NCBI GenBank assembly: GCA_965216755.1
Contig: CBDCGL010000011.1
Location: forward strand, 2,752,001-2,816,000
Direction of reading: 5' to 3'
DNA from: Alphaproteobacteria bacterium
GTDB taxonomy: Bacteria > Pseudomonadota > Alphaproteobacteria > UBA7887
DNA: 64,000 bases
The position numbers were made by a program, and so were the translations under genes. Below are positions 1-64,000 of this stretch, piece by piece (position 1 is the stretch's first letter; the number at the start of each line of letters is the position of its first letter). The notes beneath the pieces were generated by a model. The model saw only the letters and a list, made by a program, of their open reading frames with translations, had not been told where the DNA came from and searched no databases.

Positions 1-893
1 CGAAACACCCACAGCGCCGCGGTGACGGCGACAATCACAGCCACCAAGCGTTCGCCGCGCGACATCGGCCCAAGATCCTTGAGCTGCTCCGCGATCATGG
101 CGGCTTGGCCGGGTACCGCCGGCAGATGGAGCGGAAAGACGATGCGCGTCAAGATGACCCAGACAATTGGCAACATGATGACCATGGTCGGCACGCCCAC
201 CATCATCCAGTCGAGAAAACTGACATCGATTCCGTAGGTTTCGGACATAAATCCGGCAAGCACGGCATTGGGAGCCGTGCCGATCAATGTGCCCATCCCC
301 CCGATTGTCGCAGCGTAGGCGATGCCGATCATCAGGGCGGTCGCAAAGCGCCGATTTTCCGCCTGCCGGGCGGCATCGTCACCGGCCTCGCGCGTCGCGA
401 AATCGATCACCGACAGGGCAATGGGCACCATCATGACCGTTGTTGTGGTGTTGAACACCCACATGCTGATCGGTGCCGTTGCCAACATAAAACCGCCCAC
501 CACATTAACCGGGCGGCCACCGACCAACGCCACGAGATTGAGGGCGATGCGCCGATGCAGGCCCCAGCGCTGCATGCCGAGGGCGATGATAAATCCGCCC
601 AACATCAGGAAAATAATGGGATTGGCGTAAGGATAGGCCGTCTCCTTGATCGGCATCACGTCGAGCAGGGGAAATGCCGCCAGAGGAATCAACGCCGTCG
701 CCGATAGCGGAATGGCTTCGCTGACCCACCAAGTTGCGATTAGCGCGGCAACTGCCGCCGTGTGCCAGCCGGCTACCGACAACCCAGCCGGCGCTGGCAT
801 GGCTTCGAGCGCCAAAAAGACGACAACGCCGAGGATCAGCCCGATGGCTTGGCTGCGGGCATAGCTGCCCTCGGTCTCTTGGTTTTCACTCAT
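1..893 (-). CDS. DASS/SLC13 family sodium:dicarboxylate symporter (3' end outside the window)
   Basis: Manual translation from ATG 893 (MSENQETEG...WWVSEAIPLSATAL...FNTTTTVMMVPIA...IGGMGTLIGTAPNAV); polytopic membrane protein with DASS motifs; missing from the ORF track because the stop lies outside the window. Confidence 0.85.
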   Translation of the reverse strand, partial: MSENQETEGSYARSQAIGLILGVVVFLALEAMPAPAGLSVAGWHTAAVAALIATWWVSEAIPLSATALIPLAAFPLLDVMPIKETAYPYANPIIFLMLGGFIIALGMQRWGLHRRIALNLVALVGGRPVNVVGGFMLATAPISMWVFNTTTTVMMVPIALSVIDFATREAGDDAARQAENRRFATALMIGIAYAATIGGMGTLIGTAPNAVLAGFMSETYGIDVSFLDWMMVGVPTMVIMLPIVWVILTRIVFPLHLPAVPGQAAMIAEQLKDLGPMSRGERLVAVIVAVTAALWVF

Positions 894-1142
894 TGGACCC
901 TCTCACGGTTGCGCGCGGTGGCACATGGGTGTCGGACCGCTTGCTTTTCATTGTGTTGGGCAGCAGTGCGACAGTATTAGCCGCGTTGCACCGGTGAGGA
1001 AATCGACAATATCATGCCGCCGTGTGTGTCTCTGACCCACCACACCCAATGGCGGCGGCGATCCAAGGTTGACGAAATTGGTGCGCCCGGAGACGCGCAA
1101 GCGAATTGACCACCAGCGGACCGTAGAGGCGATCTTTCAACC

Positions 1143-2285
1143 ATGCTGACAACCATCTCCGAAATCGAGGTCCATACCCTGCGCACGCCACACGAGACGC
1201 GTCCGCACTGGGTAAGCCACTTCATCGTGCCGACTGCGAACGAGCTGTTGGTGCGCCTGCGCACAAATGACGGTATTGAGGGCTTCGGCCTGGCCACCGC
1301 CTATGGCGATATCGGGCCCATCGTCGCGGCGATCAAGTCCGGGTTGCCCGAGCAGATCATTGGCATGAACCCGCTGGCACCGGAGCAAATCTATCACAAG
1401 CTATTCGCCCTGACCGCGACCCGTACGGCGAGCGAAAAAGGCTGGAGCCGGGAAGCGCTGGTACGGATCTCGGCGGCCATTGACATCGCCTGCTGGGATA
1501 TTGTCGGCAAGATCGCGAATCTGCCGCTGTATCAACTGTTCGGGGGGTACCGCGATCGGGTCCCCTGCTACGTCACCTGTGCCTATTACCGAGAGGGCAA
1601 AGACAATGCAGAACTCCGTGACGAAATCAAACGGCTGGTCGCCCAAGGCCATCGCGGCTTCAAAGCCAAGGTGGGGGGACTGACTCTGGCCGAGGACATC
1701 AGCCGCATGGAAATCGTGCGCGAGGAGATCGGACCGGACCGTGACCTGATGATCGACGTCAATCGGGCCTGGGATCTGAAGACCGCCATCGAGGGCGCCC
1801 GACTGCTGGAGCCACTAAACCCGGTGTGGTTGGAGGAGCCGGTGCGATGGATGGACGACCGGCGCGAGTTGAAACTGTTGTCGCAACGGACCGCGATCCC
1901 CCTCTCGGGCGGCGAGAGCGAGCTGACCGGCTATGGTTGCCGGGCGATGCTGGAGGAAGGCGCGATTCAACTTCTGCAATTCGACTGCACCATGTTCGGT
2001 GGCTTCACCGAGGGGCGCAAGCTGGCGGCGCTGTGCGAACTCAATCATGTTGATGTCGCCCCGCACCACGACTGCTTCATTCATGCGTCGCTGGTGGCGG
2101 CCACGCCGGCAGGGCGGATCGTCGAGTCGTTCACGGATCCGGAACGCGATCCCCTGCAGGCCGAGCTGTTCGAGAATCCGCCTCAGATCAAGGATGGCTG
2201 GCTGACACTGAACGATGCCCCGGGCCTTGGATTGACCCTTTCGAAACCGGCGGTCGAGAAATTCGGCACCCAAATCTTCAAGTAG
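1143..2285 (+). CDS. Mandelate racemase/muconate lactonizing enzyme family (enolase superfamily)
   Basis: KxK (FKAKVG), metal ligands DVN / EEP / GE, and the N-terminal AIDIACWDIVGK...LPLYQLFGG motif. Confidence 0.9.
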   Translation: MLTTISEIEVHTLRTPHETRPHWVSHFIVPTANELLVRLRTNDGIEGFGLATAYGDIGPIVAAIKSGLPEQIIGMNPLAPEQIYHKLFALTATRTASEKGWSREALVRISAAIDIACWDIVGKIANLPLYQLFGGYRDRVPCYVTCAYYREGKDNAELRDEIKRLVAQGHRGFKAKVGGLTLAEDISRMEIVREEIGPDRDLMIDVNRAWDLKTAIEGARLLEPLNPVWLEEPVRWMDDRRELKLLSQRTAIPLSGGESELTGYGCRAMLEEGAIQLLQFDCTMFGGFTEGRKLAALCELNHVDVAPHHDCFIHASLVAATPAGRIVESFTDPERDPLQAELFENPPQIKDGWLTLNDAPGLGLTLSKPAVEKFGTQIFK

Positions 2286-2507
2286 TTCCGTGCCCTCGCC
2301 ACAATGCCATGCACAAAGATAGCCTAGCATCCGCGACGTTTGCGCGCCGCGAAAACGGCCCTTGAGCTATTCGCGAAAATCGGAGGCGCGGCCGGTTCGA
2401 GTCACGGCTGGTGGTGATGACACCGGATTTGGCGCGATCGCGAGCATTCGTCACCGCCGGTGGTTTGTGATACGGTCAGCGGTGTTGAGGAATAAGGAAG
2501 CACCGAC

Positions 2508-3383
2508 GTGATGATTCGACGGGCGATTGCCCAGCTGGTGGCGCTCACCTTCTGCGGTGCCGCCGCCCATGCCGGAGACACCAACTCGCACAGCGCGGCG
2601 GCGGCTGGGCCGGTGACGCGTGACCTTGGCGGCACCGTGGTACGCGCGCGCGATCCAGTGCCGCTTGACTCGACGGTATGGCAAGAGCTGCGCGCCACGA
2701 TGTTGGGTGACGCGCCGGCGGTCTATTCTGACTCCAAGGTCCGCCTGGTAATGCCGCGCACGGTCGAGGACGCGTTCAATGTGCCGGTGGTGGTCAAACT
2801 GTCTGACCGGATCGGCCCTGTCGCCCAGATTGTCGTGATGGCCGAGAACAACCCGATCCAGACGGCGGCGCAAATTTTTCCGCGCCGGTCGATCGGCGCC
2901 ATCGGCATGAACATTCGCCTTGAGCAAACGACACCGGTACGCGCCGCCGCGCTTGACGCCAATGGCGTTTGGCACGTCGCGACCACCGAAGTGGAGGTGA
3001 TGAATCCAGGCGGCTGCTCGACGCCGATCGGCGCCAGCGGGGCAGGCGCGGCGCCGGTCGGCGCGATTGCCGTCAAACGCTTCGCGCGGCCAGACCGCGC
3101 GACCCGGTTGAAAGTCGGTATCACCCATCCGATGGATACCGGTTTCGCGCCCGACACCAACGGCGACATTGTGCCGGCCTACTATGTCGACACGCTGACT
3201 GTCACCGATACCGCCGGACCGATCGCCGATCTGGTCACTTGGGCGGCGCTGTCCCCCAATCCAAGCTTTTTTTTCGACCTGCCCGAAGCGCGGCAAAGCG
3301 TTCGCGTGACCGCGTCAGACACCAGGGGGCGCGCCTTCGAAGCCCTTGAAGCTAGCCACGAGACATCAGACAAGCCGTCTTGA
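2508..3383 (+). CDS. Exported fused SoxYZ-like carrier (quinoprotein dehydrogenase-associated type)
   Basis: Signal peptide; SoxY-like half (ENNP...GGCS) followed by SoxZ-like half (HPMDTG...ALSPNP). Confidence 0.8.
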   Translation: MMIRRAIAQLVALTFCGAAAHAGDTNSHSAAAAGPVTRDLGGTVVRARDPVPLDSTVWQELRATMLGDAPAVYSDSKVRLVMPRTVEDAFNVPVVVKLSDRIGPVAQIVVMAENNPIQTAAQIFPRRSIGAIGMNIRLEQTTPVRAAALDANGVWHVATTEVEVMNPGGCSTPIGASGAGAAPVGAIAVKRFARPDRATRLKVGITHPMDTGFAPDTNGDIVPAYYVDTLTVTDTAGPIADLVTWAALSPNPSFFFDLPEARQSVRVTASDTRGRAFEALEASHETSDKPS

Positions 3384-3669
3384 TGGGCCACACCGCGCGG
3401 ACGGTGTTTGATGTGTTGGCGCCTTCGCGCCTGGATCATCCTGCAAGGTCAATACCGACGGACCGCTTCAGGTGACCATTCAATGCTCGTTGAAATCTAA
3501 CTCTTCACGTTCGCTTCGACGGGTCGGCAGATGGCGGCCACCAGCGGCGTCCGGCAGGGCCGTTGTCGTTGACGGCATCTGGTTCCAAGACTGGCTGGCC
3601 TTGGAGGTGCCTGCGTGGAGCCCTGGCACCAGCCTATCAAAGCCACAGCATTGTAACCCATTGATATAT

Positions 3670-3678
3670 TGGCGCACC
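3670..3678 (+). repeat. Left attachment core TGGCGCACC
   Basis: Identical to 27713-27721; followed by TCGAAGGAGAAACTTCGAACC, which resembles the tRNA T-arm side CGACAGGATTCGAACC. Confidence 0.85.
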
Positions 3679-3776
3679 TCGAAGGAGAAACTTCGAACCG
3701 CCTCTTTGAAACACTACAAGACTGGGACACCTACCTCAAGGAGAACACTGTCGAGTTCAGGGAGCCTGCACCATGA
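3678..3776 (+). other. Displaced 3' segment of the serine recombinase gene (LEGETSNRLFETLQDWDTYLKENTVEFREPAP*)
   Basis: In frame with the recombinase across the att core (GTG GCG CAC | CTC GAA...); 32 open codons; TGA 3774-3776 overlaps the mobC ATG. Confidence 0.75.
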
Positions 3777-4222
3777 CGCAGCACTCCCAGGATTGGAATC
3801 GCGGCAGCACCTCAAAGGCTTTCACGGACGCGGCGAGGCAAGCCCAATCACAGCCGTATGAAAAACCGGTTCCATTCTCTCTGCGTCTGACGCGCGAAGA
3901 ACGGGCGCAACTGCATGCGCAGGCTGGAGATCAGCCACTCGGTGCCTACATTCGCCACCAATTGCTAGGCGACAAAGCCCAAAAGCGCCGCCGCACACGC
4001 CGGCCCGGAGTCGACCACCAGAAGCTTGCATTGGTACTTGCCGAACTCGGACGTTCGCGGCTCGCCTCCAACCTGAACCAACTTGCCAAGGCAACAAATA
4101 TGGGCACGTTGGACGTATCCGCCGATCTCGAACAGGAGCTCCGTGAGGCTTGCCAGTCCATCGCGGCGATGCGTGAGAAACTAGTCTCGGCCCTGGGCGT
4201 GAAGGTGGAGTCTGGAAAATGA
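3773..4222 (+). CDS. mobC: Mobilization relaxosome accessory protein MobC (RHH)
   Basis: FSLRLTREER RHH-like N-terminus and SNLNQLAK MobC motif; overlaps the relaxase start. Confidence 0.85.
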   Translation: MTQHSQDWNRGSTSKAFTDAARQAQSQPYEKPVPFSLRLTREERAQLHAQAGDQPLGAYIRHQLLGDKAQKRRRTRRPGVDHQKLALVLAELGRSRLASNLNQLAKATNMGTLDVSADLEQELREACQSIAAMREKLVSALGVKVESGK

Positions 4223-5511
4223 TACTCGTAGGAAATCAGCGGGGCGGAGCGAAAAGCTTGGCCCTCCATCTGCTGAAAGACGAGAACGATCATGTGGAGG
4301 TGTTCGAACTTCGGGGCTTCGCCTCGGATGAATTGCTCCCTGCACTGAACGAAGCCTACGCCGTGAGCCGGGGCACGCGCTGCAAGCAATTCCTGTTCTC
4401 GCTCAGCTTAAACCCACCGCGTACCGAGAATGTCGAAACGGGCGTGTTTGAGAACGCTATTGACAGAATCGAGGAAAAGCTGGGTTTACAGGGTCAGCCC
4501 CGCGCCATCGTCTTTCATGAAAAGAACGGCCGCCGTCATGCGCATGCGGTGTGGAGCCGGATCGACACAGGTGAAATGAAGGCAGTTCCCCTGCCCTACA
4601 CGAAATTCAGACTGCGGGACATATCGCGTGAGCTTTACCTGGAGCATGGCTGGACCATGCCGCACGGTCTTATGAACTCCGAAGCGCGCGATCCTAAGAA
4701 CTTCACCTTGGCGGAATGGCAACAGGCCAAGAGGATCGGCAAAGACCCACGCGAAATTAAGACCGTCTTCGAGGATTGCTGGGCGGTGAGCGATACGCAG
4801 GCTGCGTTTGCCCATGCCCTAAAGGAGCGCGGCTACGTTCTCGCACGCGGCGACAAGCGCGGTTTCGTGGCGCTCGATTTCCGTGGTGAAGTCCACTCGG
4901 TCTCCAAGCGGGTCGGGATCAAGGCGAAGGACGTGCGCGCCAAGCTGTGCGATGAGGAATCTCTGCCTTCCGTCGATAAAGCCAGAAGCCAGATTGCCGA
5001 GGGCATGGCGGCGCGGCTTCAGGAATTAGAGGGTCAACACCGCAAGACAATTGATGCTCGCACAGCCGCGCTTGAACAACGTTGCAGGACGTTGACGCGC
5101 CAACATGTGGATAAACGACGGGCCATGTCCGAATTCCATGAAGCCCGCCAGCTACGAGAAAGGTGTTTACGCCAGGACCGGTTCCGAAGCGGTTTGCGCG
5201 GCCTCTATGACAGGGTGACAGGGCAGCATAAGAGGATTCGTGAGCGCAATGAGGATGAAGCCTGGCAGGCCCTTTTGCGCGACCGGCGGGAGAAAGATGC
5301 ACTGATATTCCGGCAGCTCGAAGAACGTCGGAACATTCAAGATCGACTTGAAAAACTCAGGTCGCTGAAGTCAGAACGGACAACCGAGCTCAAACGCGAC
5401 ATCGACGCGTACCAGGAGATGAAGGAAGGCGAGCGTGAGAAACTGGAACGTCATCGCAGTGACAAACCACGCATCCAGCGGCGACGGCCCGGCAGAGACC
5501 TGGGGAGATAA
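4219..5511 (+). CDS. Relaxase/mobilization nuclease (MOBP-like)
   Basis: SLSLNPP motif and HUH motif FHEKNGRRHAHAVW; coiled-coil C-terminus; coupled to mobC. Confidence 0.9.
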   Translation: MILVGNQRGGAKSLALHLLKDENDHVEVFELRGFASDELLPALNEAYAVSRGTRCKQFLFSLSLNPPRTENVETGVFENAIDRIEEKLGLQGQPRAIVFHEKNGRRHAHAVWSRIDTGEMKAVPLPYTKFRLRDISRELYLEHGWTMPHGLMNSEARDPKNFTLAEWQQAKRIGKDPREIKTVFEDCWAVSDTQAAFAHALKERGYVLARGDKRGFVALDFRGEVHSVSKRVGIKAKDVRAKLCDEESLPSVDKARSQIAEGMAARLQELEGQHRKTIDARTAALEQRCRTLTRQHVDKRRAMSEFHEARQLRERCLRQDRFRSGLRGLYDRVTGQHKRIRERNEDEAWQALLRDRREKDALIFRQLEERRNIQDRLEKLRSLKSERTTELKRDIDAYQEMKEGEREKLERHRSDKPRIQRRRPGRDLGR

Positions 5512-5551
5512 AGTTCAGCCGGCCAACAAAATGAAAAATGGGGTGCGCCTG

Positions 5552-5678
5552 CACCCCTGCCTCGTGGCGAACAGGGGTGTGCAAGCGGAAGGAAAAATCG
5601 GCGGCGGGCGCACAAGCGTCAGCGCGGAGCCTCGGGAGACCGCCTATTTTTCCTGAAGCGCGCTGAGGGCGAAGCCCT
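5552..5678. other. Cluster of hairpins downstream of the relaxase
   Basis: CACCCCTG/CAGGGGTG; AGGAAAAAT-CGGCGG/CCGCC-T-ATTTTTCCT; AGGGC-GAA-GCCCT. Confidence 0.6.
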
Positions 5679-5690
5679 AAGCCGCGTGAG

Positions 5691-5769
5691 GGATCGAAGC
5701 CGCATGGCCGAGACCGCGTATTGCGGGCTCGGTTTACGAGAGCCCGGTCCGGCTTCAGCCGGACGTGCC
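5691..5769 (+). repeat. Structured repeat, copy 1
   Basis: TCGAAGCCG.ATGGCCGA...GGGCTCGGTTTACGAGAGCCC-GTCCGGCT/AGCCGGAC-GTGCC; aligns with 7713-7792 and 9214-9269. Confidence 0.8.
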
Positions 5770-6169
5770 GGGAAGCCAGAACCGAATCAGCCTATGATTT
5801 GAAATGTTAGAATTCACGGCCTTGATTACCCATTTATCGGTACCAATCTCCCAGGTCGCTTGGCCACAGGCAAAAACTGTGAACGCCGATTTGGGCGGCT
5901 TTACATGCGCCGGGAAATGTGTTTCTAGAGTGACGCGCTTTCTAGCGACGCTGGATCGGCTCGCTGACCGTGTTCTTCAACACCCCGCTAAGCGCCAGGA
6001 CGTAAGCCGGAAGTGCCGAAATATCCGTAAATGGTGTGTCGGGTCCGTTTTTTTCAATTCTGCATTGACAGTGCCGTCAGCTAGATGGTTACCTTCTCAT
6101 GAAGCTTCCTTTGCAGCTGCGTGAGGTTATTCTTTTGCCCCTTCCAAGTCCCGTTTTTGCGGTTGGAGC

Positions 6170-6675
6170 GTGACTCCGCTGCAAGCCGAGCGTCTGCTGA
6201 TCATTGTTCAAGAGGCCAAACAAAACGGATGGTATATGGGAACTTCAGCAGAATTAGCGAAACTTTTTGGAGGCGATGGCATTAGTGTCACGCCAAGGGC
6301 GGCAAACTATTTCATTACGCACTTGGCTGGGGCATACGGGTGTTGCAGCAAGCAAGGCAGGCGCTGGAGGGTCGATCACGAAAACTTGTGCACTGAAACC
6401 GGAAAGTGCCGCCTACCTGATGGAGTTGCAGCGACTGTGCCAGAGTGGTGCGAACAGGGCGTACCGGGTTTCAAGAGAAGAGTTCTGCCAGGTTCTTGAA
6501 ACGAGGTATGGAGCCGACAGGGAAACCATGGACGATTTCTTCGAGGTCGCGCTCGGAGGCGACTATGTGGAGGCGCTCGTTAACCCACGAGGCTACATCC
6601 GGCCTGGGCCACGGATGGATGCAGCAGCTTGAATACCTGGAGTTATTGTCAAGGAGTGTGGCATCGAATGAATAA
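6170..6675 (+). pseudogene. Probable doubly frameshifted hypothetical gene
   Basis: Three overlapping + ORFs (6170-6499, 6267-6632, 6445-6675) whose protein-like segments run on from one another in successive frames. Confidence 0.4.
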
Positions 6676-6735
6676 ATATGAAATAATCCGGAGTATTTCT
6701 TTATGTTAGTCCGTGTATTTAAAAGGTAATGTACT

Positions 6736-6972
6736 ATGAAAATCAGAAAAATGCATACTGAAGAAAATCCACCCGAAAGGAAAGGGTTGGTACGGACGTT
6801 TGAAGACCTACGTCGTGAGGCTGGTCCACTTGAGGAAAGGCTGAAGCGTTATGGTTTCGATTTGTACGGTGATCACGAAGGGTTCTATGATTCTCAGAAT
6901 GCGGAACTTAAGAGGAAATCCGACGAACACCTAAAGGCGCCGCTGCTCAGCATAGCTAAACAGGAACCATGA
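6736..6972 (+). CDS. Small hypothetical protein
   Basis: AT-rich ORF with an AAGG RBS-like motif; ATGA overlap with the next gene. Confidence 0.55.
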   Translation: MKIRKMHTEENPPERKGLVRTFEDLRREAGPLEERLKRYGFDLYGDHEGFYDSQNAELKRKSDEHLKAPLLSIAKQEP

Positions 6973-7673
6973 ATGCGGACGATGAAGGGACAATTGATGT
7001 CAATACGGAGATCCGAGACGTATTAGACTATTATCAAGACACCTTTGTTCTCGCCGGCACGACGTACGCAGAAATATCCAAAAGGACTAACGCAAACGAA
7101 CCTCTTTCTCCTCTCGTACTCGGCGAAGTGCGGAGTGCTCTTACTCATCTGGCGCGAGCCAGCAAAGCGCGCCCAGAGAATTCACAAAAAGAATTGTTCC
7201 GTTCGCGTCGGCACATAGCGGTCGCCGCACGTGAAGCCATTAAAGCCAGCATCACCCTCATCAGAGATGATGTAGAAACAAATTTTCGTTCGAGCATCGA
7301 ATTCTTTGGGCGGGCCGACGAGCAACATGTAAGAGACGCGATGCTGATCGACGCCCGCGTCGCAAAAATGATTGAAGCCGAAGATGACCAAAGCCTAGAG
7401 CAAACCCAAGCGGATATCAGAGACTACAAAGAAATATTGTCATGCTATTTAGCTCTTCGCGAAAAGCAATTAGATGAGGAGTATATAGGACAATTTCTCA
7501 GTAGTGCCGAAATGAGAGCGGAAATCGAAAAGAGGAAAGAACGAGTACAAGAGGACGAGAGGAAGAAAATTGCCACGACGAAGAAAAAAACACGAAGAAC
7601 GGATATTATTGTTTTATTTGTCGTCACAATCGTAGGCGCATTACTCAGTTGGGCGCTAGGTCTTATCCCATAA
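6969..7673 (+). CDS. Hypothetical helical protein with a C-terminal membrane anchor
   Basis: 234-aa ORF; EVRSALTHLAR and RRH motifs; basic stretch followed by hydrophobic IIVLFVVTIVGALLSWALGLI. Confidence 0.75.
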   Translation: MNADDEGTIDVNTEIRDVLDYYQDTFVLAGTTYAEISKRTNANEPLSPLVLGEVRSALTHLARASKARPENSQKELFRSRRHIAVAAREAIKASITLIRDDVETNFRSSIEFFGRADEQHVRDAMLIDARVAKMIEAEDDQSLEQTQADIRDYKEILSCYLALREKQLDEEYIGQFLSSAEMRAEIEKRKERVQEDERKKIATTKKKTRRTDIIVLFVVTIVGALLSWALGLIP

Positions 7674-7699
7674 ATCAGCGGGCTGCCAAATAAGAATTT

Positions 7700-7792
7700 G
7701 GTTCACGAGTGTGGTCGAAGCCGAATGGCCGAAGCCTGACGCAGACGGGGTTCGGTTCACGAGGGCCTGGTCCGGCTTTAGTCGGACGTGCC
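7700..7792 (+). repeat. Structured repeat, copy 2 (with an extra GGTTCACGAG core at 7700-7709)
   Basis: Aligns to copy 1 with a compensatory stem change (CCGAA/TTCGG versus CCGAG/CTCGG). Confidence 0.8.
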
Positions 7793-7837
7793 CGATGAAG
7801 ATTCGCACGTGATTGACACATCTAGTAGATTGATAGT

Positions 7838-9154
7838 ATGGCATGGGAACACAACAAAGAGCAGTGCCCGCTGGCCGCCGTCGATCGGCGGCTCGAAGAC
7901 GTGCATCGGTTTTGGCACCAAGCGGAGGAAGTCTACTTCGACCCTGACGCCTTCCGTGTTGCCATTCAGGCGGCGATCCAGACCGCGCGGACCGTGACGC
8001 TTGTTCTTCAAAAAAATAAGAATGTCCTCCCCGACTTCGACAAATGGTACGAGCCTTGGCAGGAAAAACTCGGTGCCAACGCGCTTATGAAATGGATGGT
8101 GGAGGCGCGCAATCGCATTGAAAAGCAAGGCGACCTTGACGCGCATAGCTTTGTGAGCGCCGAAATCGTCGCTTCGCACCTGGACGAAGGCCTGCACATC
8201 CAGGTTCCAGCAAGGTTATCCGACGCACCGCTGGCTCTCATAAGAAGCATTCCCGCGAACGCCCTCGGCGAACACATGAAAAAGGACGGCATCTTGAGAA
8301 TCCGCCGCCGCTGGATCGAGAACAGCTTGCCGGACTACGAGCTTCTGGATGCGGTCGCAGATGCCTACGGCCAACTCTCCCAAGTCGTACGCGCCGCGCA
8401 CCGTCAGATGGGCGTCGGCGGTCCGGAGACGACGAACGTGACGACGGGCCAGACTTACCCCGACGGTGATCGCGCTGGGCGCTTGCCGTGCATGATCGGG
8501 CACGAAGACGCACGCACGCTCGACGTTTGGCTGGCGACAGGCGAGCCATTGGAATTCTCAGAAGTACCGCACAAAGTCGATCTATCTAAAGGTCCCGAGG
8601 TGATGAAGCGGTACGGCGTCGAGCCGCAAGAGATGTTTGCAGACAGTGGACTGCCGGAGGACCACGCCCGCACGCTATTCGCCACCGCCCGCAAGATGTT
8701 CGAGAAAGACGGCTACCACATCACGCTGGCGATTCTATTACCCGATGGTAAGCCTGCCGCGTTCCGCGAGCTGCGGCCCGAAGAACACGGTCACAAATAC
8801 ATGATGATGCGCAACCTTGCGCATGAAGCCCAACGCATTGGTGCGGACTCTGTGATCCTCATCAGCGAATCATGGAGCGCGCCCGCTAACCCAGCCAAAC
8901 CCTACATGCGGCCCGTGGATTCACCTGATCGCCGCGAGCTTCTGACAGCGACAGTCGTGTCGAAAGCCGGAGAGCCACTACATCTGTCAGCGGAAATATT
9001 TCGAGAGAAGAACAAGGTTTCGCTAGGCGAGACACACGAGAATAGCGGCGGCTCGCACTACGCCTTCGCGCCATTCTACGAAGTGTGGGGCAAGGAAATT
9101 CCTGCGATCTGGGTTTCCGGGGAACGCACCGCCGATTCTGCTGAAGAGAAATAG
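7838..9154 (+). CDS. Hypothetical protein, possible N-terminal HEPN-like domain
   Basis: 438-aa ORF; helical N-terminus with WMVEARNRIEKQGD (RNxxxK variant). Confidence 0.65.
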   Translation: MAWEHNKEQCPLAAVDRRLEDVHRFWHQAEEVYFDPDAFRVAIQAAIQTARTVTLVLQKNKNVLPDFDKWYEPWQEKLGANALMKWMVEARNRIEKQGDLDAHSFVSAEIVASHLDEGLHIQVPARLSDAPLALIRSIPANALGEHMKKDGILRIRRRWIENSLPDYELLDAVADAYGQLSQVVRAAHRQMGVGGPETTNVTTGQTYPDGDRAGRLPCMIGHEDARTLDVWLATGEPLEFSEVPHKVDLSKGPEVMKRYGVEPQEMFADSGLPEDHARTLFATARKMFEKDGYHITLAILLPDGKPAAFRELRPEEHGHKYMMMRNLAHEAQRIGADSVILISESWSAPANPAKPYMRPVDSPDRRELLTATVVSKAGEPLHLSAEIFREKNKVSLGETHENSGGSHYAFAPFYEVWGKEIPAIWVSGERTADSAEEK

Positions 9155-9213
9155 AACGTCCTTGGCCGCCCTTTAGCACCCGGCACAAAACAGAGTTGCA
9201 TGCGCAACCCTGT

Positions 9214-9269
9214 GGGGTTCGGTTCACGAGAGCCCGACCCTCCGTAGCCGTAACGAAGGAGGGCGCGCC
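9214..9269 (+). repeat. Structured repeat, copy 3 (3' half)
   Basis: GGGGTTCGGTTCACGAGAGCCCG, then a different-sequence stem CCCTCC/GGAGGG, then CGCGCC. Confidence 0.7.
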
Positions 9270-9342
9270 TCATCACAAAGCGCCATTCAGCAGGAGCGAC
9301 TGAAACACAATTGAGACAATCAGAAAGCCAATCGAATGCTCT

Positions 9343-11013
9343 TTAACGTGCCTTCCAGATTATGAGGCTAGCGAGTGAAAGTATTCGGATCATGTCGATA
9401 ACTTTGTTGTGGTCAAAGCGCAAAAGGCCAAGGTGGGCTCCTTCATTGCGAATGACCCAGAAGGAGAGCAAGGCCCGAACGACCGGATTGTAGGCGCCGC
9501 CCGCCTTGATGCGCGCGATCTGCGCGAGCCTACTCGGCAAAGTGCTCTTGCCCGTATCTACGAGCTTTCCGTAGCGCGTAAATAGAGGGCAGAGATCAAC
9601 CGGCCCATTCACATTAAAAATGCGCCGAAGCTTTCGGGATAAAGTATCACCGCGCGGCTCAAGGCCTCGGTCGATAATCGCTTCATTGGCAATCATCTCA
9701 CATAATGTGGCCATGTTAACGAGTTCGGATGTCGAAGCCGCTCGGTGAATTGGATCGTCCCGCCGCTCCAGATCAACGAGCCGCCGGAAATGCCAGTAAT
9801 ATTGGTAAAGTCCTCTTTCTTCCAACCAATCGCAAAAATGACCTAATTCTGCTTCACTGACCGGAAATGGAGCCGGCAAAGGGCCAAGCGCTTCATCCGC
9901 CCATCGCTTTAGCGAGCGGATCGTCAAGGAGCGCTGCTCTTCCGTCCAGTCGGGATAAACCACTTCAAGTGTAGGTCTGAAATGACCCATGCGCCGTCCT
10001 ACGCGAGCGACTACATCGCGGGGATTAATCGCCGTCGCGCTGCGCAAGAACATGATCGAAGAATGGATGTTGCGCTTGTACTCCTCTGCTACAGCCGCAG
10101 GGCCGACCTTCTGCGCGTTATGCCACCACTCACACTGCTTGCCGATAAAGCTGATCACATCGTCTTCGGATAGTCCGCTTGCGCGAAACGTCTGATCCGC
10201 GATCTCACGTTCGCGTCGCAAATATCGCTGCCATGGCCTGTAGGGTATGCGGCCATGTTGATCGCGGTCGCCTATGAAAGTTTGAAGCGAGTTATGCGCA
10301 TAGGCATGAAAATACCCTACCGCCTTAAAGTGCCGCTCGTACTCTCTAAGCTCACGAAGTTCGCGGTAGCCCTCAATATTGACGCTCTGTTGTGAGCGTG
10401 TCCTTAGCTCGTCAAGAGTTAGCACATTGCCACGCAGGACTTCTGTTCCTAGATGCTCGTCATCAAGCGGATAATAGATATGCACGCCCGAGCGCAGGAT
10501 CGCAGCGAGCCAGAATATTTGCCAGTAGTGATAGAAGCTTGGCGTATCGTGATCGGGGTTCGAAAGGATGGGACCGCCATCAGTTTGATAGAGACGGACG
10601 CGGCGGTCTTCCCATGATGTGAAGCTATCGCGCGAAAACTCCGTCTGGATAAACGGACGATGCGCATCATCGAGCACGTCGAGCGCGTGAATGCTCTCTC
10701 CATAGCGGTGCGCATCGGGCCAGCGCGCGATGGCCTGCATGAGAGAGGCGGCGTCATTAAGGCGCGACCCGTCCGGCTCGATGGGATCGACGATATCGAC
10801 ATGCGGGTAGGTCTCACGGGTGCAACGCCGCAAAATATCCGCAGGCAGATTGATCCGGCACACGGGCGTCAGCAGACCTTCTCTTTCAAGAAACTCCATC
10901 AGCTCCCTTGCAGGAGGATGCGTGCTTAGATCGAGATCAACGGCGTAATCGCACAGTTCTTTTTGACGTATGTAGCGCCGCCCGAATCTGTTTTTTGTTC
11001 TTATTGGCGTCAT
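9343..11013 (-). CDS. Hypothetical protein with a C-terminal HEPN motif (RNEGAH)
   Basis: Start reassigned to ATG 11013, about 20 nt after the HerA stop (556 aa); RxxxxH near the C-terminus. Confidence 0.7.
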   Translation of the reverse strand: MTPIRTKNRFGRRYIRQKELCDYAVDLDLSTHPPARELMEFLEREGLLTPVCRINLPADILRRCTRETYPHVDIVDPIEPDGSRLNDAASLMQAIARWPDAHRYGESIHALDVLDDAHRPFIQTEFSRDSFTSWEDRRVRLYQTDGGPILSNPDHDTPSFYHYWQIFWLAAILRSGVHIYYPLDDEHLGTEVLRGNVLTLDELRTRSQQSVNIEGYRELRELREYERHFKAVGYFHAYAHNSLQTFIGDRDQHGRIPYRPWQRYLRREREIADQTFRASGLSEDDVISFIGKQCEWWHNAQKVGPAAVAEEYKRNIHSSIMFLRSATAINPRDVVARVGRRMGHFRPTLEVVYPDWTEEQRSLTIRSLKRWADEALGPLPAPFPVSEAELGHFCDWLEERGLYQYYWHFRRLVDLERRDDPIHRAASTSELVNMATLCEMIANEAIIDRGLEPRGDTLSRKLRRIFNVNGPVDLCPLFTRYGKLVDTGKSTLPSRLAQIARIKAGGAYNPVVRALLSFWVIRNEGAHLGLLRFDHNKVIDMIRILSLASLIIWKAR

Positions 11014-11032
11014 CGCATTGCACTCGCATAGC

Positions 11033-13171
11033 TTAGTCCGGCGGCAAGGCTTCGCCATTTGCCGGTGGGTCTTCGCCTTCGGCCTGCTCCCATGATGATG
11101 CGATAGGAGGCCAGTCTGGAGGCACACCCTCCCGGCGCAGCCAGGTACCCCAGAATTTCGGATCATCCGAACGCGGACGTTGTGGCCTCTGCAGATCACG
11201 AATGCGAATAAGCACAGGTGTTGGCACGGCCCACCCGAGAAGAATGGCCTGTTGCGAGGGAAGAGTTGGAAGTTCGCCGAGAAGCCCGCCCAGAGCATCG
11301 GGAACCAGGCGGCGGACTAGATTCTGGTCTACATCATTGACGATACGGTGAAGCAGGAACGAATTGCACTGCGCGAGCACGGTTGGTGAAAGCTCTAATG
11401 GGCGCTGCGAGGCAAGAACCAAGCCCAACCCGAATTTGCGCCCCTCTCGTGCGATACGCTCAAATGTCTGACGGCACAACTCAGAGGCTTGCGCGCTGGC
11501 ACCGACATCGGCGTCCCGGCGCACAAAACTGTGCGCTTCTTCGAGCACAACGACCGTGGGCAAAGAAGCATCATTTTCTTTGATGTGACGCTGCAACGCC
11601 TCGAAGATCAGGCGGGATATGACAGCAATAGCAATATGAACGACATCCGAAGGAACAAGCGAGAGATCGAGGATAACAAGCGGTTCCTGATTGCCTTCTA
11701 CCGGCCCTAGAAGACTATTGAGCCATGAGCCAAGCGAATCGGCACCCTCGGTGTCGATCACGGGGCGGAGCCCTGCATCGCCAAGCATAACCTGTATTCG
11801 GTTTATGAGCGGCTCAACATTGTTCAGCGCCTGCCCACCCGTTGCCATGGCAACGTCGTGGATGCGGTCGGGAAGCGCGGCGACATCAAAGCGAACGGGC
11901 GCATCCTCACTGATTTCGCCGTGCGTTGCTGCGATGGAAAAGGCGTCGGTAATCGTGCGGAGCTGTGCTAGTACGATTTGCACATCGGCTGGCTGAAAAT
12001 CGTTGTAGCCAGAGGAGTTTTGTGATGTCCAGTGGCGGCGCGCGCGCACTTGTTCAATCGGATCACGAATGGCGATAATGGCGTCTTTCAGATCAGCCGC
12101 GTCCGCGCCGTACTCTTCCAAGGTTGCCTCGTCGGTCTCGCTCAGCCCGAGAAGTCCTTCGAGCAATGATCCAAAATCACGATTCTGGGGAAACCCGGCG
12201 ACGCTTTGGGGCAATTCGGCATAAAGTTGTTCTACTTGACGCACATAGCCGTTGTAGCGGCGAGTGGCTTGCACACTTGCCGTCATTGCTGATGAGCCGG
12301 CGTTACGCAATTGCCGCAGCGCTCTTAGGAGTAAGGGGCGTTGCACTCCGGGTTGTGCGGAAGTGAAGGCAGCCCATTCCTGTCCGTTCCAGAGCCAGCC
12401 GGGCACAGTGAGTGGACGTATATCACCCTGACCGCCAACGGAAAAGCGCCGCACAGGCAATGTCCCATCGTTAAACGCCTGCGCATATTCGCCGTTGGGA
12501 TCAAGGATTATGAAGCGGGCGTTGGCAGGCTCGCCATTTTGCCCGTCCGGCTGGGCCGCCTTAGCGCTTTCCAGAGACCAGCGCACGATGCCTGCGACCG
12601 AGCACGACTTGCCGCTTCCGGTATTGCCCAGAACGGCAAGATGCCTACCAAAGAGTTTATCGGGATGGACCCACACGCGGGCGTTGCCTGCAAAAGGCGC
12701 CGTTCCGATTTGAATGAGTCTATCATCGGTCTTGGCTTCGACAATCGAGCGCAATTGGATAGCGCTCGGAAGGAGAACAGGATCGCCAACTGAGGGTAAA
12801 ACCGGAACACCGCGTTCAAGAGAGTAAAGCGGCTGGCCGTCTTCATCCTCGCCTTCGCGGAAGAGCGTCCCGAAGGGGATGGCAATCACGGTGCGGGCCG
12901 GAAAGGGAAGATCGACAAGCGCTTCATCCTTTTTACCGTTACCAGGCCTTGCGCGGACGATGGAGATTTCCTTGATAGCCGCAACGACAGCTCCGGTCTC
13001 ATTGGGAACCAGAACGTAGGCGTTTACTCGCGGAAAACCTGTCGGCGTGCCAGTATTAAGCGCTGTAGCCTGCGGCGTTTCGTTGAAAAGTGCGATACGT
13101 AGCTCGTCCGCTGTGACTGTTTCGACCCTGCCAACAGAGAGCGTTCCGATACGCTCGACAATCGTAGTCAT
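11033..13171 (-). CDS. herA: HerA-family ATPase of a SIR2-HerA defence system
   Basis: Walker A GNTGSGKS, Walker B VVVLEEAH, AREGRKFGLGLVLASQRP; N-terminal HAS-barrel-like region. Confidence 0.92.
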   Translation of the reverse strand: MTTIVERIGTLSVGRVETVTADELRIALFNETPQATALNTGTPTGFPRVNAYVLVPNETGAVVAAIKEISIVRARPGNGKKDEALVDLPFPARTVIAIPFGTLFREGEDEDGQPLYSLERGVPVLPSVGDPVLLPSAIQLRSIVEAKTDDRLIQIGTAPFAGNARVWVHPDKLFGRHLAVLGNTGSGKSCSVAGIVRWSLESAKAAQPDGQNGEPANARFIILDPNGEYAQAFNDGTLPVRRFSVGGQGDIRPLTVPGWLWNGQEWAAFTSAQPGVQRPLLLRALRQLRNAGSSAMTASVQATRRYNGYVRQVEQLYAELPQSVAGFPQNRDFGSLLEGLLGLSETDEATLEEYGADAADLKDAIIAIRDPIEQVRARRHWTSQNSSGYNDFQPADVQIVLAQLRTITDAFSIAATHGEISEDAPVRFDVAALPDRIHDVAMATGGQALNNVEPLINRIQVMLGDAGLRPVIDTEGADSLGSWLNSLLGPVEGNQEPLVILDLSLVPSDVVHIAIAVISRLIFEALQRHIKENDASLPTVVVLEEAHSFVRRDADVGASAQASELCRQTFERIAREGRKFGLGLVLASQRPLELSPTVLAQCNSFLLHRIVNDVDQNLVRRLVPDALGGLLGELPTLPSQQAILLGWAVPTPVLIRIRDLQRPQRPRSDDPKFWGTWLRREGVPPDWPPIASSWEQAEGEDPPANGEALPPD

Positions 13172-14448
13172 GCCGCCCCGCCTTCGCAGTCAGGCTCTCC
13201 CTGGCCCGTCTTTCCCCGCCGTTCAACCAGTTCACTCATTCGAATGGTTAGCGGATCAATGGCAGGCTTGGGCAGATAGTGTGCGACAAGCTGAGCAATA
13301 TCGCCGAAGTGTTTGCCAAGAAGGAGCGTGAGTTGCTGCGGCCTTCCAGCGCGCTCCACAAATGCAGAAACTCTTTCATGCGGCTTTTCACCCCAACCGA
13401 GAATGACGAGGTGCGTAGACGGGATCGTCAGCATGTCCCCGATAACTCTGTTGATGTGGTCGTCGCCAAAACCGAAGCCATAGCTTACAAGAACGTTGTT
13501 CGGCTGGCAGATTGATGATGAAAAATCGCGGAAGAGATCGGCATAGGGATAGGCAGCCGTCTCTACGTCCTTGACCGCATTGGGATAGATCATCACCGAG
13601 TTGCGCGGGCTATCAGGCACCGCAGGATGCGTTGCGTCTGCACCAAAGGGCAGGCCCGTGCGGTAAAGGCGCGGTTGTTCGTAGCGCCAGTCGAGCGAAC
13701 CGTGAAGCTTTGTAAAATGCATCACGCCTTCAAGATGGCGGGGCTCACCGCGAATACCCGGCGGCGTGTAGTGCATATCGATGTGCAGACGGGATGATCT
13801 GAATTCCGGGTCAAGTGCACCAATAAATCGGTCGATGATGCGAAGCCCGGCATGATCGCAGCCATGTTCAATCAAGCGGTCATAGTTGGTGGTAAATATG
13901 TGTAACCTTTCTCGCGATGCTGCGCGGCTGGCAAAACTCATCAGGAAGGAAACTAGAATCTCACTTGGCGAAGGCCCGCCAGCGGCGGGCACCGTGTTCA
14001 AGCCGTCGGCGATGCCTTTCTCAGTCGCAAGCACGTCCTTGATGAATCCGCCAAGCACATTGTCGATTGCCGCTTCCCAGGCAGGAGCGTCCTCATGTTC
14101 GAGAATTTGCAGACCGGCGAGAAGCGCGAGCGCGGCAGAAATTTGGTCTTCAATATTGGCGCTGCCACGCCCCATGCCTTCGGCCATCTTCTTCGCGTGC
14201 GCGTTAACCTTCTCCACGCCTTCGCAATCAAATTCGGCCTCGGCCATGGTGACGGGCGCGGCACCGGCTTGAACAGCAATGCCGGTGGTAAAGCCATTGC
14301 CGAGAAGAAGGGACAGGTGTTCGGCTTGAAAGACAGCTGACAGCCATGGCTCGATACGTCTGCGCCATGCGCCCGTATCACTAGCCGGGTCTTCGGGAAC
14401 GTGCGTCTCACCACCGATATGAACGATATGATCATGATCCCAATTCAT
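13168..14448 (-). CDS. SIR2-like NADase of a SIR2-HerA defence system
   Basis: [34 protein letters not shown]; 4-nt overlaps with both neighbours. Confidence 0.92.
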
Positions 14449-15182
14449 GACCTTGCCGCCTCCGCTGCCACATGGCCTGCGAGCTCGCTGACAAAGGTCC
14501 GAAGGCCGGTCATTTCGCTAAGGTCTGAGTATTCGCCGGTACCGGCGCCGTTGCGCGGCGATATGATGACCGACGCCGCCGTGTAGAGTTGCTCCTGCAC
14601 CAACTTACGACACAAGATGTTGTAACGGTCGGCATAGGACGCAGTCTCAAATTCAGCAAAAACCGGAAAATGCGGTGAGATATCCTTGACCGGCGCGCGT
14701 GATTTCGGGGCATCCTCGAGCAACATGAGCCAGCCAACAAAGGGCCGCGGCTGTTCGCCGAATGCGCCTTCGCGATAGGCGGTCCACAGGTCGTGGGCAT
14801 TGCCGATGGCCTCTTCGGTCCGGTTGTTGAAATTGTTGCCGAATGACGGACCGACTTGGCTCTTGAACTCCAGCACCGCGACCAAATGGCCCCGATTCAT
14901 TACGAGCAGGTCCCACTGCTTCGTTGGCCGAAAATAACCCGGAAGCGTCACGACCCGGCGCTTTCTGTGGATGTCTGCGAGACCGAGACCGTTGGCGCGC
15001 ACGATCTCCACGACCAGCGCGACGAACCCATCCATATTCTTGCCCGCCGTGACACCAGCGCGCTCGCCCTGATCTGCGTTGCCTGACTCGATTTGTTTCT
15101 GACGGGCCTGCTCACGATTGCCCCAGAACGCCTGAACAGCCTCGCGCGCCTTTTGTTCGTAATTTGCCAGATCAATCGCCAT
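14445..15182 (-). CDS. PaeR7I/XhoI-family type II restriction endonuclease (predicted site CTCGAG)
   Basis: [12 protein letters not shown]...[23 protein letters not shown] family signature. Confidence 0.88.
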
Positions 15183-15193
15183 GCCCGTCTTTC

Positions 15194-16924
15194 TTATGCG
15201 TTTCCGTTTCCTCCGAGTGCGGCCCTCTCATCCTTGGACAAGCGATAGAGCTTGAATGCCGCCTTGTTGCAGGCCTCCGTATCACCGCGTTGTGCCGCCT
15301 TGATTAGCGCGCCCTTGATATCGGCAGGCACGTCCTGCCAGCGCGGCAGGCGAATTCGCCGCAGGTATTGCGCCTGAAAGCGGAAATAGCCACCCCGCAT
15401 CTGCGTTGAGTAGATCGAAACGAACAATCGTGCAATCCCTGATTGCAGCACAGACTGCAAAGCCTTCAAGTCCCATTTATCGGACGTGATGAAATAAAGA
15501 TTGTGGTGCGGGTAAAGCTTGCCGTCCTCATAGACGATATGGGCTTCACCCTTGATGTCGGGGATGAGCAGCTTCGGCTTGGTGGCGAGTACCGGGTAAA
15601 TCCGGTCAATGGTACGATACCAGTTTGCCGGTGCTTTTTTTGCAATATGCCGTTTGGCGATCTTGTCCTTGCGCGCTTCCAGATAGGCGCGCAGCTTGGG
15701 GTAGTTGCCGAGATCAACAAGCCCGACTTCATCGGCGAACGGATTGACGATGCCAAGCCCACGCCATTTGACCTCGCCGCTCAAGATATCGCGCGTCATG
15801 ACCAGCGGCAGCTTGCGGTCCGGCTCCACGTCAAGTTCGTCGAAGGGGCCGATAAAAGCCTTGTCATTGCCGGTTGCAACACCGATCCCGACCTTGCACC
15901 CGGCTTCTTCGATAAGCGGAAACTCGCTTTCCAGCCTGCGCACAAGGGCAAGCTGATCCGGGGATTCGAGTATCCAGGGTTCCGTTCCCGCCGCGACCCC
16001 CGCTAGCTCTTTGACAACGGAATCCGGACCCGGCACGTGTTTGGAAAGCAGCTGTTTGCCTAATGATCGCAGCGCTTTGTGGCTAATCCCCGGGCGGCGC
16101 GCGATGCGGGTCTTTCCCGGCTTTTCGTTGGCGATGATGGTAATGGCCGGATAAGCGATCACATCCGCATGGAAAGCAGGCGTATTCACCATGTCCACAT
16201 AGACCTTCAAGTGAAAACGCTCGGCAACAAGCTGCCGAAGCTGCCTGCCATAACGGTTCTTCATCCACCTGTCGGCGCAGATGAAACCGAGCGCGCTTTT
16301 TGTGCGAAGCAGATTCAGTGAGCGCTCGATGAAGGGGATATAGAGGTCGGCCCTGTCGAAGATCGTTTTGTACCGTGCACGGTACTCTGCCATCAGAGCG
16401 TCCGGAATAAGTTCCTGCCGAACGTAAGGTGGGTTGCCAACTACGTAGTCGAATGCGTCGGGTATGGGTGTGAGAAGAAAATCCCCACATACCAGCCAGG
16501 TATTTGTGAGACGCTCCGCATCACGATACTTTATCCCAGCTTCTATGAGCTGCGTGACAACGCGTTTACGCGTTGCTGAAAACGTGCTCTTGTGAAGCTC
16601 AACCGCTTTGATGCTGTCTTTGAGGCTCTCGAACGCATTGCCCTTTCCGCGGTGTCGCCGCCATGCTTCGAGCAAGCGCTCGACGATGATCAGAAGAAAA
16701 TCCCCCTCGCCAAATGAGGGCTCTAGGAGGCGGCGCTCGAATAGAGGCTTGTTGGGCGTGTAGCCCAAGAGGTCGAGAATGAACTCTACAACTTCGCGGC
16801 GCGTGTAGATTGCGCCTCGTTCTTCAATACCGGCAACAGCAAGATCTTTTAATGCATCCTCAACCGGACACATACCTGGAATCGACATCTGGCGGAGCTG
16901 AGGGTGTGCTGGTTCCGGCATCAA
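15194..16924 (-). CDS. N6-adenine DNA methyltransferase, gamma class (M.PaeR7I/M.XhoI-like)
   Basis: Motif [11 protein letters not shown] precedes motif IV GNPPY; TaqI-like C-terminal target recognition region; adjacent to the REase. Confidence 0.92.
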
Positions 16925-17142
16925 TAAGTCTCTCCCGCTTTGGCCTGTTCCAATTCGCCGAGAGTCACCTCGATGGTCCCGCCATTCCTGTGACGCTGCA
17001 AAAACTCGCGCATGGATCGTCGAATGAGCCAGGAAGCCGTGACTTCGCTGTTCCGGGCCAGTTTGTCGAACGCGGCGTAGTCATCCGGATCGACCGTCAC
17101 CGTAATTCGCTTCATCGGCTTAAGTATTTTACGCTTCGGCAT
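16921..17142 (-). CDS. CopG/ribbon-helix-helix transcriptional regulator
   Basis: [20 protein letters not shown]...[12 protein letters not shown]; overlaps the MTase start; start codon uncertain. Confidence 0.8.
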
Positions 17143-17188
17143 AGTTTGCATATCTCTGATGCATAGTTTCATAGCGCATAATACCATA
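17139..17188. promoter_or_regulatory. Putative RHH operator repeats
   Basis: GCATAGTTT at 17139 and 17161 (22 bp apart) plus further (G)CATA units. Confidence 0.45.
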
Positions 17189-17540
17189 TCTGCGACGATT
17201 TAAAAGAAGGCATACCAAATCTGGGGGTGCAAATCGCTGTAAGCCGCGCAGCTCGCCGCATTCAAGAAAGGTTCCAGGTTATGCGCTAACGGCGATCCGT
17301 TCGTCGATGGGGTCCAGGGGAGAGCTGACATCTCCCCGGTCTCGATGAAATCGTCATGGGGTTTTCAGGGGAGCAGGAACGCGCCCTTGAATGGCGATGA
17401 AACAGCCACTCGTTTCTGCATGGTCCGGTGCAGGTGGAGAGGCATGTCTCCAGGTCCTGCGAGTGATTGACCGGCGATACGGTCTGCTGGCGCATGAAGG
17501 CTCGATGCCAGGCATGCGCCATGGGCCGGGGGGATGCAAC

Positions 17541-17600
17541 GGGGGCGCGCTAGCGGGCCCCCTTGCCGAGATGGCGTTGTAGTACAACGCACATCTTGCG
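17541..17600 (+). other. Candidate oriT
   Basis: Inverted repeat AGATG-GCGTTGTA-G-TACAACGC-A-CATCT ending in CATCTTG|C, similar to the MOBP nick consensus YATCCTG|Y. Confidence 0.55.
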
Positions 17601-17662
17601 CGCGCGCTAGTTCTGTTGCGCTGGTCTGTTGCGCGCGCTAGTCCTGTTGCGCCGGTCTGTTG
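17596..17662 (+). repeat. Short imperfect tandem repeats (TTGCGC...CTG) x4
   Basis: TTGCGCGCGCGCTAGTTCTG TTGCGCTGGTCTG TTGCGCGCGCTAGTCCTG TTGCGCCGGTCTG. Confidence 0.7.
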
Positions 17663-17739
17663 TTGGTTTCGGTGCAGCGCGGGGTCACGCGGTAAATTCG
17701 GCTGAATTCATACGGCAATGCAGAATAGGGTCATCTTAG

Positions 17740-18888
17740 ATGTCAGCCTCACCTGAGAACTTCGACCTGTTCAAACGCTTCGCAAGGGAGCGCCTACAGG
17801 CTTCAGCCTTTCATGCCGACGGTGAGAAAGACAGTGAATATCTTTTTCACGCGTCGTTGAACTCCACCGATGCTCTCATGGCCTGGGCGGCCGGTGCGAC
17901 GAACCGTTGTGGCGAAACCTTTGAAGTAATTCCAGGATTTGTCGATATCTATCGTCCCAATGCATTTGCGGACCGTTTTGAAAGCAAGTATTTCCTCGGT
18001 ATGTATTCTGCCATGTTCGTTGCCGTTGCTGAGTTCGCTATGTATTGCATGACTCAATCTGACTTCATGAGCGGCATTGGCAGAGCCGAATTGGAGACAT
18101 CTCCGTCACCTGAAGACAGTCACGCACCTGGCCTTTGGCTCATCAACCGCACGAAGATGGGTGGGCGTGTGCATGAACGACACAGCCAAAAACTCACGCC
18201 ACGGTGCGACATCCGATATCAGACTTCAATCTATCTTTGTTTATTAATGGCTCGATTTGCCTGGCTGCATGAAATGGCTCATGCGTTTAACGGACATGTC
18301 GCCTACACGTCCGCAAACGGCATGTCTTCGCGCATTAATGAAGTCGCAGAACCGCATGCTTTGGTCGAATATGATCTCGGTCAGGATAAGGAGGATGAGA
18401 AAGCGCGGGTAATGCGTTGCCTAGAATTCGATGCCGACCAATCCGCTTTTTGGGCCAGCATTAATATACAGATTCGTGACTTGGAAAACATCGAAGGAAT
18501 TCGTGCCATCGACCAAACCACGCGTCTATCCTTAGCTCTGTTCGGCGCCTACGCGATGACTTGGTTGTTTGGTGAATTTCAGGCGGAGTGCGGTTCGGTC
18601 AAGAATTTCACGCACCCTGAGCCGCATCTCAGGCTACAGAACCTAATCAAGGTTGGAACAGACCGGGTTGTGCCTTTGGTCAATGGTTTTGATGAGATCA
18701 ACACGCAAGTTTGCCGAGAGTTCGATGCTATTCGTAATTCGATTCCGGGGATCTTTCTGCCCGGAGACCTTCTGTCGGAAAGCGGCAATCGCCAAATTCA
18801 AATCGCACTGGCGGAATCTCTCGATCAGGTTAAGGCCATGCAAGAGGCGCTGCAGGCCTATCAATTTAGCGAAAAAGAGAGTCGATAA
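17740..18888 (+). CDS. Lit-like (peptidase U49/M48-type) zinc metalloprotease
   Basis: HEMAH...GH, EFDAD, THPEPHLR. Confidence 0.72.
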   Translation: MSASPENFDLFKRFARERLQASAFHADGEKDSEYLFHASLNSTDALMAWAAGATNRCGETFEVIPGFVDIYRPNAFADRFESKYFLGMYSAMFVAVAEFAMYCMTQSDFMSGIGRAELETSPSPEDSHAPGLWLINRTKMGGRVHERHSQKLTPRCDIRYQTSIYLCLLMARFAWLHEMAHAFNGHVAYTSANGMSSRINEVAEPHALVEYDLGQDKEDEKARVMRCLEFDADQSAFWASINIQIRDLENIEGIRAIDQTTRLSLALFGAYAMTWLFGEFQAECGSVKNFTHPEPHLRLQNLIKVGTDRVVPLVNGFDEINTQVCREFDAIRNSIPGIFLPGDLLSESGNRQIQIALAESLDQVKAMQEALQAYQFSEKESR

Positions 18889-18914
18889 AGCTGGGCGGCG
18901 CGCCATTTGACTCG

Positions 18915-19709
18915 TTACTCTACCTTCAGCTCCAAGAGGAAAAGGCACCTGCGAGATTTTGGTTGAGAGGCGTAGAACGTCGCGGCTCTGTCCAAAAGGG
19001 ATTTATCGAAAGCGACGCGATCCTGAAACGCCGAACGTAAATCCACGGGCGTAGGTTCAGCGGTTTGCATCACAACAAACCGGTGAGTGCCGCGATCCCG
19101 TACCTCACGCATGAAGACGGGCCTGCCTGACGCTTCATTGAGCCCAGGCAAATATATGGACCGGCTTTCGGCCTCGAATGTCGCCGCAAGGCCGCCCCAG
19201 GTTTGTTGAACGTTTTGCATGGCCAAAACGTACTGACCATGCAGAGACGACCTGAAGACGACCCTAAACCATTCATTGAGTTTGATAACTGCGTCTGGCT
19301 CAGGGGCATCGCCGACCGGTTCCGACTCGACCAGTTCCATGTTCGACCGATCTGCGCGAATGATGCTGCCGGCGTCGTTGATCGCTTCATCCTCGATAAG
19401 CCCGGCAAGCGATATTGTCGGCGCAGCTCGAAACTCGCTTTCAAGTTCGGATGCCGGTCCAAGAATCAGCTTGCGGACTTCGTCGTCAGGGCGATGGGCG
19501 GGGAGCGCACTGGAGAAAAGGTCCACAAGTTTTTGAAAACTGCCCTTTGGCACCGCGTTAGGCTCTCTATTGGCGGCACCGTCTGCCCACCACTGGATCG
19601 TCTTGGGTGATTTGCCGAGCGCGACTGCAATAGCGTCCCAATCCGAATAACAGCCGTAAGCGATCAGAATATTTAGCTTCTTCCGGAGCTCGGGCACGCT
19701 GACCGCCAT
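18915..19709 (-). CDS. Hypothetical protein with an N-terminal helix-turn-helix
   Basis: WDAIAVALGKSPKTIQWW; GAGG RBS upstream. Confidence 0.7.
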   Translation of the reverse strand: MAVSVPELRKKLNILIAYGCYSDWDAIAVALGKSPKTIQWWADGAANREPNAVPKGSFQKLVDLFSSALPAHRPDDEVRKLILGPASELESEFRAAPTISLAGLIEDEAINDAGSIIRADRSNMELVESEPVGDAPEPDAVIKLNEWFRVVFRSSLHGQYVLAMQNVQQTWGGLAATFEAESRSIYLPGLNEASGRPVFMREVRDRGTHRFVVMQTAEPTPVDLRSAFQDRVAFDKSLLDRAATFYASQPKSRRCLFLLELKVE

Positions 19710-19799
19710 TCTATGGTCACCTCTTCAAAACCAGCAGTTCTCTGGATTTTACCTGAACATGCCGCCCGCAAGGCGGGGCAGTATCACCCGTACCCGTGA

Positions 19800-20492
19800 A
19801 TGCCTGCATACGAAAGTCGGTTTTCGGAAAGAAGTTTCACCACCTGCGTGTCTAGGAGATTTGAAATGAAACGTGATCTTTACCGCCGGAAGCGAACGCG
19901 TGGCGACAGCCCACGTATTGCGAGGAGCGCCCCAACATTTTTGACGCGTTACCCAAGAAGCTCCGAAACATCTGAGTCCGGTGGCCCAACCGACCAAATC
20001 TACAGCGAACTCCGTTACGCTTACGACTATTTCAATACGGTACTATTTCGTGGAGTACTCCCTCCTTGCCTGATCACACTGCAACGGCATCGCCATGCCC
20101 TTGGCTTCTTCGCCGGTGGTCGTTTCGCTAATTCGGAGCATCAATTGGCCGACGAAATAGCCCTCAATCCGAGCGGGATGTCGCGGTGCTCAATTATACA
20201 GATTCTCTCGGTTCTGGTGCATGAACAATGCCATCTCTGGCAATTTCATTTCAGTGAATACGACGGCCGGCGTGGGATCGTACGGCCGTATCATGACCGG
20301 GAATGGGGATCGAAGATGGAGTCGATCGGCCTCATTCCCACCAATACGGGTAAGCCAGGCGGCAAGCGAACCGGACGGCATGTATCTCATTACATAGTTT
20401 CGTCGGGTCGTTTCGCCGTGGCGTGCGCCACCCTTCTGTCCTCGGGTTTCAGCATCTCGTGGATGGAACGGGTGCTTGTCGCGCGAGATTAA
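19800..20492 (+). CDS. SprT-like metalloprotease (start uncertain)
   Basis: YDYFN..LF...LP, EIALNP, LVHEQCHLWQ, YHDREW..KM..IGL.P...G.PGGKRTG. Confidence 0.82.
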   Translation: MPAYESRFSERSFTTCVSRRFEMKRDLYRRKRTRGDSPRIARSAPTFLTRYPRSSETSESGGPTDQIYSELRYAYDYFNTVLFRGVLPPCLITLQRHRHALGFFAGGRFANSEHQLADEIALNPSGMSRCSIIQILSVLVHEQCHLWQFHFSEYDGRRGIVRPYHDREWGSKMESIGLIPTNTGKPGGKRTGRHVSHYIVSSGRFAVACATLLSSGFSISWMERVLVARD

Positions 20493-20554
20493 CGCACGAG
20501 CTTCTTTGAGGACGCATGCTTGTCTAATGATTTTCAAATAAAAGGAAATGCAGG

Positions 20555-21982
20555 ATGGCAGATAAGCGTATTCAGCGCGGCGGGGAGCGCGCACACAAAG
20601 GCAACGGCTACGACACTGTCGGTCGCAAGAGTTCGCAATCCGCTCATTCAAAGAAGAATTCATACATTGCTGAACGCACACGCGAGGTCAACGGACCAAG
20701 CCGCGAGGGCATGAGTGTGTTTACTGAGCCTAATACCTGGATGGATTCATTTGGGCGCGAAGTTCTTCGCTCCGTTCAAAAACGAAGCAGCACGCTTGGT
20801 TGCCGTGTTGAAGATTTCAATAGCAGCCGTCCCGACACAGCGATGGCAGAGATCAAATTCGAGGCCAAAGTTGCTGAGGACGCGATTGCTCAGGCAGCGC
20901 GGAACGCGTGCGAACGTCTAGTCTCGATCCGGGAAACCCGCTGGCGGGCTTATCAAGAGCTTCGGCTGATGCAGTGGATATACAATACGAAACGGCGTCC
21001 AGTTCTGCCGGACCGCCTCAAGAATGGCTATCTGGTCGGAATGTTCGGTTTGGCGGAAGGCCTGGGCGCGGGCGCGCTTATGGCGGCCGATGGCAAGATG
21101 GCCCCGGAAATCGGGATCGCTTATGGCCTGGCTTTTGCCGGAACGAATCTGATGATGGCCGGTTTGGCGGGCTTCATAGCGCGCTATTTTCATTATCGCA
21201 CCATGCCGGGGGCTTTGGACCCAGATGGCCGCCCCATGCGCATCGCCGCTTGGACGGGCTTTGCCGCAACGACTTGCTTCCTATTGTTGTTACTTTTCAG
21301 TGCAGCACGGACTCGCGCGACCGGTTCCCACAATGAAATCTTCGATTTCGGAAGTGTCAGTTTCTTGGCCACTTTCAACGACTCGCTGGCCGTGGCCTTA
21401 ATCGCGCTGGGCGTCGTGGGCAGCGTGATCGGCGCTATCAAGGGGTATTCGGGAATCTACGACAAATATCCAGGGTTCCTGCAAGCCCAGCAAGCAGCGC
21501 AGGACCGCAGCGACGCTGTCGCCGACGAAATTGTGGATTCGTGCCTGGACACAATCAACTCAACGTATGAAAAGTTCGAACGGATATTCAGAACGCATAG
21601 CAAGGCAGCTATAAGGGAAGCCAAACGCTATAATCGGAAACTTAGGGCACTGACTAAAAGTATTTTACGCCACAATAAGAAGATAGATCAGGCTCAGGCC
21701 CGCTTTCAGGCATATCACTCCACATTGCAGCTCGGGGCGGCGCGCGTTACCGGGGAAGCTACGTACTTGGAGTCGCCCTTCGACGACACGGATTTCGACA
21801 AAGAACGGATCGATACCTCAGCTTTGGAGGGCCATACGCCGATCGCTCTGAACGGTGGTGGATCGGACCTGTTGACGCGATTGCGGATTGGTCGGGATGA
21901 AGCGCTTGGGCTTCTGCAAGAAGCGTATCTGCGTTTCATGACCGAGTCGGACGAGCCAAAAGCATCTAACAGCAGCACGTAA
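20555..21982 (+). CDS. Hypothetical multi-pass membrane protein with coiled-coil regions
   Basis: 475-aa ORF with about 4 hydrophobic segments; AGGA RBS. Confidence 0.75.
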   Translation: MADKRIQRGGERAHKGNGYDTVGRKSSQSAHSKKNSYIAERTREVNGPSREGMSVFTEPNTWMDSFGREVLRSVQKRSSTLGCRVEDFNSSRPDTAMAEIKFEAKVAEDAIAQAARNACERLVSIRETRWRAYQELRLMQWIYNTKRRPVLPDRLKNGYLVGMFGLAEGLGAGALMAADGKMAPEIGIAYGLAFAGTNLMMAGLAGFIARYFHYRTMPGALDPDGRPMRIAAWTGFAATTCFLLLLLFSAARTRATGSHNEIFDFGSVSFLATFNDSLAVALIALGVVGSVIGAIKGYSGIYDKYPGFLQAQQAAQDRSDAVADEIVDSCLDTINSTYEKFERIFRTHSKAAIREAKRYNRKLRALTKSILRHNKKIDQAQARFQAYHSTLQLGAARVTGEATYLESPFDDTDFDKERIDTSALEGHTPIALNGGGSDLLTRLRIGRDEALGLLQEAYLRFMTESDEPKASNSST

Positions 21983-21995
21983 GGAGAGTGAAGCT

Positions 21996-22877
21996 ATGGC
22001 CAGTTTTGGAGGCTACAGACGGCGCGACCCTATAAGCCGGGCGTTGCTCATATCAGGGATTATCATCATTCCAGGCCTGGCGATTGGAGCGACAACTTGG
22101 GGTGTAAGCCGGGTCGCTGACATTGAACGGATGGACCGGGAAACTTTTTGCTACAGGCAAGATGAACAAGCGCACACGGGATTCATGATCGATGCATCTT
22201 TTGATAGCATCACAAGTGAACGGCAAAAGCGCGACTTGCGCAATGCGTTGATCGGCGCTTTTGAAAATATGGAGCCTAACGGACAGCTCTCGGTCTTCAC
22301 GACCGCCAAGGACAAAATCGGCACTTTTCTGGTACCGGTGATCCGTTTTTGCCGCCCCATGCGAACCTTGGACGAACAGACGCAGGTTGGCGTGGCCAAA
22401 CAGACGCAGGCTTATCTATCTCGTCATTATGAAGAGGCCCGACGCCTTTTCATTGGCCAGGTTGATGAACTGATAGCCAAGGCTGCGGACCCTGAGCGAC
22501 AAGCCGATCACAGCCCGATTATGGAGCAAGTTCAGTCACTTTCGCACCATGGCTTTTCAGGGCGGCTACGCAAGATGGTCATCTACACGGATGGTCTGCA
22601 AAACAGCGAGGTACGACGGTTCTGCTTGGTAAAAGGTCATTTGCCGAGCTTTGAGAGGTTCAGCCAACATTCCGATTACAGGCTGGTGCGCCCTGGTTCA
22701 CTGGCAGGCGTGGATATCGAAATCCTTTTGGTCGAGCATACGCTTTTCCCGTCAAAGGACTTGAAGTTCTGCACTAACAATGAAATCCGCGCCTTTTGGA
22801 CGGGATATTTCGAGGCAGCGGACGCGGCCTCCGTGCAGATGATCCGTCTGCCTTATGGCGGGCTGGGCCGGTCGTGA
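21996..22877 (+). CDS. Membrane-anchored vWA-like protein
   Basis: N-terminal TM; MIDAS-like IDASFDS and IYTDGLQNS; strong RBS AAGGAG. Confidence 0.7.
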   Translation: MASFGGYRRRDPISRALLISGIIIIPGLAIGATTWGVSRVADIERMDRETFCYRQDEQAHTGFMIDASFDSITSERQKRDLRNALIGAFENMEPNGQLSVFTTAKDKIGTFLVPVIRFCRPMRTLDEQTQVGVAKQTQAYLSRHYEEARRLFIGQVDELIAKAADPERQADHSPIMEQVQSLSHHGFSGRLRKMVIYTDGLQNSEVRRFCLVKGHLPSFERFSQHSDYRLVRPGSLAGVDIEILLVEHTLFPSKDLKFCTNNEIRAFWTGYFEAADAASVQMIRLPYGGLGRS

Positions 22878-24637
22878 CGTACGGATCAAATAGAGGCGGA
22901 GGCAACGTAGAGGGGCCGAGTTTCCTGGTACTGTTGGCCGTTGCGGGCGGCCTGATCTGGCTTTCCATCCATCTTGGGCCGCCCATGGTGCAGGGACAGC
23001 TTCGCCCGCTCCCGGCGCTAGTCTTCTTCGTCGCCGGTATCATGCTGCTTCGCCTCGCCATTCGCGGATTGGAACTGTTGGCCTGCCTGATCGACTGGCA
23101 GAGCAGCCGAACCCCAACGGGAAAGGATGGCCTGGCCGCATGGGCGAGGAAGAACGATTACAAGGCGGAATTGCGCGAGGCGAATGGCGGGCCGTTCTGG
23201 GGCCTGAGCCTTGGTCGCAAACCGGCACCACTCTTCATTGACTACGTATCCAATGCGATGACTGTCGCGCCTGCCGGATCAGGAAAAGGCATCTGCACAG
23301 TCGTTCCGAACGGCATGAGTATCCGCGCCAGCAAAGCCTTTGCGGATTTCAAAGGCGAGCTTGTCTGCATGCTCAAACAGCCGCTGGAAGCGCGTGGGGA
23401 AATCGTACGTATACTCAATCCCGGAGGCCTGTGGGAAGAAACAATCGGGCCAAGCGAGCTCTATAGCCCACTCGATATTCTTGCGGATGATCTGAACCGG
23501 CCTGGTGGCTTGCGCGATATCCCAGACGATCAGCGCGAGATGAATAATCAAATCCTCCCCGAGCCGAGTGAGCGCGAATCAGAGAATTCCTATTTTAGGG
23601 AAGGTTCAAGGCGGCTGATGGCGGATGCCGAGTTGATGGAGGTGATGGTCGATGAATATGACGCCACATTCTCCTCGGCCGCGCTACTGATTGAAGACCG
23701 TCAGCGGCTGGAGGACATGGCGCGATGGATGGCCGGAGTCGATTTGGACGGGAAGCCCCACCCGGGCGGACCGTTTCCGATTGAGCAAACACCGTGGGCA
23801 GCGAAGCACGATGTGCGCGATGTGGCGGAGTTTGCACAGCTTGTGCGCGCGCGAGCCCACAATCTCCTGGCGTTAGCGACTGCGGACGATTCGCGGACGT
23901 TCGATTCCTTCATTACTGGAGCACAGCAAGCCCTTGCACCATTCGCGTTTGGCCGCATCGCACCTTGCATGGGCCGTTCGACGTTCAGCATGGACGAACT
24001 GAAGCAGGGTGACCATCCGACCAACCTATTTATCGTTGCCGATGCAAGCCGTATGGAAGCATACAAGCCTTTCATCGGGTTAATCCAATGGTGCTGCATG
24101 ACCGCGATCAAGCGCCATAATAACAAAGAGCGACCGGTCTATTTTATCTTAGATGAGGCCACTAACTATAGAGTCAGCGGCCTGGAGAGCCTTCTGACCT
24201 GGGGGCGGTCTTATGGGCTCCGGCTACACGTCATTTTCCAGGACTTTGCCGCATTTGAACGGATCTATGGAAAGACCGCATTGGACACGCTGCTCAGCGA
24301 GACCGAAATCAAACAGATACTGCCGGGGCAGCGCTCACCGAAAACCTTGGAACTAATCTCCAAGAAGATGCTTGGGGATCAATCGATCATGGCTGCAAGT
24401 ATCGGACGCGATAATCACTTGTCCGGACTCAGAGAGACTATGAGCGAGACCGGCCGGCCCTTGATGACGATGGACGAACTTAGACGCACTGACAAGGGAT
24501 TGCTGTTTGTCCGGCGCTGCAAACCGATCCTTTTCGAACCTGTTTCTTATGCGGAAATTTCGCCCTGGCGCGATCAGGTTGGGATCAATCCCTACTTCGG
24601 CAAACCATACCGGAAGAAAGTAAAGCTGAGACTCTGA
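22874..24637 (+). CDS. virD4: Type IV coupling protein TraG/VirD4
   Basis: Two N-terminal TMs; APAGSGKG, DFKGE, FILDEA, GRSYGLRL..IFQD; GTG start overlapping the upstream stop. Confidence 0.9.
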   Translation: MTYGSNRGGGNVEGPSFLVLLAVAGGLIWLSIHLGPPMVQGQLRPLPALVFFVAGIMLLRLAIRGLELLACLIDWQSSRTPTGKDGLAAWARKNDYKAELREANGGPFWGLSLGRKPAPLFIDYVSNAMTVAPAGSGKGICTVVPNGMSIRASKAFADFKGELVCMLKQPLEARGEIVRILNPGGLWEETIGPSELYSPLDILADDLNRPGGLRDIPDDQREMNNQILPEPSERESENSYFREGSRRLMADAELMEVMVDEYDATFSSAALLIEDRQRLEDMARWMAGVDLDGKPHPGGPFPIEQTPWAAKHDVRDVAEFAQLVRARAHNLLALATADDSRTFDSFITGAQQALAPFAFGRIAPCMGRSTFSMDELKQGDHPTNLFIVADASRMEAYKPFIGLIQWCCMTAIKRHNNKERPVYFILDEATNYRVSGLESLLTWGRSYGLRLHVIFQDFAAFERIYGKTALDTLLSETEIKQILPGQRSPKTLELISKKMLGDQSIMAASIGRDNHLSGLRETMSETGRPLMTMDELRRTDKGLLFVRRCKPILFEPVSYAEISPWRDQVGINPYFGKPYRKKVKLRL

Positions 24638-24644
24638 GAGAGGT

Positions 24645-24938
24645 GTGCACGAAATGAAACACTATGTACCGAGGCGACTCCGGCCCTGGGCCCTGCCCGC
24701 TCTGGCGGTGCGGACGCTGATCTATATCCTCGGGCACTGGCCGCTTGCCTTGGTTGCAGCGCTTATCATCTCACCGGTCGGTCCGCATCTACGTATCCAA
24801 TACAGCTACTTCGATTACGGCGGCGGCCTGAGGTCGATGACCGAGTGCGATTATTTCGGATCACGCGGAATGGTGAAGTATCGCTTCGGCAGTCAATGCC
24901 CAATCGTCGCCATCATCGATACGCGAGATGTGCAATGA
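24645..24938 (+). CDS. Small hypothetical membrane protein
   Basis: 97-aa ORF immediately after the T4CP; one hydrophobic segment and two Cys. Confidence 0.65.
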   Translation: MHEMKHYVPRRLRPWALPALAVRTLIYILGHWPLALVAALIISPVGPHLRIQYSYFDYGGGLRSMTECDYFGSRGMVKYRFGSQCPIVAIIDTRDVQ

Positions 24939-25029
24939 CATTGATTGGTTTTTCATTCCGAACGTTCTGCCTTAAGGCCGAACGCGACGGAGACACTAGG
25001 GAAGGCGGACTCAGAAACGAGGCACTAGA

Positions 25030-25314
25030 ATGAGTGAGTATGACAATAAAAACCAAGACCGCAAGCCGGCCTTTATCGCCTACAGCGTACGCGATTCCCA
25101 GGACGGAAAAGGACATTGGAACCGCATCGGTGCTGCATGGGAGCATAGAGATGGCCAGGGTTATGAAATCAGCCTTGACAGCCTGCCTATCAATGGTCGC
25201 GTAACGCTGCGCCAACTGCGTGAAGAGCGAATGCAGGATTACGAAAGTGCGCGGGGGGCCCGCGAGCCAAGGCACCATGCGGAACGAACGCAGAGCCGTG
25301 GACGGCAACGGTAA
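25030..25314 (+). CDS. Small DUF736-like (putative ssDNA-binding) protein
   Basis: AYSV...WNRIGAAWEHRDGQG..I.LDSLP..GRVTLR pattern typical of alphaproteobacterial mobile elements. Confidence 0.65.
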   Translation: MSEYDNKNQDRKPAFIAYSVRDSQDGKGHWNRIGAAWEHRDGQGYEISLDSLPINGRVTLRQLREERMQDYESARGAREPRHHAERTQSRGRQR

Positions 25315-25735
25315 CCGAAAAGGCGCGCGCCACGGCCGCGGGAGCACCGGTGGTTACACTAGGGATGACGACGATCTGTATGCGGGCGCAGACGACAGAG
25401 TGCGGTCGCATTCGGTAGCCAAATTGGCTTTCGATAAGGCGCGCGATCCGCTGAGCAACTGCCAAATCGAGGATATTGACAAGAGCGAGACAGGGCGGCG
25501 CGAAGAAAGCGGGGGCGGATCGCAGATGGTGAAGCGTCACCGCCCCTTTCCTGAGCTAAAGCCATCTTTTGCACTGGCCCAGTATGCCATCCGTGAGGCA
25601 TTCAACAGGGCATGGCTCAGGGAGCAGCGGGCGGCGCGACTCGCGCGGATGCGACAGGTACGGGCGGTACGTGCCGCGACAGAGCGGAAACAGGAAATGC
25701 CGCGTTTCCCTAAAGGCCCTACACCGAAACTTTGA
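25220..25735 (+). CDS. Hypothetical protein (true start probably downstream, e.g. GTG 25298)
   Basis: Fills the operon gap on the same strand; basic C-terminus. Confidence 0.4.
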   Translation: MKSECRITKVRGGPASQGTMRNERRAVDGNGNRKGARHGRGSTGGYTRDDDDLYAGADDRVRSHSVAKLAFDKARDPLSNCQIEDIDKSETGRREESGGGSQMVKRHRPFPELKPSFALAQYAIREAFNRAWLREQRAARLARMRQVRAVRAATERKQEMPRFPKGPTPKL

Positions 25736-25769
25736 CCGAAGGAAAATCTAAATCGGGGCATGAAAATAG

Positions 25770-25811
25770 TTGCCGTGCGAATAATAATGGTTTAATGTTC
25801 TTGTTTCGTTC
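25770..25811 (+). promoter_or_regulatory. Sigma70-type promoter overlapped by an alphaproteobacterial LexA (SOS) box
   Basis: TTGCCG (25770)-N17-TAATGT (25793); GTTC-TTGTTTC-GTTC at 25797-25811. Confidence 0.7.
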
Positions 25812-25859
25812 TATCAAAAGCAGCACAAAGGGAACAAACGGCTTTGAAGGAAAGCGCTT

Positions 25860-26199
25860 GTGAATCAGACAGACAAAAAGAGAGAAAGGAGAGCACACAG
25901 GCAGACAGGAAATGCCGCCCCCGCGGACTCGCTTGACCTTGATCCCCACGAATATCGGGAGCACCTGGAAGGTTTGCACCTAACTGAAGCCGAGGAAAAT
26001 GAGCTTCTGCTGGCGCTATGGTCCATTATGAAAGCCTTTGTCGACTTGGGTTTCGGGGTAGATTCTATCCACCATTTTTTCCCGGCGCTTGGGCCAAATT
26101 CTACGCAAGCTTCGCCGGAAGCGTTAGAATCAAACGATCGGAAATCTGCTCGTCAGTCAGAGGAAGGCAGTTTTGATCCGGCGAGAAAGATGGTGGGCC

Positions 26200-26213
<14 letters not shown>
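25860..26213 (+). CDS. Hypothetical protein upstream of the recombinase (candidate accessory/directionality factor)
   Basis: LD..EY...[29 protein letters not shown]; overlaps the recombinase start. Confidence 0.65.
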
Positions 26214-27924
<1,711 letters not shown>

Positions 27925-28863
27925 GGTCGGCGACCGTTAGCCCGGCGCGATCGACCGCGGCAAGAATCTCAGCGATGGCGGTTTCGCTCGGTCGATAGCG
28001 CACCTGCAAACGGCGCGGGCCGATCAACTCGCACTGAAACTGCGCCAGCGCGCCCGGCACAGCGGTCAAGTCGTCAGCCACAATCAGGGTCAGCGCTTTG
28101 CGGTCGAGTCGCTCGACCAGCGGCCCCGTACGATCGCACGCGACCACCTCGCCATGATTGATGATCGCCACCCGTTCGCACATCTCCTCGGCTTCTTCCA
28201 GGTAGTGAGTGGTCAGCAACACGGTCGTACCGCGCCCGTTTAACGCCCGCACATAGCTCCATAATTGGCTGCGCAGTTCCACATCGACGCCGGCGGTCGG
28301 TTCGTCCAACACCAGCACCGGCGGATCGTGGACCATCGCCTTGGCGACCATCAGCCGCCGGCGCATGCCACCGGACAGCCGCCGCGTATAGGCCGATGCC
28401 TTGTCGGTCAAACCCAAGGCCGCCAGAATCTCATCCGTGCGCCGCGCCGCGGCGGGCACGCCGTAATAACCGGCCTGGATTTCCAAGGTCTCGCGTGGGG
28501 TAAAGAACGGGTCGATCACCAGCTCTTGCGGCACAATGCCGATGGCGGCACTGGCGCCGCGGCGATCGGTGTCGATATCGCGATCCCAAATCGTTACGGT
28601 GCCGCTGGTCTTGTTGACCATCCCGGCCAGGATATTGATGAAGGTCGACTTGCCGGCGCCATTTGGCCCGAGCAGGCCGAAAATCGAACCGCGCGGAATA
28701 TCCAGTTCAATGCCTTTCAGCGCCGGCACCGCATCGCCGCGCCGCGACCGATAGACCTTATGCAGAGCGCGTGCGCGGATCGCGAAATCGGGTATGGCGG
28801 TGCTAATCGGCATGGTCACTCTCGATCAATGGGCGGGGCCAGCATAGCAGATCGGGCGACGCG

Positions 28864-29421
28864 TCAACTGCCCGGAACGACGGTTAAGGTCAATCCCTCG
28901 AAGCGGCCGGTGACCGCGATCTCTTTGTCGATCTCGCCAATCGCCCCGCCATGAGCGCGAAATTCGAAGCTGCCCGCCCAGCTGTCATCGGTTTGCTGCA
29001 GATGCAGGATCCCGGTCGTATCGGCGCCAAAATTGCGGATTGGCCGACGCTGGACAAACAGCGCCAAGGCGCCGCCATCGGTCATCATCGGATCAAAGGT
29101 TAGATCATAGTCTTTCGCTTCCAGTGGCGCGGCGCCGTAGATCATGATCGTGACCGCCCCGGACTGGTCACTTTGATCGTCGCGACCAAACCAAAACATA
29201 TGCGTCGCCGGCAGGCCATCTTGCGCCGGACTGGCCGATAAGATCATGCGCGCGTCAGGCGGCGCAAATGTCGCGACCGCGTCGCCCGTGATCTCTATTT
29301 CAAAGTCGCCCGCGCTATTGGTCGCGTCCTCGCCACAAGCACCAAGGACCGTTGCCACGGCGACAAACGCCAAACCGAGCCAATTGCCCGACCGGCGTCG
29401 ATTGCATCCAAATTGAAGCAT
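28864..29421 (-). CDS. Hypothetical lipoprotein
   Basis: Basic N-terminus, hydrophobic core and LGAC lipobox; start reassigned to ATG 29421. Confidence 0.6.
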   Translation of the reverse strand: MLQFGCNRRRSGNWLGLAFVAVATVLGACGEDATNSAGDFEIEITGDAVATFAPPDARMILSASPAQDGLPATHMFWFGRDDQSDQSGAVTIMIYGAAPLEAKDYDLTFDPMMTDGGALALFVQRRPIRNFGADTTGILHLQQTDDSWAGSFEFRAHGGAIGEIDKEIAVTGRFEGLTLTVVPGS

Positions 29422-29548
29422 GGCGCGCCATATCCGTAAGGAGACCAAGCCCGACCACGATAGCACGGCGGATGCGGCTGGCGGGCTTCGCCCCACAAAT
29501 GCTACAAATCATGGCGATCACTGAAGACACAGCGCCGGACGGCAAGCC

Positions 29549-29734
29549 ATGACACCGATTGAGACCCTGACCACAACCACAACCACCTTGGCTTGCGATG
29601 GCGGCGGCGGGCCGCTTGGCCATCCGCGCGTCTTCCTGCATGTGAACGACGAAGGCGTTGTGGACTGCCCCTATTGCGGCCGCCATTACATCTTGGCCCG
29701 CGACGGCGCAACCACCGAGGCGGCCGACGCCTGA
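29549..29734 (+). CDS. zf-CHCC zinc-finger protein
   Basis: CDGGGGPLGHPRVFL...CPYC. Confidence 0.88.
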   Translation: MTPIETLTTTTTTLACDGGGGPLGHPRVFLHVNDEGVVDCPYCGRHYILARDGATTEAADA

Positions 29735-29773
29735 CCGGGCGCGCCCACCGAAAACCGCGCCGTCACACCCGTT

Positions 29774-31933
29774 ATGTACCGCGCCGACATACCGCCGATA
29801 CTGCCAATGGTGCGCGCGCTATGGCTGGCCGTTGCCTGCACCGTTTGGGCTGGCATCGCCCACGCCGGCATGGACGATCCGCTGGCGCAACGCCTGACAC
29901 CCGACGTGCTGGATTACGCTTTTCCCGGAGCCGAAGATTTAGGCGAGAACCTTGACGGCGACGTCCCTGCCGTCGAAGTGCTGATCGACGAAACCGTGGC
30001 CGGCTATATCGTTTCGACATTCGATACCGTGCCATCGGCGGGATTTGCGGGCGAACCATTCGACATTGTGGTCGGGCTTGATCTGAGGGGGCGTGTGCGC
30101 GGCTTGGTGCTGCTGGAACATCACGAGCCGATCATCGGCCCGAGCATGATTCGGGCTGAACTGGTTCAAGCTTTCCTGGACCAGTTGGAGAATTTTGCGG
30201 TCGTTCGTTCGTTGCGCTCCAAACGGCGCAAGGTTGACGCGGTTTCCGGCGCCACGGTGAGCTCCAAATTGATGCTCAGTGCGTCAGTTTCGGCCGGCCG
30301 CAAGATCGCGCAAGCCACCGGGATCGTGCCCGCGACCAGCGCCACCGCGCTGGCGCCCGACGTCGACACTGCCGTGCGGCAGGGTTGGCACCAAATGGTC
30401 GCCAACGGCGATATCGCCGCGCTGGAGCTGACCAATGCCGATGTCGCCGCGGCTTTCGACAACACGGCCGGCACGCTCAGGCTCGGTGCCCCGGACGACA
30501 TGTTTGTCACCATTTACCTCACCATGGCGACGCCGCGCGCGATTGGCGGTAATCTGTTTGGCGACCGCTGGCAGAACTTCATGCTCAGCCAAACCGAGGC
30601 CGGCGACCAAGTGATCGTGATCGCCGCCCATGGTGAATATGACGCGTTTGGCAGCACCGGCACGTTCTCCAACCAGTTCGACCTTATTCGCATTGTCCAG
30701 GGCGACAAGACCATCGCGCTCAGCCGTGACGACAAGCTGGCGCACACGGCGATCCGCTTGCGCGACGCCCCACGGCCCATGGAACATGCCCTGTTCAAGG
30801 TCGGGCCCAAACAAGGCTTCGATCCGTTTCAACCATGGTCGCTGAAATTGCTTGTGACGCCGGGCGCGGTCGGGCTGGCGCGGGATGCGGCCCCGGCGGT
30901 ATTCGAACGGCGGTATCGCATTCCGGCAGCCTATGTGGTCGGCAATGAGTTTGCCTTGGAAGACGCGGGTTTCAAAACGCCAAACTATGTGATGTTCGGT
31001 CTGTTGCGTGAAAGCCTGCTGACCGACTGGCAGCGGGAATGGGTGGCGCGCGCCGGCGACATCGGCATTTTGGCTGTCATGTTGGCCGTGCTGACCTTGG
31101 TGCTGGTGTTCCAGAACACAATTTCCCAAAGCCGGCGGCTGCATACCACCGTGCGTTTGGTGTTTCTTGTGGCGATGCTTGGTTGGTTGGGTTGGCTTAA
31201 GGATGCGCAGCTGACCAGCATCAATATCATAGCCTATTTTCAGGCATTTTTTGAGGACTTGGATCCGGCCTTGTTCTTGCTCGATCCGCTGATTTTCATT
31301 TTGTCGGTATATGTCGGCGTGACCTTGTTGTTGTGGGGGCGCGGCGTGTTTTGCGGTTGGCTGTGCCCGTTCGGCGCCCTGCAGGAACTGCTGAACAAGT
31401 TCGCGCGTTTGGTCCGCATGCCGCAGGTGCAAATTGGCGAAGCGCTGCAGGAACGGTTGTGGGCGGTAAAATATGTGGTGGTGGCGGTGGTTTTTGGCCT
31501 CGCTTTTTTCTCCATGGACGCGGCGATTAAAGCCGCCGAGGTGGAACCCTTCAAGACCGCCATAATCGTACCCTTCGACCGCAGTTGGCCGTACCTCGCC
31601 TATGTTGGCGTGCTGTTGGTGATCGGGCTCAGTATAGAGCGTTTTTTCTGCCGTTTCTTGTGCCCGCTGGGCGGCGCGCTCAGCTTGCTCGGCCGCGCCC
31701 GGTTGTTGCATTGGCTCAGACGCCGGCCGCAATGCGGCAATCCGTGCCGCATCTGCCGCCACTCCTGCCCGGTCGGTGCCATTCGCGAAAACGGCGTCAT
31801 CGACATGAACGAGTGCTTTCAGTGCCTGGATTGCCAGGTTGATTACCTTGACACCCATGTCTGCCCACCCCTGGTCGCCGCCCACAAGCGCGCCGCCCGC
31901 CCGCGTGCCACTCCCGGTCCGGTGGTGGCGTGA
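29774..31933 (+). CDS. NosR/NirI-family FMN-binding 4Fe-4S membrane protein
   Basis: FMN attachment motif DAVSGAT; FCGWLCPFG, FFCRFLCPLG and two ferredoxin-like Cys clusters. Confidence 0.88.
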   Translation: MYRADIPPILPMVRALWLAVACTVWAGIAHAGMDDPLAQRLTPDVLDYAFPGAEDLGENLDGDVPAVEVLIDETVAGYIVSTFDTVPSAGFAGEPFDIVVGLDLRGRVRGLVLLEHHEPIIGPSMIRAELVQAFLDQLENFAVVRSLRSKRRKVDAVSGATVSSKLMLSASVSAGRKIAQATGIVPATSATALAPDVDTAVRQGWHQMVANGDIAALELTNADVAAAFDNTAGTLRLGAPDDMFVTIYLTMATPRAIGGNLFGDRWQNFMLSQTEAGDQVIVIAAHGEYDAFGSTGTFSNQFDLIRIVQGDKTIALSRDDKLAHTAIRLRDAPRPMEHALFKVGPKQGFDPFQPWSLKLLVTPGAVGLARDAAPAVFERRYRIPAAYVVGNEFALEDAGFKTPNYVMFGLLRESLLTDWQREWVARAGDIGILAVMLAVLTLVLVFQNTISQSRRLHTTVRLVFLVAMLGWLGWLKDAQLTSINIIAYFQAFFEDLDPALFLLDPLIFILSVYVGVTLLLWGRGVFCGWLCPFGALQELLNKFARLVRMPQVQIGEALQERLWAVKYVVVAVVFGLAFFSMDAAIKAAEVEPFKTAIIVPFDRSWPYLAYVGVLLVIGLSIERFFCRFLCPLGGALSLLGRARLLHWLRRRPQCGNPCRICRHSCPVGAIRENGVIDMNECFQCLDCQVDYLDTHVCPPLVAAHKRAARPRATPGPVVA

Positions 31934-31948
31934 CGTGACGTCCGCCGG

Positions 31949-33163
31949 CTAAGCCGCCGCCGTCGGGGCCAGGGTTTCGCCGCGCCACAGGCGGCTGAGG
32001 GCAAGCGCCGCAACCAGGCCGGCGGCGGCCATCGCCGCCATGATCAAAAACGCCGATGACGGCCGCATGTCATAAGCGGCGCCGGCGGCCATGGTCGCCA
32101 CGGCGAACACAATTCCCATGGCCACCGCCGCGTATAGGGCCTGCGCCGTCGCCGAAACAGCTTCCGGTACCGCCCGCTGCAAGAAATGCATAGCCGCCAA
32201 ATGGGTCGCACCAAAAGTGAGCGCGTGCAGGGCTTGGACGACCACCAGCACGGCCAGATCGTGGCTGCCGGCCATCACCAGCCAACGCGCCACCGCCGCA
32301 ACGCCGGCGACAACAAACAAGCGCCCGATGCCGATCCGGCGCACCACGGCGCCACTGAACGCGAACAGCAGCACTTCGGCGGCCACGCCCTCGGCCCACA
32401 AAAAGCCGATCATGCCGTCGGTCAGGCCGGCGGCGCGCCAATGGATTGTGGAAAACCCGTAATAGGCCGCGTGACTCGATTGGATCAGGCTGGCCGCCAC
32501 TAGAAACACGATGAACACCGGCGCCCGCAACAGGCGGCCGCTGTGACGGTGACGAGGCCGCGGCCGGGGCACACGCACGTCCGGCAACAGCAGACACACG
32601 CCGGCACCGAGCGCGAACGCCGCCAGCAAAAGCCACAGGATCAGGTCGTCGGAGCGCCCGGCAAGCAGCATGCCGCCACCCGACGCGCCGGCCATGAACG
32701 TCAACGATCCCCACAGGCGGATGCGGCCATAGTCCATGTTGCGGCTGCGGCAGGCGATCATAGTCATGTTCTCGCCCAGCGGCATCAGCGGCGAAAATGT
32801 CGCGCCGACCAACATGGCAATCGACACCATGGTCCAGAAGTCGGCGGCGACGATATACAGGCTCATGGTCAGCCAGGCGGCCAGCGCGAGGCCGATCATC
32901 ATGTGGCGGCGGGCCCCGGTGCGGTCGGCCAGATGGGCGGCGAGCGGGCTCGCGACGATTTTTGTCCAGGTGCCAACCGACAGCAAAATGCCGATTTCGG
33001 CCGCGTCGAGCCCGCGGCTGCTCAACCAGGCCGGCCAGAACGGCATGTAAAGGCCGATGATCAGGAATGCGGCGCCGTAAAAGGCCGCCAAGCGCCAATT
33101 GAGCGGCACCGGCAGCCGGTCAACCAAATGTACGACGGCCGCCGGATCACGCACGCCGGTCAT
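31949..33163 (-). CDS. MFS transporter (HcaT-like)
   Basis: GLYMPFWPAWL, YGRIRLWGS, QSSHAAYYGFSTIHW; start reassigned to ATG 33163. Confidence 0.85.
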   Translation of the reverse strand: MTGVRDPAAVVHLVDRLPVPLNWRLAAFYGAAFLIIGLYMPFWPAWLSSRGLDAAEIGILLSVGTWTKIVASPLAAHLADRTGARRHMMIGLALAAWLTMSLYIVAADFWTMVSIAMLVGATFSPLMPLGENMTMIACRSRNMDYGRIRLWGSLTFMAGASGGGMLLAGRSDDLILWLLLAAFALGAGVCLLLPDVRVPRPRPRHRHSGRLLRAPVFIVFLVAASLIQSSHAAYYGFSTIHWRAAGLTDGMIGFLWAEGVAAEVLLFAFSGAVVRRIGIGRLFVVAGVAAVARWLVMAGSHDLAVLVVVQALHALTFGATHLAAMHFLQRAVPEAVSATAQALYAAVAMGIVFAVATMAAGAAYDMRPSSAFLIMAAMAAAGLVAALALSRLWRGETLAPTAAA

Positions 33164-33247
33164 CGTGCACCGCCGCGCTCGACAGTCGACGGCGCTTCCG
33201 GCAAGGTTGCGACGACGGCCACAGAGACGGGGCTTGAGGACCGACCG

Positions 33248-36040
33248 ATGACCCAGACCGCAACCGCAGCAGCGCCGGCCGCGCCCGATGCCAAGGATTC
33301 GCGCCATATATTCCTGGTCGATGGCTCAGGGTTCATATTTCGTGCCTATCACGCCCTGCCGCCCCTGACCCGCGCCGACGGCACACCGGTGGGCGCGGTG
33401 ATGGGTTTCGCCAACATGCTGCACAAGCTGATGCGCGAAAGCGACTGCGACGCGATTGTCGTGCTGTTCGACACCGCGCGGACGTCGTTTCGCAATGATA
33501 TTTATGCCGATTATAAGGCCAATCGGCCCGATCCGCCGGAAGATTTGATCCCCCAATTTCCCTTGATTCGCGAGGCGACCCGCGCCTTTGGCCTCCCGGC
33601 GATCGAGCTCAACGGCTATGAAGCCGATGATTTGATTGCCACCTATGCACAGCAGGCGCGCACCCGCGGCGATCGGGTGACGATTGTCTCCAGCGATAAG
33701 GACCTGATGCAGCTGGTCGGCGGCGCCATCGACATGCTCGACCCGATGAAGATGCGCAACATCGGACCCGACCAAGTGGTCGAGAAGTTTGGCGTGCCAC
33801 CCGAAAAGGTCATCGAGGTTCAGGCTTTGGCCGGCGATTCGATCGACAATGTGCCCGGCGTGCCCGGTATCGGCGTCAAGACCGCGGCGATGCTGATCAA
33901 CGACTATGGCGACTTAGACACGCTGTTGGCCCGCGCCGAGGAGATCAAACAACCCAAACGGCGCCAGAACTTGATCGAGCACGCAGACATGGCGCGCATC
34001 AGCCGCGATCTGGTGCGCCTCAAAGACGACGTACCCGTTGCGCAAGATATCGGCAGTTTCGCCAAGTCGGAACCCGATTCGGAAACATTGCGCGCATTTT
34101 TGGCCGAGCAAGGCTTCAAGAATTTGCTGTCGCGGATCGAGTCCGAGGCCGGTCTTTCCCCCGCTGACGCCGCGCCGCCGGCCGCTCCTGAGCAAGCCGA
34201 CTATGAGCTTGTGCAAAACGAGGCCAACCTGGCGCGCTGGATCGACGACGCGCGCGCCGCCGGCTTCGTCGCCGTCGACACCGAGACGACGTCGCTGGAC
34301 GCCATGCAAGCGGAACTGGTCGGCGTGTCCTTGGCCATCACCGCCGGTCGCGCCTGCTATGTTCCGCTCGGCCACCGCGCGCCCGAGGGCGACCTCGCCA
34401 CCGCCGCCGATCCACCCCAGCAGATTCCGCTGGCAAAGGCCCTGGCTCTGCTCAAATCTCTGCTGGAAGATCCGGCGGTGCTTAAGATTGGTCAAAATCT
34501 CAAATACGATATGCTGGTGCTGGCGCGCCCGCCCTATGACATCGACGTCGCGCCGATTGACGACACGATGCTGCTGTCGTTCGTGCTCGATGCCGGCCAG
34601 CACGGCCACGGCATGGACGAGTTGTCGCAACGCTATTTAGACCACAAACCGATCGCCTACAAAGAGGTGGTCGGCACCGGCAAAGCGCAGATCACCTTCG
34701 ATCACGTGCCTCTTGACGCCGCGCGCGACTATGCCGCCGAGGATGCCGACATCACCCTGCGTTTGTATCAGCATTTGAAACCGCGCCTGATCACCGAGCG
34801 CATGGTTACGGTTTACGAAACCCTGGAACGGCCGCTGGCGCCCGTCTTGGTGGCCATGGAAAGGGCTGGCATTTGCGTCGATCGGGCGACACTGGCCGGC
34901 CTGTCGCTGGACTTCGCGACTCGGATGACAGCCTTGGAAGAACAGATCTATGGCTTGGCCGGACGGCCCTTTGCGATCGGCTCACCAAAACAACTCGGCG
35001 AGATTTTGTTCGACGAAATGAGCCTACCCGGCGGCAAGAAAACCAAGACCGGCGCCCATGGCACCGGCGCCGACGTTTTGGAAGGCCTGGCCGCGCAAGG
35101 TCACGACTTACCCGCCCGGGTGCTGGAGTGGCGCCAGTTGAGTAAACTGAAAAGCACCTATACCGACGCCTTGGTGACCCAGATCAATCCGGATACGGGG
35201 CGCGTGCACACGTCTTATGCCATGGCCGGTGCGGCCACCGGCCGGCTGGCGTCGACCGATCCCAACTTGCAGAACATCCCGGTCCGCACCGAAGAGGGCC
35301 GCAAGATCCGCCGCGCGTTTGTCGCCACCCCCGGCTGCGTGCTAGTCAGCGCCGATTATTCGCAAATCGAGCTTCGGCTCTTGGCGCATGTGGCCGATAT
35401 CGCGGCGCTGCGCGATGCGTTCCGCGACGGCATCGACATTCATGCCTTGACCGCGTCGCAGGTGTTCGACGTGCCGGTCGCCGACATGGATCCGATCGTG
35501 CGGCGCAGCGCCAAAGCGATCAATTTCGGCATCATCTATGGGATCAGTGCGTTCGGGCTCGGCCAACAATTGGGCGTGCCGCAAAAAGAGGCGAAGCAAT
35601 ACATAGAGGCCTATTTCGCACGCTATCCCGGGATTAAGGACTATATGGACCGAACCAAGGCGCTGGCGCGCGCGCAGGGCTATGTGACCACCCTGTTCGG
35701 GCGGCGCTGCCATTTGAGCGGCATCAAGGACCGCAACGCGGCCCGGCGCGGCTTTGCCGAACGCCAAGCGATCAACGCGCCCCTGCAAGGCGCCGCAGCC
35801 GATATCATCAAGCGCGCCATGATCCGCATGCCGGCGGCTTTGCGAAAGCGAAATCTGGACGCGCGCATGCTGTTGCAAGTCCATGACGAATTGGTGTTCG
35901 AAGTGCCGACGGAACAGGTCGAGGAGACCCGCGCGGCGGTCAAGCACGTGATGGAAAACGCGCCGGCGCCGGCGCTGGCGCTATCGGTGCCCCTTACCGT
36001 CGATGTCGGTGTCGGCGACAATTGGGACGACGCGCATTAG
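33248..36040 (+). CDS. polA: DNA polymerase I
   Basis: LVDGSGFIFRAYHA, DTET, DYSQIELR, KAINFGIIYG, QVHDE; GAGGA RBS before ATG 33248. Confidence 0.98.
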   Translation: MTQTATAAAPAAPDAKDSRHIFLVDGSGFIFRAYHALPPLTRADGTPVGAVMGFANMLHKLMRESDCDAIVVLFDTARTSFRNDIYADYKANRPDPPEDLIPQFPLIREATRAFGLPAIELNGYEADDLIATYAQQARTRGDRVTIVSSDKDLMQLVGGAIDMLDPMKMRNIGPDQVVEKFGVPPEKVIEVQALAGDSIDNVPGVPGIGVKTAAMLINDYGDLDTLLARAEEIKQPKRRQNLIEHADMARISRDLVRLKDDVPVAQDIGSFAKSEPDSETLRAFLAEQGFKNLLSRIESEAGLSPADAAPPAAPEQADYELVQNEANLARWIDDARAAGFVAVDTETTSLDAMQAELVGVSLAITAGRACYVPLGHRAPEGDLATAADPPQQIPLAKALALLKSLLEDPAVLKIGQNLKYDMLVLARPPYDIDVAPIDDTMLLSFVLDAGQHGHGMDELSQRYLDHKPIAYKEVVGTGKAQITFDHVPLDAARDYAAEDADITLRLYQHLKPRLITERMVTVYETLERPLAPVLVAMERAGICVDRATLAGLSLDFATRMTALEEQIYGLAGRPFAIGSPKQLGEILFDEMSLPGGKKTKTGAHGTGADVLEGLAAQGHDLPARVLEWRQLSKLKSTYTDALVTQINPDTGRVHTSYAMAGAATGRLASTDPNLQNIPVRTEEGRKIRRAFVATPGCVLVSADYSQIELRLLAHVADIAALRDAFRDGIDIHALTASQVFDVPVADMDPIVRRSAKAINFGIIYGISAFGLGQQLGVPQKEAKQYIEAYFARYPGIKDYMDRTKALARAQGYVTTLFGRRCHLSGIKDRNAARRGFAERQAINAPLQGAAADIIKRAMIRMPAALRKRNLDARMLLQVHDELVFEVPTEQVEETRAAVKHVMENAPAPALALSVPLTVDVGVGDNWDDAH

Positions 36041-36080
36041 TCTATCTGGGTTGCGGATTTTCGTGAAAGGAGGGCCCGAG

Positions 36081-37067
36081 TTGCGAACCACCATTTCATT
36101 GTGGCTGGCGATAGGCCTGAGTCTTGCCGTGACCGTAAGGAGCGGCGTGGCGGAGACCGCCTCGGACATTTTGAATGGCGTTGTCGGTTTGCGCACGGAA
36201 ATCCCGGCCAGCGCCCGTACGGCGCGCATGCTGGGGACCGAGCGCGACGGCAGCGGCATTGTCATCGACAGCGACGGCTTAGTGCTGACGATCGGCTATT
36301 TGATCCTGGAAGCCATGGCCGCCCAGGTGATCGACGTCGATGGTCGCATCGTGCCGGCCGACATTCTCGCCTATGACTATGACACCGGGTTCGGTTTGTT
36401 GCGGGCCCAACAGCCGTTAACGGCCAAACCGTTGCGTTTCGGCCGCTCGCAAGACATCGAGGCCGGCATGCCGGTTCTGGCCGTGGCCCACGGCGGCTCA
36501 GAGGCGGTGGTCGCCACCTATGTGACCTCGCGCGACGAGTTTGTCGGCTATTGGGAGTATTTGCTGGACAGTGCCATCTTCACTGCGCCGCCGCACACGC
36601 ACTATGCGGGCGCGGCGCTGATCGGCGATGACGGCCGGTTGTTGGGCGTTGGCTCACTGTATGTCAACGATCCTGGCCCAAACGACGAGCGGCGGCCCGG
36701 CAATATGTTTGTGCCCATCGCGCTCTTGCGGCCGATCCTGGCAGACCTGCTCGTCAATGGTCGGTCGTCGGCCCCACCGCGGCCCTGGCTCGGCATGTTC
36801 TCGCGCCAAATCGGCCAACATGTCGTGGTCAGTCGGGTTTTGCCAGAAGGCCCGGCCGCGGAAGCGGGAATTGATGTGGGCGATTTGGTGGTCGGCGTCG
36901 GCAAAGACAAAGTGACCGATCTTGCCGACATGTTTCGCAAAGTGTGGGCCTTGGGCGATGCCGGCGTCTCAGTTCCTCTCGTCATTCTGCGCGACGGCGG
37001 TCTGCAGCCGGTCACGGTGAAATCGGGCGACCGGTATGATTATTTACGTATGAACCCGACCTACTGA
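36081..37067 (+). CDS. S1C (trypsin-like + PDZ) family protein
   Basis: GSGIVIDSDGLVLT, RPWLG and PDZ domain; AAGGAGG RBS before TTG 36081. Confidence 0.82.
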   Translation: MRTTISLWLAIGLSLAVTVRSGVAETASDILNGVVGLRTEIPASARTARMLGTERDGSGIVIDSDGLVLTIGYLILEAMAAQVIDVDGRIVPADILAYDYDTGFGLLRAQQPLTAKPLRFGRSQDIEAGMPVLAVAHGGSEAVVATYVTSRDEFVGYWEYLLDSAIFTAPPHTHYAGAALIGDDGRLLGVGSLYVNDPGPNDERRPGNMFVPIALLRPILADLLVNGRSSAPPRPWLGMFSRQIGQHVVVSRVLPEGPAAEAGIDVGDLVVGVGKDKVTDLADMFRKVWALGDAGVSVPLVILRDGGLQPVTVKSGDRYDYLRMNPTY

Positions 37068-37157
37068 CGGGCTATAAGCGGAGCGGTTCATGATCGGCGA
37101 TCGCCGTGGTGTGCCCGGCAGGGGCGTGCCGCCGTATCGCCCAACCGAATCGGCAAG

Positions 37158-38120
37158 ATGTCAATGACACTTCACCAATTGCGCATTTTTTGGGCCGTGG
37201 CCCACGCCAAGTCGTTCACAAAAGCGAGCAAACTCTTAGGCCTGGCGCAACCGTCGCTGTCCCAGCAGATCTCCAAATTGGAAGAGGACATCGGCACGCA
37301 GCTGTTCAATCGCACGCGCAACGAAATGGACCTCACCGATGCCGGGCGTTTCCTGGCCCGCAAGGCCGAACTGATCTTGTCGGGTGTGGAGGAAGCGACC
37401 GTCGGATTGAAGGAATTTGCCGAAGGCACGCGTGGCGTAATCGCACTGGGCGCACTGAGCTCGATCGCGCGCAACGTCGTGCCGCCGGCGGTTCACCGCC
37501 TGGCCGAAGCGTTTCCCGAACTAGAGCTGGATATCCACGAAACGCCGCCGGCGGAGGCGATTGACCTGCTTTATGGGCGCCGATTGACGATGGCGCTGTT
37601 GGCAACCGATTCGTTTGCCCAAGCCAGTTCATCGTTCCACCAAACGGAAGTCTTCGCCGATCCTTACGTGCTGGCGGTGCCGCGTGGCATCGACCTGGCT
37701 GAAGTGCAAGACGTTGCTACCGATCTGGACGAGCCAGAGCGGATGGTGATCAACAGCACCATCCAATTCAATTTCGGCAGCCAGCATAAGCGACGCATTG
37801 AAGAATGGTACCAAACGGTGCTGCCGCATTATCGCGTTGTCGGCCAATCGCGAACCTATGAAGTCGCGTTGTCGATGGTGCAAGAAGGTCTGGGCGTGGC
37901 CGTGGTGCCGGCCCTGACCGCGGCCTTGGGCCCGGGCCTCACGTTTGATGTGACACTGTATGCGACCACTCTACCCGATCGGCAAGTCGTCGCGTTGACA
38001 CCGTCCCAGTATGTGCGGGTCGAGCCGTATGCGCGCCTCTTGGAGATCTTGGATAAGGTCGGCAAAGCCCTCGTTTTGCCCAAGATCGAACCACTACCAC
38101 CATTGCTCAAACATCTTTAA
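37158..38120 (+). CDS. LysR family transcriptional regulator
   Basis: SFTKAS..L.LAQPSLSQQISKLEE.IG..LF.R. Confidence 0.95.
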   Translation: MSMTLHQLRIFWAVAHAKSFTKASKLLGLAQPSLSQQISKLEEDIGTQLFNRTRNEMDLTDAGRFLARKAELILSGVEEATVGLKEFAEGTRGVIALGALSSIARNVVPPAVHRLAEAFPELELDIHETPPAEAIDLLYGRRLTMALLATDSFAQASSSFHQTEVFADPYVLAVPRGIDLAEVQDVATDLDEPERMVINSTIQFNFGSQHKRRIEEWYQTVLPHYRVVGQSRTYEVALSMVQEGLGVAVVPALTAALGPGLTFDVTLYATTLPDRQVVALTPSQYVRVEPYARLLEILDKVGKALVLPKIEPLPPLLKHL

Positions 38121-38300
38121 ATAATTGAAAATATGAGACAAACGTCGTTCCGCGCGAGACATTGGAAATCGCAATAGCGGCTATAGAATGACCCTTTGCA
38201 GAGGCCTGATAGGTTGGCGTCTGTGATTTGCGGTGAACGGCGCCGACGAGCGTAACAGCCGCGAACGGTGTGTTAAACGCGCAAGCCAGGAGTGGGCACC

Positions 38301-38375
38301 ATGTGGACGAAGCCTGTTGTAGTTGAGTTGGCCGTTGGTCTTGAGATTAACTGCTACGCCTGCGCCGAGCTGTAA
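38301..38375 (+). CDS. pqqA: PQQ precursor peptide PqqA (MWTKPVVVELAVGLEINCYACAEL)
   Basis: 24-aa ORF below the ORF-track cutoff; W.KP...G.ExxxY signature; AGGAG RBS. Confidence 0.92.
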   Translation: MWTKPVVVELAVGLEINCYACAEL

Positions 38376-38404
38376 GAGCCGGATCAGGTTTCCAAGAAGT
38401 TTCG

Positions 38405-38440
38405 CAAACCGCCGGGTGGATCACCCGGCGGTTTGTTTTT
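38405..38440 (+). terminator. Intrinsic terminator after pqqA
   Basis: CAAACCGCCGGGTG-GAT-CACCCGGCGGTTTG followed by a T run. Confidence 0.85.
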
Positions 38441-38485
38441 GTGCCCACACTACAAGAACGTAGACCACTGCGATAAGTTCAGTTA

Positions 38486-38594
38486 TTTCGGTGATTTCGG
38501 TGACAGTTTACTAAATACACAACATATCGCGTTTCGGCATTTTCATTCCTCAATACTTTGTGTATTTAGTAAACTGTCACCGAAATCACCGAAA
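38486..38594. repeat. 109-bp element with perfect 37-bp inverted arms (MITE/REPIN-like)
   Basis: TTTCGGTGATTTCGGTGACAGTTTACTAAATACACAA and its exact reverse complement at 38558-38594; 35-nt spacer. Confidence 0.9.
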
Positions 38595-38599
38595 CAAAG

Positions 38600-41023
38600 T
38601 CACAATCCTCGGCGCCACGTTAGCGCGGCAACCGCATAGAGGATGACCGCCAGCAAAACCACCGCCGAAAAGCCGAATTCGATCGCGAGCAAAGTCGCCA
38701 AAACAGCGCTCACCACAGAGGCGCAGCCATTAATCCCCCAGGCCCACGGGACAAGATGCGGCAGTTCATGCCCGACTTGCGCCAAACCAAGGGGGAATGG
38801 CATGCCCATAAAAAACGCCAGCGGTGCAATCGCGAGCAAAACCAAAGGAACCTTTACAGAGACCGGTAGGGTGATCAGCCAGTGGGTCACCGGCCCCAGT
38901 GCAATCAGATAAACAACCGCGATAACCGAAATCACCCCAATCGATACGTCGACTGCCGTCAAGCGACCTGTGTCCGGCATGTACGCGGCCAAGCGCGGGC
39001 TCATCCCGGCGCCTAAACCCGCGAAGACAAGAAACGCCGCCAGCACCACCGCGACGGCGTAAATGGGATGGCCGAGGAACAGTGTCAGGCGTTGAATGAA
39101 GGCCATCTCTACAAACAGAAAGGCCAGCCCGAGAGCGACAAAATAGATCGCGACCCGTCCGGCGCCGCCGCGCACGATAGCCGCATTGCGACGCCACACG
39201 ACAAGCGGCAACAGGATCAGCACGATGCTGACCGCGCAGGCCTGCACCAACGTCAGTACAAGAATGATATGGCCCCACTCGATCAATGGCATGGTCCCTT
39301 GACGACTCAGCGCCAACAACTCCGGTAGTGCATTCCACTTAAGAAAATCATGAAGAAATGGGCGATCGTCGCGTGCGGGGCGCAAATCGAATTTATAGTC
39401 GGCTAAGAACCTCTGGTGTCGCGATCCCAGAAGCGCTGTCGCGCCGTCGTACAAGTCGGGCTCATCAAGAATATTGAATCGATTGGCCTGGTTGCGTGCC
39501 AAACCAGGTGCATAGGTCATGTCGAATCCGCGCGTTTCGGCAAATTGGCCAGCCGCTTCGACCTCCTTTGTTGTCAACGTGCCTCGTTTCACCAGCAGCA
39601 CGACGCTCTTGATGCCACGGATCATCAGCAAACTCTGGCGCGGGTTCGCGGCCGCGACCCGGTGCAGTGCCTCGATCGCCGTCGCCAGCAGCTTCAACGC
39701 CATGCGCGGCGGCGGTTCGAACGGTGCATCAATGGCCAAGAAGCCACCATCGTTCAGGTGTTCAAGATAACCGACGAAGGCTTCGACCGTGGCGCCGTAA
39801 GTCTCTTGCAAACTGCCAAACCCGCCGGCCGTCGCACCGGTCAATGGCAGCCGGATCAAATCAAACCGATGGTCGGCGAGAGCCAGGGCGCCGCGCGCAT
39901 CCGCTATGTGGAATCGCGTACGCGGGATGTCATACACATGTCCGGCATAGTCGGCAAAGCGCGCACGCAGCAACGACGTCACACCGACGTCCGGTTCGGC
40001 AATCTCCACGGTTCGGGCGTCGTGCCGGCGCGCCAGCAGCACTTCGTCAGCAGCTGCGGTGCTGAGCAGCAATACACTTGGTTGCACAAGCAAATGATAG
40101 GGCAGCGCGCGGGTCGTGAAATCGAGATAGGCGACCTTTTCGAGGTCGCCATCAAATCGCGTTATGGCGGCAGTGAAGTTGCCATCGATGAATAGACCCA
40201 ATTGCGCGGCCGGCGGGACAGGGCCCACCAAGCTCAAACCTGGTGCGTGGCGGAATGGTACCTCGGGGCTGCGCACGACCGCCAGCCGACCGAGCGGGCT
40301 GGATTGCTCGTGAATCACTTCGGCGCCGGGCACATGCTGCGCGTAGCTGAGGTCTTTGTATGGCGATAGCTTCGCCATGAACGTCTCAGCCGGTTCGCGC
40401 CACGCAACCATCGCGCCGCACGCAACGATGGCTATGGCCCACCATCTGAAAGCACCATGGCTGTCGCGCAATACGACGAGCGTGGCGGCACCGAAACCGA
40501 CAACAATCAGCCACCGCATCGCATCGCCCGCGGGTAACAGAAACAGCAAGGCCGTGATCGCGGCCGCTCCGGCGCCGGCGCCGGTGAGGTCGTAGCGATA
40601 GACACGCGCGACCGGCGCATTCGCCTCGCCGCCGCCGTGACGCATGAACGACAGGCCAATACAACTCGCCGCACAAAAAAACGGCACCATCAGCACCAAA
40701 TAGGTCCAAAGCAGTTCGATCGCCTGGCCCGGATCCCAAGCCAATTCAAAGGGGTTGATAATAATGTTGCGGGCCACCGAAAAACCATATGCCGCACTCA
40801 GCCCGAACAGTGCGGCGAAGACACCCCACGCTAATTCATAGTGTACCATCAGGCGCGCACGCGCCAAGGCCAGGAATGTCCCGCTGGCGCCATAGCCGAG
40901 CAAGGCAATGGAGATGATCATATAAGCGAAATGGTGCCATTGGCCGGCGGCGTAGAGCCGCATGAGCAGGATTTCGTAAGCGATGGCGCCGGCCGAAACC
41001 AACGAGATCGCCAGGAATGGCAC
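38600..41023 (-). CDS. Polytopic membrane protein with a spermidine-synthase-like SAM-fold domain
   Basis: TM blocks on either side of a soluble domain (ADAR, TVEAF..YL..L...G, DDRPF); GTG directly follows the pcm stop. Confidence 0.8.
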   Translation of the reverse strand: MPFLAISLVSAGAIAYEILLMRLYAAGQWHHFAYMIISIALLGYGASGTFLALARARLMVHYELAWGVFAALFGLSAAYGFSVARNIIINPFELAWDPGQAIELLWTYLVLMVPFFCAASCIGLSFMRHGGGEANAPVARVYRYDLTGAGAGAAAITALLFLLPAGDAMRWLIVVGFGAATLVVLRDSHGAFRWWAIAIVACGAMVAWREPAETFMAKLSPYKDLSYAQHVPGAEVIHEQSSPLGRLAVVRSPEVPFRHAPGLSLVGPVPPAAQLGLFIDGNFTAAITRFDGDLEKVAYLDFTTRALPYHLLVQPSVLLLSTAAADEVLLARRHDARTVEIAEPDVGVTSLLRARFADYAGHVYDIPRTRFHIADARGALALADHRFDLIRLPLTGATAGGFGSLQETYGATVEAFVGYLEHLNDGGFLAIDAPFEPPPRMALKLLATAIEALHRVAAANPRQSLLMIRGIKSVVLLVKRGTLTTKEVEAAGQFAETRGFDMTYAPGLARNQANRFNILDEPDLYDGATALLGSRHQRFLADYKFDLRPARDDRPFLHDFLKWNALPELLALSRQGTMPLIEWGHIILVLTLVQACAVSIVLILLPLVVWRRNAAIVRGGAGRVAIYFVALGLAFLFVEMAFIQRLTLFLGHPIYAVAVVLAAFLVFAGLGAGMSPRLAAYMPDTGRLTAVDVSIGVISVIAVVYLIALGPVTHWLITLPVSVKVPLVLLAIAPLAFFMGMPFPLGLAQVGHELPHLVPWAWGINGCASVVSAVLATLLAIEFGFSAVVLLAVILYAVAALTWRRGL

Positions 41024-41782
41024 TTAGTGCCCCCCGGTCAAGGGAACGAAGCTGACAGGCAGAAGCTGGCGGGTGCGCACGCGGCCGTCCGCTGCTTTGG
41101 TGACGAGCACGAGCTGTTGCAGCCGATAGGGCTCACCCACCGGGATCACCATGCGGCCGCCCGGCTTGAGTTGTTCGACCAAGGGCGGCGGCACGTGGCT
41201 GGCGGCCGCGGTGACCAAAATCCCGTCGAAGGGGGCCAGATCCGGCCAGCCGAAATAACCATCGCCAACCCGAGTCGCAACCCCGTCATAGCCAAGTCGT
41301 GCCAAGTCCGCCGCGGCCCGTTCGCCCAGCTCCGGAATGATTTCGATCGTGTGCACGTTGAGCCCGAGTTCGGCCAAGACCGCCGCCTGATATCCCGATC
41401 CCGTGCCGAGTTCGAGCACGTTGTCGCCGGCCTTAGCGCCCAGCAAATGGCTCATAAGAGCGACGATATAGGGTTGCGAAATCGTCTGGCCGTAGCCGAT
41501 GGGCAGCGGTCGATCCGCATAGGCAAAGGCACGTTGATCTTCTGGCACAAATTCGTGTCGCGCCACTCTATCCATGGCGGCAAGAACATCTGATGCGATC
41601 GCACTGCCGCCGGGGTTCGCCCGATCATAAAGTTGAATCACCGCCAGCATGTCGGCGCGCGGTGCGGCATGGGGATCTGTCGGGTCTTGTGCCAGGACGG
41701 CCCCGACGGCAAGGGCGCCGAACCCAAACAAAAAAAATGCCCACGCCGCAAACCGCTTCTTCTGACCAAACATTAGCGTCAT
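41024..41782 (-). CDS. pcm: Protein-L-isoaspartate O-methyltransferase with an N-terminal signal-like peptide
   Basis: GQTISQP, VLELGTGSGYQAA, GDG..GW...APFD.I.VTAA, FVPL. Confidence 0.92.
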   Translation of the reverse strand: MTLMFGQKKRFAAWAFFLFGFGALAVGAVLAQDPTDPHAAPRADMLAVIQLYDRANPGGSAIASDVLAAMDRVARHEFVPEDQRAFAYADRPLPIGYGQTISQPYIVALMSHLLGAKAGDNVLELGTGSGYQAAVLAELGLNVHTIEIIPELGERAAADLARLGYDGVATRVGDGYFGWPDLAPFDGILVTAAASHVPPPLVEQLKPGGRMVIPVGEPYRLQQLVLVTKAADGRVRTRQLLPVSFVPLTGGH

Positions 41783-41864
41783 TGCGCTTCGTTTGCCCCG
41801 GCGTTCAACCGGCCGCACTTGGCACAAACATCGCGCAGTCGCCACGATCGTGTTGGCAATCGCC

Positions 41865-42182
41865 CTACTCTTCCCCGACCAGCTCTTGCACGGTGTCCGC
41901 ATTCATGCTCGATGCGTAATAGCCAGCCTTGATATCCGCTGCCGCCTCGTCCGGCAAGACCTCGAAAATGACCAGAGCCGGGTTGGGGTCGTCGCCCAAC
42001 GGCGCAGGAACCATCGGCTGGCGATCGCCGAGCGGCTGCAGAAATTTGGCGTCGTTCAGATCGAACTGTGCCGCGCAGTCTTGCACGCTCATCTCAGTAA
42101 CGAGAAAGGGCTCCAGCCCGCCAGGCTTGTGGATCCAAACCTTGACCATGAATTGTGCTCCCAAGTTCTTAGGGGTTGACAC
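41865..42182 (-). CDS. Hypothetical protein
   Basis: 105-aa acidic ORF with GGAG RBS. Confidence 0.6.
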   Translation of the reverse strand: MSTPKNLGAQFMVKVWIHKPGGLEPFLVTEMSVQDCAAQFDLNDAKFLQPLGDRQPMVPAPLGDDPNPALVIFEVLPDEAAADIKAGYYASSMNADTVQELVGEE

Positions 42183-42335
42183 AACTCCATGTCACACGGG
42201 GGCGGCCCGCCGCATTGATTGGTATCAATGTTCCGCACCAGCGGCCGATGGACCGCGGCCCCGCGCGGCGCGCCTCCTCTTTTGTGGACAGGCATTTACG
42301 GTCAATCAGACGCCGTCACACATCTTTGCCATCGG

Positions 42336-43268
42336 TTAGAACCCAACTTGATCGCCGCCCTTAAGGCGCAAGATCCCGCGGGCTTCATCGGACGTGGCGA
42401 TCTCGCGGCCGAGGCCTTCAATGATCTGGCGGACCATGCGCACCTGTTCGGCATTGCTTTCGGCGAGCTTCCCGGGACCGGCCCAAAGCGAATCTTCCAG
42501 ACCAACCCGGACGTTGCCGCCCATGGCCGCCGACATGGCCGCGATGCGCATCTGATGCCGACCGGCGGCGAGCACGCTCCACCGATAGTCGTTGCCAAAG
42601 AGGCGATCGGCGGTGCGTTTCATGTGCGCCACGTCTTCCTCATGTGTGCCAATGCCGCCCAGGATGCCGAATACCGACTGGACAAAGAACGGAGGCTTGA
42701 TGATCTGGCGGTCGGCCATGTGCGCCAATGTGTAGAGATGGCCAATATCGTAGCATTCGACTTCGAAGCGCGTGCCGTTTTCGGCACATTCGGTGAGGAT
42801 GAATTCAATGTCCGCGAAAGTATTCTTGAAGAATCCCGATTTCGAGCCTTCGAGATAGGGGCGTTCCCAGGCGAACTTGAACTCGTTGAAACGGGAGAGC
42901 ATCGGATAGAGGCCGAAGTTCATGGTGCCCATGTTGAGGGACGCAATCTCGGGCTTGAAGTTGGTTGCCGGCCGGGCGCGCTCTTCCACGGTCATGGTTA
43001 TGGCGCCACCGGTGGTGATGTTGACTACGCAAGGCGAGCGCTGCTTGATGACTTTCAAGAACGGCGCGAAGGCTTCGGTCGATTGATCGGGCTGGCCGGT
43101 TTCCGGATCGCGCGCGTGGAGGTGAACAATGGCCGCGCCGGCTTCGGCCGCGCCGATCGCGGCGTCGGCGATTTCCTGCGCCGTGATGGGCAGATGCGGT
43201 GACATCGACGGCGTGTGAATTGAGCCGGTGACGGCGCAGGTGATGATGACCTTGTCGGGCGCGGCCAT
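42336..43268 (-). CDS. Beta-keto acid cleavage enzyme (BKACE/Kce family)
   Basis: IITCAVTG, AGAAIVHLHARD, RVGLED. Confidence 0.93.
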   Translation of the reverse strand: MAAPDKVIITCAVTGSIHTPSMSPHLPITAQEIADAAIGAAEAGAAIVHLHARDPETGQPDQSTEAFAPFLKVIKQRSPCVVNITTGGAITMTVEERARPATNFKPEIASLNMGTMNFGLYPMLSRFNEFKFAWERPYLEGSKSGFFKNTFADIEFILTECAENGTRFEVECYDIGHLYTLAHMADRQIIKPPFFVQSVFGILGGIGTHEEDVAHMKRTADRLFGNDYRWSVLAAGRHQMRIAAMSAAMGGNVRVGLEDSLWAGPGKLAESNAEQVRMVRQIIEGLGREIATSDEARGILRLKGGDQVGF

Positions 43269-43286
43269 GGGAAACCTCCTCCGGAT

Positions 43287-44222
43287 TTATTTGCGCGGCT
43301 CTTGCGCGCGTTTGTGGGCGACGAGAGCGGCGATGCGATCATCGCGCCAGCGGCTTTTCGACAAAATCTCAGCTGGAGATGGCGCGTGCCCCCAATCGGC
43401 GACAATGCGCTCAATATTGGCCTGGCTCCAGATCTCTTCTGTCACCGGTTCGCGGGATAGACCATAGAGCGTCGGGCCATAGCGTTCGCAGTAATCGGCA
43501 ATGCCGCCCGGCGCGTTGAGCTCGATCGTCTCAAACGGCCCCATGAAAGACCAGCGCAGGCCGAGCCCATGGGCGATCGTCTTATCGAGATCTTCCGCCG
43601 TGCAGTAGCCCGCGCCAACCAGCCGGAGCGCTTCTGAGAGGAGGACAGCCTGCATGCGATTGAGAATGAAGCCGTCGATTTCCTTTTTGACCTCGATCGG
43701 GACCTGACCGACCGACTCATAGATTTCGCGGGCGCGCTTGATAATTTCACGAGAGGTCCAGGGCGCGCCGCAAAGTTCGACAATCGGGACGACATTTGGC
43801 GGGTTCACGGGATGGGCAATGAGACAGCGTTCGCGGCCATCGAGTCTTTCGGTGAATCGAGACGTGACAATGGCGGAAGAAGAAGACGCGAGAATAGCTG
43901 ACTTCGGCGCCGCGGCATCGAGCGCCTCGAAGATCTGGATCTTTGTGTCAATTCGCTCAGGCCCGGACTCCTGAACGAGGTCAGCGTCCGCGACCGCGTC
44001 TTCCAAACTGTCGGCGACCGCGAGCCTGGCCCCGGCCGCGGCCGGATCCGCGACCAAACCATGGTCCGCGAGATCGGACAGCGAGGTGCGGATCAGGTCA
44101 AGTGCTGTTGTGCGCGTCGGCTCGTGAGCGTCGAAAACGCTGACATCCCATGCCGCACGCGCAAATACATTGGCCCAGGCGCGCCCGATCAGGCCGCAAC
44201 CGACAATAGCGACGCGCGGCAT
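43287..44222 (-). CDS. 3-hydroxyacyl-CoA dehydrogenase family (carnitine/gulonate dehydrogenase-like)
   Basis: GCGLIG, QESGPE, AHPVNPP...VE, GFILNR. Confidence 0.9.
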   Translation of the reverse strand: MPRVAIVGCGLIGRAWANVFARAAWDVSVFDAHEPTRTTALDLIRTSLSDLADHGLVADPAAAGARLAVADSLEDAVADADLVQESGPERIDTKIQIFEALDAAAPKSAILASSSSAIVTSRFTERLDGRERCLIAHPVNPPNVVPIVELCGAPWTSREIIKRAREIYESVGQVPIEVKKEIDGFILNRMQAVLLSEALRLVGAGYCTAEDLDKTIAHGLGLRWSFMGPFETIELNAPGGIADYCERYGPTLYGLSREPVTEEIWSQANIERIVADWGHAPSPAEILSKSRWRDDRIAALVAHKRAQEPRK

Positions 44223-44464
44223 AGTTTTCTCCTTCGCTCTCGTCTCAAGTGGGTTTCAGGTCAGCAGGGACTACGGTGGCGGGCCGTGCCGGCGCAACAC
44301 GTCCATTTTATCCCAAAAGTCGCGGCGGTCACGCGGGTTGGGCCATGCCGCGCGTGTCCGACCGCGCGCTGCGCATCGGCCGCCGGACATGCCGGCAACA
44401 AAGCCCGCTTGGCGACCTGCGCATGAGCCGGGCGCACCAAGACAGACGCGAATCAACCCTCCCG

Positions 44465-45946
44465 TCAGCGAAGCACAAAGGGATTGCCGGGCGCCGTTTC
44501 TGAGATGTTGATCCAGATCGACTTGGTCGAAAGATATTCACGAATGGCTTCGATCCCACTCTCGCGCCCGATGCCAGAGCGCTTCACGCCGCCGAACGGC
44601 ATCATGTAGCTGATCGCGCGATATGTGTTGACCCAGACCGTACCCGCCTTGAGCGCTCGGCTCATGCGGATGGCGCGGCCAATGTTCTGGGTCCAGACTC
44701 CCGCGGCGAGGCCGAAGATCACGTCATTTCCAATGGCGACCGCCTGCGCCTCGTCTTCGAAGCCGATGATTGACAGAACGGGGCCGAACACCTCCTCCTG
44801 CGCAATGCGCATGTGGTTGGAGACATCGGTGAAGATGGTCGGCTCGACGAACTGCCCGCCGATGATTTCCGAACCCTCGGGCTTGCCGCCACCGATCAGG
44901 CAGCGCGCGCCCTCGGATTTCGCAATGTCGATATAATCGAGGACCTTGCCATATTGCGGCGTGGTGGTGACGGGGCCGATGTTGGTTTCGGGCTTCATCG
45001 GATCGCCGATACGTGCGGTGCGGGCGATTTCCACCAACATCTCGGTGAACTCTTCCTTGATCGAGTTTTGAACCAGAAGACGCGAGCCGGCGACGCAAGT
45101 CTGCCCGGTCGCGGCGAAAATGCCCGATGCGGCGCCAGCTGCTGCCGCTTCGAGATTGGCGTCGTCGAAAACGATGTTGGGGGATTTGCCGCCGAGCTCC
45201 AAGGAGACGCGCTTGATGCCCTTGGCGGCCGCCGCATAGATCGCTGCGCCAGTGCGGTCGGAGCCAGTAAAGGTGATTTTGGCAACATCCGGATGTTCCA
45301 CAAGCGCGGCACCGGCTTCGGCGCCAAAGCCCGTGACCACGTTGAACACGCCGTCGGGGATACCGGCCTCCTTGGCCAACGCGGCGTATTCCAGGGTGGA
45401 GGCCGACGTGAACTCCGAGGGCTTCACCACCACCGAACAACCGGCGGCCAGCGCTGGCGCGCATTTCCAGGCAATGAACAGGAGCGGCGAATTCCAGGCG
45501 GTGATGGCGCCGACGACGCCGACCGGTTCGTGGTCTGTCAAGGCGAGATGATCGGGCTTGTCGAGCGGCACCACAGCGCCCTCGATCTTGTCGGCGAGCC
45601 CGGCATAGTAATACCACCACTCCGGATGATAGCGGAGTTGGCCCAGCATCTCAGAATAGAGCTTACCGTTGTCGCGCACCTCGATTTCGGCCAAACGCTC
45701 GGCATTTGCGGCCACCAGATCGCCAAGCTTGCGCATTGCTTTGCCACGTGCCGAGGGCGTGGTCGACGCCCAGGGCCCGACGGTCATCGCGTTCCCGGCC
45801 GCGGCGACGGCCGCGTCTATGTCGGCGGCACCGCTACGGGGGATCTGCGCCCACACCTCGCCCTTGTACGGGTCATGGCTGTCGAACCACTTACCGCCGA
45901 CCGGGTCGACATATTTGCCGTCGATAAAATTCTGGTAAGTATTCAT
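44465..45946 (-). CDS. Aldehyde dehydrogenase
   Basis: WNSP, FTGS, LELGGKSP, GQTCVAG, EEVFGP. Confidence 0.95.
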   Translation of the reverse strand: MNTYQNFIDGKYVDPVGGKWFDSHDPYKGEVWAQIPRSGAADIDAAVAAAGNAMTVGPWASTTPSARGKAMRKLGDLVAANAERLAEIEVRDNGKLYSEMLGQLRYHPEWWYYYAGLADKIEGAVVPLDKPDHLALTDHEPVGVVGAITAWNSPLLFIAWKCAPALAAGCSVVVKPSEFTSASTLEYAALAKEAGIPDGVFNVVTGFGAEAGAALVEHPDVAKITFTGSDRTGAAIYAAAAKGIKRVSLELGGKSPNIVFDDANLEAAAAGAASGIFAATGQTCVAGSRLLVQNSIKEEFTEMLVEIARTARIGDPMKPETNIGPVTTTPQYGKVLDYIDIAKSEGARCLIGGGKPEGSEIIGGQFVEPTIFTDVSNHMRIAQEEVFGPVLSIIGFEDEAQAVAIGNDVIFGLAAGVWTQNIGRAIRMSRALKAGTVWVNTYRAISYMMPFGGVKRSGIGRESGIEAIREYLSTKSIWINISETAPGNPFVLR

Positions 45947-46453
45947 AATTCGGCTCTCCTCATCGCCCGTATCTTAACTTATCGGACAGCAGTCGCCTGG
46001 CCTGGAATCCGGCACCCCCGGCATTCCCAAACCACGCCCGGATTGGCCGCGAACAGACCTGGTCGGCAAATACGCGGCGGATGTTGCGAGGCACCGACTT
46101 CAATCAGTTGGAGCAAGTCCGCAGCAAACGCGCCCAGGTTATCCCGCCCTGGCGTAAACCATTCAAGCGACCCTTTCATGGCCCCGATCCTGACCACCGG
46201 CGACCCACGCGAAGGGCGGCGCAGTGCGATGCGCGTGTCCCGAATTCGTGGTTCGTCACGTCTGACCCCACGCACCTTACGAACTTCGGATTCGTCAGGA
46301 CCCGAGCCGAACATTGGAATCTCGTGCGGTGGACCAGGCAAGCCGCCCAAGCAATGTGGTCGTCCACTTGGATTCCCATTGGGGTCACCCGCCGGTCGCG
46401 AACCCGCGGGGCCAGCACTCAAATAGGCGAAGCCGGTAGCGCAGACAAGAACA

Positions 46454-46543
46454 TGGCGGAGGGAGTGGGATTCGAACCCACGGTACGCGTAAGCGCACAA
46501 CGGTTTTCGAGACCGCCCCGTTCGACCACTCCGGCACCCCTCC
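46454..46543 (-). tRNA. tRNA-Ser(CGA)
   Basis: 90-nt cloverleaf with long variable arm, anticodon loop CT-CGA-AA, GGTTCGAATCC and CCA end. Confidence 0.96.
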
Positions 46544-46752
46544 AAACCTTATGTTTCAGCAACTTAAATCAGATGCACGCTCCCGAAATCGATCCCCTAT
46601 AGCCAGATCAAAACCCATTTTTTTCGCGGGCTGAGATGTGGCACAAGTTGCGTGAACGTGCCAGTCAAATCGTCAGCGAGCCGGGCCGCGCCTCAGCCGC
46701 TGTGCGGCGCTTGGCATACGACGGCGCGGCGCTGGCCGACACGACGGATGGG

Positions 46753-48045
46753 TTACGGCTTGCCCAGTTCCTCGCGTCGCGGGCCCAGATAACCGAACAG
46801 ATAGGCAGCCACCTTTCGCATTTGAATCTCCTCCGCGCCCTCGGTAATGCGATAGCGGCGGTGGTGGCGATAAATGTGCTCGAACGGTTTGTGCCGTGAA
46901 TAGCCGATACCGCCGTGCACCTGCATGGCCCGGTCGGCCGCCTCGCAGACCAGCCGGTTTGCCCAGTAGTTGCACATGGAGACCTTGTCAGAGAGGCGTT
47001 TTTCGACCTCGGGATGGCGCATCTGATCCATCTCCCAAGCCGTCTTGCGGATGAGCAAGCGGAGCATCTCAACCTGGGTCGCCAGCTCGACCAGGGGGAA
47101 TTGGATCGCCTGGTTGGCGGCAAGCGCCTTGCCGAACGGCTTTCGCGCACGCGCATAGCGCACGCTTTCCGCGATGCAATAGCACGCCGCGCCCAGCGAC
47201 GAGGCCGCTTGCCGGATGCGGTTTTCGTGCACAAAGGCCTGGGCCAGGGCGAGCCCCCCGCCGCGCGCGCCGAATTGCGCGTCCCCCGGCACCCATAGGT
47301 CGCGCAGGGTCAGACGCGGATGATCGGTCGGCATGTTGAAAGTCCACAGATACTCCTCGATCACCAGCCCCGGCGTGTCGCGCGGCACCAGAAAAGCGGT
47401 GATGCCGGCGGCGTCGCCTGGCGCACCGTCGCTGCGCGCAAAGACCACACAGTGGCTCGCCCGATGCATGCCGGTGATCCACATTTTTTCGCCGTCGATG
47501 CGCCAGCCATCGATACCATTGCGGCGTTCCGGCGCTGCGCGCGTCGCCATGTGAGTCGCGTCCGAGCCGTGGTGCGGCTCGGTCAGGCCGAAAGCGAAGC
47601 TATAGCGACCCACGAGCGCCCCGGGAATGAACTCCGTCTTTTGCGGCGCGCTGCCAAAATCGCGCAGCATGAGTATGATCGGGAAATTGCCAACGACCGA
47701 GTGTTCGTTTTGCAAATCGTTGAATAGCCCGAGCCCCTTGGCGGCAAGGTGCTCGCGGATCACCGCCATCCACAAATTGGTCCCGTCCGCGCCACCATAT
47801 TCGGACGGCAGCGTGAAGCGATAGAACCCCGCCTTGTCGGCACGCCGTACCGCTTCGGCCAACAACGCCTCCCATTCGGGGCGCGGTAGACCGCCGGCGT
47901 CGAAATCGGTCCGCGCCCACTCTCGGCGATGGTCGAAGAAGCGTTCATTGTCGTCGGCGGCCTGCAACGGCGCGATCTCCGCCTCGATGAAGGCATCCAA
48001 ACGCGTGAGATAGTCAACCAGATCAGCGGGCAACGCGAAATCCAT
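46753..48045 (-). CDS. Acyl-CoA dehydrogenase (LvaC/ACAD10-11-like)
   Basis: FGLTEP..GSDA, GEKMWIT, MQVHGGIG, RITEGAEEIQ. Confidence 0.92.
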   Translation of the reverse strand: MDFALPADLVDYLTRLDAFIEAEIAPLQAADDNERFFDHRREWARTDFDAGGLPRPEWEALLAEAVRRADKAGFYRFTLPSEYGGADGTNLWMAVIREHLAAKGLGLFNDLQNEHSVVGNFPIILMLRDFGSAPQKTEFIPGALVGRYSFAFGLTEPHHGSDATHMATRAAPERRNGIDGWRIDGEKMWITGMHRASHCVVFARSDGAPGDAAGITAFLVPRDTPGLVIEEYLWTFNMPTDHPRLTLRDLWVPGDAQFGARGGGLALAQAFVHENRIRQAASSLGAACYCIAESVRYARARKPFGKALAANQAIQFPLVELATQVEMLRLLIRKTAWEMDQMRHPEVEKRLSDKVSMCNYWANRLVCEAADRAMQVHGGIGYSRHKPFEHIYRHHRRYRITEGAEEIQMRKVAAYLFGYLGPRREELGKP

Positions 48046-48061
48046 GTCCCAGCTCCGTTTG

Positions 48062-48415
48062 TCACCCGGTCAGGTGGCGGTAAAGAGGAAAACGTGGCTG
48101 GTCAACGGCGACCTTGGCCAATGTCGTCTGCCACAGATGTTCGACCAGCCCCTCGGTCGATAGGTCCATCCTGCCGGCGGCGATTTCGGCGGCGAGCGCC
48201 TCGGTCAAATTGGTAAGGTCGCCCACGCGTCCCAGCAAGTCGGCGAGCCGTTGCCGTTCCGCGTCCGCATCGGCCGGGTCCAGGGACAACTCACGCTGCG
48301 CGATGGCCAACGCTGCGGCCGCAACCGTGCGCTCGTATACCGTCCCGGGTTCGGGTTGGCGCAAAAAATCGGCAACTGCGGCGATGATGTCGACGGCGCC
48401 AGGCTGGTCTTGCAT
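48062..48415 (-). CDS. Small LvaB/DUF6285-like protein
   Basis: MQDQP...AV..FL...RE...L...TLAKVAVDQPRF; lies between the phosphotransferase and the ACAD. Confidence 0.75.
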   Translation of the reverse strand: MQDQPGAVDIIAAVADFLRQPEPGTVYERTVAAAALAIAQRELSLDPADADAERQRLADLLGRVGDLTNLTEALAAEIAAGRMDLSTEGLVEHLWQTTLAKVAVDQPRFPLYRHLTG

Positions 48416-49410
48416 CAGTCAGTCCTCCCCGTCAGCTTAGCCAAAAGCACCAACTCGGTCTCCGACGCGCGCCGGGCGATGACGTGGCGTTCAACAGAGG
48501 TGTCGTCGCCGGCACGAATCCAGCCGCCCATTTCTGTTGTGATAACACCCCAGCATAGCGCCGACCAAATTTCCCACCAGGCCACCCGAGTCGGATCGAC
48601 AGGCGCGCCGCCGGCGGCCTCATAGGCCGCGAAAACATCCTCTCGCCTTGCCATGCCGCCCGCCGGGTGCGCGCCACCGAAGCGCCAGCTTTCCATGCAC
48701 AGCCAACCGAAATCGGCGTGGCGATCGCCGCGGAAGGTCATCTCCCAGTCGAGCACGGCGGCGAGGCCGTCAGGGCGAAACATCAGGTTGCCCATGCGGA
48801 AGTCGCCATGCACCAGTCGCGGCCCGCCGGCCTCGGGTGCAGGCGCGGTGTCGGCGAGTTGGCGCAGTGCCAGGGCGAACACGGGACGCGGCGCACCCAC
48901 GGCAGCATGCCGTCGGGCAAGGTCGGCAACGGCTTCCGCCGGCGTGACAGCCCGCAGCGCGAGCCCATCCGTTGCCGCAGCGTGGATGCGCGCCAGAGCC
49001 GTGCCGAAATCCGCAGCGGCCCGGTTTCGCGCCGGGGCAAAGGCATCGCCCTGGAGAACGCGCTTCGGCAAGGTCTCGCCTTCGACGAAGTCCATAACGA
49101 AGGCCTCGCCAAGACCATCGTCGGGCGCCAGCGTGCACCGCACCCGCGGCACCGGCGCCCCGGCGGCCGCTGCCCGCGCCATCGCGACGGCCTCGGCGGC
49201 GGGTCCGAGCGAGACGGTTCCCGCGCGCGCGCCGGGCGAGCGCCTGAGGATCAGCCGCGTGCCCGGCCCCTCTAGCCTGAACGCCCAGATCTGCTGGCTG
49301 GCACCGCCTGCGAGCCGCCGCACGTCCACCACACCCGTGGCCGCGTTGTCCAGACGTCGCGCGATACGCCCCAGGCCCCTGGCAACAGTGGCATCGTCAT
49401 GTATCGCCAC
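48415..49410 (-). CDS. APH-family phosphotransferase (LvaA-like)
   Basis: GGAS, LVHGDFRMGN, VLDWE. Confidence 0.9.
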   Translation of the reverse strand: MAIHDDATVARGLGRIARRLDNAATGVVDVRRLAGGASQQIWAFRLEGPGTRLILRRSPGARAGTVSLGPAAEAVAMARAAAAGAPVPRVRCTLAPDDGLGEAFVMDFVEGETLPKRVLQGDAFAPARNRAAADFGTALARIHAAATDGLALRAVTPAEAVADLARRHAAVGAPRPVFALALRQLADTAPAPEAGGPRLVHGDFRMGNLMFRPDGLAAVLDWEMTFRGDRHADFGWLCMESWRFGGAHPAGGMARREDVFAAYEAAGGAPVDPTRVAWWEIWSALCWGVITTEMGGWIRAGDDTSVERHVIARRASETELVLLAKLTGRTD

Positions 49411-49618
49411 CCTTCTATACCTCGGTTATCTATACCTCGGTTAGCATGCAAACTGGTACGCCGCGCGGCACGGCGGGCATGACGCCGTTCTCTCGCCCGG
49501 CTTTTTGCGCGTGTCGGACGTCGGTCTCGGTCCCACGCCGCGGCGATCCCGACACACGCGGCATTCTTGCTTGGGCATGCCGCCTCTTCTCGGGCAGCGA
49601 CGCCGACAAGCAACGATA

Positions 49619-50581
49619 TCAGCCGCGCAGGCGGGCCCTGGCGATATTGTACTCTGCCGCCAAACGATCAACATATTCCGCTACCGTGCCCACGGTCTTA
49701 ATCGCGCCGATGCCCTGCCCACAGCCCCAAATATCTTTCCAAGCCTTGGCGGAGCTGCTGCCGCCCGAGCCGAAGTTCATGACCGACGGGTCGCTTTCTG
49801 GAAGGTCGTGCGGATCGAGACCGGCGTTTTCGATCGACGTTCGAAGATAATTGCCATGCACACCGGTGAAGAGATTGGTGTAAACGATGTCGTCCGCCGC
49901 ACTGTTGACGATGGCCCGTTTGTACGCGGCCGCCGCGTTGGCTTCCTCGGTGGCGATAAAAGGCGAGCCGATGTAGGCGAGGTCCGCGCCCATCGCTTCG
50001 GCGGCAAGAACCGCAGCGCCGTTCGCGATGGCGCCAGACAAGGCGATCGGGCCGTCGAACCATTCCCGACATTCCTGTACCAAGGCGAACGGCGATTGCA
50101 CGCCCGCATGACCGCCGGCGCCCGCCGCCACGGTGATCAGACCATCCGCGCCCTTCTCGATCGCCTTGTGGGCAAAGAACTGGCTGATCACGTCATGCAG
50201 AACAATGCCGCCATAGGAATGCACCGCGCAATAGACGTCTTCACGGGCGCCAAGCGAGCAAATGACGACGGGCACCTGGTGTTTGACGCATAGCTTCAGG
50301 TCTTCATCCAGCCGGTCATTCGACTTATGGACGATCAGGTTCATGGCGAATGGCGCGGCCGGACGGTCTGGATCATCCCGGTCGTGCGCGACGAGTTCGG
50401 ATTTGATTCGGGTTAGCCAGGCATCGAGAACGTCGAGCGGACGCGCGTTGAGAGACGGAAACGACCCAACCACTCCGGCTTTACATTGTGCGATCACCAG
50501 ATCGGGACCGGAAATGATGAACAATGGCGCGCCGATCACCGGAATTCTCAGCTTTGATTTCAAAGACATCTCTTTAGACAT
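49619..50581 (-). CDS. Nitronate monooxygenase family flavoprotein
   Basis: IPVIGAPLF, AGGHAG, GAD.AYIGS.FIATEEA. Confidence 0.9.
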   Translation of the reverse strand: MSKEMSLKSKLRIPVIGAPLFIISGPDLVIAQCKAGVVGSFPSLNARPLDVLDAWLTRIKSELVAHDRDDPDRPAAPFAMNLIVHKSNDRLDEDLKLCVKHQVPVVICSLGAREDVYCAVHSYGGIVLHDVISQFFAHKAIEKGADGLITVAAGAGGHAGVQSPFALVQECREWFDGPIALSGAIANGAAVLAAEAMGADLAYIGSPFIATEEANAAAAYKRAIVNSAADDIVYTNLFTGVHGNYLRTSIENAGLDPHDLPESDPSVMNFGSGGSSSAKAWKDIWGCGQGIGAIKTVGTVAEYVDRLAAEYNIARARLRG

Positions 50582-50870
50582 TCGTTATTCCTGACCGGAA
50601 CCAATTCGAAATGACGGCAAAAGCATAAGGAGTTGTTGGCGTCAAAAAGCGATCATATACCGGGTTATCGGCGATGCGCGGCCACCGGTTGCTTCACAAG
50701 ATGTGGTGACCACTTCCGAACAAGCGCGCGACCTTGGCGGTTTGCGATCCGATGGAAACGTTCGGCCGCCAACCGCGCGCCAGATTGACAAGCGTTTGGG
50801 CAAGCGTATAGTGCGCGCTTCCGTTTTGCGGCGGGATCCCAACTTGAATTCAACGCGCAGGCAGCGCCAC

Positions 50871-51425
50871 ATGTACGCAGTCATCCGGACCGGCGGCAAG
50901 CAGTATAAAGTCGCCAAGAACGACGTCATCAAGATTGAAAAAGTGGCCGGCGCCGCCGGTGCCACGGTGTCGTTTGACGACGTATTGATGGTTGGCGACG
51001 GCGGCAACACGACGGTCGGCACGCCTCAAGTCGATGGTGCCAGCGTGACCGCGGTGGTGCTGGAGCAGGGACGCGACGATAAGATCATCGTGTTCAAGAA
51101 AAAGCGCCGACACAACTATCGGCGCACCCGGGGCCATCAACAACCGATCACCGTCTTGCGTGTCACCGACATCGCCGTTGGCACGAAAAAGGCCGCGCCG
51201 GCACGGCGGGCGCGCAAAAAAGCGGCAGACGAGCCAGAGTCGGCGCCCGCGGCCACGACGGCGGGGCAAGCTGAAACCACGGCCGCGACCGAAGCCAAAG
51301 CGCCCGAGCCGAACGCCACCAAGCCAGCGCGCAAACCGCGCAGCCGCGCCAAGAAAACCGAAGACACCGACGCCACGCCAAAGGCGGACGCGGCGCCCGA
51401 GCACGGCGACGGCGACACGAAATAA
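50871..51425 (+). CDS. rplU: 50S ribosomal protein L21 with a low-complexity C-terminal extension
   Basis: [14 protein letters not shown]...[16 protein letters not shown]. Confidence 0.97.
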
Positions 51426-51437
51426 GGAGACCCACAG

Positions 51438-53992
<2,555 letters not shown>

Positions 53993-53996
<4 letters not shown>

Positions 53997-55303
53997 CCGC
54001 GCTACAGGCAGCCGAAATCCGTGAAGGTGGTGAGGCCGACAGCATCACTGACGTCGAAAGCGCCATGGCCGCCCTGGGCGCCGGCGCGCGTGCTGCCGGT
54101 CAGGTCTTGGCCAAGGCGTCCACCGCGCGAAAAAATGCCGCGCTGACGGCGGCCGCCCAGCATATGCGCGCGCATGCAGCGGGCATCCTGGCCGCCAACG
54201 CCCGTGATATGGCCGAAACCCGGGGTCGCGGCGCCACCGGTGCCTTTCTCGACCGCCTGGAACTCAACCAGGCACGTGTTGAGGCGATGGCCAATGGTTT
54301 GGACGACATTGTCGCCTTGCCGGATCCGATCGGCACCGTGATCGGCGAATGGCAGCGCCCGAATGGCCTGAAAATCAGCCGCATGCGTGTTCCCCTTGGG
54401 GTGATCGGCATCATCTACGAATCGCGCCCGAATGTGACGGCCGACGCCGGCGCCCTATGCCTGAAGTCCGGCAACGCCGCTATTTTGCGAGGTGGATCGG
54501 AAAGCTTCCATTCTTCACGGGCAATCTGCGATAGCTTGGTCGCCGGGTTGCGGGCCGCCGACCTGCCAGAGGGCTGCATCCAACTGGTCCCGACCCGTGA
54601 CCGTGCCGCCGTCGGTGTTATGCTAACTATGACGGACGATATCGACGTCATCGTCCCGCGTGGCGGCAAGTCGTTGATCCAGAGGGTCGCGGCCGAAAGC
54701 CGCATTCCGGTGATCAAACATCTTGACGGCATTTGCCATGTCTATATTGACCGCACCGCCGACCCGCAGATGGCTGAGGAAATCACCGTCAATGCCAAAA
54801 TGCGCCGAACGGGGATATGTGGGGCGGCCGAAACGCTGTTGGTGCACAAAGACGCCGTGAACGCGACCCTACCGCGGATTGTCGAGCGCTTGACCGTGGC
54901 CGGCTGCGCCATCCGCGGCGACCAAGCGGCGCAGCAATGTGACCCGCGGGTGACACCTGCCAGCGACGCCGATTGGGACACGGAGTATTTGGACGCGATT
55001 TTGTCGGTGCGCGTGGTCGAATCCCTGGACCAGGCCATCGATCACGTTGAACGCCATGGCTCGCACCACACCGACTCGATCGTCACCAATGACCACGCGG
55101 CGGCCGAGCGTTTCCTGAGCGAGATCGACAGCGCCATCGTGCTTCACAACGCATCGACGCAATATGCGGATGGCGGTGAGTTCGGCATGGGCGCGGAGAT
55201 CGGTATTTCGACCGGTAAGCTTCACGCCCGCGGCCCGGTCGGTTTGGAGCAGCTGACAAGCTACAAATATATCGTCCGTGGCGACGGACAGGTTCGGCCC
55301 TGA
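53993..55303 (+). CDS. proA: Gamma-glutamyl phosphate reductase
   Basis: [37 protein letters not shown]. Confidence 0.97.
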
Positions 55304-55317
55304 ACGCATTCTATCGG

Positions 55318-55965
55318 TTGTTGGCGCAAAGTGGCGGCCATGGCCGCCACCGGCGCCCGCGTATTGGGCTGTTGGGGGGCTCGTTCAATCCGGCCCACGA
55401 CGGCCACCGCCATATCAGTTTGTCGGCCTGTCGGATGCTGCGGCTAGACCGTGTTTGGTGGCTGGTGAGCCCACAAAACCCGCTAAAACCCAGTGCCGGC
55501 ATGGCATCGCTGGAAGATCGCATGGCGACGGCCCGGCGCGTCGCGGCACATTCGCGGATCATGGTGACCGATATCGAGCGGGTCATACGCACCCGCTACA
55601 CGGTCGACACCCTGCGCAAGCTCACGGAGCGCTTCCCACAGGTACGCTTTGTCTGGATCATGGGCGCCGATAACATGGTCCAAATCCCCCAATGGCGCGA
55701 TTGGCCGGGCTTGTTCAGAACTATCCCGGTTGCGATTATCGATCGGCCAACCTATGCTCAAGCGGCGCTGGCAGCGCGCGCGACCCGCCGATTTGCGCGG
55801 TTTCGTGTGCCGGAAAAAGCGCTGGCGGGGCTGCCTGATCGGCCCCCCCCGGCCTGGGCGTTTGTGCGACCACGCCTTCACGCCGCGTCGGCGACCCGGA
55901 TTCGTCAATCGGGCGCCTGGCCGCGGGACACCACCGGCGGTATCGCGCCGCGCGCGACACCTTAA
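55318..55965 (+). CDS. nadD: Nicotinate-nucleotide adenylyltransferase
   Basis: GGSFNPAHDGH, SPQNPLK, SATRIR. Confidence 0.95.
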   Translation: MLAQSGGHGRHRRPRIGLLGGSFNPAHDGHRHISLSACRMLRLDRVWWLVSPQNPLKPSAGMASLEDRMATARRVAAHSRIMVTDIERVIRTRYTVDTLRKLTERFPQVRFVWIMGADNMVQIPQWRDWPGLFRTIPVAIIDRPTYAQAALAARATRRFARFRVPEKALAGLPDRPPPAWAFVRPRLHAASATRIRQSGAWPRDTTGGIAPRATP

Positions 55966-55996
55966 GACCGGCGGTCGAAGGGCGAACAGAGGAGAT

Positions 55997-56368
55997 ATGG
56001 CGATCGCGGAAAGCCGTGACGGCGACAAAGTTAAGTTGATTCAGCAGCTTGTGCTAACGTCGCTTGAAGACGACAAAGCCGACGACATCACGATCATCAA
56101 TCTCTCAGGCAAGACGAGCATTGCCGATGCGATGGTCATCGCAAGCGGGCGCTCCAATCGTCACGTATCGGCCATAGCGGAGCACCTGGCACAAAAACTT
56201 AAGGATCAAGGCATAGACTCGGTGGGCGTCGAAGGCCTGACCCACGCAGACTGGGTGTTGCTCGATGCCGGCGACGTCATTGTCCATATTTTTCGCCCCG
56301 AGGTCCGCCGTTTCTATAATTTGGAGAAGATGTGGGCGGTACCACTGCCTGAACAGGTTGTCGGGTAA
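55997..56368 (+). CDS. rsfS: Ribosome silencing factor
   Basis: DDKA.DI, WVLLDAGDVIVHIF...R.FYNLEKMW; GAGGAG RBS before ATG 55997. Confidence 0.95.
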   Translation: MAIAESRDGDKVKLIQQLVLTSLEDDKADDITIINLSGKTSIADAMVIASGRSNRHVSAIAEHLAQKLKDQGIDSVGVEGLTHADWVLLDAGDVIVHIFRPEVRRFYNLEKMWAVPLPEQVVG

Positions 56369-56401
56369 TCGATAACCGCAACATCATCCGGATCGCCTGC
56401 G

Positions 56402-58009
56402 ATGGCCTCCCCAGAGCCCCAAATGCCCATGCCAGCGAAAGCCACCTATCGACCAGTCGTCCTTTGTATTCTCGATGGTTGGGGCCATCGGGTGGAAATC
56501 GATGGCAATGCGATCGCGCTCGCCGAGACACCCCATTGGGATCGACTGATGGCGACGTGTCCACATGCCCTGATTGATGCGTCGGCGACCGATGTCGGAC
56601 TGCCGGCTGGCCAAATGGGCAACTCCGAGGTCGGACACATGAATATCGGCGCCGGCCGCGTGGTTTTGCAGGATCTGCCGCGAATCGATGCCGCGGTCAG
56701 AGAACAGCGGCTGGGCGAAACCGCGGCGATCACCCGCCTGATCGAGGCCTTGCGCGCCAGCGGCGGCGCGTGTCACCTGCTTGGCCTGGTTTCTCCGGGC
56801 GGCGTCCATGCCCATCAAGACCATATTGTGGCGCTGGCGCAGACCCTGGCAGCGGCCAATATCCCCGTGCGCATTCATGCACTCTTGGACGGGCGCGACA
56901 CGCCGCCGCGAAGCGCCCACGGTTACCTGCAACAGCTAGAGGCGGCGCTGGCCGATTTGGGTGACGTTGCCGTGGTCACCGTATGCGGCCGTTACTACGC
57001 GATGGATCGCGACAAGAGGTGGCAACGAGTCAGTCGGGCCTATGCGGCGCTGGTCGACGCTGATGGTCACCGTCGGCCAAGCGCCATCGCCGCCATCGAT
57101 GCCAGTTATGCGGCCAATGTGAGCGATGAGTTTGTCGAACCGGCCGTGATCGGCGCCTATCAGGGGATGGCCGACGGCGACGGCCTCCTGATGGCCAACT
57201 TCCGCGCCGACCGGGCGCGCGAGATCTTGACCGCGCTGGTCGATCCCGCCTTTGACGCTTTTGCCCGCGGCCGCCGCATCAGGTTCGCCGCGAGCCTGGG
57301 CATGGTCGAATATTCAACGGCGTTGAACGATTTTCTGGAAACGGTTTTTCCACCGGTGGATGTTGACAAGACATTGGGCGAAGTGGTGGCCGCCGCCGGC
57401 TTGCGCCAATTGCGCGTTGCCGAGACGGAAAAGTACGCGCATGTCACCTTCTTTCTGAACGGCGGCCGCGAGGCGCCGTTTGCCAACGAAACGCGCAAGC
57501 TAGTGCCGTCGCCAAAGGTAGCAACCTATGATTTGCAGCCGGAAATGTCGGCGCCGGCGGTCTGCGACACGGTCGTCGACGCGATTGTCGCCGACGACAC
57601 CGATCTGATTGTGGTTAATTTCGCCAACACCGATATGGTTGGGCATACGGGCATTCTGCCCGCTGCCACGCGCGCCGTCGCAGCGGTCGACCAGTGTCTC
57701 GGACGGATCGCCGAGGCCATCGAGTCCACGGGCGGCGCCCTTTTGATCACGGCGGATCACGGCAATGCAGAGCAAATGTTTAACCACGGTGGCGGCCAAG
57801 CACACACAGCGCACACCACGAACAAGGTGCCGCTGGTGATTGTCGGTACAAACGTCGACGCCGTGCGCAACGGCCGACTTGCGGATCTGGCGCCGACCGT
57901 GCTCGCTTTGTTGGGCATTGCCAAACCAGGTGAAATGACGGGCGCGTCACTGATTGGCGACGTCTTACCACAAGATCGCGAACAGACGTCGGAACACGCA
58001 ATCGCCTGA
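56402..58009 (+). CDS. gpmI: 2,3-bisphosphoglycerate-independent phosphoglycerate mutase
   Basis: ILDGWG, GQMGNSEVGH, AETEKYAHVT, DMVGHTG, TADHGNAE. Confidence 0.97.
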   Translation: MASPEPQMPMPAKATYRPVVLCILDGWGHRVEIDGNAIALAETPHWDRLMATCPHALIDASATDVGLPAGQMGNSEVGHMNIGAGRVVLQDLPRIDAAVREQRLGETAAITRLIEALRASGGACHLLGLVSPGGVHAHQDHIVALAQTLAAANIPVRIHALLDGRDTPPRSAHGYLQQLEAALADLGDVAVVTVCGRYYAMDRDKRWQRVSRAYAALVDADGHRRPSAIAAIDASYAANVSDEFVEPAVIGAYQGMADGDGLLMANFRADRAREILTALVDPAFDAFARGRRIRFAASLGMVEYSTALNDFLETVFPPVDVDKTLGEVVAAAGLRQLRVAETEKYAHVTFFLNGGREAPFANETRKLVPSPKVATYDLQPEMSAPAVCDTVVDAIVADDTDLIVVNFANTDMVGHTGILPAATRAVAAVDQCLGRIAEAIESTGGALLITADHGNAEQMFNHGGGQAHTAHTTNKVPLVIVGTNVDAVRNGRLADLAPTVLALLGIAKPGEMTGASLIGDVLPQDREQTSEHAIA

Positions 58010-58019
58010 GAGAGGTCGG

Positions 58020-59288
58020 GTGGCTAGGTTCGGGGGCTGGACTTTATCGATTTTTGCGTGCGCCACGCTTGCCGTGGGCACCGTCTATGGCGTCACACCG
58101 CGCGCTCAGCCTGTCGATCCGCAAGACGCCGACGACGCACTTCAGGCCGTCGAGCAAGAACTCTCGGACCAGCGCGATCGTGCCCAAGAGCTGGAACAAC
58201 GTGAGCAAGCGCTAAAAGATGAGATCAAGCAGCTGAGCGCGGCACTGATCAAAACGGCGGCACGAATTCAAACACAGCAGGAAGCGCTGGGCGAAACCGA
58301 CACGCGTCTGGCGGCGCTGGCCGAACAACTGGCGGCGCTGCGCACGTCGCTCGTGCGCAACCGCGATGCGCTTTCGGGAACCCTACGCGCATTGGTCCGA
58401 CTCAATCGCAACCCGCCCGAGGCCCTGGGTCTGATGCCGCGGACCTTGGCCGAGACAACGCGCAGCCTTCGTTTATTGGGCAAAGCCGTGCCGACGCTGG
58501 ACGAGCGCGGCGTCGACTTGGCGCGCAACGTGAAAAAACTCGCCGCGGTACGCGCCGAAATTGTTGAACAGCGCGCAGAGAAATCGCGAATCGTTGAAGA
58601 ACTGGTGGCCGACCGCGCGGGACAATCGGATCTCATGGCCCGCAAGACCGCGCTTCAGTCGGATGTCGCAGCCGAGCGCCAATTGGTGTCGCGTGAGATT
58701 CGCGCCCTCGCCGCCCGGGCCAAGGATTTGCGGGAACTGCTGGAAGGCCTGAAAAAAGCGCGCAAAAAAGCGCGTGAGCTTGCCGCCGCGGCGCGACCAC
58801 CGCGCAAACCCGATCCCGCCGCGCAGACCGACAGCCCCGAACAGGGTGACAATGACGGCGCGTCAGACGCCGAATTATCGCTTGCCGCGCTGCCCAGCAG
58901 TCTGCCTTACCCAGCCCACGGCGATATCGTGGAAACCTTTGGCAAAGGCGCCGGCAATGCCGTCACAAACAAAGGTTTAACGATCGAAACGGCGAGCAAC
59001 GCGCAGGTCGTGGCGCCCTTGGACGGCGAGGTTGCCTACGCTGGTACTTTTCGCAGCTACGGCCTGCTGTTGATCATAGAACATGGCGAGGAGTATCATA
59101 TATTGCTATCAGGGTTTTCGCGCATCGACAGTGGCGAGGGCTTGTCGTTAAGGGCGGGGGAACCCGTCGGTGTTATGGGGCGCCGTGAAAATGGCGGGAC
59201 AACCCTCTATATGGAGGTCCGCCGTAACGGTGAGCCGATCAATCCCGTTACATGGCTGGCTTCTATGAATCGAAAGGTCAGTGGATGA
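58020..59288 (+). CDS. envC: Murein hydrolase activator EnvC-like (coiled coil + degenerate M23)
   Basis: Signal/TM, long coiled coil, C-terminal LYMEVR..GEPINP; position between gpmI and ctpA. Confidence 0.85.
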   Translation: MARFGGWTLSIFACATLAVGTVYGVTPRAQPVDPQDADDALQAVEQELSDQRDRAQELEQREQALKDEIKQLSAALIKTAARIQTQQEALGETDTRLAALAEQLAALRTSLVRNRDALSGTLRALVRLNRNPPEALGLMPRTLAETTRSLRLLGKAVPTLDERGVDLARNVKKLAAVRAEIVEQRAEKSRIVEELVADRAGQSDLMARKTALQSDVAAERQLVSREIRALAARAKDLRELLEGLKKARKKARELAAAARPPRKPDPAAQTDSPEQGDNDGASDAELSLAALPSSLPYPAHGDIVETFGKGAGNAVTNKGLTIETASNAQVVAPLDGEVAYAGTFRSYGLLLIIEHGEEYHILLSGFSRIDSGEGLSLRAGEPVGVMGRRENGGTTLYMEVRRNGEPINPVTWLASMNRKVSG

Positions 59289-60646
59289 TCCGTAGGTATG
59301 TGATTGCGGGCGTGGTAGTTGCGGGGCTTATGGTGCCAAGCGCAACCGCATTGGCGGCAAGTTCCGAAACATATCGGCAGCTAAATCTGTTCGGCGATGT
59401 GTTCGAACGTGTGCGCGCCGAATATGTCGAGGAGGTCGAAGACGAAGAGCTGATTGCATCGGCGATTCGCGGCATGTTGGCGGCGTTGGACCCGCACTCC
59501 AGCTATCTGAGCGCCGATGCGTTTAAAGATATGCAGGTGCAGACACGTGGAGAGTTTGGCGGGCTGGGGATCGAGGTCACCATGGAAAACGGCCTGGTGC
59601 GCGTGGTTTCGCCCATCGACGACACACCGGCGTTTCGCGCCGGCATCGAGCCGGGCGACTTGATCAGCCACATTGACGGTGAACAGGTTCTGGGCCTGAC
59701 GTTGAACGAAGCGGTTGAGCGCATGCGCGGCCCGGTCAATTCCGACATTGTCGTGACCATTCTTCGCGAGGGCGAGGAACAGCCGTTCGACGTGACCCTG
59801 GTTCGCGACATCATCCGCATTAAGTCGGTCCGCTCGCGGGCCGAAGGCACGGTCGCCTATGTACGAATTACCTCGTTCAACGAGCAGACAGAACCCGGAC
59901 TGAGAAACAGTTTGGACAATCTGCGCGAGGAAATTGGCGATGAATTGGCTGGCGTGGTGATCGATTTGCGCAACAATCCGGGCGGCTTGCTGGACCAGGC
60001 CGTGGCCGTGGCGGACGCGTTCTTGGACAAAGGCGAAATTGTCTCGACCCGTGGCCGGCGCAACGAAAGTGCACAGCGTTTCAACGCGCGCCCCGGAGAC
60101 CTTGCCGAAGGATTGCCGGTCGTGGTGCTGATTAATGGCGGATCCGCGTCCGCGTCGGAAATCGTGGCGGGTGCCCTGCAGGACCACAATCGCGCGCTGG
60201 TCCTTGGCACGGCTTCGTTTGGCAAGGGGTCTGTGCAAACCGTGATTCCGCTGCCCGGCAACGGCGCCATGCGCCTGACAACGGCGCGCTATTACACACC
60301 CTCAGGCCGATCGATCCAGGCGACCGGCATCGAGCCAGACATCAAAGTCGAACAGGCGACCATCGACTTGGCGGAGGCCGAAAGCCAAACCGAGGCGGAT
60401 TTGCGTAACCATCTGGACAGTTCGGGCGATGCCTCAGGGCGGGCGCCGTCGGGCGAAGGCGATGACGCGACCGACGACAACGCGCCCAGCGACGACTCCG
60501 TCGATGCGGATGGCGCCGATGATGACACCGATGCGGACCCCGCCGACGTTGCCAGCGCCCAAGCCAATGCCAGCGCCCGAGACTATCAGCTGCAGCGCGC
60601 CCTGGACCTGATTCGCGGCGTCGCCTTGTTTGAAAGCAAGGTATAG
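59285..60646 (+). CDS. ctpA: Carboxy-terminal processing protease (S41)
   Basis: PDZ FGGLG, DLRNNPGG, SASASE, SFGKGSVQ. Confidence 0.95.
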   Translation: MIRRYVIAGVVVAGLMVPSATALAASSETYRQLNLFGDVFERVRAEYVEEVEDEELIASAIRGMLAALDPHSSYLSADAFKDMQVQTRGEFGGLGIEVTMENGLVRVVSPIDDTPAFRAGIEPGDLISHIDGEQVLGLTLNEAVERMRGPVNSDIVVTILREGEEQPFDVTLVRDIIRIKSVRSRAEGTVAYVRITSFNEQTEPGLRNSLDNLREEIGDELAGVVIDLRNNPGGLLDQAVAVADAFLDKGEIVSTRGRRNESAQRFNARPGDLAEGLPVVVLINGGSASASEIVAGALQDHNRALVLGTASFGKGSVQTVIPLPGNGAMRLTTARYYTPSGRSIQATGIEPDIKVEQATIDLAEAESQTEADLRNHLDSSGDASGRAPSGEGDDATDDNAPSDDSVDADGADDDTDADPADVASAQANASARDYQLQRALDLIRGVALFESKV

Positions 60647-60670
60647 GGGGGCAAGCGTCGCCGGCCGACG

Positions 60671-61837
60671 ATGATCATGCGGCGCTTGCAGCCGCTGATC
60701 TGGGGCACCCGCGCGATGGTGGCGCGGGTGTCGGTTGTGCCGATTGTCGTCGCCATGGTGGTCTTGAGTGTTGCCGGCGGCGTCGGGTGGCTTGTTTTGT
60801 CACCGGCGCCGGCACCGGCGACCGTATTTCATGTCCCGTTGCCGGCTCGCGGTGAAAATAGCGCGGACCACGCGCCGCCGGCCGCGCCGGAAATTGCCGA
60901 ACAAGTGCGACCGCCAGCTCCGTCCGACACGGCCGAGGTCACGCGCGACGACCCCGTGGCCCCACCTGACGCACCGACAACGACGCCTGAATCCGCGCCG
61001 AAGCTGCCGCCGATCACGGTGACCGATCAAATGGGTCCGGTGCCGCACCCCGCATTGGTTGAAGATGGCCCCTTCGGTCCGCTGCCGATCATCGGGGCCG
61101 ACGGCAGCCAAGCCTGGCAAGTTTATGCCAAGCCGTTTCGGGCCGGCGATCCGCGTCCACGGGTCGCGGTGGTCATTGGCGATTTGGGCTTGAGCCGGGC
61201 GCCGACCTATCAGGCGACGCGCCTGCCCGGCGACATCACGCTCAGTTTCGCGCCCTACGCCGAGGACTTGGACGAATGGATCGAGATTTCGCGTACCGCC
61301 GGGCACGAAGTCGTCCTGCAATTGCCGATGGAGCCAGTCGACTACGCCCGTGGCGATCCGGGACCGCGCGCCTTGCTCACCTCGCACGGCGCCGACGAAA
61401 ATCTGTCGCGTCTGGATTGGCTGCTGTCGCGGTTGGTGGGCTATGTCGGGGTGGCGTCATTCATGGGCGGCGCGCTGGCCGAGTCGCACGATCACCTGCG
61501 GCCCATATTGACCGCCGTGCGTGACCGCGGGCTGCTCTATTTCGACACCAGCGCGGCGCGCACAGACCTGCCCCACGCGTTGTCGCGCGAGATCGGTTTG
61601 ACCCATGTCGCCATGGATATCGATATCGACGCGGCGCCGTCGCGGACGCGCATTGCCGGTCGCCTGGCGGCGCTGGAGGAGATTGCCCAAGACCAAGGCT
61701 ACGCCGTGGCGCTGGCGCGCCCCTATCCGCTGACATTGGAAATTCTTGGCGAATGGGTGCCGAGTTTGGCGCCGCGCGGCATTGCCATGGCGCCGCTGAG
61801 CGCGGTCGCCGCACGCGCCAACGCGCGGACGCAATGA
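60671..61837 (+). CDS. Divergent polysaccharide deacetylase family protein
   Basis: GHEVVLQLPMEP.DY...DPGP; conserved position after ctpA. Confidence 0.88.
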   Translation: MIMRRLQPLIWGTRAMVARVSVVPIVVAMVVLSVAGGVGWLVLSPAPAPATVFHVPLPARGENSADHAPPAAPEIAEQVRPPAPSDTAEVTRDDPVAPPDAPTTTPESAPKLPPITVTDQMGPVPHPALVEDGPFGPLPIIGADGSQAWQVYAKPFRAGDPRPRVAVVIGDLGLSRAPTYQATRLPGDITLSFAPYAEDLDEWIEISRTAGHEVVLQLPMEPVDYARGDPGPRALLTSHGADENLSRLDWLLSRLVGYVGVASFMGGALAESHDHLRPILTAVRDRGLLYFDTSAARTDLPHALSREIGLTHVAMDIDIDAAPSRTRIAGRLAALEEIAQDQGYAVALARPYPLTLEILGEWVPSLAPRGIAMAPLSAVAARANARTQ

Positions 61838-62322
61838 GTGCGATACCGAACAGTGCGCTGCCTTATCGGCCGTGCGTCGGCATCTTGCTGTTGAATGCCA
61901 ACGATCTGGCATTCGTCGGCCGGCGTATCGACGGTCCGTCCGAGGCCTGGCAAATGCCACAAGGCGGCATCGATGACGGCGAAGATCCGGCGGCGGCGGC
62001 ATTGCGCGAATTGGAAGAAGAAATTGGCACCCGCAATGCCCGGGTCATCGCCGAAAGCCGCGACTGGCACGCCTATGACTTGCCGCCGGAATTCATTGGC
62101 AAGGTATGGCGCGGGCGCTATCGCGGCCAGCGGCAAAAATGGTTCGCCATGCGATTTTTAGGCAGTGACAGTGACATCGATCTGGCCACACACAGCCCTG
62201 AATTCGCCGCATGGCGCTGGGTGTCGCCACACACCCTGCCGGACTTGATCGTGCCCTTTAAGCGCGCGATTTATCAAGCGGTCTTGGACGAGTTTCGCAC
62301 CTTGTTGCCGCCATTGGCGTGA
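61834..62322 (+). CDS. rppH: RNA pyrophosphohydrolase
   Basis: YRPCVG, WQMPQGGID.GE...AALRELEEEIG, GQRQKWF. Confidence 0.95.
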   Translation: MSAIPNSALPYRPCVGILLLNANDLAFVGRRIDGPSEAWQMPQGGIDDGEDPAAAALRELEEEIGTRNARVIAESRDWHAYDLPPEFIGKVWRGRYRGQRQKWFAMRFLGSDSDIDLATHSPEFAAWRWVSPHTLPDLIVPFKRAIYQAVLDEFRTLLPPLA

Positions 62323-63251
62323 CCTCGTGCGCGCGGATGCGCGCGATCATGCACGGCGACCAGATGCGCGCTGGCGACATCGGTATAGCGCTGCGTTGTC
62401 GACAGGCTGGCGTGACCGAGCAACTCTTGGATGGTGCGCAAATCGGCGCCGCGTTCCAACAGATGGGTGGCGAAGCTGTGGCGCAGGGCATGCGGCGTGG
62501 CGGTTTCGTCCATGTCTAGCAGGGCGCGCAATTTGCGCATTTGGCGCTGCGCGACGGCGGCCTGCAAGGGCCCACCGCGCACACCGACAAAAACCGGATC
62601 GCCGGCCGCCACCGATCCCGGCCGCTGCCGCATATAGGTGTCAAGCGCGGCCCGTACGAGCGGCAGCACCGGCACCAGCCGCGTCTTGTTGCCCTTGCCG
62701 GTGATCCGCCAAACATCCGACGACGCGCCGACCTCACCACAGGTTAAGGCCAATGCTTCACTGATCCGCAAGCCGCAGCCGTAAAGAATGGTGAACAGCG
62801 CCGTATCGCGCGCGGCAACCCAGGGCCGGTCGTCGATTTCGTGTGCCGACGTCGCCGCGTCGCGGGCGTCGGTGACCGATAGGGGTCGTGGCAACGACCG
62901 CCGCACTTTCGGCGCGCGCAGCGCCAACGCGGCCGGATTGTGACCCAAGCCGCGTCGGTCGAGAAAGCGATAGAAACCACGGACCACCGCAACGGCGCGC
63001 GCCGTCGACGTCGGCGCCGCGCCACGGCCGCGGCGATGGGCCAGCCAGGCACGGAAATCGATCGTCTCTAACGCACACAAGTCGGCCAGATTCGGCGCAC
63101 TGCGGCGATGCTGGGCGACGAAATTCAGAAACGCGTTCAGATCACGACGATAGCTGGCCAAGGTGTGTCGCGCGGCCCGTTTTTCGTGACACAGCCAGTC
63201 GTCCCAATCCGCGACCGCCGCCTCCAACTTGGCTACGCTGGATACGCTCAC
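62274..63251 (-). CDS. xerC: Tyrosine recombinase XerC
   Basis: GLRISE, GKGNKTR, TPHALRHSFATHLL, LGHASLSTTQRY. Confidence 0.93.
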   Translation of the reverse strand: MSVSSVAKLEAAVADWDDWLCHEKRAARHTLASYRRDLNAFLNFVAQHRRSAPNLADLCALETIDFRAWLAHRRGRGAAPTSTARAVAVVRGFYRFLDRRGLGHNPAALALRAPKVRRSLPRPLSVTDARDAATSAHEIDDRPWVAARDTALFTILYGCGLRISEALALTCGEVGASSDVWRITGKGNKTRLVPVLPLVRAALDTYMRQRPGSVAAGDPVFVGVRGGPLQAAVAQRQMRKLRALLDMDETATPHALRHSFATHLLERGADLRTIQELLGHASLSTTQRYTDVASAHLVAVHDRAHPRARGHANGGNKVRNSSKTA

Positions 63252-63257
63252 GATCAG

Positions 63258-63935
63258 CTATTCAGCCGCCTTTGGCTGCAGGATCGCCTGCCCGGTCTTT
63301 TGCCAATCGTCGAGGAACGCTTTCAGGCCTTTATCGGTCAGCGGATGGGCGACCAGTTGGCGCAGCACCTTCGGCGGCACCGTCGCAACCTGGGCGCCGA
63401 GCTTGGCGGCATCTATCACATGCAGCGGATGACGGATTGACGCGACCAGAATCTCCGTCGTCAACGTGTCCGGATAGTTGTCGTAAATCGCGACGATTTC
63501 GGCGATCAGGTCCATACCTGTTGCCCCGATATCGTCGAGCCGGCCAACGAATGGTGATATGAATGTCGCCCCCGCCTTGGCCGCCAGCAATGCTTGGGCG
63601 GGCGAGAAACACAGGGTGACATTGACCATCGTGCCATCGTCGCGCAGGCGGCGACAGGCCTTGAGGCCATCCCATGTCAACGGCACCTTGACCGCGACGT
63701 TTTGGGCAATCGCAGCCAATGCGCGGCCTTCGGCCACCATGCCGTCGAATTCGGTCGCCGTGACCTCGGCGCTGACCGGCCCCGGCACCAGTTCACAGAT
63801 CTCGGCGATCACGTCGAACATCGGCCGGCCGGTCTTTGCTATAAGGGATGGATTGGTGGTGACGCCGTCCAGCAAGCCGGTGGCGGCGAGATCACGAATT
63901 TCCTCGGTATCGCCGGTGTCGATAAAGAACTTCAT
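63258..63935 (-). CDS. fsa: Fructose-6-phosphate aldolase / transaldolase
   Basis: [27 protein letters not shown]. Confidence 0.95.
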
Positions 63936-64000
63936 GATGTGCTGTCTTCCGCGTTCTAAGGAAATGCCGGCCCAATGGGGACGTCCGATCGGCGGTGGCG

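Follow-up and report, generated by a model that had tools for sequence, protein, structure and literature searches.

Structured repeats between orphan genes of an alphaproteobacterial island probably belong to a conserved leading-region module of conjugative elements

Why should unrelated small genes in an alphaproteobacterial island lie between structured repeats, and what might such repeats do? The window, by which we mean the whole 64,000-nt stretch of DNA analyzed, had been described as carrying three structured repeats in direct orientation that bracket its orphan genes like a cassette array, and they were read either as attC-like recombination sites or as a folded single-stranded signal for priming or promotion on the transferred strand. 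The three repeats are borne out by matches to their core, counted against shuffles, and by the scores of the covariance model R1, and all of them lie on the + strand:

5684..5769, + strand: copy 1, full module (R1 92.2 bits, E 5.8e-27; core match)
7704..7792, + strand: copy 2, full length, diverged (R1 64.1 bits, E 4e-18)
9213..9269, + strand: copy 3, 3' part only (R1 27.2 bits, E 1.6e-06; 5' half unaligned)

The 20-nt core, GGGYTCGGTTYACGAGRGCC, stands on the + strand at 5725, 7748 and 9215; shuffled windows held a mean of 0.04 core matches, and three matches were reached in 0 of 100 shuffles. Copy 1 consists of a closing stem P1 (GCGTG/CGTGC, with two wobbles), a second stem P2 (GGG/CCC) and the hairpins P3, P4 and P5, the last two of which are recovered by a DNA fold. 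Copy 2 has a P4 of the CCGAA/TTCGG type and one mismatch in P2, and it is a mosaic, its 3' half being nearly identical to that of copy 1 and its 5' half unlike it. Copy 3 begins at the 3' strand of the second hairpin and runs to the 3' closing strand, comprising the 3' strand of P4, the conserved junction, the 3' strand of P2, a P5 hairpin of its own and the 3' strand of P1; an array at another locus, L046, likewise ends in a 3'-only copy. The "lone core" at 7700, previously counted as a further copy, is instead the 5' closing strand of copy 2, in which CACG (7704-7707) pairs with CGTG (7787-7790), and as the AG that follows CACG is the junction of the family, the chance resemblance to the core is only 4 nt long.

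Across the family, the element is 85-125 nt long and folds into five strongly covarying helices, namely those of the closing stem, the second stem and the three hairpins. The change from CCGAG/CTCGG to CCGAA/TTCGG seen in the preliminary description is real and concerns one pair of P4, which is G-C in 72, A-U in 24 and G-U in 2 of 98 distinct sequences, and the series from GTCCGGCT/AGCCGGAC through AGTCGGAC, with a G-T wobble, to CCCTCC/GGAGGG, which is equally real, belongs to the variable hairpin P5. The trailing CGYGCC belongs to the closing stem as its 3' strand, the matching 5' strand having been missed, and the inner pair of this stem is C-G in 41 sequences, G-C in 32, A-U in 7 and U-A in 2. 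Among 78 sequences, pairing was kept in 91.7% of the cells, compared with 82.1% in shuffles (0 of 500 reached the observed value) and 21-51% when the partners were slid, and 149 cells had changed on both sides, compared with 57 in shuffles; in the 98 distinct model-aligned sequences, 16 of the 21 pairs had changes on both sides. The evidence for structure is comparative, because the folding energies of the single copies are not significant alone (DNA z-scores of -2.5, -1.0 and -0.85). Conservation of the core is partly by construction, since the loci of the alignment were found by a pattern that fixes these 20 nt; the copies of the F, Massilia, PromA and G028 elements were found by the model alone, and the core varies among them.

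The module is rare in the genome and common on mobile DNA. The 5.0-Mb genome holds four copies, of which the only one beyond the window is diverged and lies on contig C10, and none was found in 22 genomes of the same family, so a REP-like genome-wide repeat is rejected and the motif is not the scattered terminator or REP whose discovery would have disposed of the cassette idea; an intrinsic terminator is rejected as well, the closing stem not being followed by a T run. In Alpha-, Beta- and Gammaproteobacteria, more than 100 loci of elements that are conjugative or mobilizable carry the module, and same-strand arrays recur among them. At least five relaxase types co-occur with it (small PF03432 relaxases, the DUF3363 type, the MOBP relaxase of PromA, MobQ, MobA/MobL and MobF are found beside it), which argues for a role that is recognized by the host or is purely structural.

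The repeats of the window stand in such an element:

3773..4222, + strand: MobC/NikA-like gene
4219..5511, + strand: MobA/VirD2-type relaxase gene (Pfam PF21983, PF05713 and PF03432 as the set for 3773..5511)
5804..7673, + strand: cargo between copies 1 and 2, with open reading frames at 6170-6632 (two overlapping frames), 6736-6972 and 6969-7673
7838..9154, + strand: cargo between copies 2 and 3, one 438-aa open reading frame of no known family (Pfam, PADLOC)
22796..27924, + strand: far end of the island (Pfam, Rfam tRNA, GC step)
22796..24637, + strand: coupling protein gene (Pfam)
26173..27924, + strand: large serine recombinase gene (Pfam)
27716..27789, - strand: tRNA gene (Rfam)

A GC step lies at about 27.5 kb, and no tyrosine recombinase was found among the island open reading frames scanned with Pfam. 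Copy 1 starts 170 nt after the relaxase gene, an arrangement shared by the sibling island G101, and relaxase and module lie on one strand in the siblings G101, G115 and G149, too. The cargo between copies 1 and 2 has a GC content of 48-50% and matches nothing in Pfam or PADLOC, public contigs differ by one base at 6396 and at 6617, and its 234-aa protein was found in 0 of the 400 other genomes searched. Two of 400 other genomes encode homologues of the 438-aa protein (48-51% identity), and no module lies within 1.5 kb of the gene in either of them.

The most informative relative proved to be a classical plasmid. R1 was built solely from loci found with the alphaproteobacterial core, and it matches the F plasmid of Escherichia coli twice, at 64.7 bits (E 7.6e-19) and 50.0 bits (E 3.3e-14), with all five helices kept in both matches. 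These lie 5.4 kb apart on the strand opposite to the genes, each as the far end of a 559-nt repeat (89% identity within the pair), and the repeats stand upstream of ssb and of two open reading frames beside oriT. The available text of PMC9849209 locates the two promoters about 5 kb from each other, Frpo2 upstream of ssb, Frpo1 upstream of ygeA/ygeB, and shows that early expression requires both. The F version of the module (87 nt) is present at 8,188 places in 4,061 plasmid records. Within F it occupies the transferred strand, 3' of the promoter hairpins, and would therefore enter the recipient after them. The relation between F and the module spans the module only, the promoter hairpin not being included, and judged from the sequences it is the module, not the hairpin, that is conserved from Gamma- to Alphaproteobacteria.

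The strand of the module is consistent wherever the transferred strand can be inferred, namely in F, F-like plasmids, the Massilia MOBF plasmid and the PromA plasmid pSB102, where the module lies on the transferred strand and heads opposite-strand operons of ssb, psiB, ardA, ardC, parB and methylase genes. For pSB102, the published oriT (available part of PMC4175270) carries TATCCTGC on the minus strand of the record, which is the strand of the module. Two F-like plasmids, G496 with three copies and G459 with two, have them upstream of ssb and of operons with antirestriction and methylase genes, next to TraM. The Massilia plasmid has five same-strand copies beside the operon for MobF and the coupling protein, in a leading region in which they lie among ssb, parB, methylase, JAB and PAPS-reductase genes and 26 of 29 coding sequences run on the opposite strand from the modules. 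At all 18 ArdC loci the gene is on the 5' side of the module and on the opposite strand, and genes for ArdA, DUF2958, DUF6876 and ParB-like proteins are placed in the same way. The orientation in the window is atypical, relaxase and both cargo sets being on the strand of the module, as are the genes flanking the arrays at L046 and L049, and because the flanking genes share their strand, the modules of the window cannot head them as a single-stranded promoter would. We infer that this island transfers its + strand; under the common rule that the relaxase gene enters the recipient last, the modules would lie on the non-transferred strand here and in G101, G115, G149 and L012. At best weakly, a transfer origin can be suggested by its nick region:

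3419..3445, + strand: candidate nick region, in which CATCCTG|C follows a GC hairpin of 5 bp (sequence)

This sole nick-like motif on the + strand is weak, the motif alone is not enriched (four found, 5.8 expected), and among the 10 siblings with upstream DNA extracted (30 relaxase loci scanned) only one other, L143, has the same motif at the same place and on the + strand.

How far the word promoter applies can be stated fairly precisely. The module contains no -35 or -10 boxes, and at the ArdC loci scanned, 17 of 18, neither strand has TTGNNN-16..18-TANNNT in the interval from module to ardC, which is too short at the remaining locus. In a comparison by eye, the sequences that the PMC11541004 supplement lists for ssiD and for the Frpo of ColIb-P9 end about 40-90 nt short of the module, so that priming and promoter activity were mapped without it. 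The window does have a hairpin that, on a comparison again made by eye, may correspond to the A/T-run promoter hairpin in the F repeat unit:

5590..5654, + strand: hairpin 30 nt 5' of copy 1 whose arms contain A5/T5 runs (inverted repeat I11; arms of 15 nt, 93% complementary)

It has TATTTT in its 3' arm and no -35 box. No RNA run was found to contain the window's DNA. The suggestion of a folded single-stranded priming or promoter signal on the transferred strand is thus the reading we favor, because the same module is found in the Frpo repeats of F, in F-like leading regions and in the Massilia plasmid, and the earlier interpretation is partly supported. Given the lack of boxes in the module, "promoter" applies to the F unit that contains the module and not yet to the module itself.

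The cassette look is not an illusion, and the boundaries of the cargo do coincide with the ends of the repeats in relatives. In 103 of 112 pairs of loci that share only the upstream backbone, homology ends between -26 and +10 nt of the 3' end of the module, with a mode of +1/+2, and in 17 of 23 pairs that share only the downstream side, it starts within 3 nt of the 5' end. Such breaks are what would be expected of a folded single-strand recombination site that works like attC, at which a site- or structure-specific recombinase, possibly of the host, inserts or exchanges cargo and so builds arrays, and they are joined by the same-strand arrays themselves (three copies in the window, two each at L046, L032, L026, L049 and G028, five in the Massilia plasmid, three in G496 and two in G459), by the 3'-only copies that close the arrays of the window and L046, by the mosaic copy 2 and by a fic gene that stands at equal distance from the module in two unrelated backbones. 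With integron attC sites the module shares single-strand folding, pairing kept under sequence drift, direct arrays around short unrelated genes and boundaries at the site. The attC site, however, is served by IntI and is a bulged hairpin with R and L boxes, whereas the module has five helices and a near-invariant 20-nt core; the R''/L'' and L'/R' boxes are not in the module, and on direct reading the core has GTTCAC rather than GTTRRRY. That no integron integrase is visible, as had been remarked for the window, holds genome-wide, where the best TIGR02249 match reaches 77.2 bits and the cut-off is 265 (in the control genomes, too, all matches fell below it), and no recombinase is common to the loci, which have a serine recombinase, a tyrosine recombinase or none. 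Most examined loci have a single copy within the stretch fetched, the cargo is often an operon and lies in either orientation, both homologues of the 438-aa protein found elsewhere lack the module, and in four public runs, a weak test, no contig joins across a cassette. Homologous recombination between repeated units explains the same patterns, and recombination between Frpo1 and Frpo2 is raised as a possibility in the available text of PMC9849209. Membership among attC-like sites is not borne out, and a recombination site of this kind is unlikely.

A structured non-coding RNA transcribed from the + strand and carried by conjugative elements, be it a small RNA, an element for processing or stability or a regulator at the RNA level, would fit the multi-helix junction and its covariation, the modest excess of G-U over A-C on the + strand (64 and 45 over all 21 pairs; 17 and 3 over nine well-aligned pairs of P3 and P4) and the co-oriented flanking genes of the window and the PromA plasmids, with which the module would be transcribed. 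Against it, Rfam yielded no family, the best sub-threshold match being Proteo-phage-1 at 18.8 bits with a gathering score of 42, and only two tRNAs in the window; there is no conserved promoter at a fixed distance and no U-tract terminator; of 60 loci, 41 have their 5' neighbor and 43 their 3' neighbor on the other strand; and in F the strand of the module is the template of the leading genes, so that their mRNA would carry the complement. The loops are also poor in GNRA and UNCG: in 262 hairpin loops predicted with RNA parameters, 56 of 96 triloops are GNA and only 14 of 102 tetraloops are GNRA. GNA triloops are a signature of DNA mini-hairpins, and these loops, together with the lack of a conserved upstream promoter and of an Rfam family, lead us to infer a fold of DNA rather than RNA, leaving the RNA explanation with a slim chance. 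An origin of transfer or secondary relaxase site, whose copies the relaxase would nick and rejoin, with recombination between copies moving the genes that lie between them, is extremely improbable; it would suit the spacing of 170 nt from relaxase gene to copy 1 here and in G101 and the lack of a conserved oriT upstream of mobC in the siblings. An oriT is, however, specific to one relaxase, and the module is found with unrelated relaxase families. F has its own known oriT elsewhere, and the oriT of pSB102, as given in the available part of PMC4175270, lies about 25 kb from the module; with these and the five or more relaxase types, the module as an origin of transfer is rejected.

Known systems place the repeats further. 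IncF and IncI plasmids have class 1 single-stranded promoters and ssi sequences (in F, Frpo1 and Frpo2; in ColIb-P9, ssi1-3). These, too, are structured intergenic units that recur in the leading region on one strand, the transferred one, where each stands at the head of an operon of ssb, psiB, ardA and orphan genes, and the module is physically inside both 559-nt F repeats together with Frpo1 and Frpo2. According to the available text of PMC9849209 and PMC12672017, units of this type are active only while the DNA is single-stranded. The published promoter, however, is a long stem-loop that rebuilds the -35 and -10 boxes, whereas the module is a separate GC-rich fold of five helices, and its neighbor genes in the window are on its own strand. 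G4-type and other ssi signals and the single-strand origins of rolling-circle plasmids and ICEBs1 are orientation-specific multi-hairpin folds of about 100-150 nt, read on the single strand by host primase or RNA polymerase; the likeness to G4-type folds is by description only, and among known ssi sequences the ssiD fragment does not contain the module. The CUP (conserved upstream) repeats that the IncN plasmids pKM101/R46 have in their leading region, direct repeats before successive antirestriction and orphan genes, share, again by description only, the cassette-like layout but are described as double-strand promoters with repressor sites. In the part of bioRxiv 10.64898/2026.01.09.698686 that was available, ssp2 of F is a single-stranded promoter that also stalls complementary-strand synthesis, and as a stable transferred-strand fold in the leading region it resembles what the module might be, a putative delay to double-strand conversion. 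The F-like plasmid G496 has a copy upstream of an ArdB/KlcA-like antirestriction gene, whereas in F the antirestriction gene has, according to R1, no module upstream of it.

Family membership, structure, association with conjugative elements, strand in classical plasmids and coincidence of boundaries are established, and the repeats are real but of a known kind of system rather than new cassette machinery. As far as sequence comparison can tell, they probably represent, in Alphaproteobacteria, a conserved module of several hairpins and about 90 nt, the folded transferred-strand DNA of the units for single-stranded promotion and priming in conjugative leading regions. The module would fold in the transferred single strand just after its entry into the recipient and work with, or guard, a neighboring single-stranded promoter or primer site, either because a conserved host factor recognizes it or because it forms a stable barrier to complementary-strand synthesis and to read-through transcription from later-entering DNA. 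Arrays would come about because every operon of the leading region brings a unit of its own, and recombination between units would swap the genes between them, which would account for the cassette look and the sharp boundaries of the cargo. The module stands at the later-entering edge of the unit, often near or overlapping the stop codon of the preceding operon. One possibility, which we put forward tentatively and with more doubt than confidence, is that it is a separate, pan-proteobacterial functional part of leading regions that predates the promoter hairpins and is better conserved than they are, a programmed boundary that would halt later-arriving synthesis and read-through, keep the single-stranded promoter single-stranded for longer and only incidentally serve as a breakpoint for swaps of leading genes.

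Conjugative plasmids disarm host defenses by early expression from the single strand that enters. To our knowledge, studies of it have dealt almost exclusively with IncF and IncI plasmids of enterobacteria, with new examples coming from BLAST or hairpin hunting. A module defined by a covariance model spans F, the broad-host-range PromA plasmids, ICEs of Bradyrhizobium and other alphaproteobacteria and small mobilizable islands, and it would explain the cassette look of unrelated small genes without a new integron-like system. It may serve as a portable marker of leading regions and hence, for elements with no known oriT, indicate which strand is transferred, and may open a route to anti-defense and orphan leading genes outside the enterobacteria.

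The repeats lie within an island of about 24 kb, whose genes share the window with all three module copies and run in the following order:

3773-5511, MobC/NikA-like protein and MobA/VirD2-type relaxase, the first genes of the island
5684-5769 (+), module copy 1
5804-7673 (+), orphan genes, including that of a 234-aa protein
7704-7792 (+), module copy 2
7838-9154 (+), orphan gene of 438 aa
9213-9269 (+), module copy 3
9343-11298, ORF of 651 aa without a family, adjoining the defence genes
11033-16924 (-), SIR2-HerA defence pair (PADLOC: HerA 833 bits, SIR2 580 bits) and a restriction-modification pair of XhoI-type endonuclease and Eco57I/TaqI-type methylase
Far end, coupling protein, then a large serine recombinase adjoining a tRNA gene

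Two overlapping ORFs of the first cargo set, 6170-6499 and 6267-6632, are probably one gene split by assembly indel errors, because one base is missing at each of positions 6396 and 6617 in otherwise matching contigs of two public runs.

The three direct-orientation copies noted in the preliminary description are real and were well observed, as a pattern search finds the 20-nt near-invariant core at 5725, 7748, and 9215, always on the + strand, against 0.04 matches in the shuffled window, and none of 100 shuffles attains three. A repeat finder aligned 45 nt of all three copies and located a second, upstream block common to copies 1 and 2. The scores of the copies with R1, the covariance model built from an alignment of 78 alphaproteobacterial sequences (A1), are 92.2, 64.1, and 27.2 bits, the third copy comprising the 3' part only, and the supposed lone core at 7700 belongs to copy 2, of which it forms the junction and 5' closing strand, hence no additional copy. 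The 5.0-Mb genome holds only one more copy, a diverged one on contig C10, and the core was absent from all 22 same-family genomes searched; the element is therefore not a REP-type repeat scattered over the genome, nor is it a general terminator; a known terminator or REP of genome-wide spread was what the preliminary description had said would count against its reading. Some 460 nt downstream of the fourth copy (L004; 15459-15574 of the small contig C10, - strand) is a gene for a HipA-type kinase, and HipA genes are also found near the module at two other loci (L049 and L066). No Rfam family matches the repeat: only two tRNAs were found in the window at gathering scores, and the best permissive match was Proteo-phage-1, whose 18.8 bits fall short of the threshold of 42.

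An exact-pattern scan of one genome per species gave at least 108 stretches with the core, and a second conserved block stands 5' of it in about 90 of 111 core matches among the matches listed. From the 78 sequences of A1, the following structure was derived by hand:

P1, closing stem, whose 3' strand is the CGYGCC trailing the repeats
P2, short stem, GGG/CCC
P3, small GC hairpin
P4, hairpin bearing the CCGAG/CTCGG pairing
Joining strands, two, near-invariant
P5, hairpin free in sequence and length

Pairing is kept in 91.7% of the A1 cells, compared with 82.1% after shuffling (a value attained by none of 500 shuffles), and it falls to 21-51% when the partners are slid by 1-3 columns. Both sides have changed in 149 cells, against 57 in the shuffles, and these counts support the covarying pairing claimed earlier, of which CCGAG/CTCGG belongs to P4. 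R1 found 101 matches in 98 sources at E 0.01 or better, and in their alignment, which is model-fitted and leans towards R1, both-side changes occur in 16 of 21 pairs (shuffled mean 9.7; 0 of 500 shuffles). The local hairpin within the core that RNAalifold chose on a MAFFT alignment was rejected because it has no compensatory change, while the hand-built structure covaries. Conservation of the core in A1 and in the later alignment A2 is partly by construction, since the seed loci were found by a pattern that fixes the core; in copies found by R1 alone, from F, a Massilia plasmid, PromA plasmids, and genome G028, core bases are changed and the helices kept. In the G028 variant (L176, 4750-4850 and 6491-6591), both joining strands are replaced by mutually complementary sequences that lengthen P2, which suggests that the joining strands face each other in the main family as well.

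Two loci of the phylum sample (G496 and G459) are plainly F-like leading regions, with genes for TraM, an SLT transglycosylase, an antirestriction protein, methylases, PsiA, PsiB, a large ParB-like protein, SSB, and ArdA. Their R1 matches are antisense to genes and lie upstream of ssb and of a methylase-containing operon in both, with an additional match upstream of the antirestriction gene in G496 only. The F plasmid of E. coli K-12 has two R1 matches, 58072-58175 and 63460-63563 (64.7 and 50.0 bits), in which every helix is kept, P4 with a compensatory change, and all five helices appear in the DNA fold of lowest energy computed for the F strand. The F leading region has a single long repeat, two units of 559 nt with 89% identity at a distance of 5.4 kb, and a match stands at the end of each; ssb lies downstream of one unit, and two ORFs adjoining the SLT gene and oriT lie downstream of the other. 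This arrangement matches the account of Frpo1 and Frpo2 in PMC9849209: ssb lies downstream of Frpo2, and ygeA and ygeB downstream of Frpo1; the two promoters have 92% identity, are separated by about 5 kb, and are both required for early expression from the single strand as it enters. Classes 1-3 of ssDNA promoters are distinguished in PMC12672017, and priming from Frpo and stalling at ssp2 in F are reported in bioRxiv 10.64898/2026.01.09.698686. The 87-nt F version of the module occurs at 8,188 places in 4,061 plasmid records, mostly from Enterobacteriaceae, 3,095 of which are typed conjugative. Because R1 matches fall at the ends of the Frpo-bearing repeats of F, we chose the reading as part of an ssDNA promoter or priming unit.

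Judged by sequence, the module adjoins the published promoter and is not identical with it. The known sequences in the supplement of PMC11541004 include ssiD and ssiE of F and Frpo1-3 of ColIb-P9; in comparisons made by eye, F ssiD ends about 90 nt ahead of the module start on the F strand, and the ColIb-P9 Frpo fragments end about 40 nt ahead of the module. Several 400-nt candidates in the same supplement reach into the first half of the module by accident of length. The preliminary suggestion of an ssDNA priming or promoter signal on the transferred strand was essentially right in that the module belongs to the Frpo units of F. The module itself has no -35/-10 boxes, and the orientation of the genes around it in the window is atypical. 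Promoter boxes were likewise absent between the module and ardC in the 17 of 18 ArdC loci with an interval long enough to be scanned. Long, very stable hairpins are common there; at five loci (L032, L043, L073, L020, and L035) the interval of 190-250 nt contains imperfect hairpins of about -100 to -146 kcal/mol (RNA parameters), and in one group of them GTCAAG pairs at the hairpin base with CTTGAC, which we take to be a -35-like hexamer for Alphaproteobacteria. The ardC-module hairpins may be local counterparts of the Frpo stem-loop. Read 5' to 3' on the transferred strand, an F unit consists of genes, leader, A/T-run promoter hairpin, further hairpins, and module, and the homology of the two units ends 23 nt past the module, the same sharp 3' edge as in the alphaproteobacterial loci. 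Systems of this kind are known; in the papers open to a text search, the alphaproteobacterial core occurs nowhere and the F version only in one unrelated paper. As far as the literature searched goes, neither the existence of the module as a distinct and deeply conserved part nor its occurrence in alphaproteobacterial ICEs, islands, and PromA plasmids seems to have been reported.

A Pfam scan of 68 related loci (300 of 319 selected ORFs) places the element in ICEs, mobilizable islands, and plasmids. ArdC is encoded 5' of the element in 18 loci, on the opposite strand in every one, and the other backbone genes of that side, for ArdA, DUF2958, DUF6876, DUF3768, and ParB-like proteins, are typical of plasmid establishment. 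The 3' side is varied, with AbiE, RloB/AAA_21, OLD-type, Fic, HipA, SIR2, GmrSD, Schlafen-like, and HEPN genes, a mer operon, type I restriction, and, in Bradyrhizobium ICEs, TraI/TraR quorum-sensing genes. By crude ORF calls at 60 loci, the nearest gene is antisense to the element in 41 cases 5' of it and in 43 cases 3' of it; the gene next to it on the 3' side often terminates only a few tens of bases away or extends into the flank of the match. Carriers include the PromA broad-host-range plasmids pSB102 and pMRAD02, small MobQ and MobA/MobL plasmids, and the Massilia MOBF plasmid; in even samples of 150 other genomes each, the element was present in 12 from the class and in 7 from the phylum, four of these seven lying outside the class. 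Directly 5' of the pSB102 module, between a small-ORF block and the transfer genes (L113, 5440-5900), stand about nine inverted copies of GGTGACA/TGTCACC that look like iterons or operator sites. The linear record of a Xanthobacter plasmid (L137, NZ_CP063366.1) has a gene order of about 19 kb twice and looks like a concatenated assembly, so its two module copies count as one.

Wherever the transferred strand can be inferred, the module lies on it. The leading genes point the same way as the relaxase operon in F, in the F-like plasmids, and in the Massilia plasmid, and the strand that serves them as template is the one with the module (at the Massilia locus, 26 of 29 coding sequences are opposite to it); according to PMC11541004, the transferred strand is the template of leading genes and the relaxase region enters last. 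The oriT of pSB102 published in PMC4175270 has TATCCTGC on the minus strand of the record, which is the module strand. Whether the fold acts as DNA or RNA can be weighed from several features. No position upstream exceeds 0.3 bits until the one immediately ahead of the closing stem, the element is not trailed by a T run, and most neighbouring genes are antisense to it, all of which favour DNA. No RNA run is listed that contains window positions 5400-9400. Among 262 terminal loops predicted with RNA parameters, 96 are triloops, and 56 of these are GNA, closed mostly by C-G; GNA triloops are a hallmark of stable DNA mini-hairpins. The 102 tetraloops predicted in the same way include only 14 GNRA and 2 UNCG, and the loops, too, favour DNA. 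G-U outnumbers A-C by 64 to 45 over all pairs and by 17 to 3 in nine well-aligned P3 and P4 pairs, which modestly favours the + strand. That the module is an RNA element seems quite unlikely to us.

The modules of the window lie on the same strand as the relaxase gene and both sets of cargo, and therefore cannot stand at the head of these genes in the way that Frpo does for ssb. If the relaxase gene is the last to enter, it is the non-transferred strand that would carry the modules in this island and in sibling islands G101, G115, G149, and L012. In G149 and L012, ardC and ardA are antisense and 5' of the module, the classical geometry. G149 has the order ardC, element, serine recombinase, and the G101 island shares the mobC-relaxase-element backbone, with a type I restriction system directly after it. 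Under a family-wide rule that the transferred strand carries the module, with the nick on its 5' side, the window island would be nicked on the + strand upstream of mobC, and mobC and the relaxase gene would be transferred first. A GC hairpin followed by CATCCTG|C at 3419-3445 fits this predicted nick. As a motif, the MOBP nick-like YATCCTGY beside that hairpin (3437-3444) was set aside: the window contains it 4 times where 5.8 occurrences are expected, which is no enrichment, and it is not conserved in the siblings, since within the 30 relaxase loci scanned only one other (L143) of the 10 siblings with extracted upstream DNA has it at this place on the + strand. A second "conserved motif" upstream of mobC, tried as oriT, proved to be the first codons of a small conserved ORF, and the siblings have no common non-coding motif further upstream. 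This ORF of about 36 codons (3664-3776) overlaps the mobC start, is kept in sibling islands, and is below the 60-aa limit of the ORF list. Positions 5590-5654, which end 30 nt short of copy 1 on its 5' side, contain a hairpin whose arms have A5/T5 runs and which is similar to the A/T-run hairpin of the F unit. Any RNA directed by it would be antisense to the relaxase gene and would be sensible only as a primer.

An all-against-all comparison of 92 oriented loci shows that cargo boundaries in relatives coincide with the repeats, the check that the preliminary description had set out. In 112 pairs, the upstream backbone is common (up to 1.5 kb, 70-90% identity) and the downstream DNA unlike, and the homology ends between -26 and +10 nt from the element 3' end in 103 of them, with a mode of +1/+2 (27 pairs); ends before the element 3' end fall in the variable hairpin P5. 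Sharing is downstream only in 23 pairs, 17 of which begin within 3 nt of the element 5' end. Copies are in direct orientation in all 14 adjacent pairs of the following same-strand arrays:

Window, three copies
L046, two copies with fic between them, the second 3'-only
L032, L026, L049, and G028, two copies each
Massilia plasmid, five copies
G496, three copies
G459, two copies

The preliminary interpretation of the repeats as attC-like sites of cassette recombination is nevertheless judged not to be right. It keeps some chance, on account of the mosaic nature of copy 2 and of the copies that are 3'-only, and we consider it unlikely. Travel of the cargo as cassettes was rejected: homologues of the 438-aa cargo protein occur without the module, and none of 400 genomes searched contains a homologue of the 234-aa protein. 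Contigs from four public runs were checked for cassette loss, and two "joints" from 5714/5717 to 9219/9215 were rejected as excision products: other letters stand between their sides, and they come from short contigs that belong to other module copies in the same samples.

The reading that we prefer is that the repeats are copies of a module that would fold in the transferred single strand as part of the ssDNA promoter/priming units of leading regions. Among more specific roles, a boundary function is favoured in our analysis. The module lies at the later-entering edge of each unit, often near or overlapping the end of the last gene of the preceding operon, and complementary-strand synthesis and read-through transcription would arrive exactly there; a comparable stall has been demonstrated at ssp2 of F, and for the module we only infer it. 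Because the module is alike with at least five relaxase families, from Alpha- to Gammaproteobacteria, it would be recognised by conserved host machinery or act physically on such machinery. The cassette-like array would then be a by-product of the presence of one unit per operon and of recombination between units.
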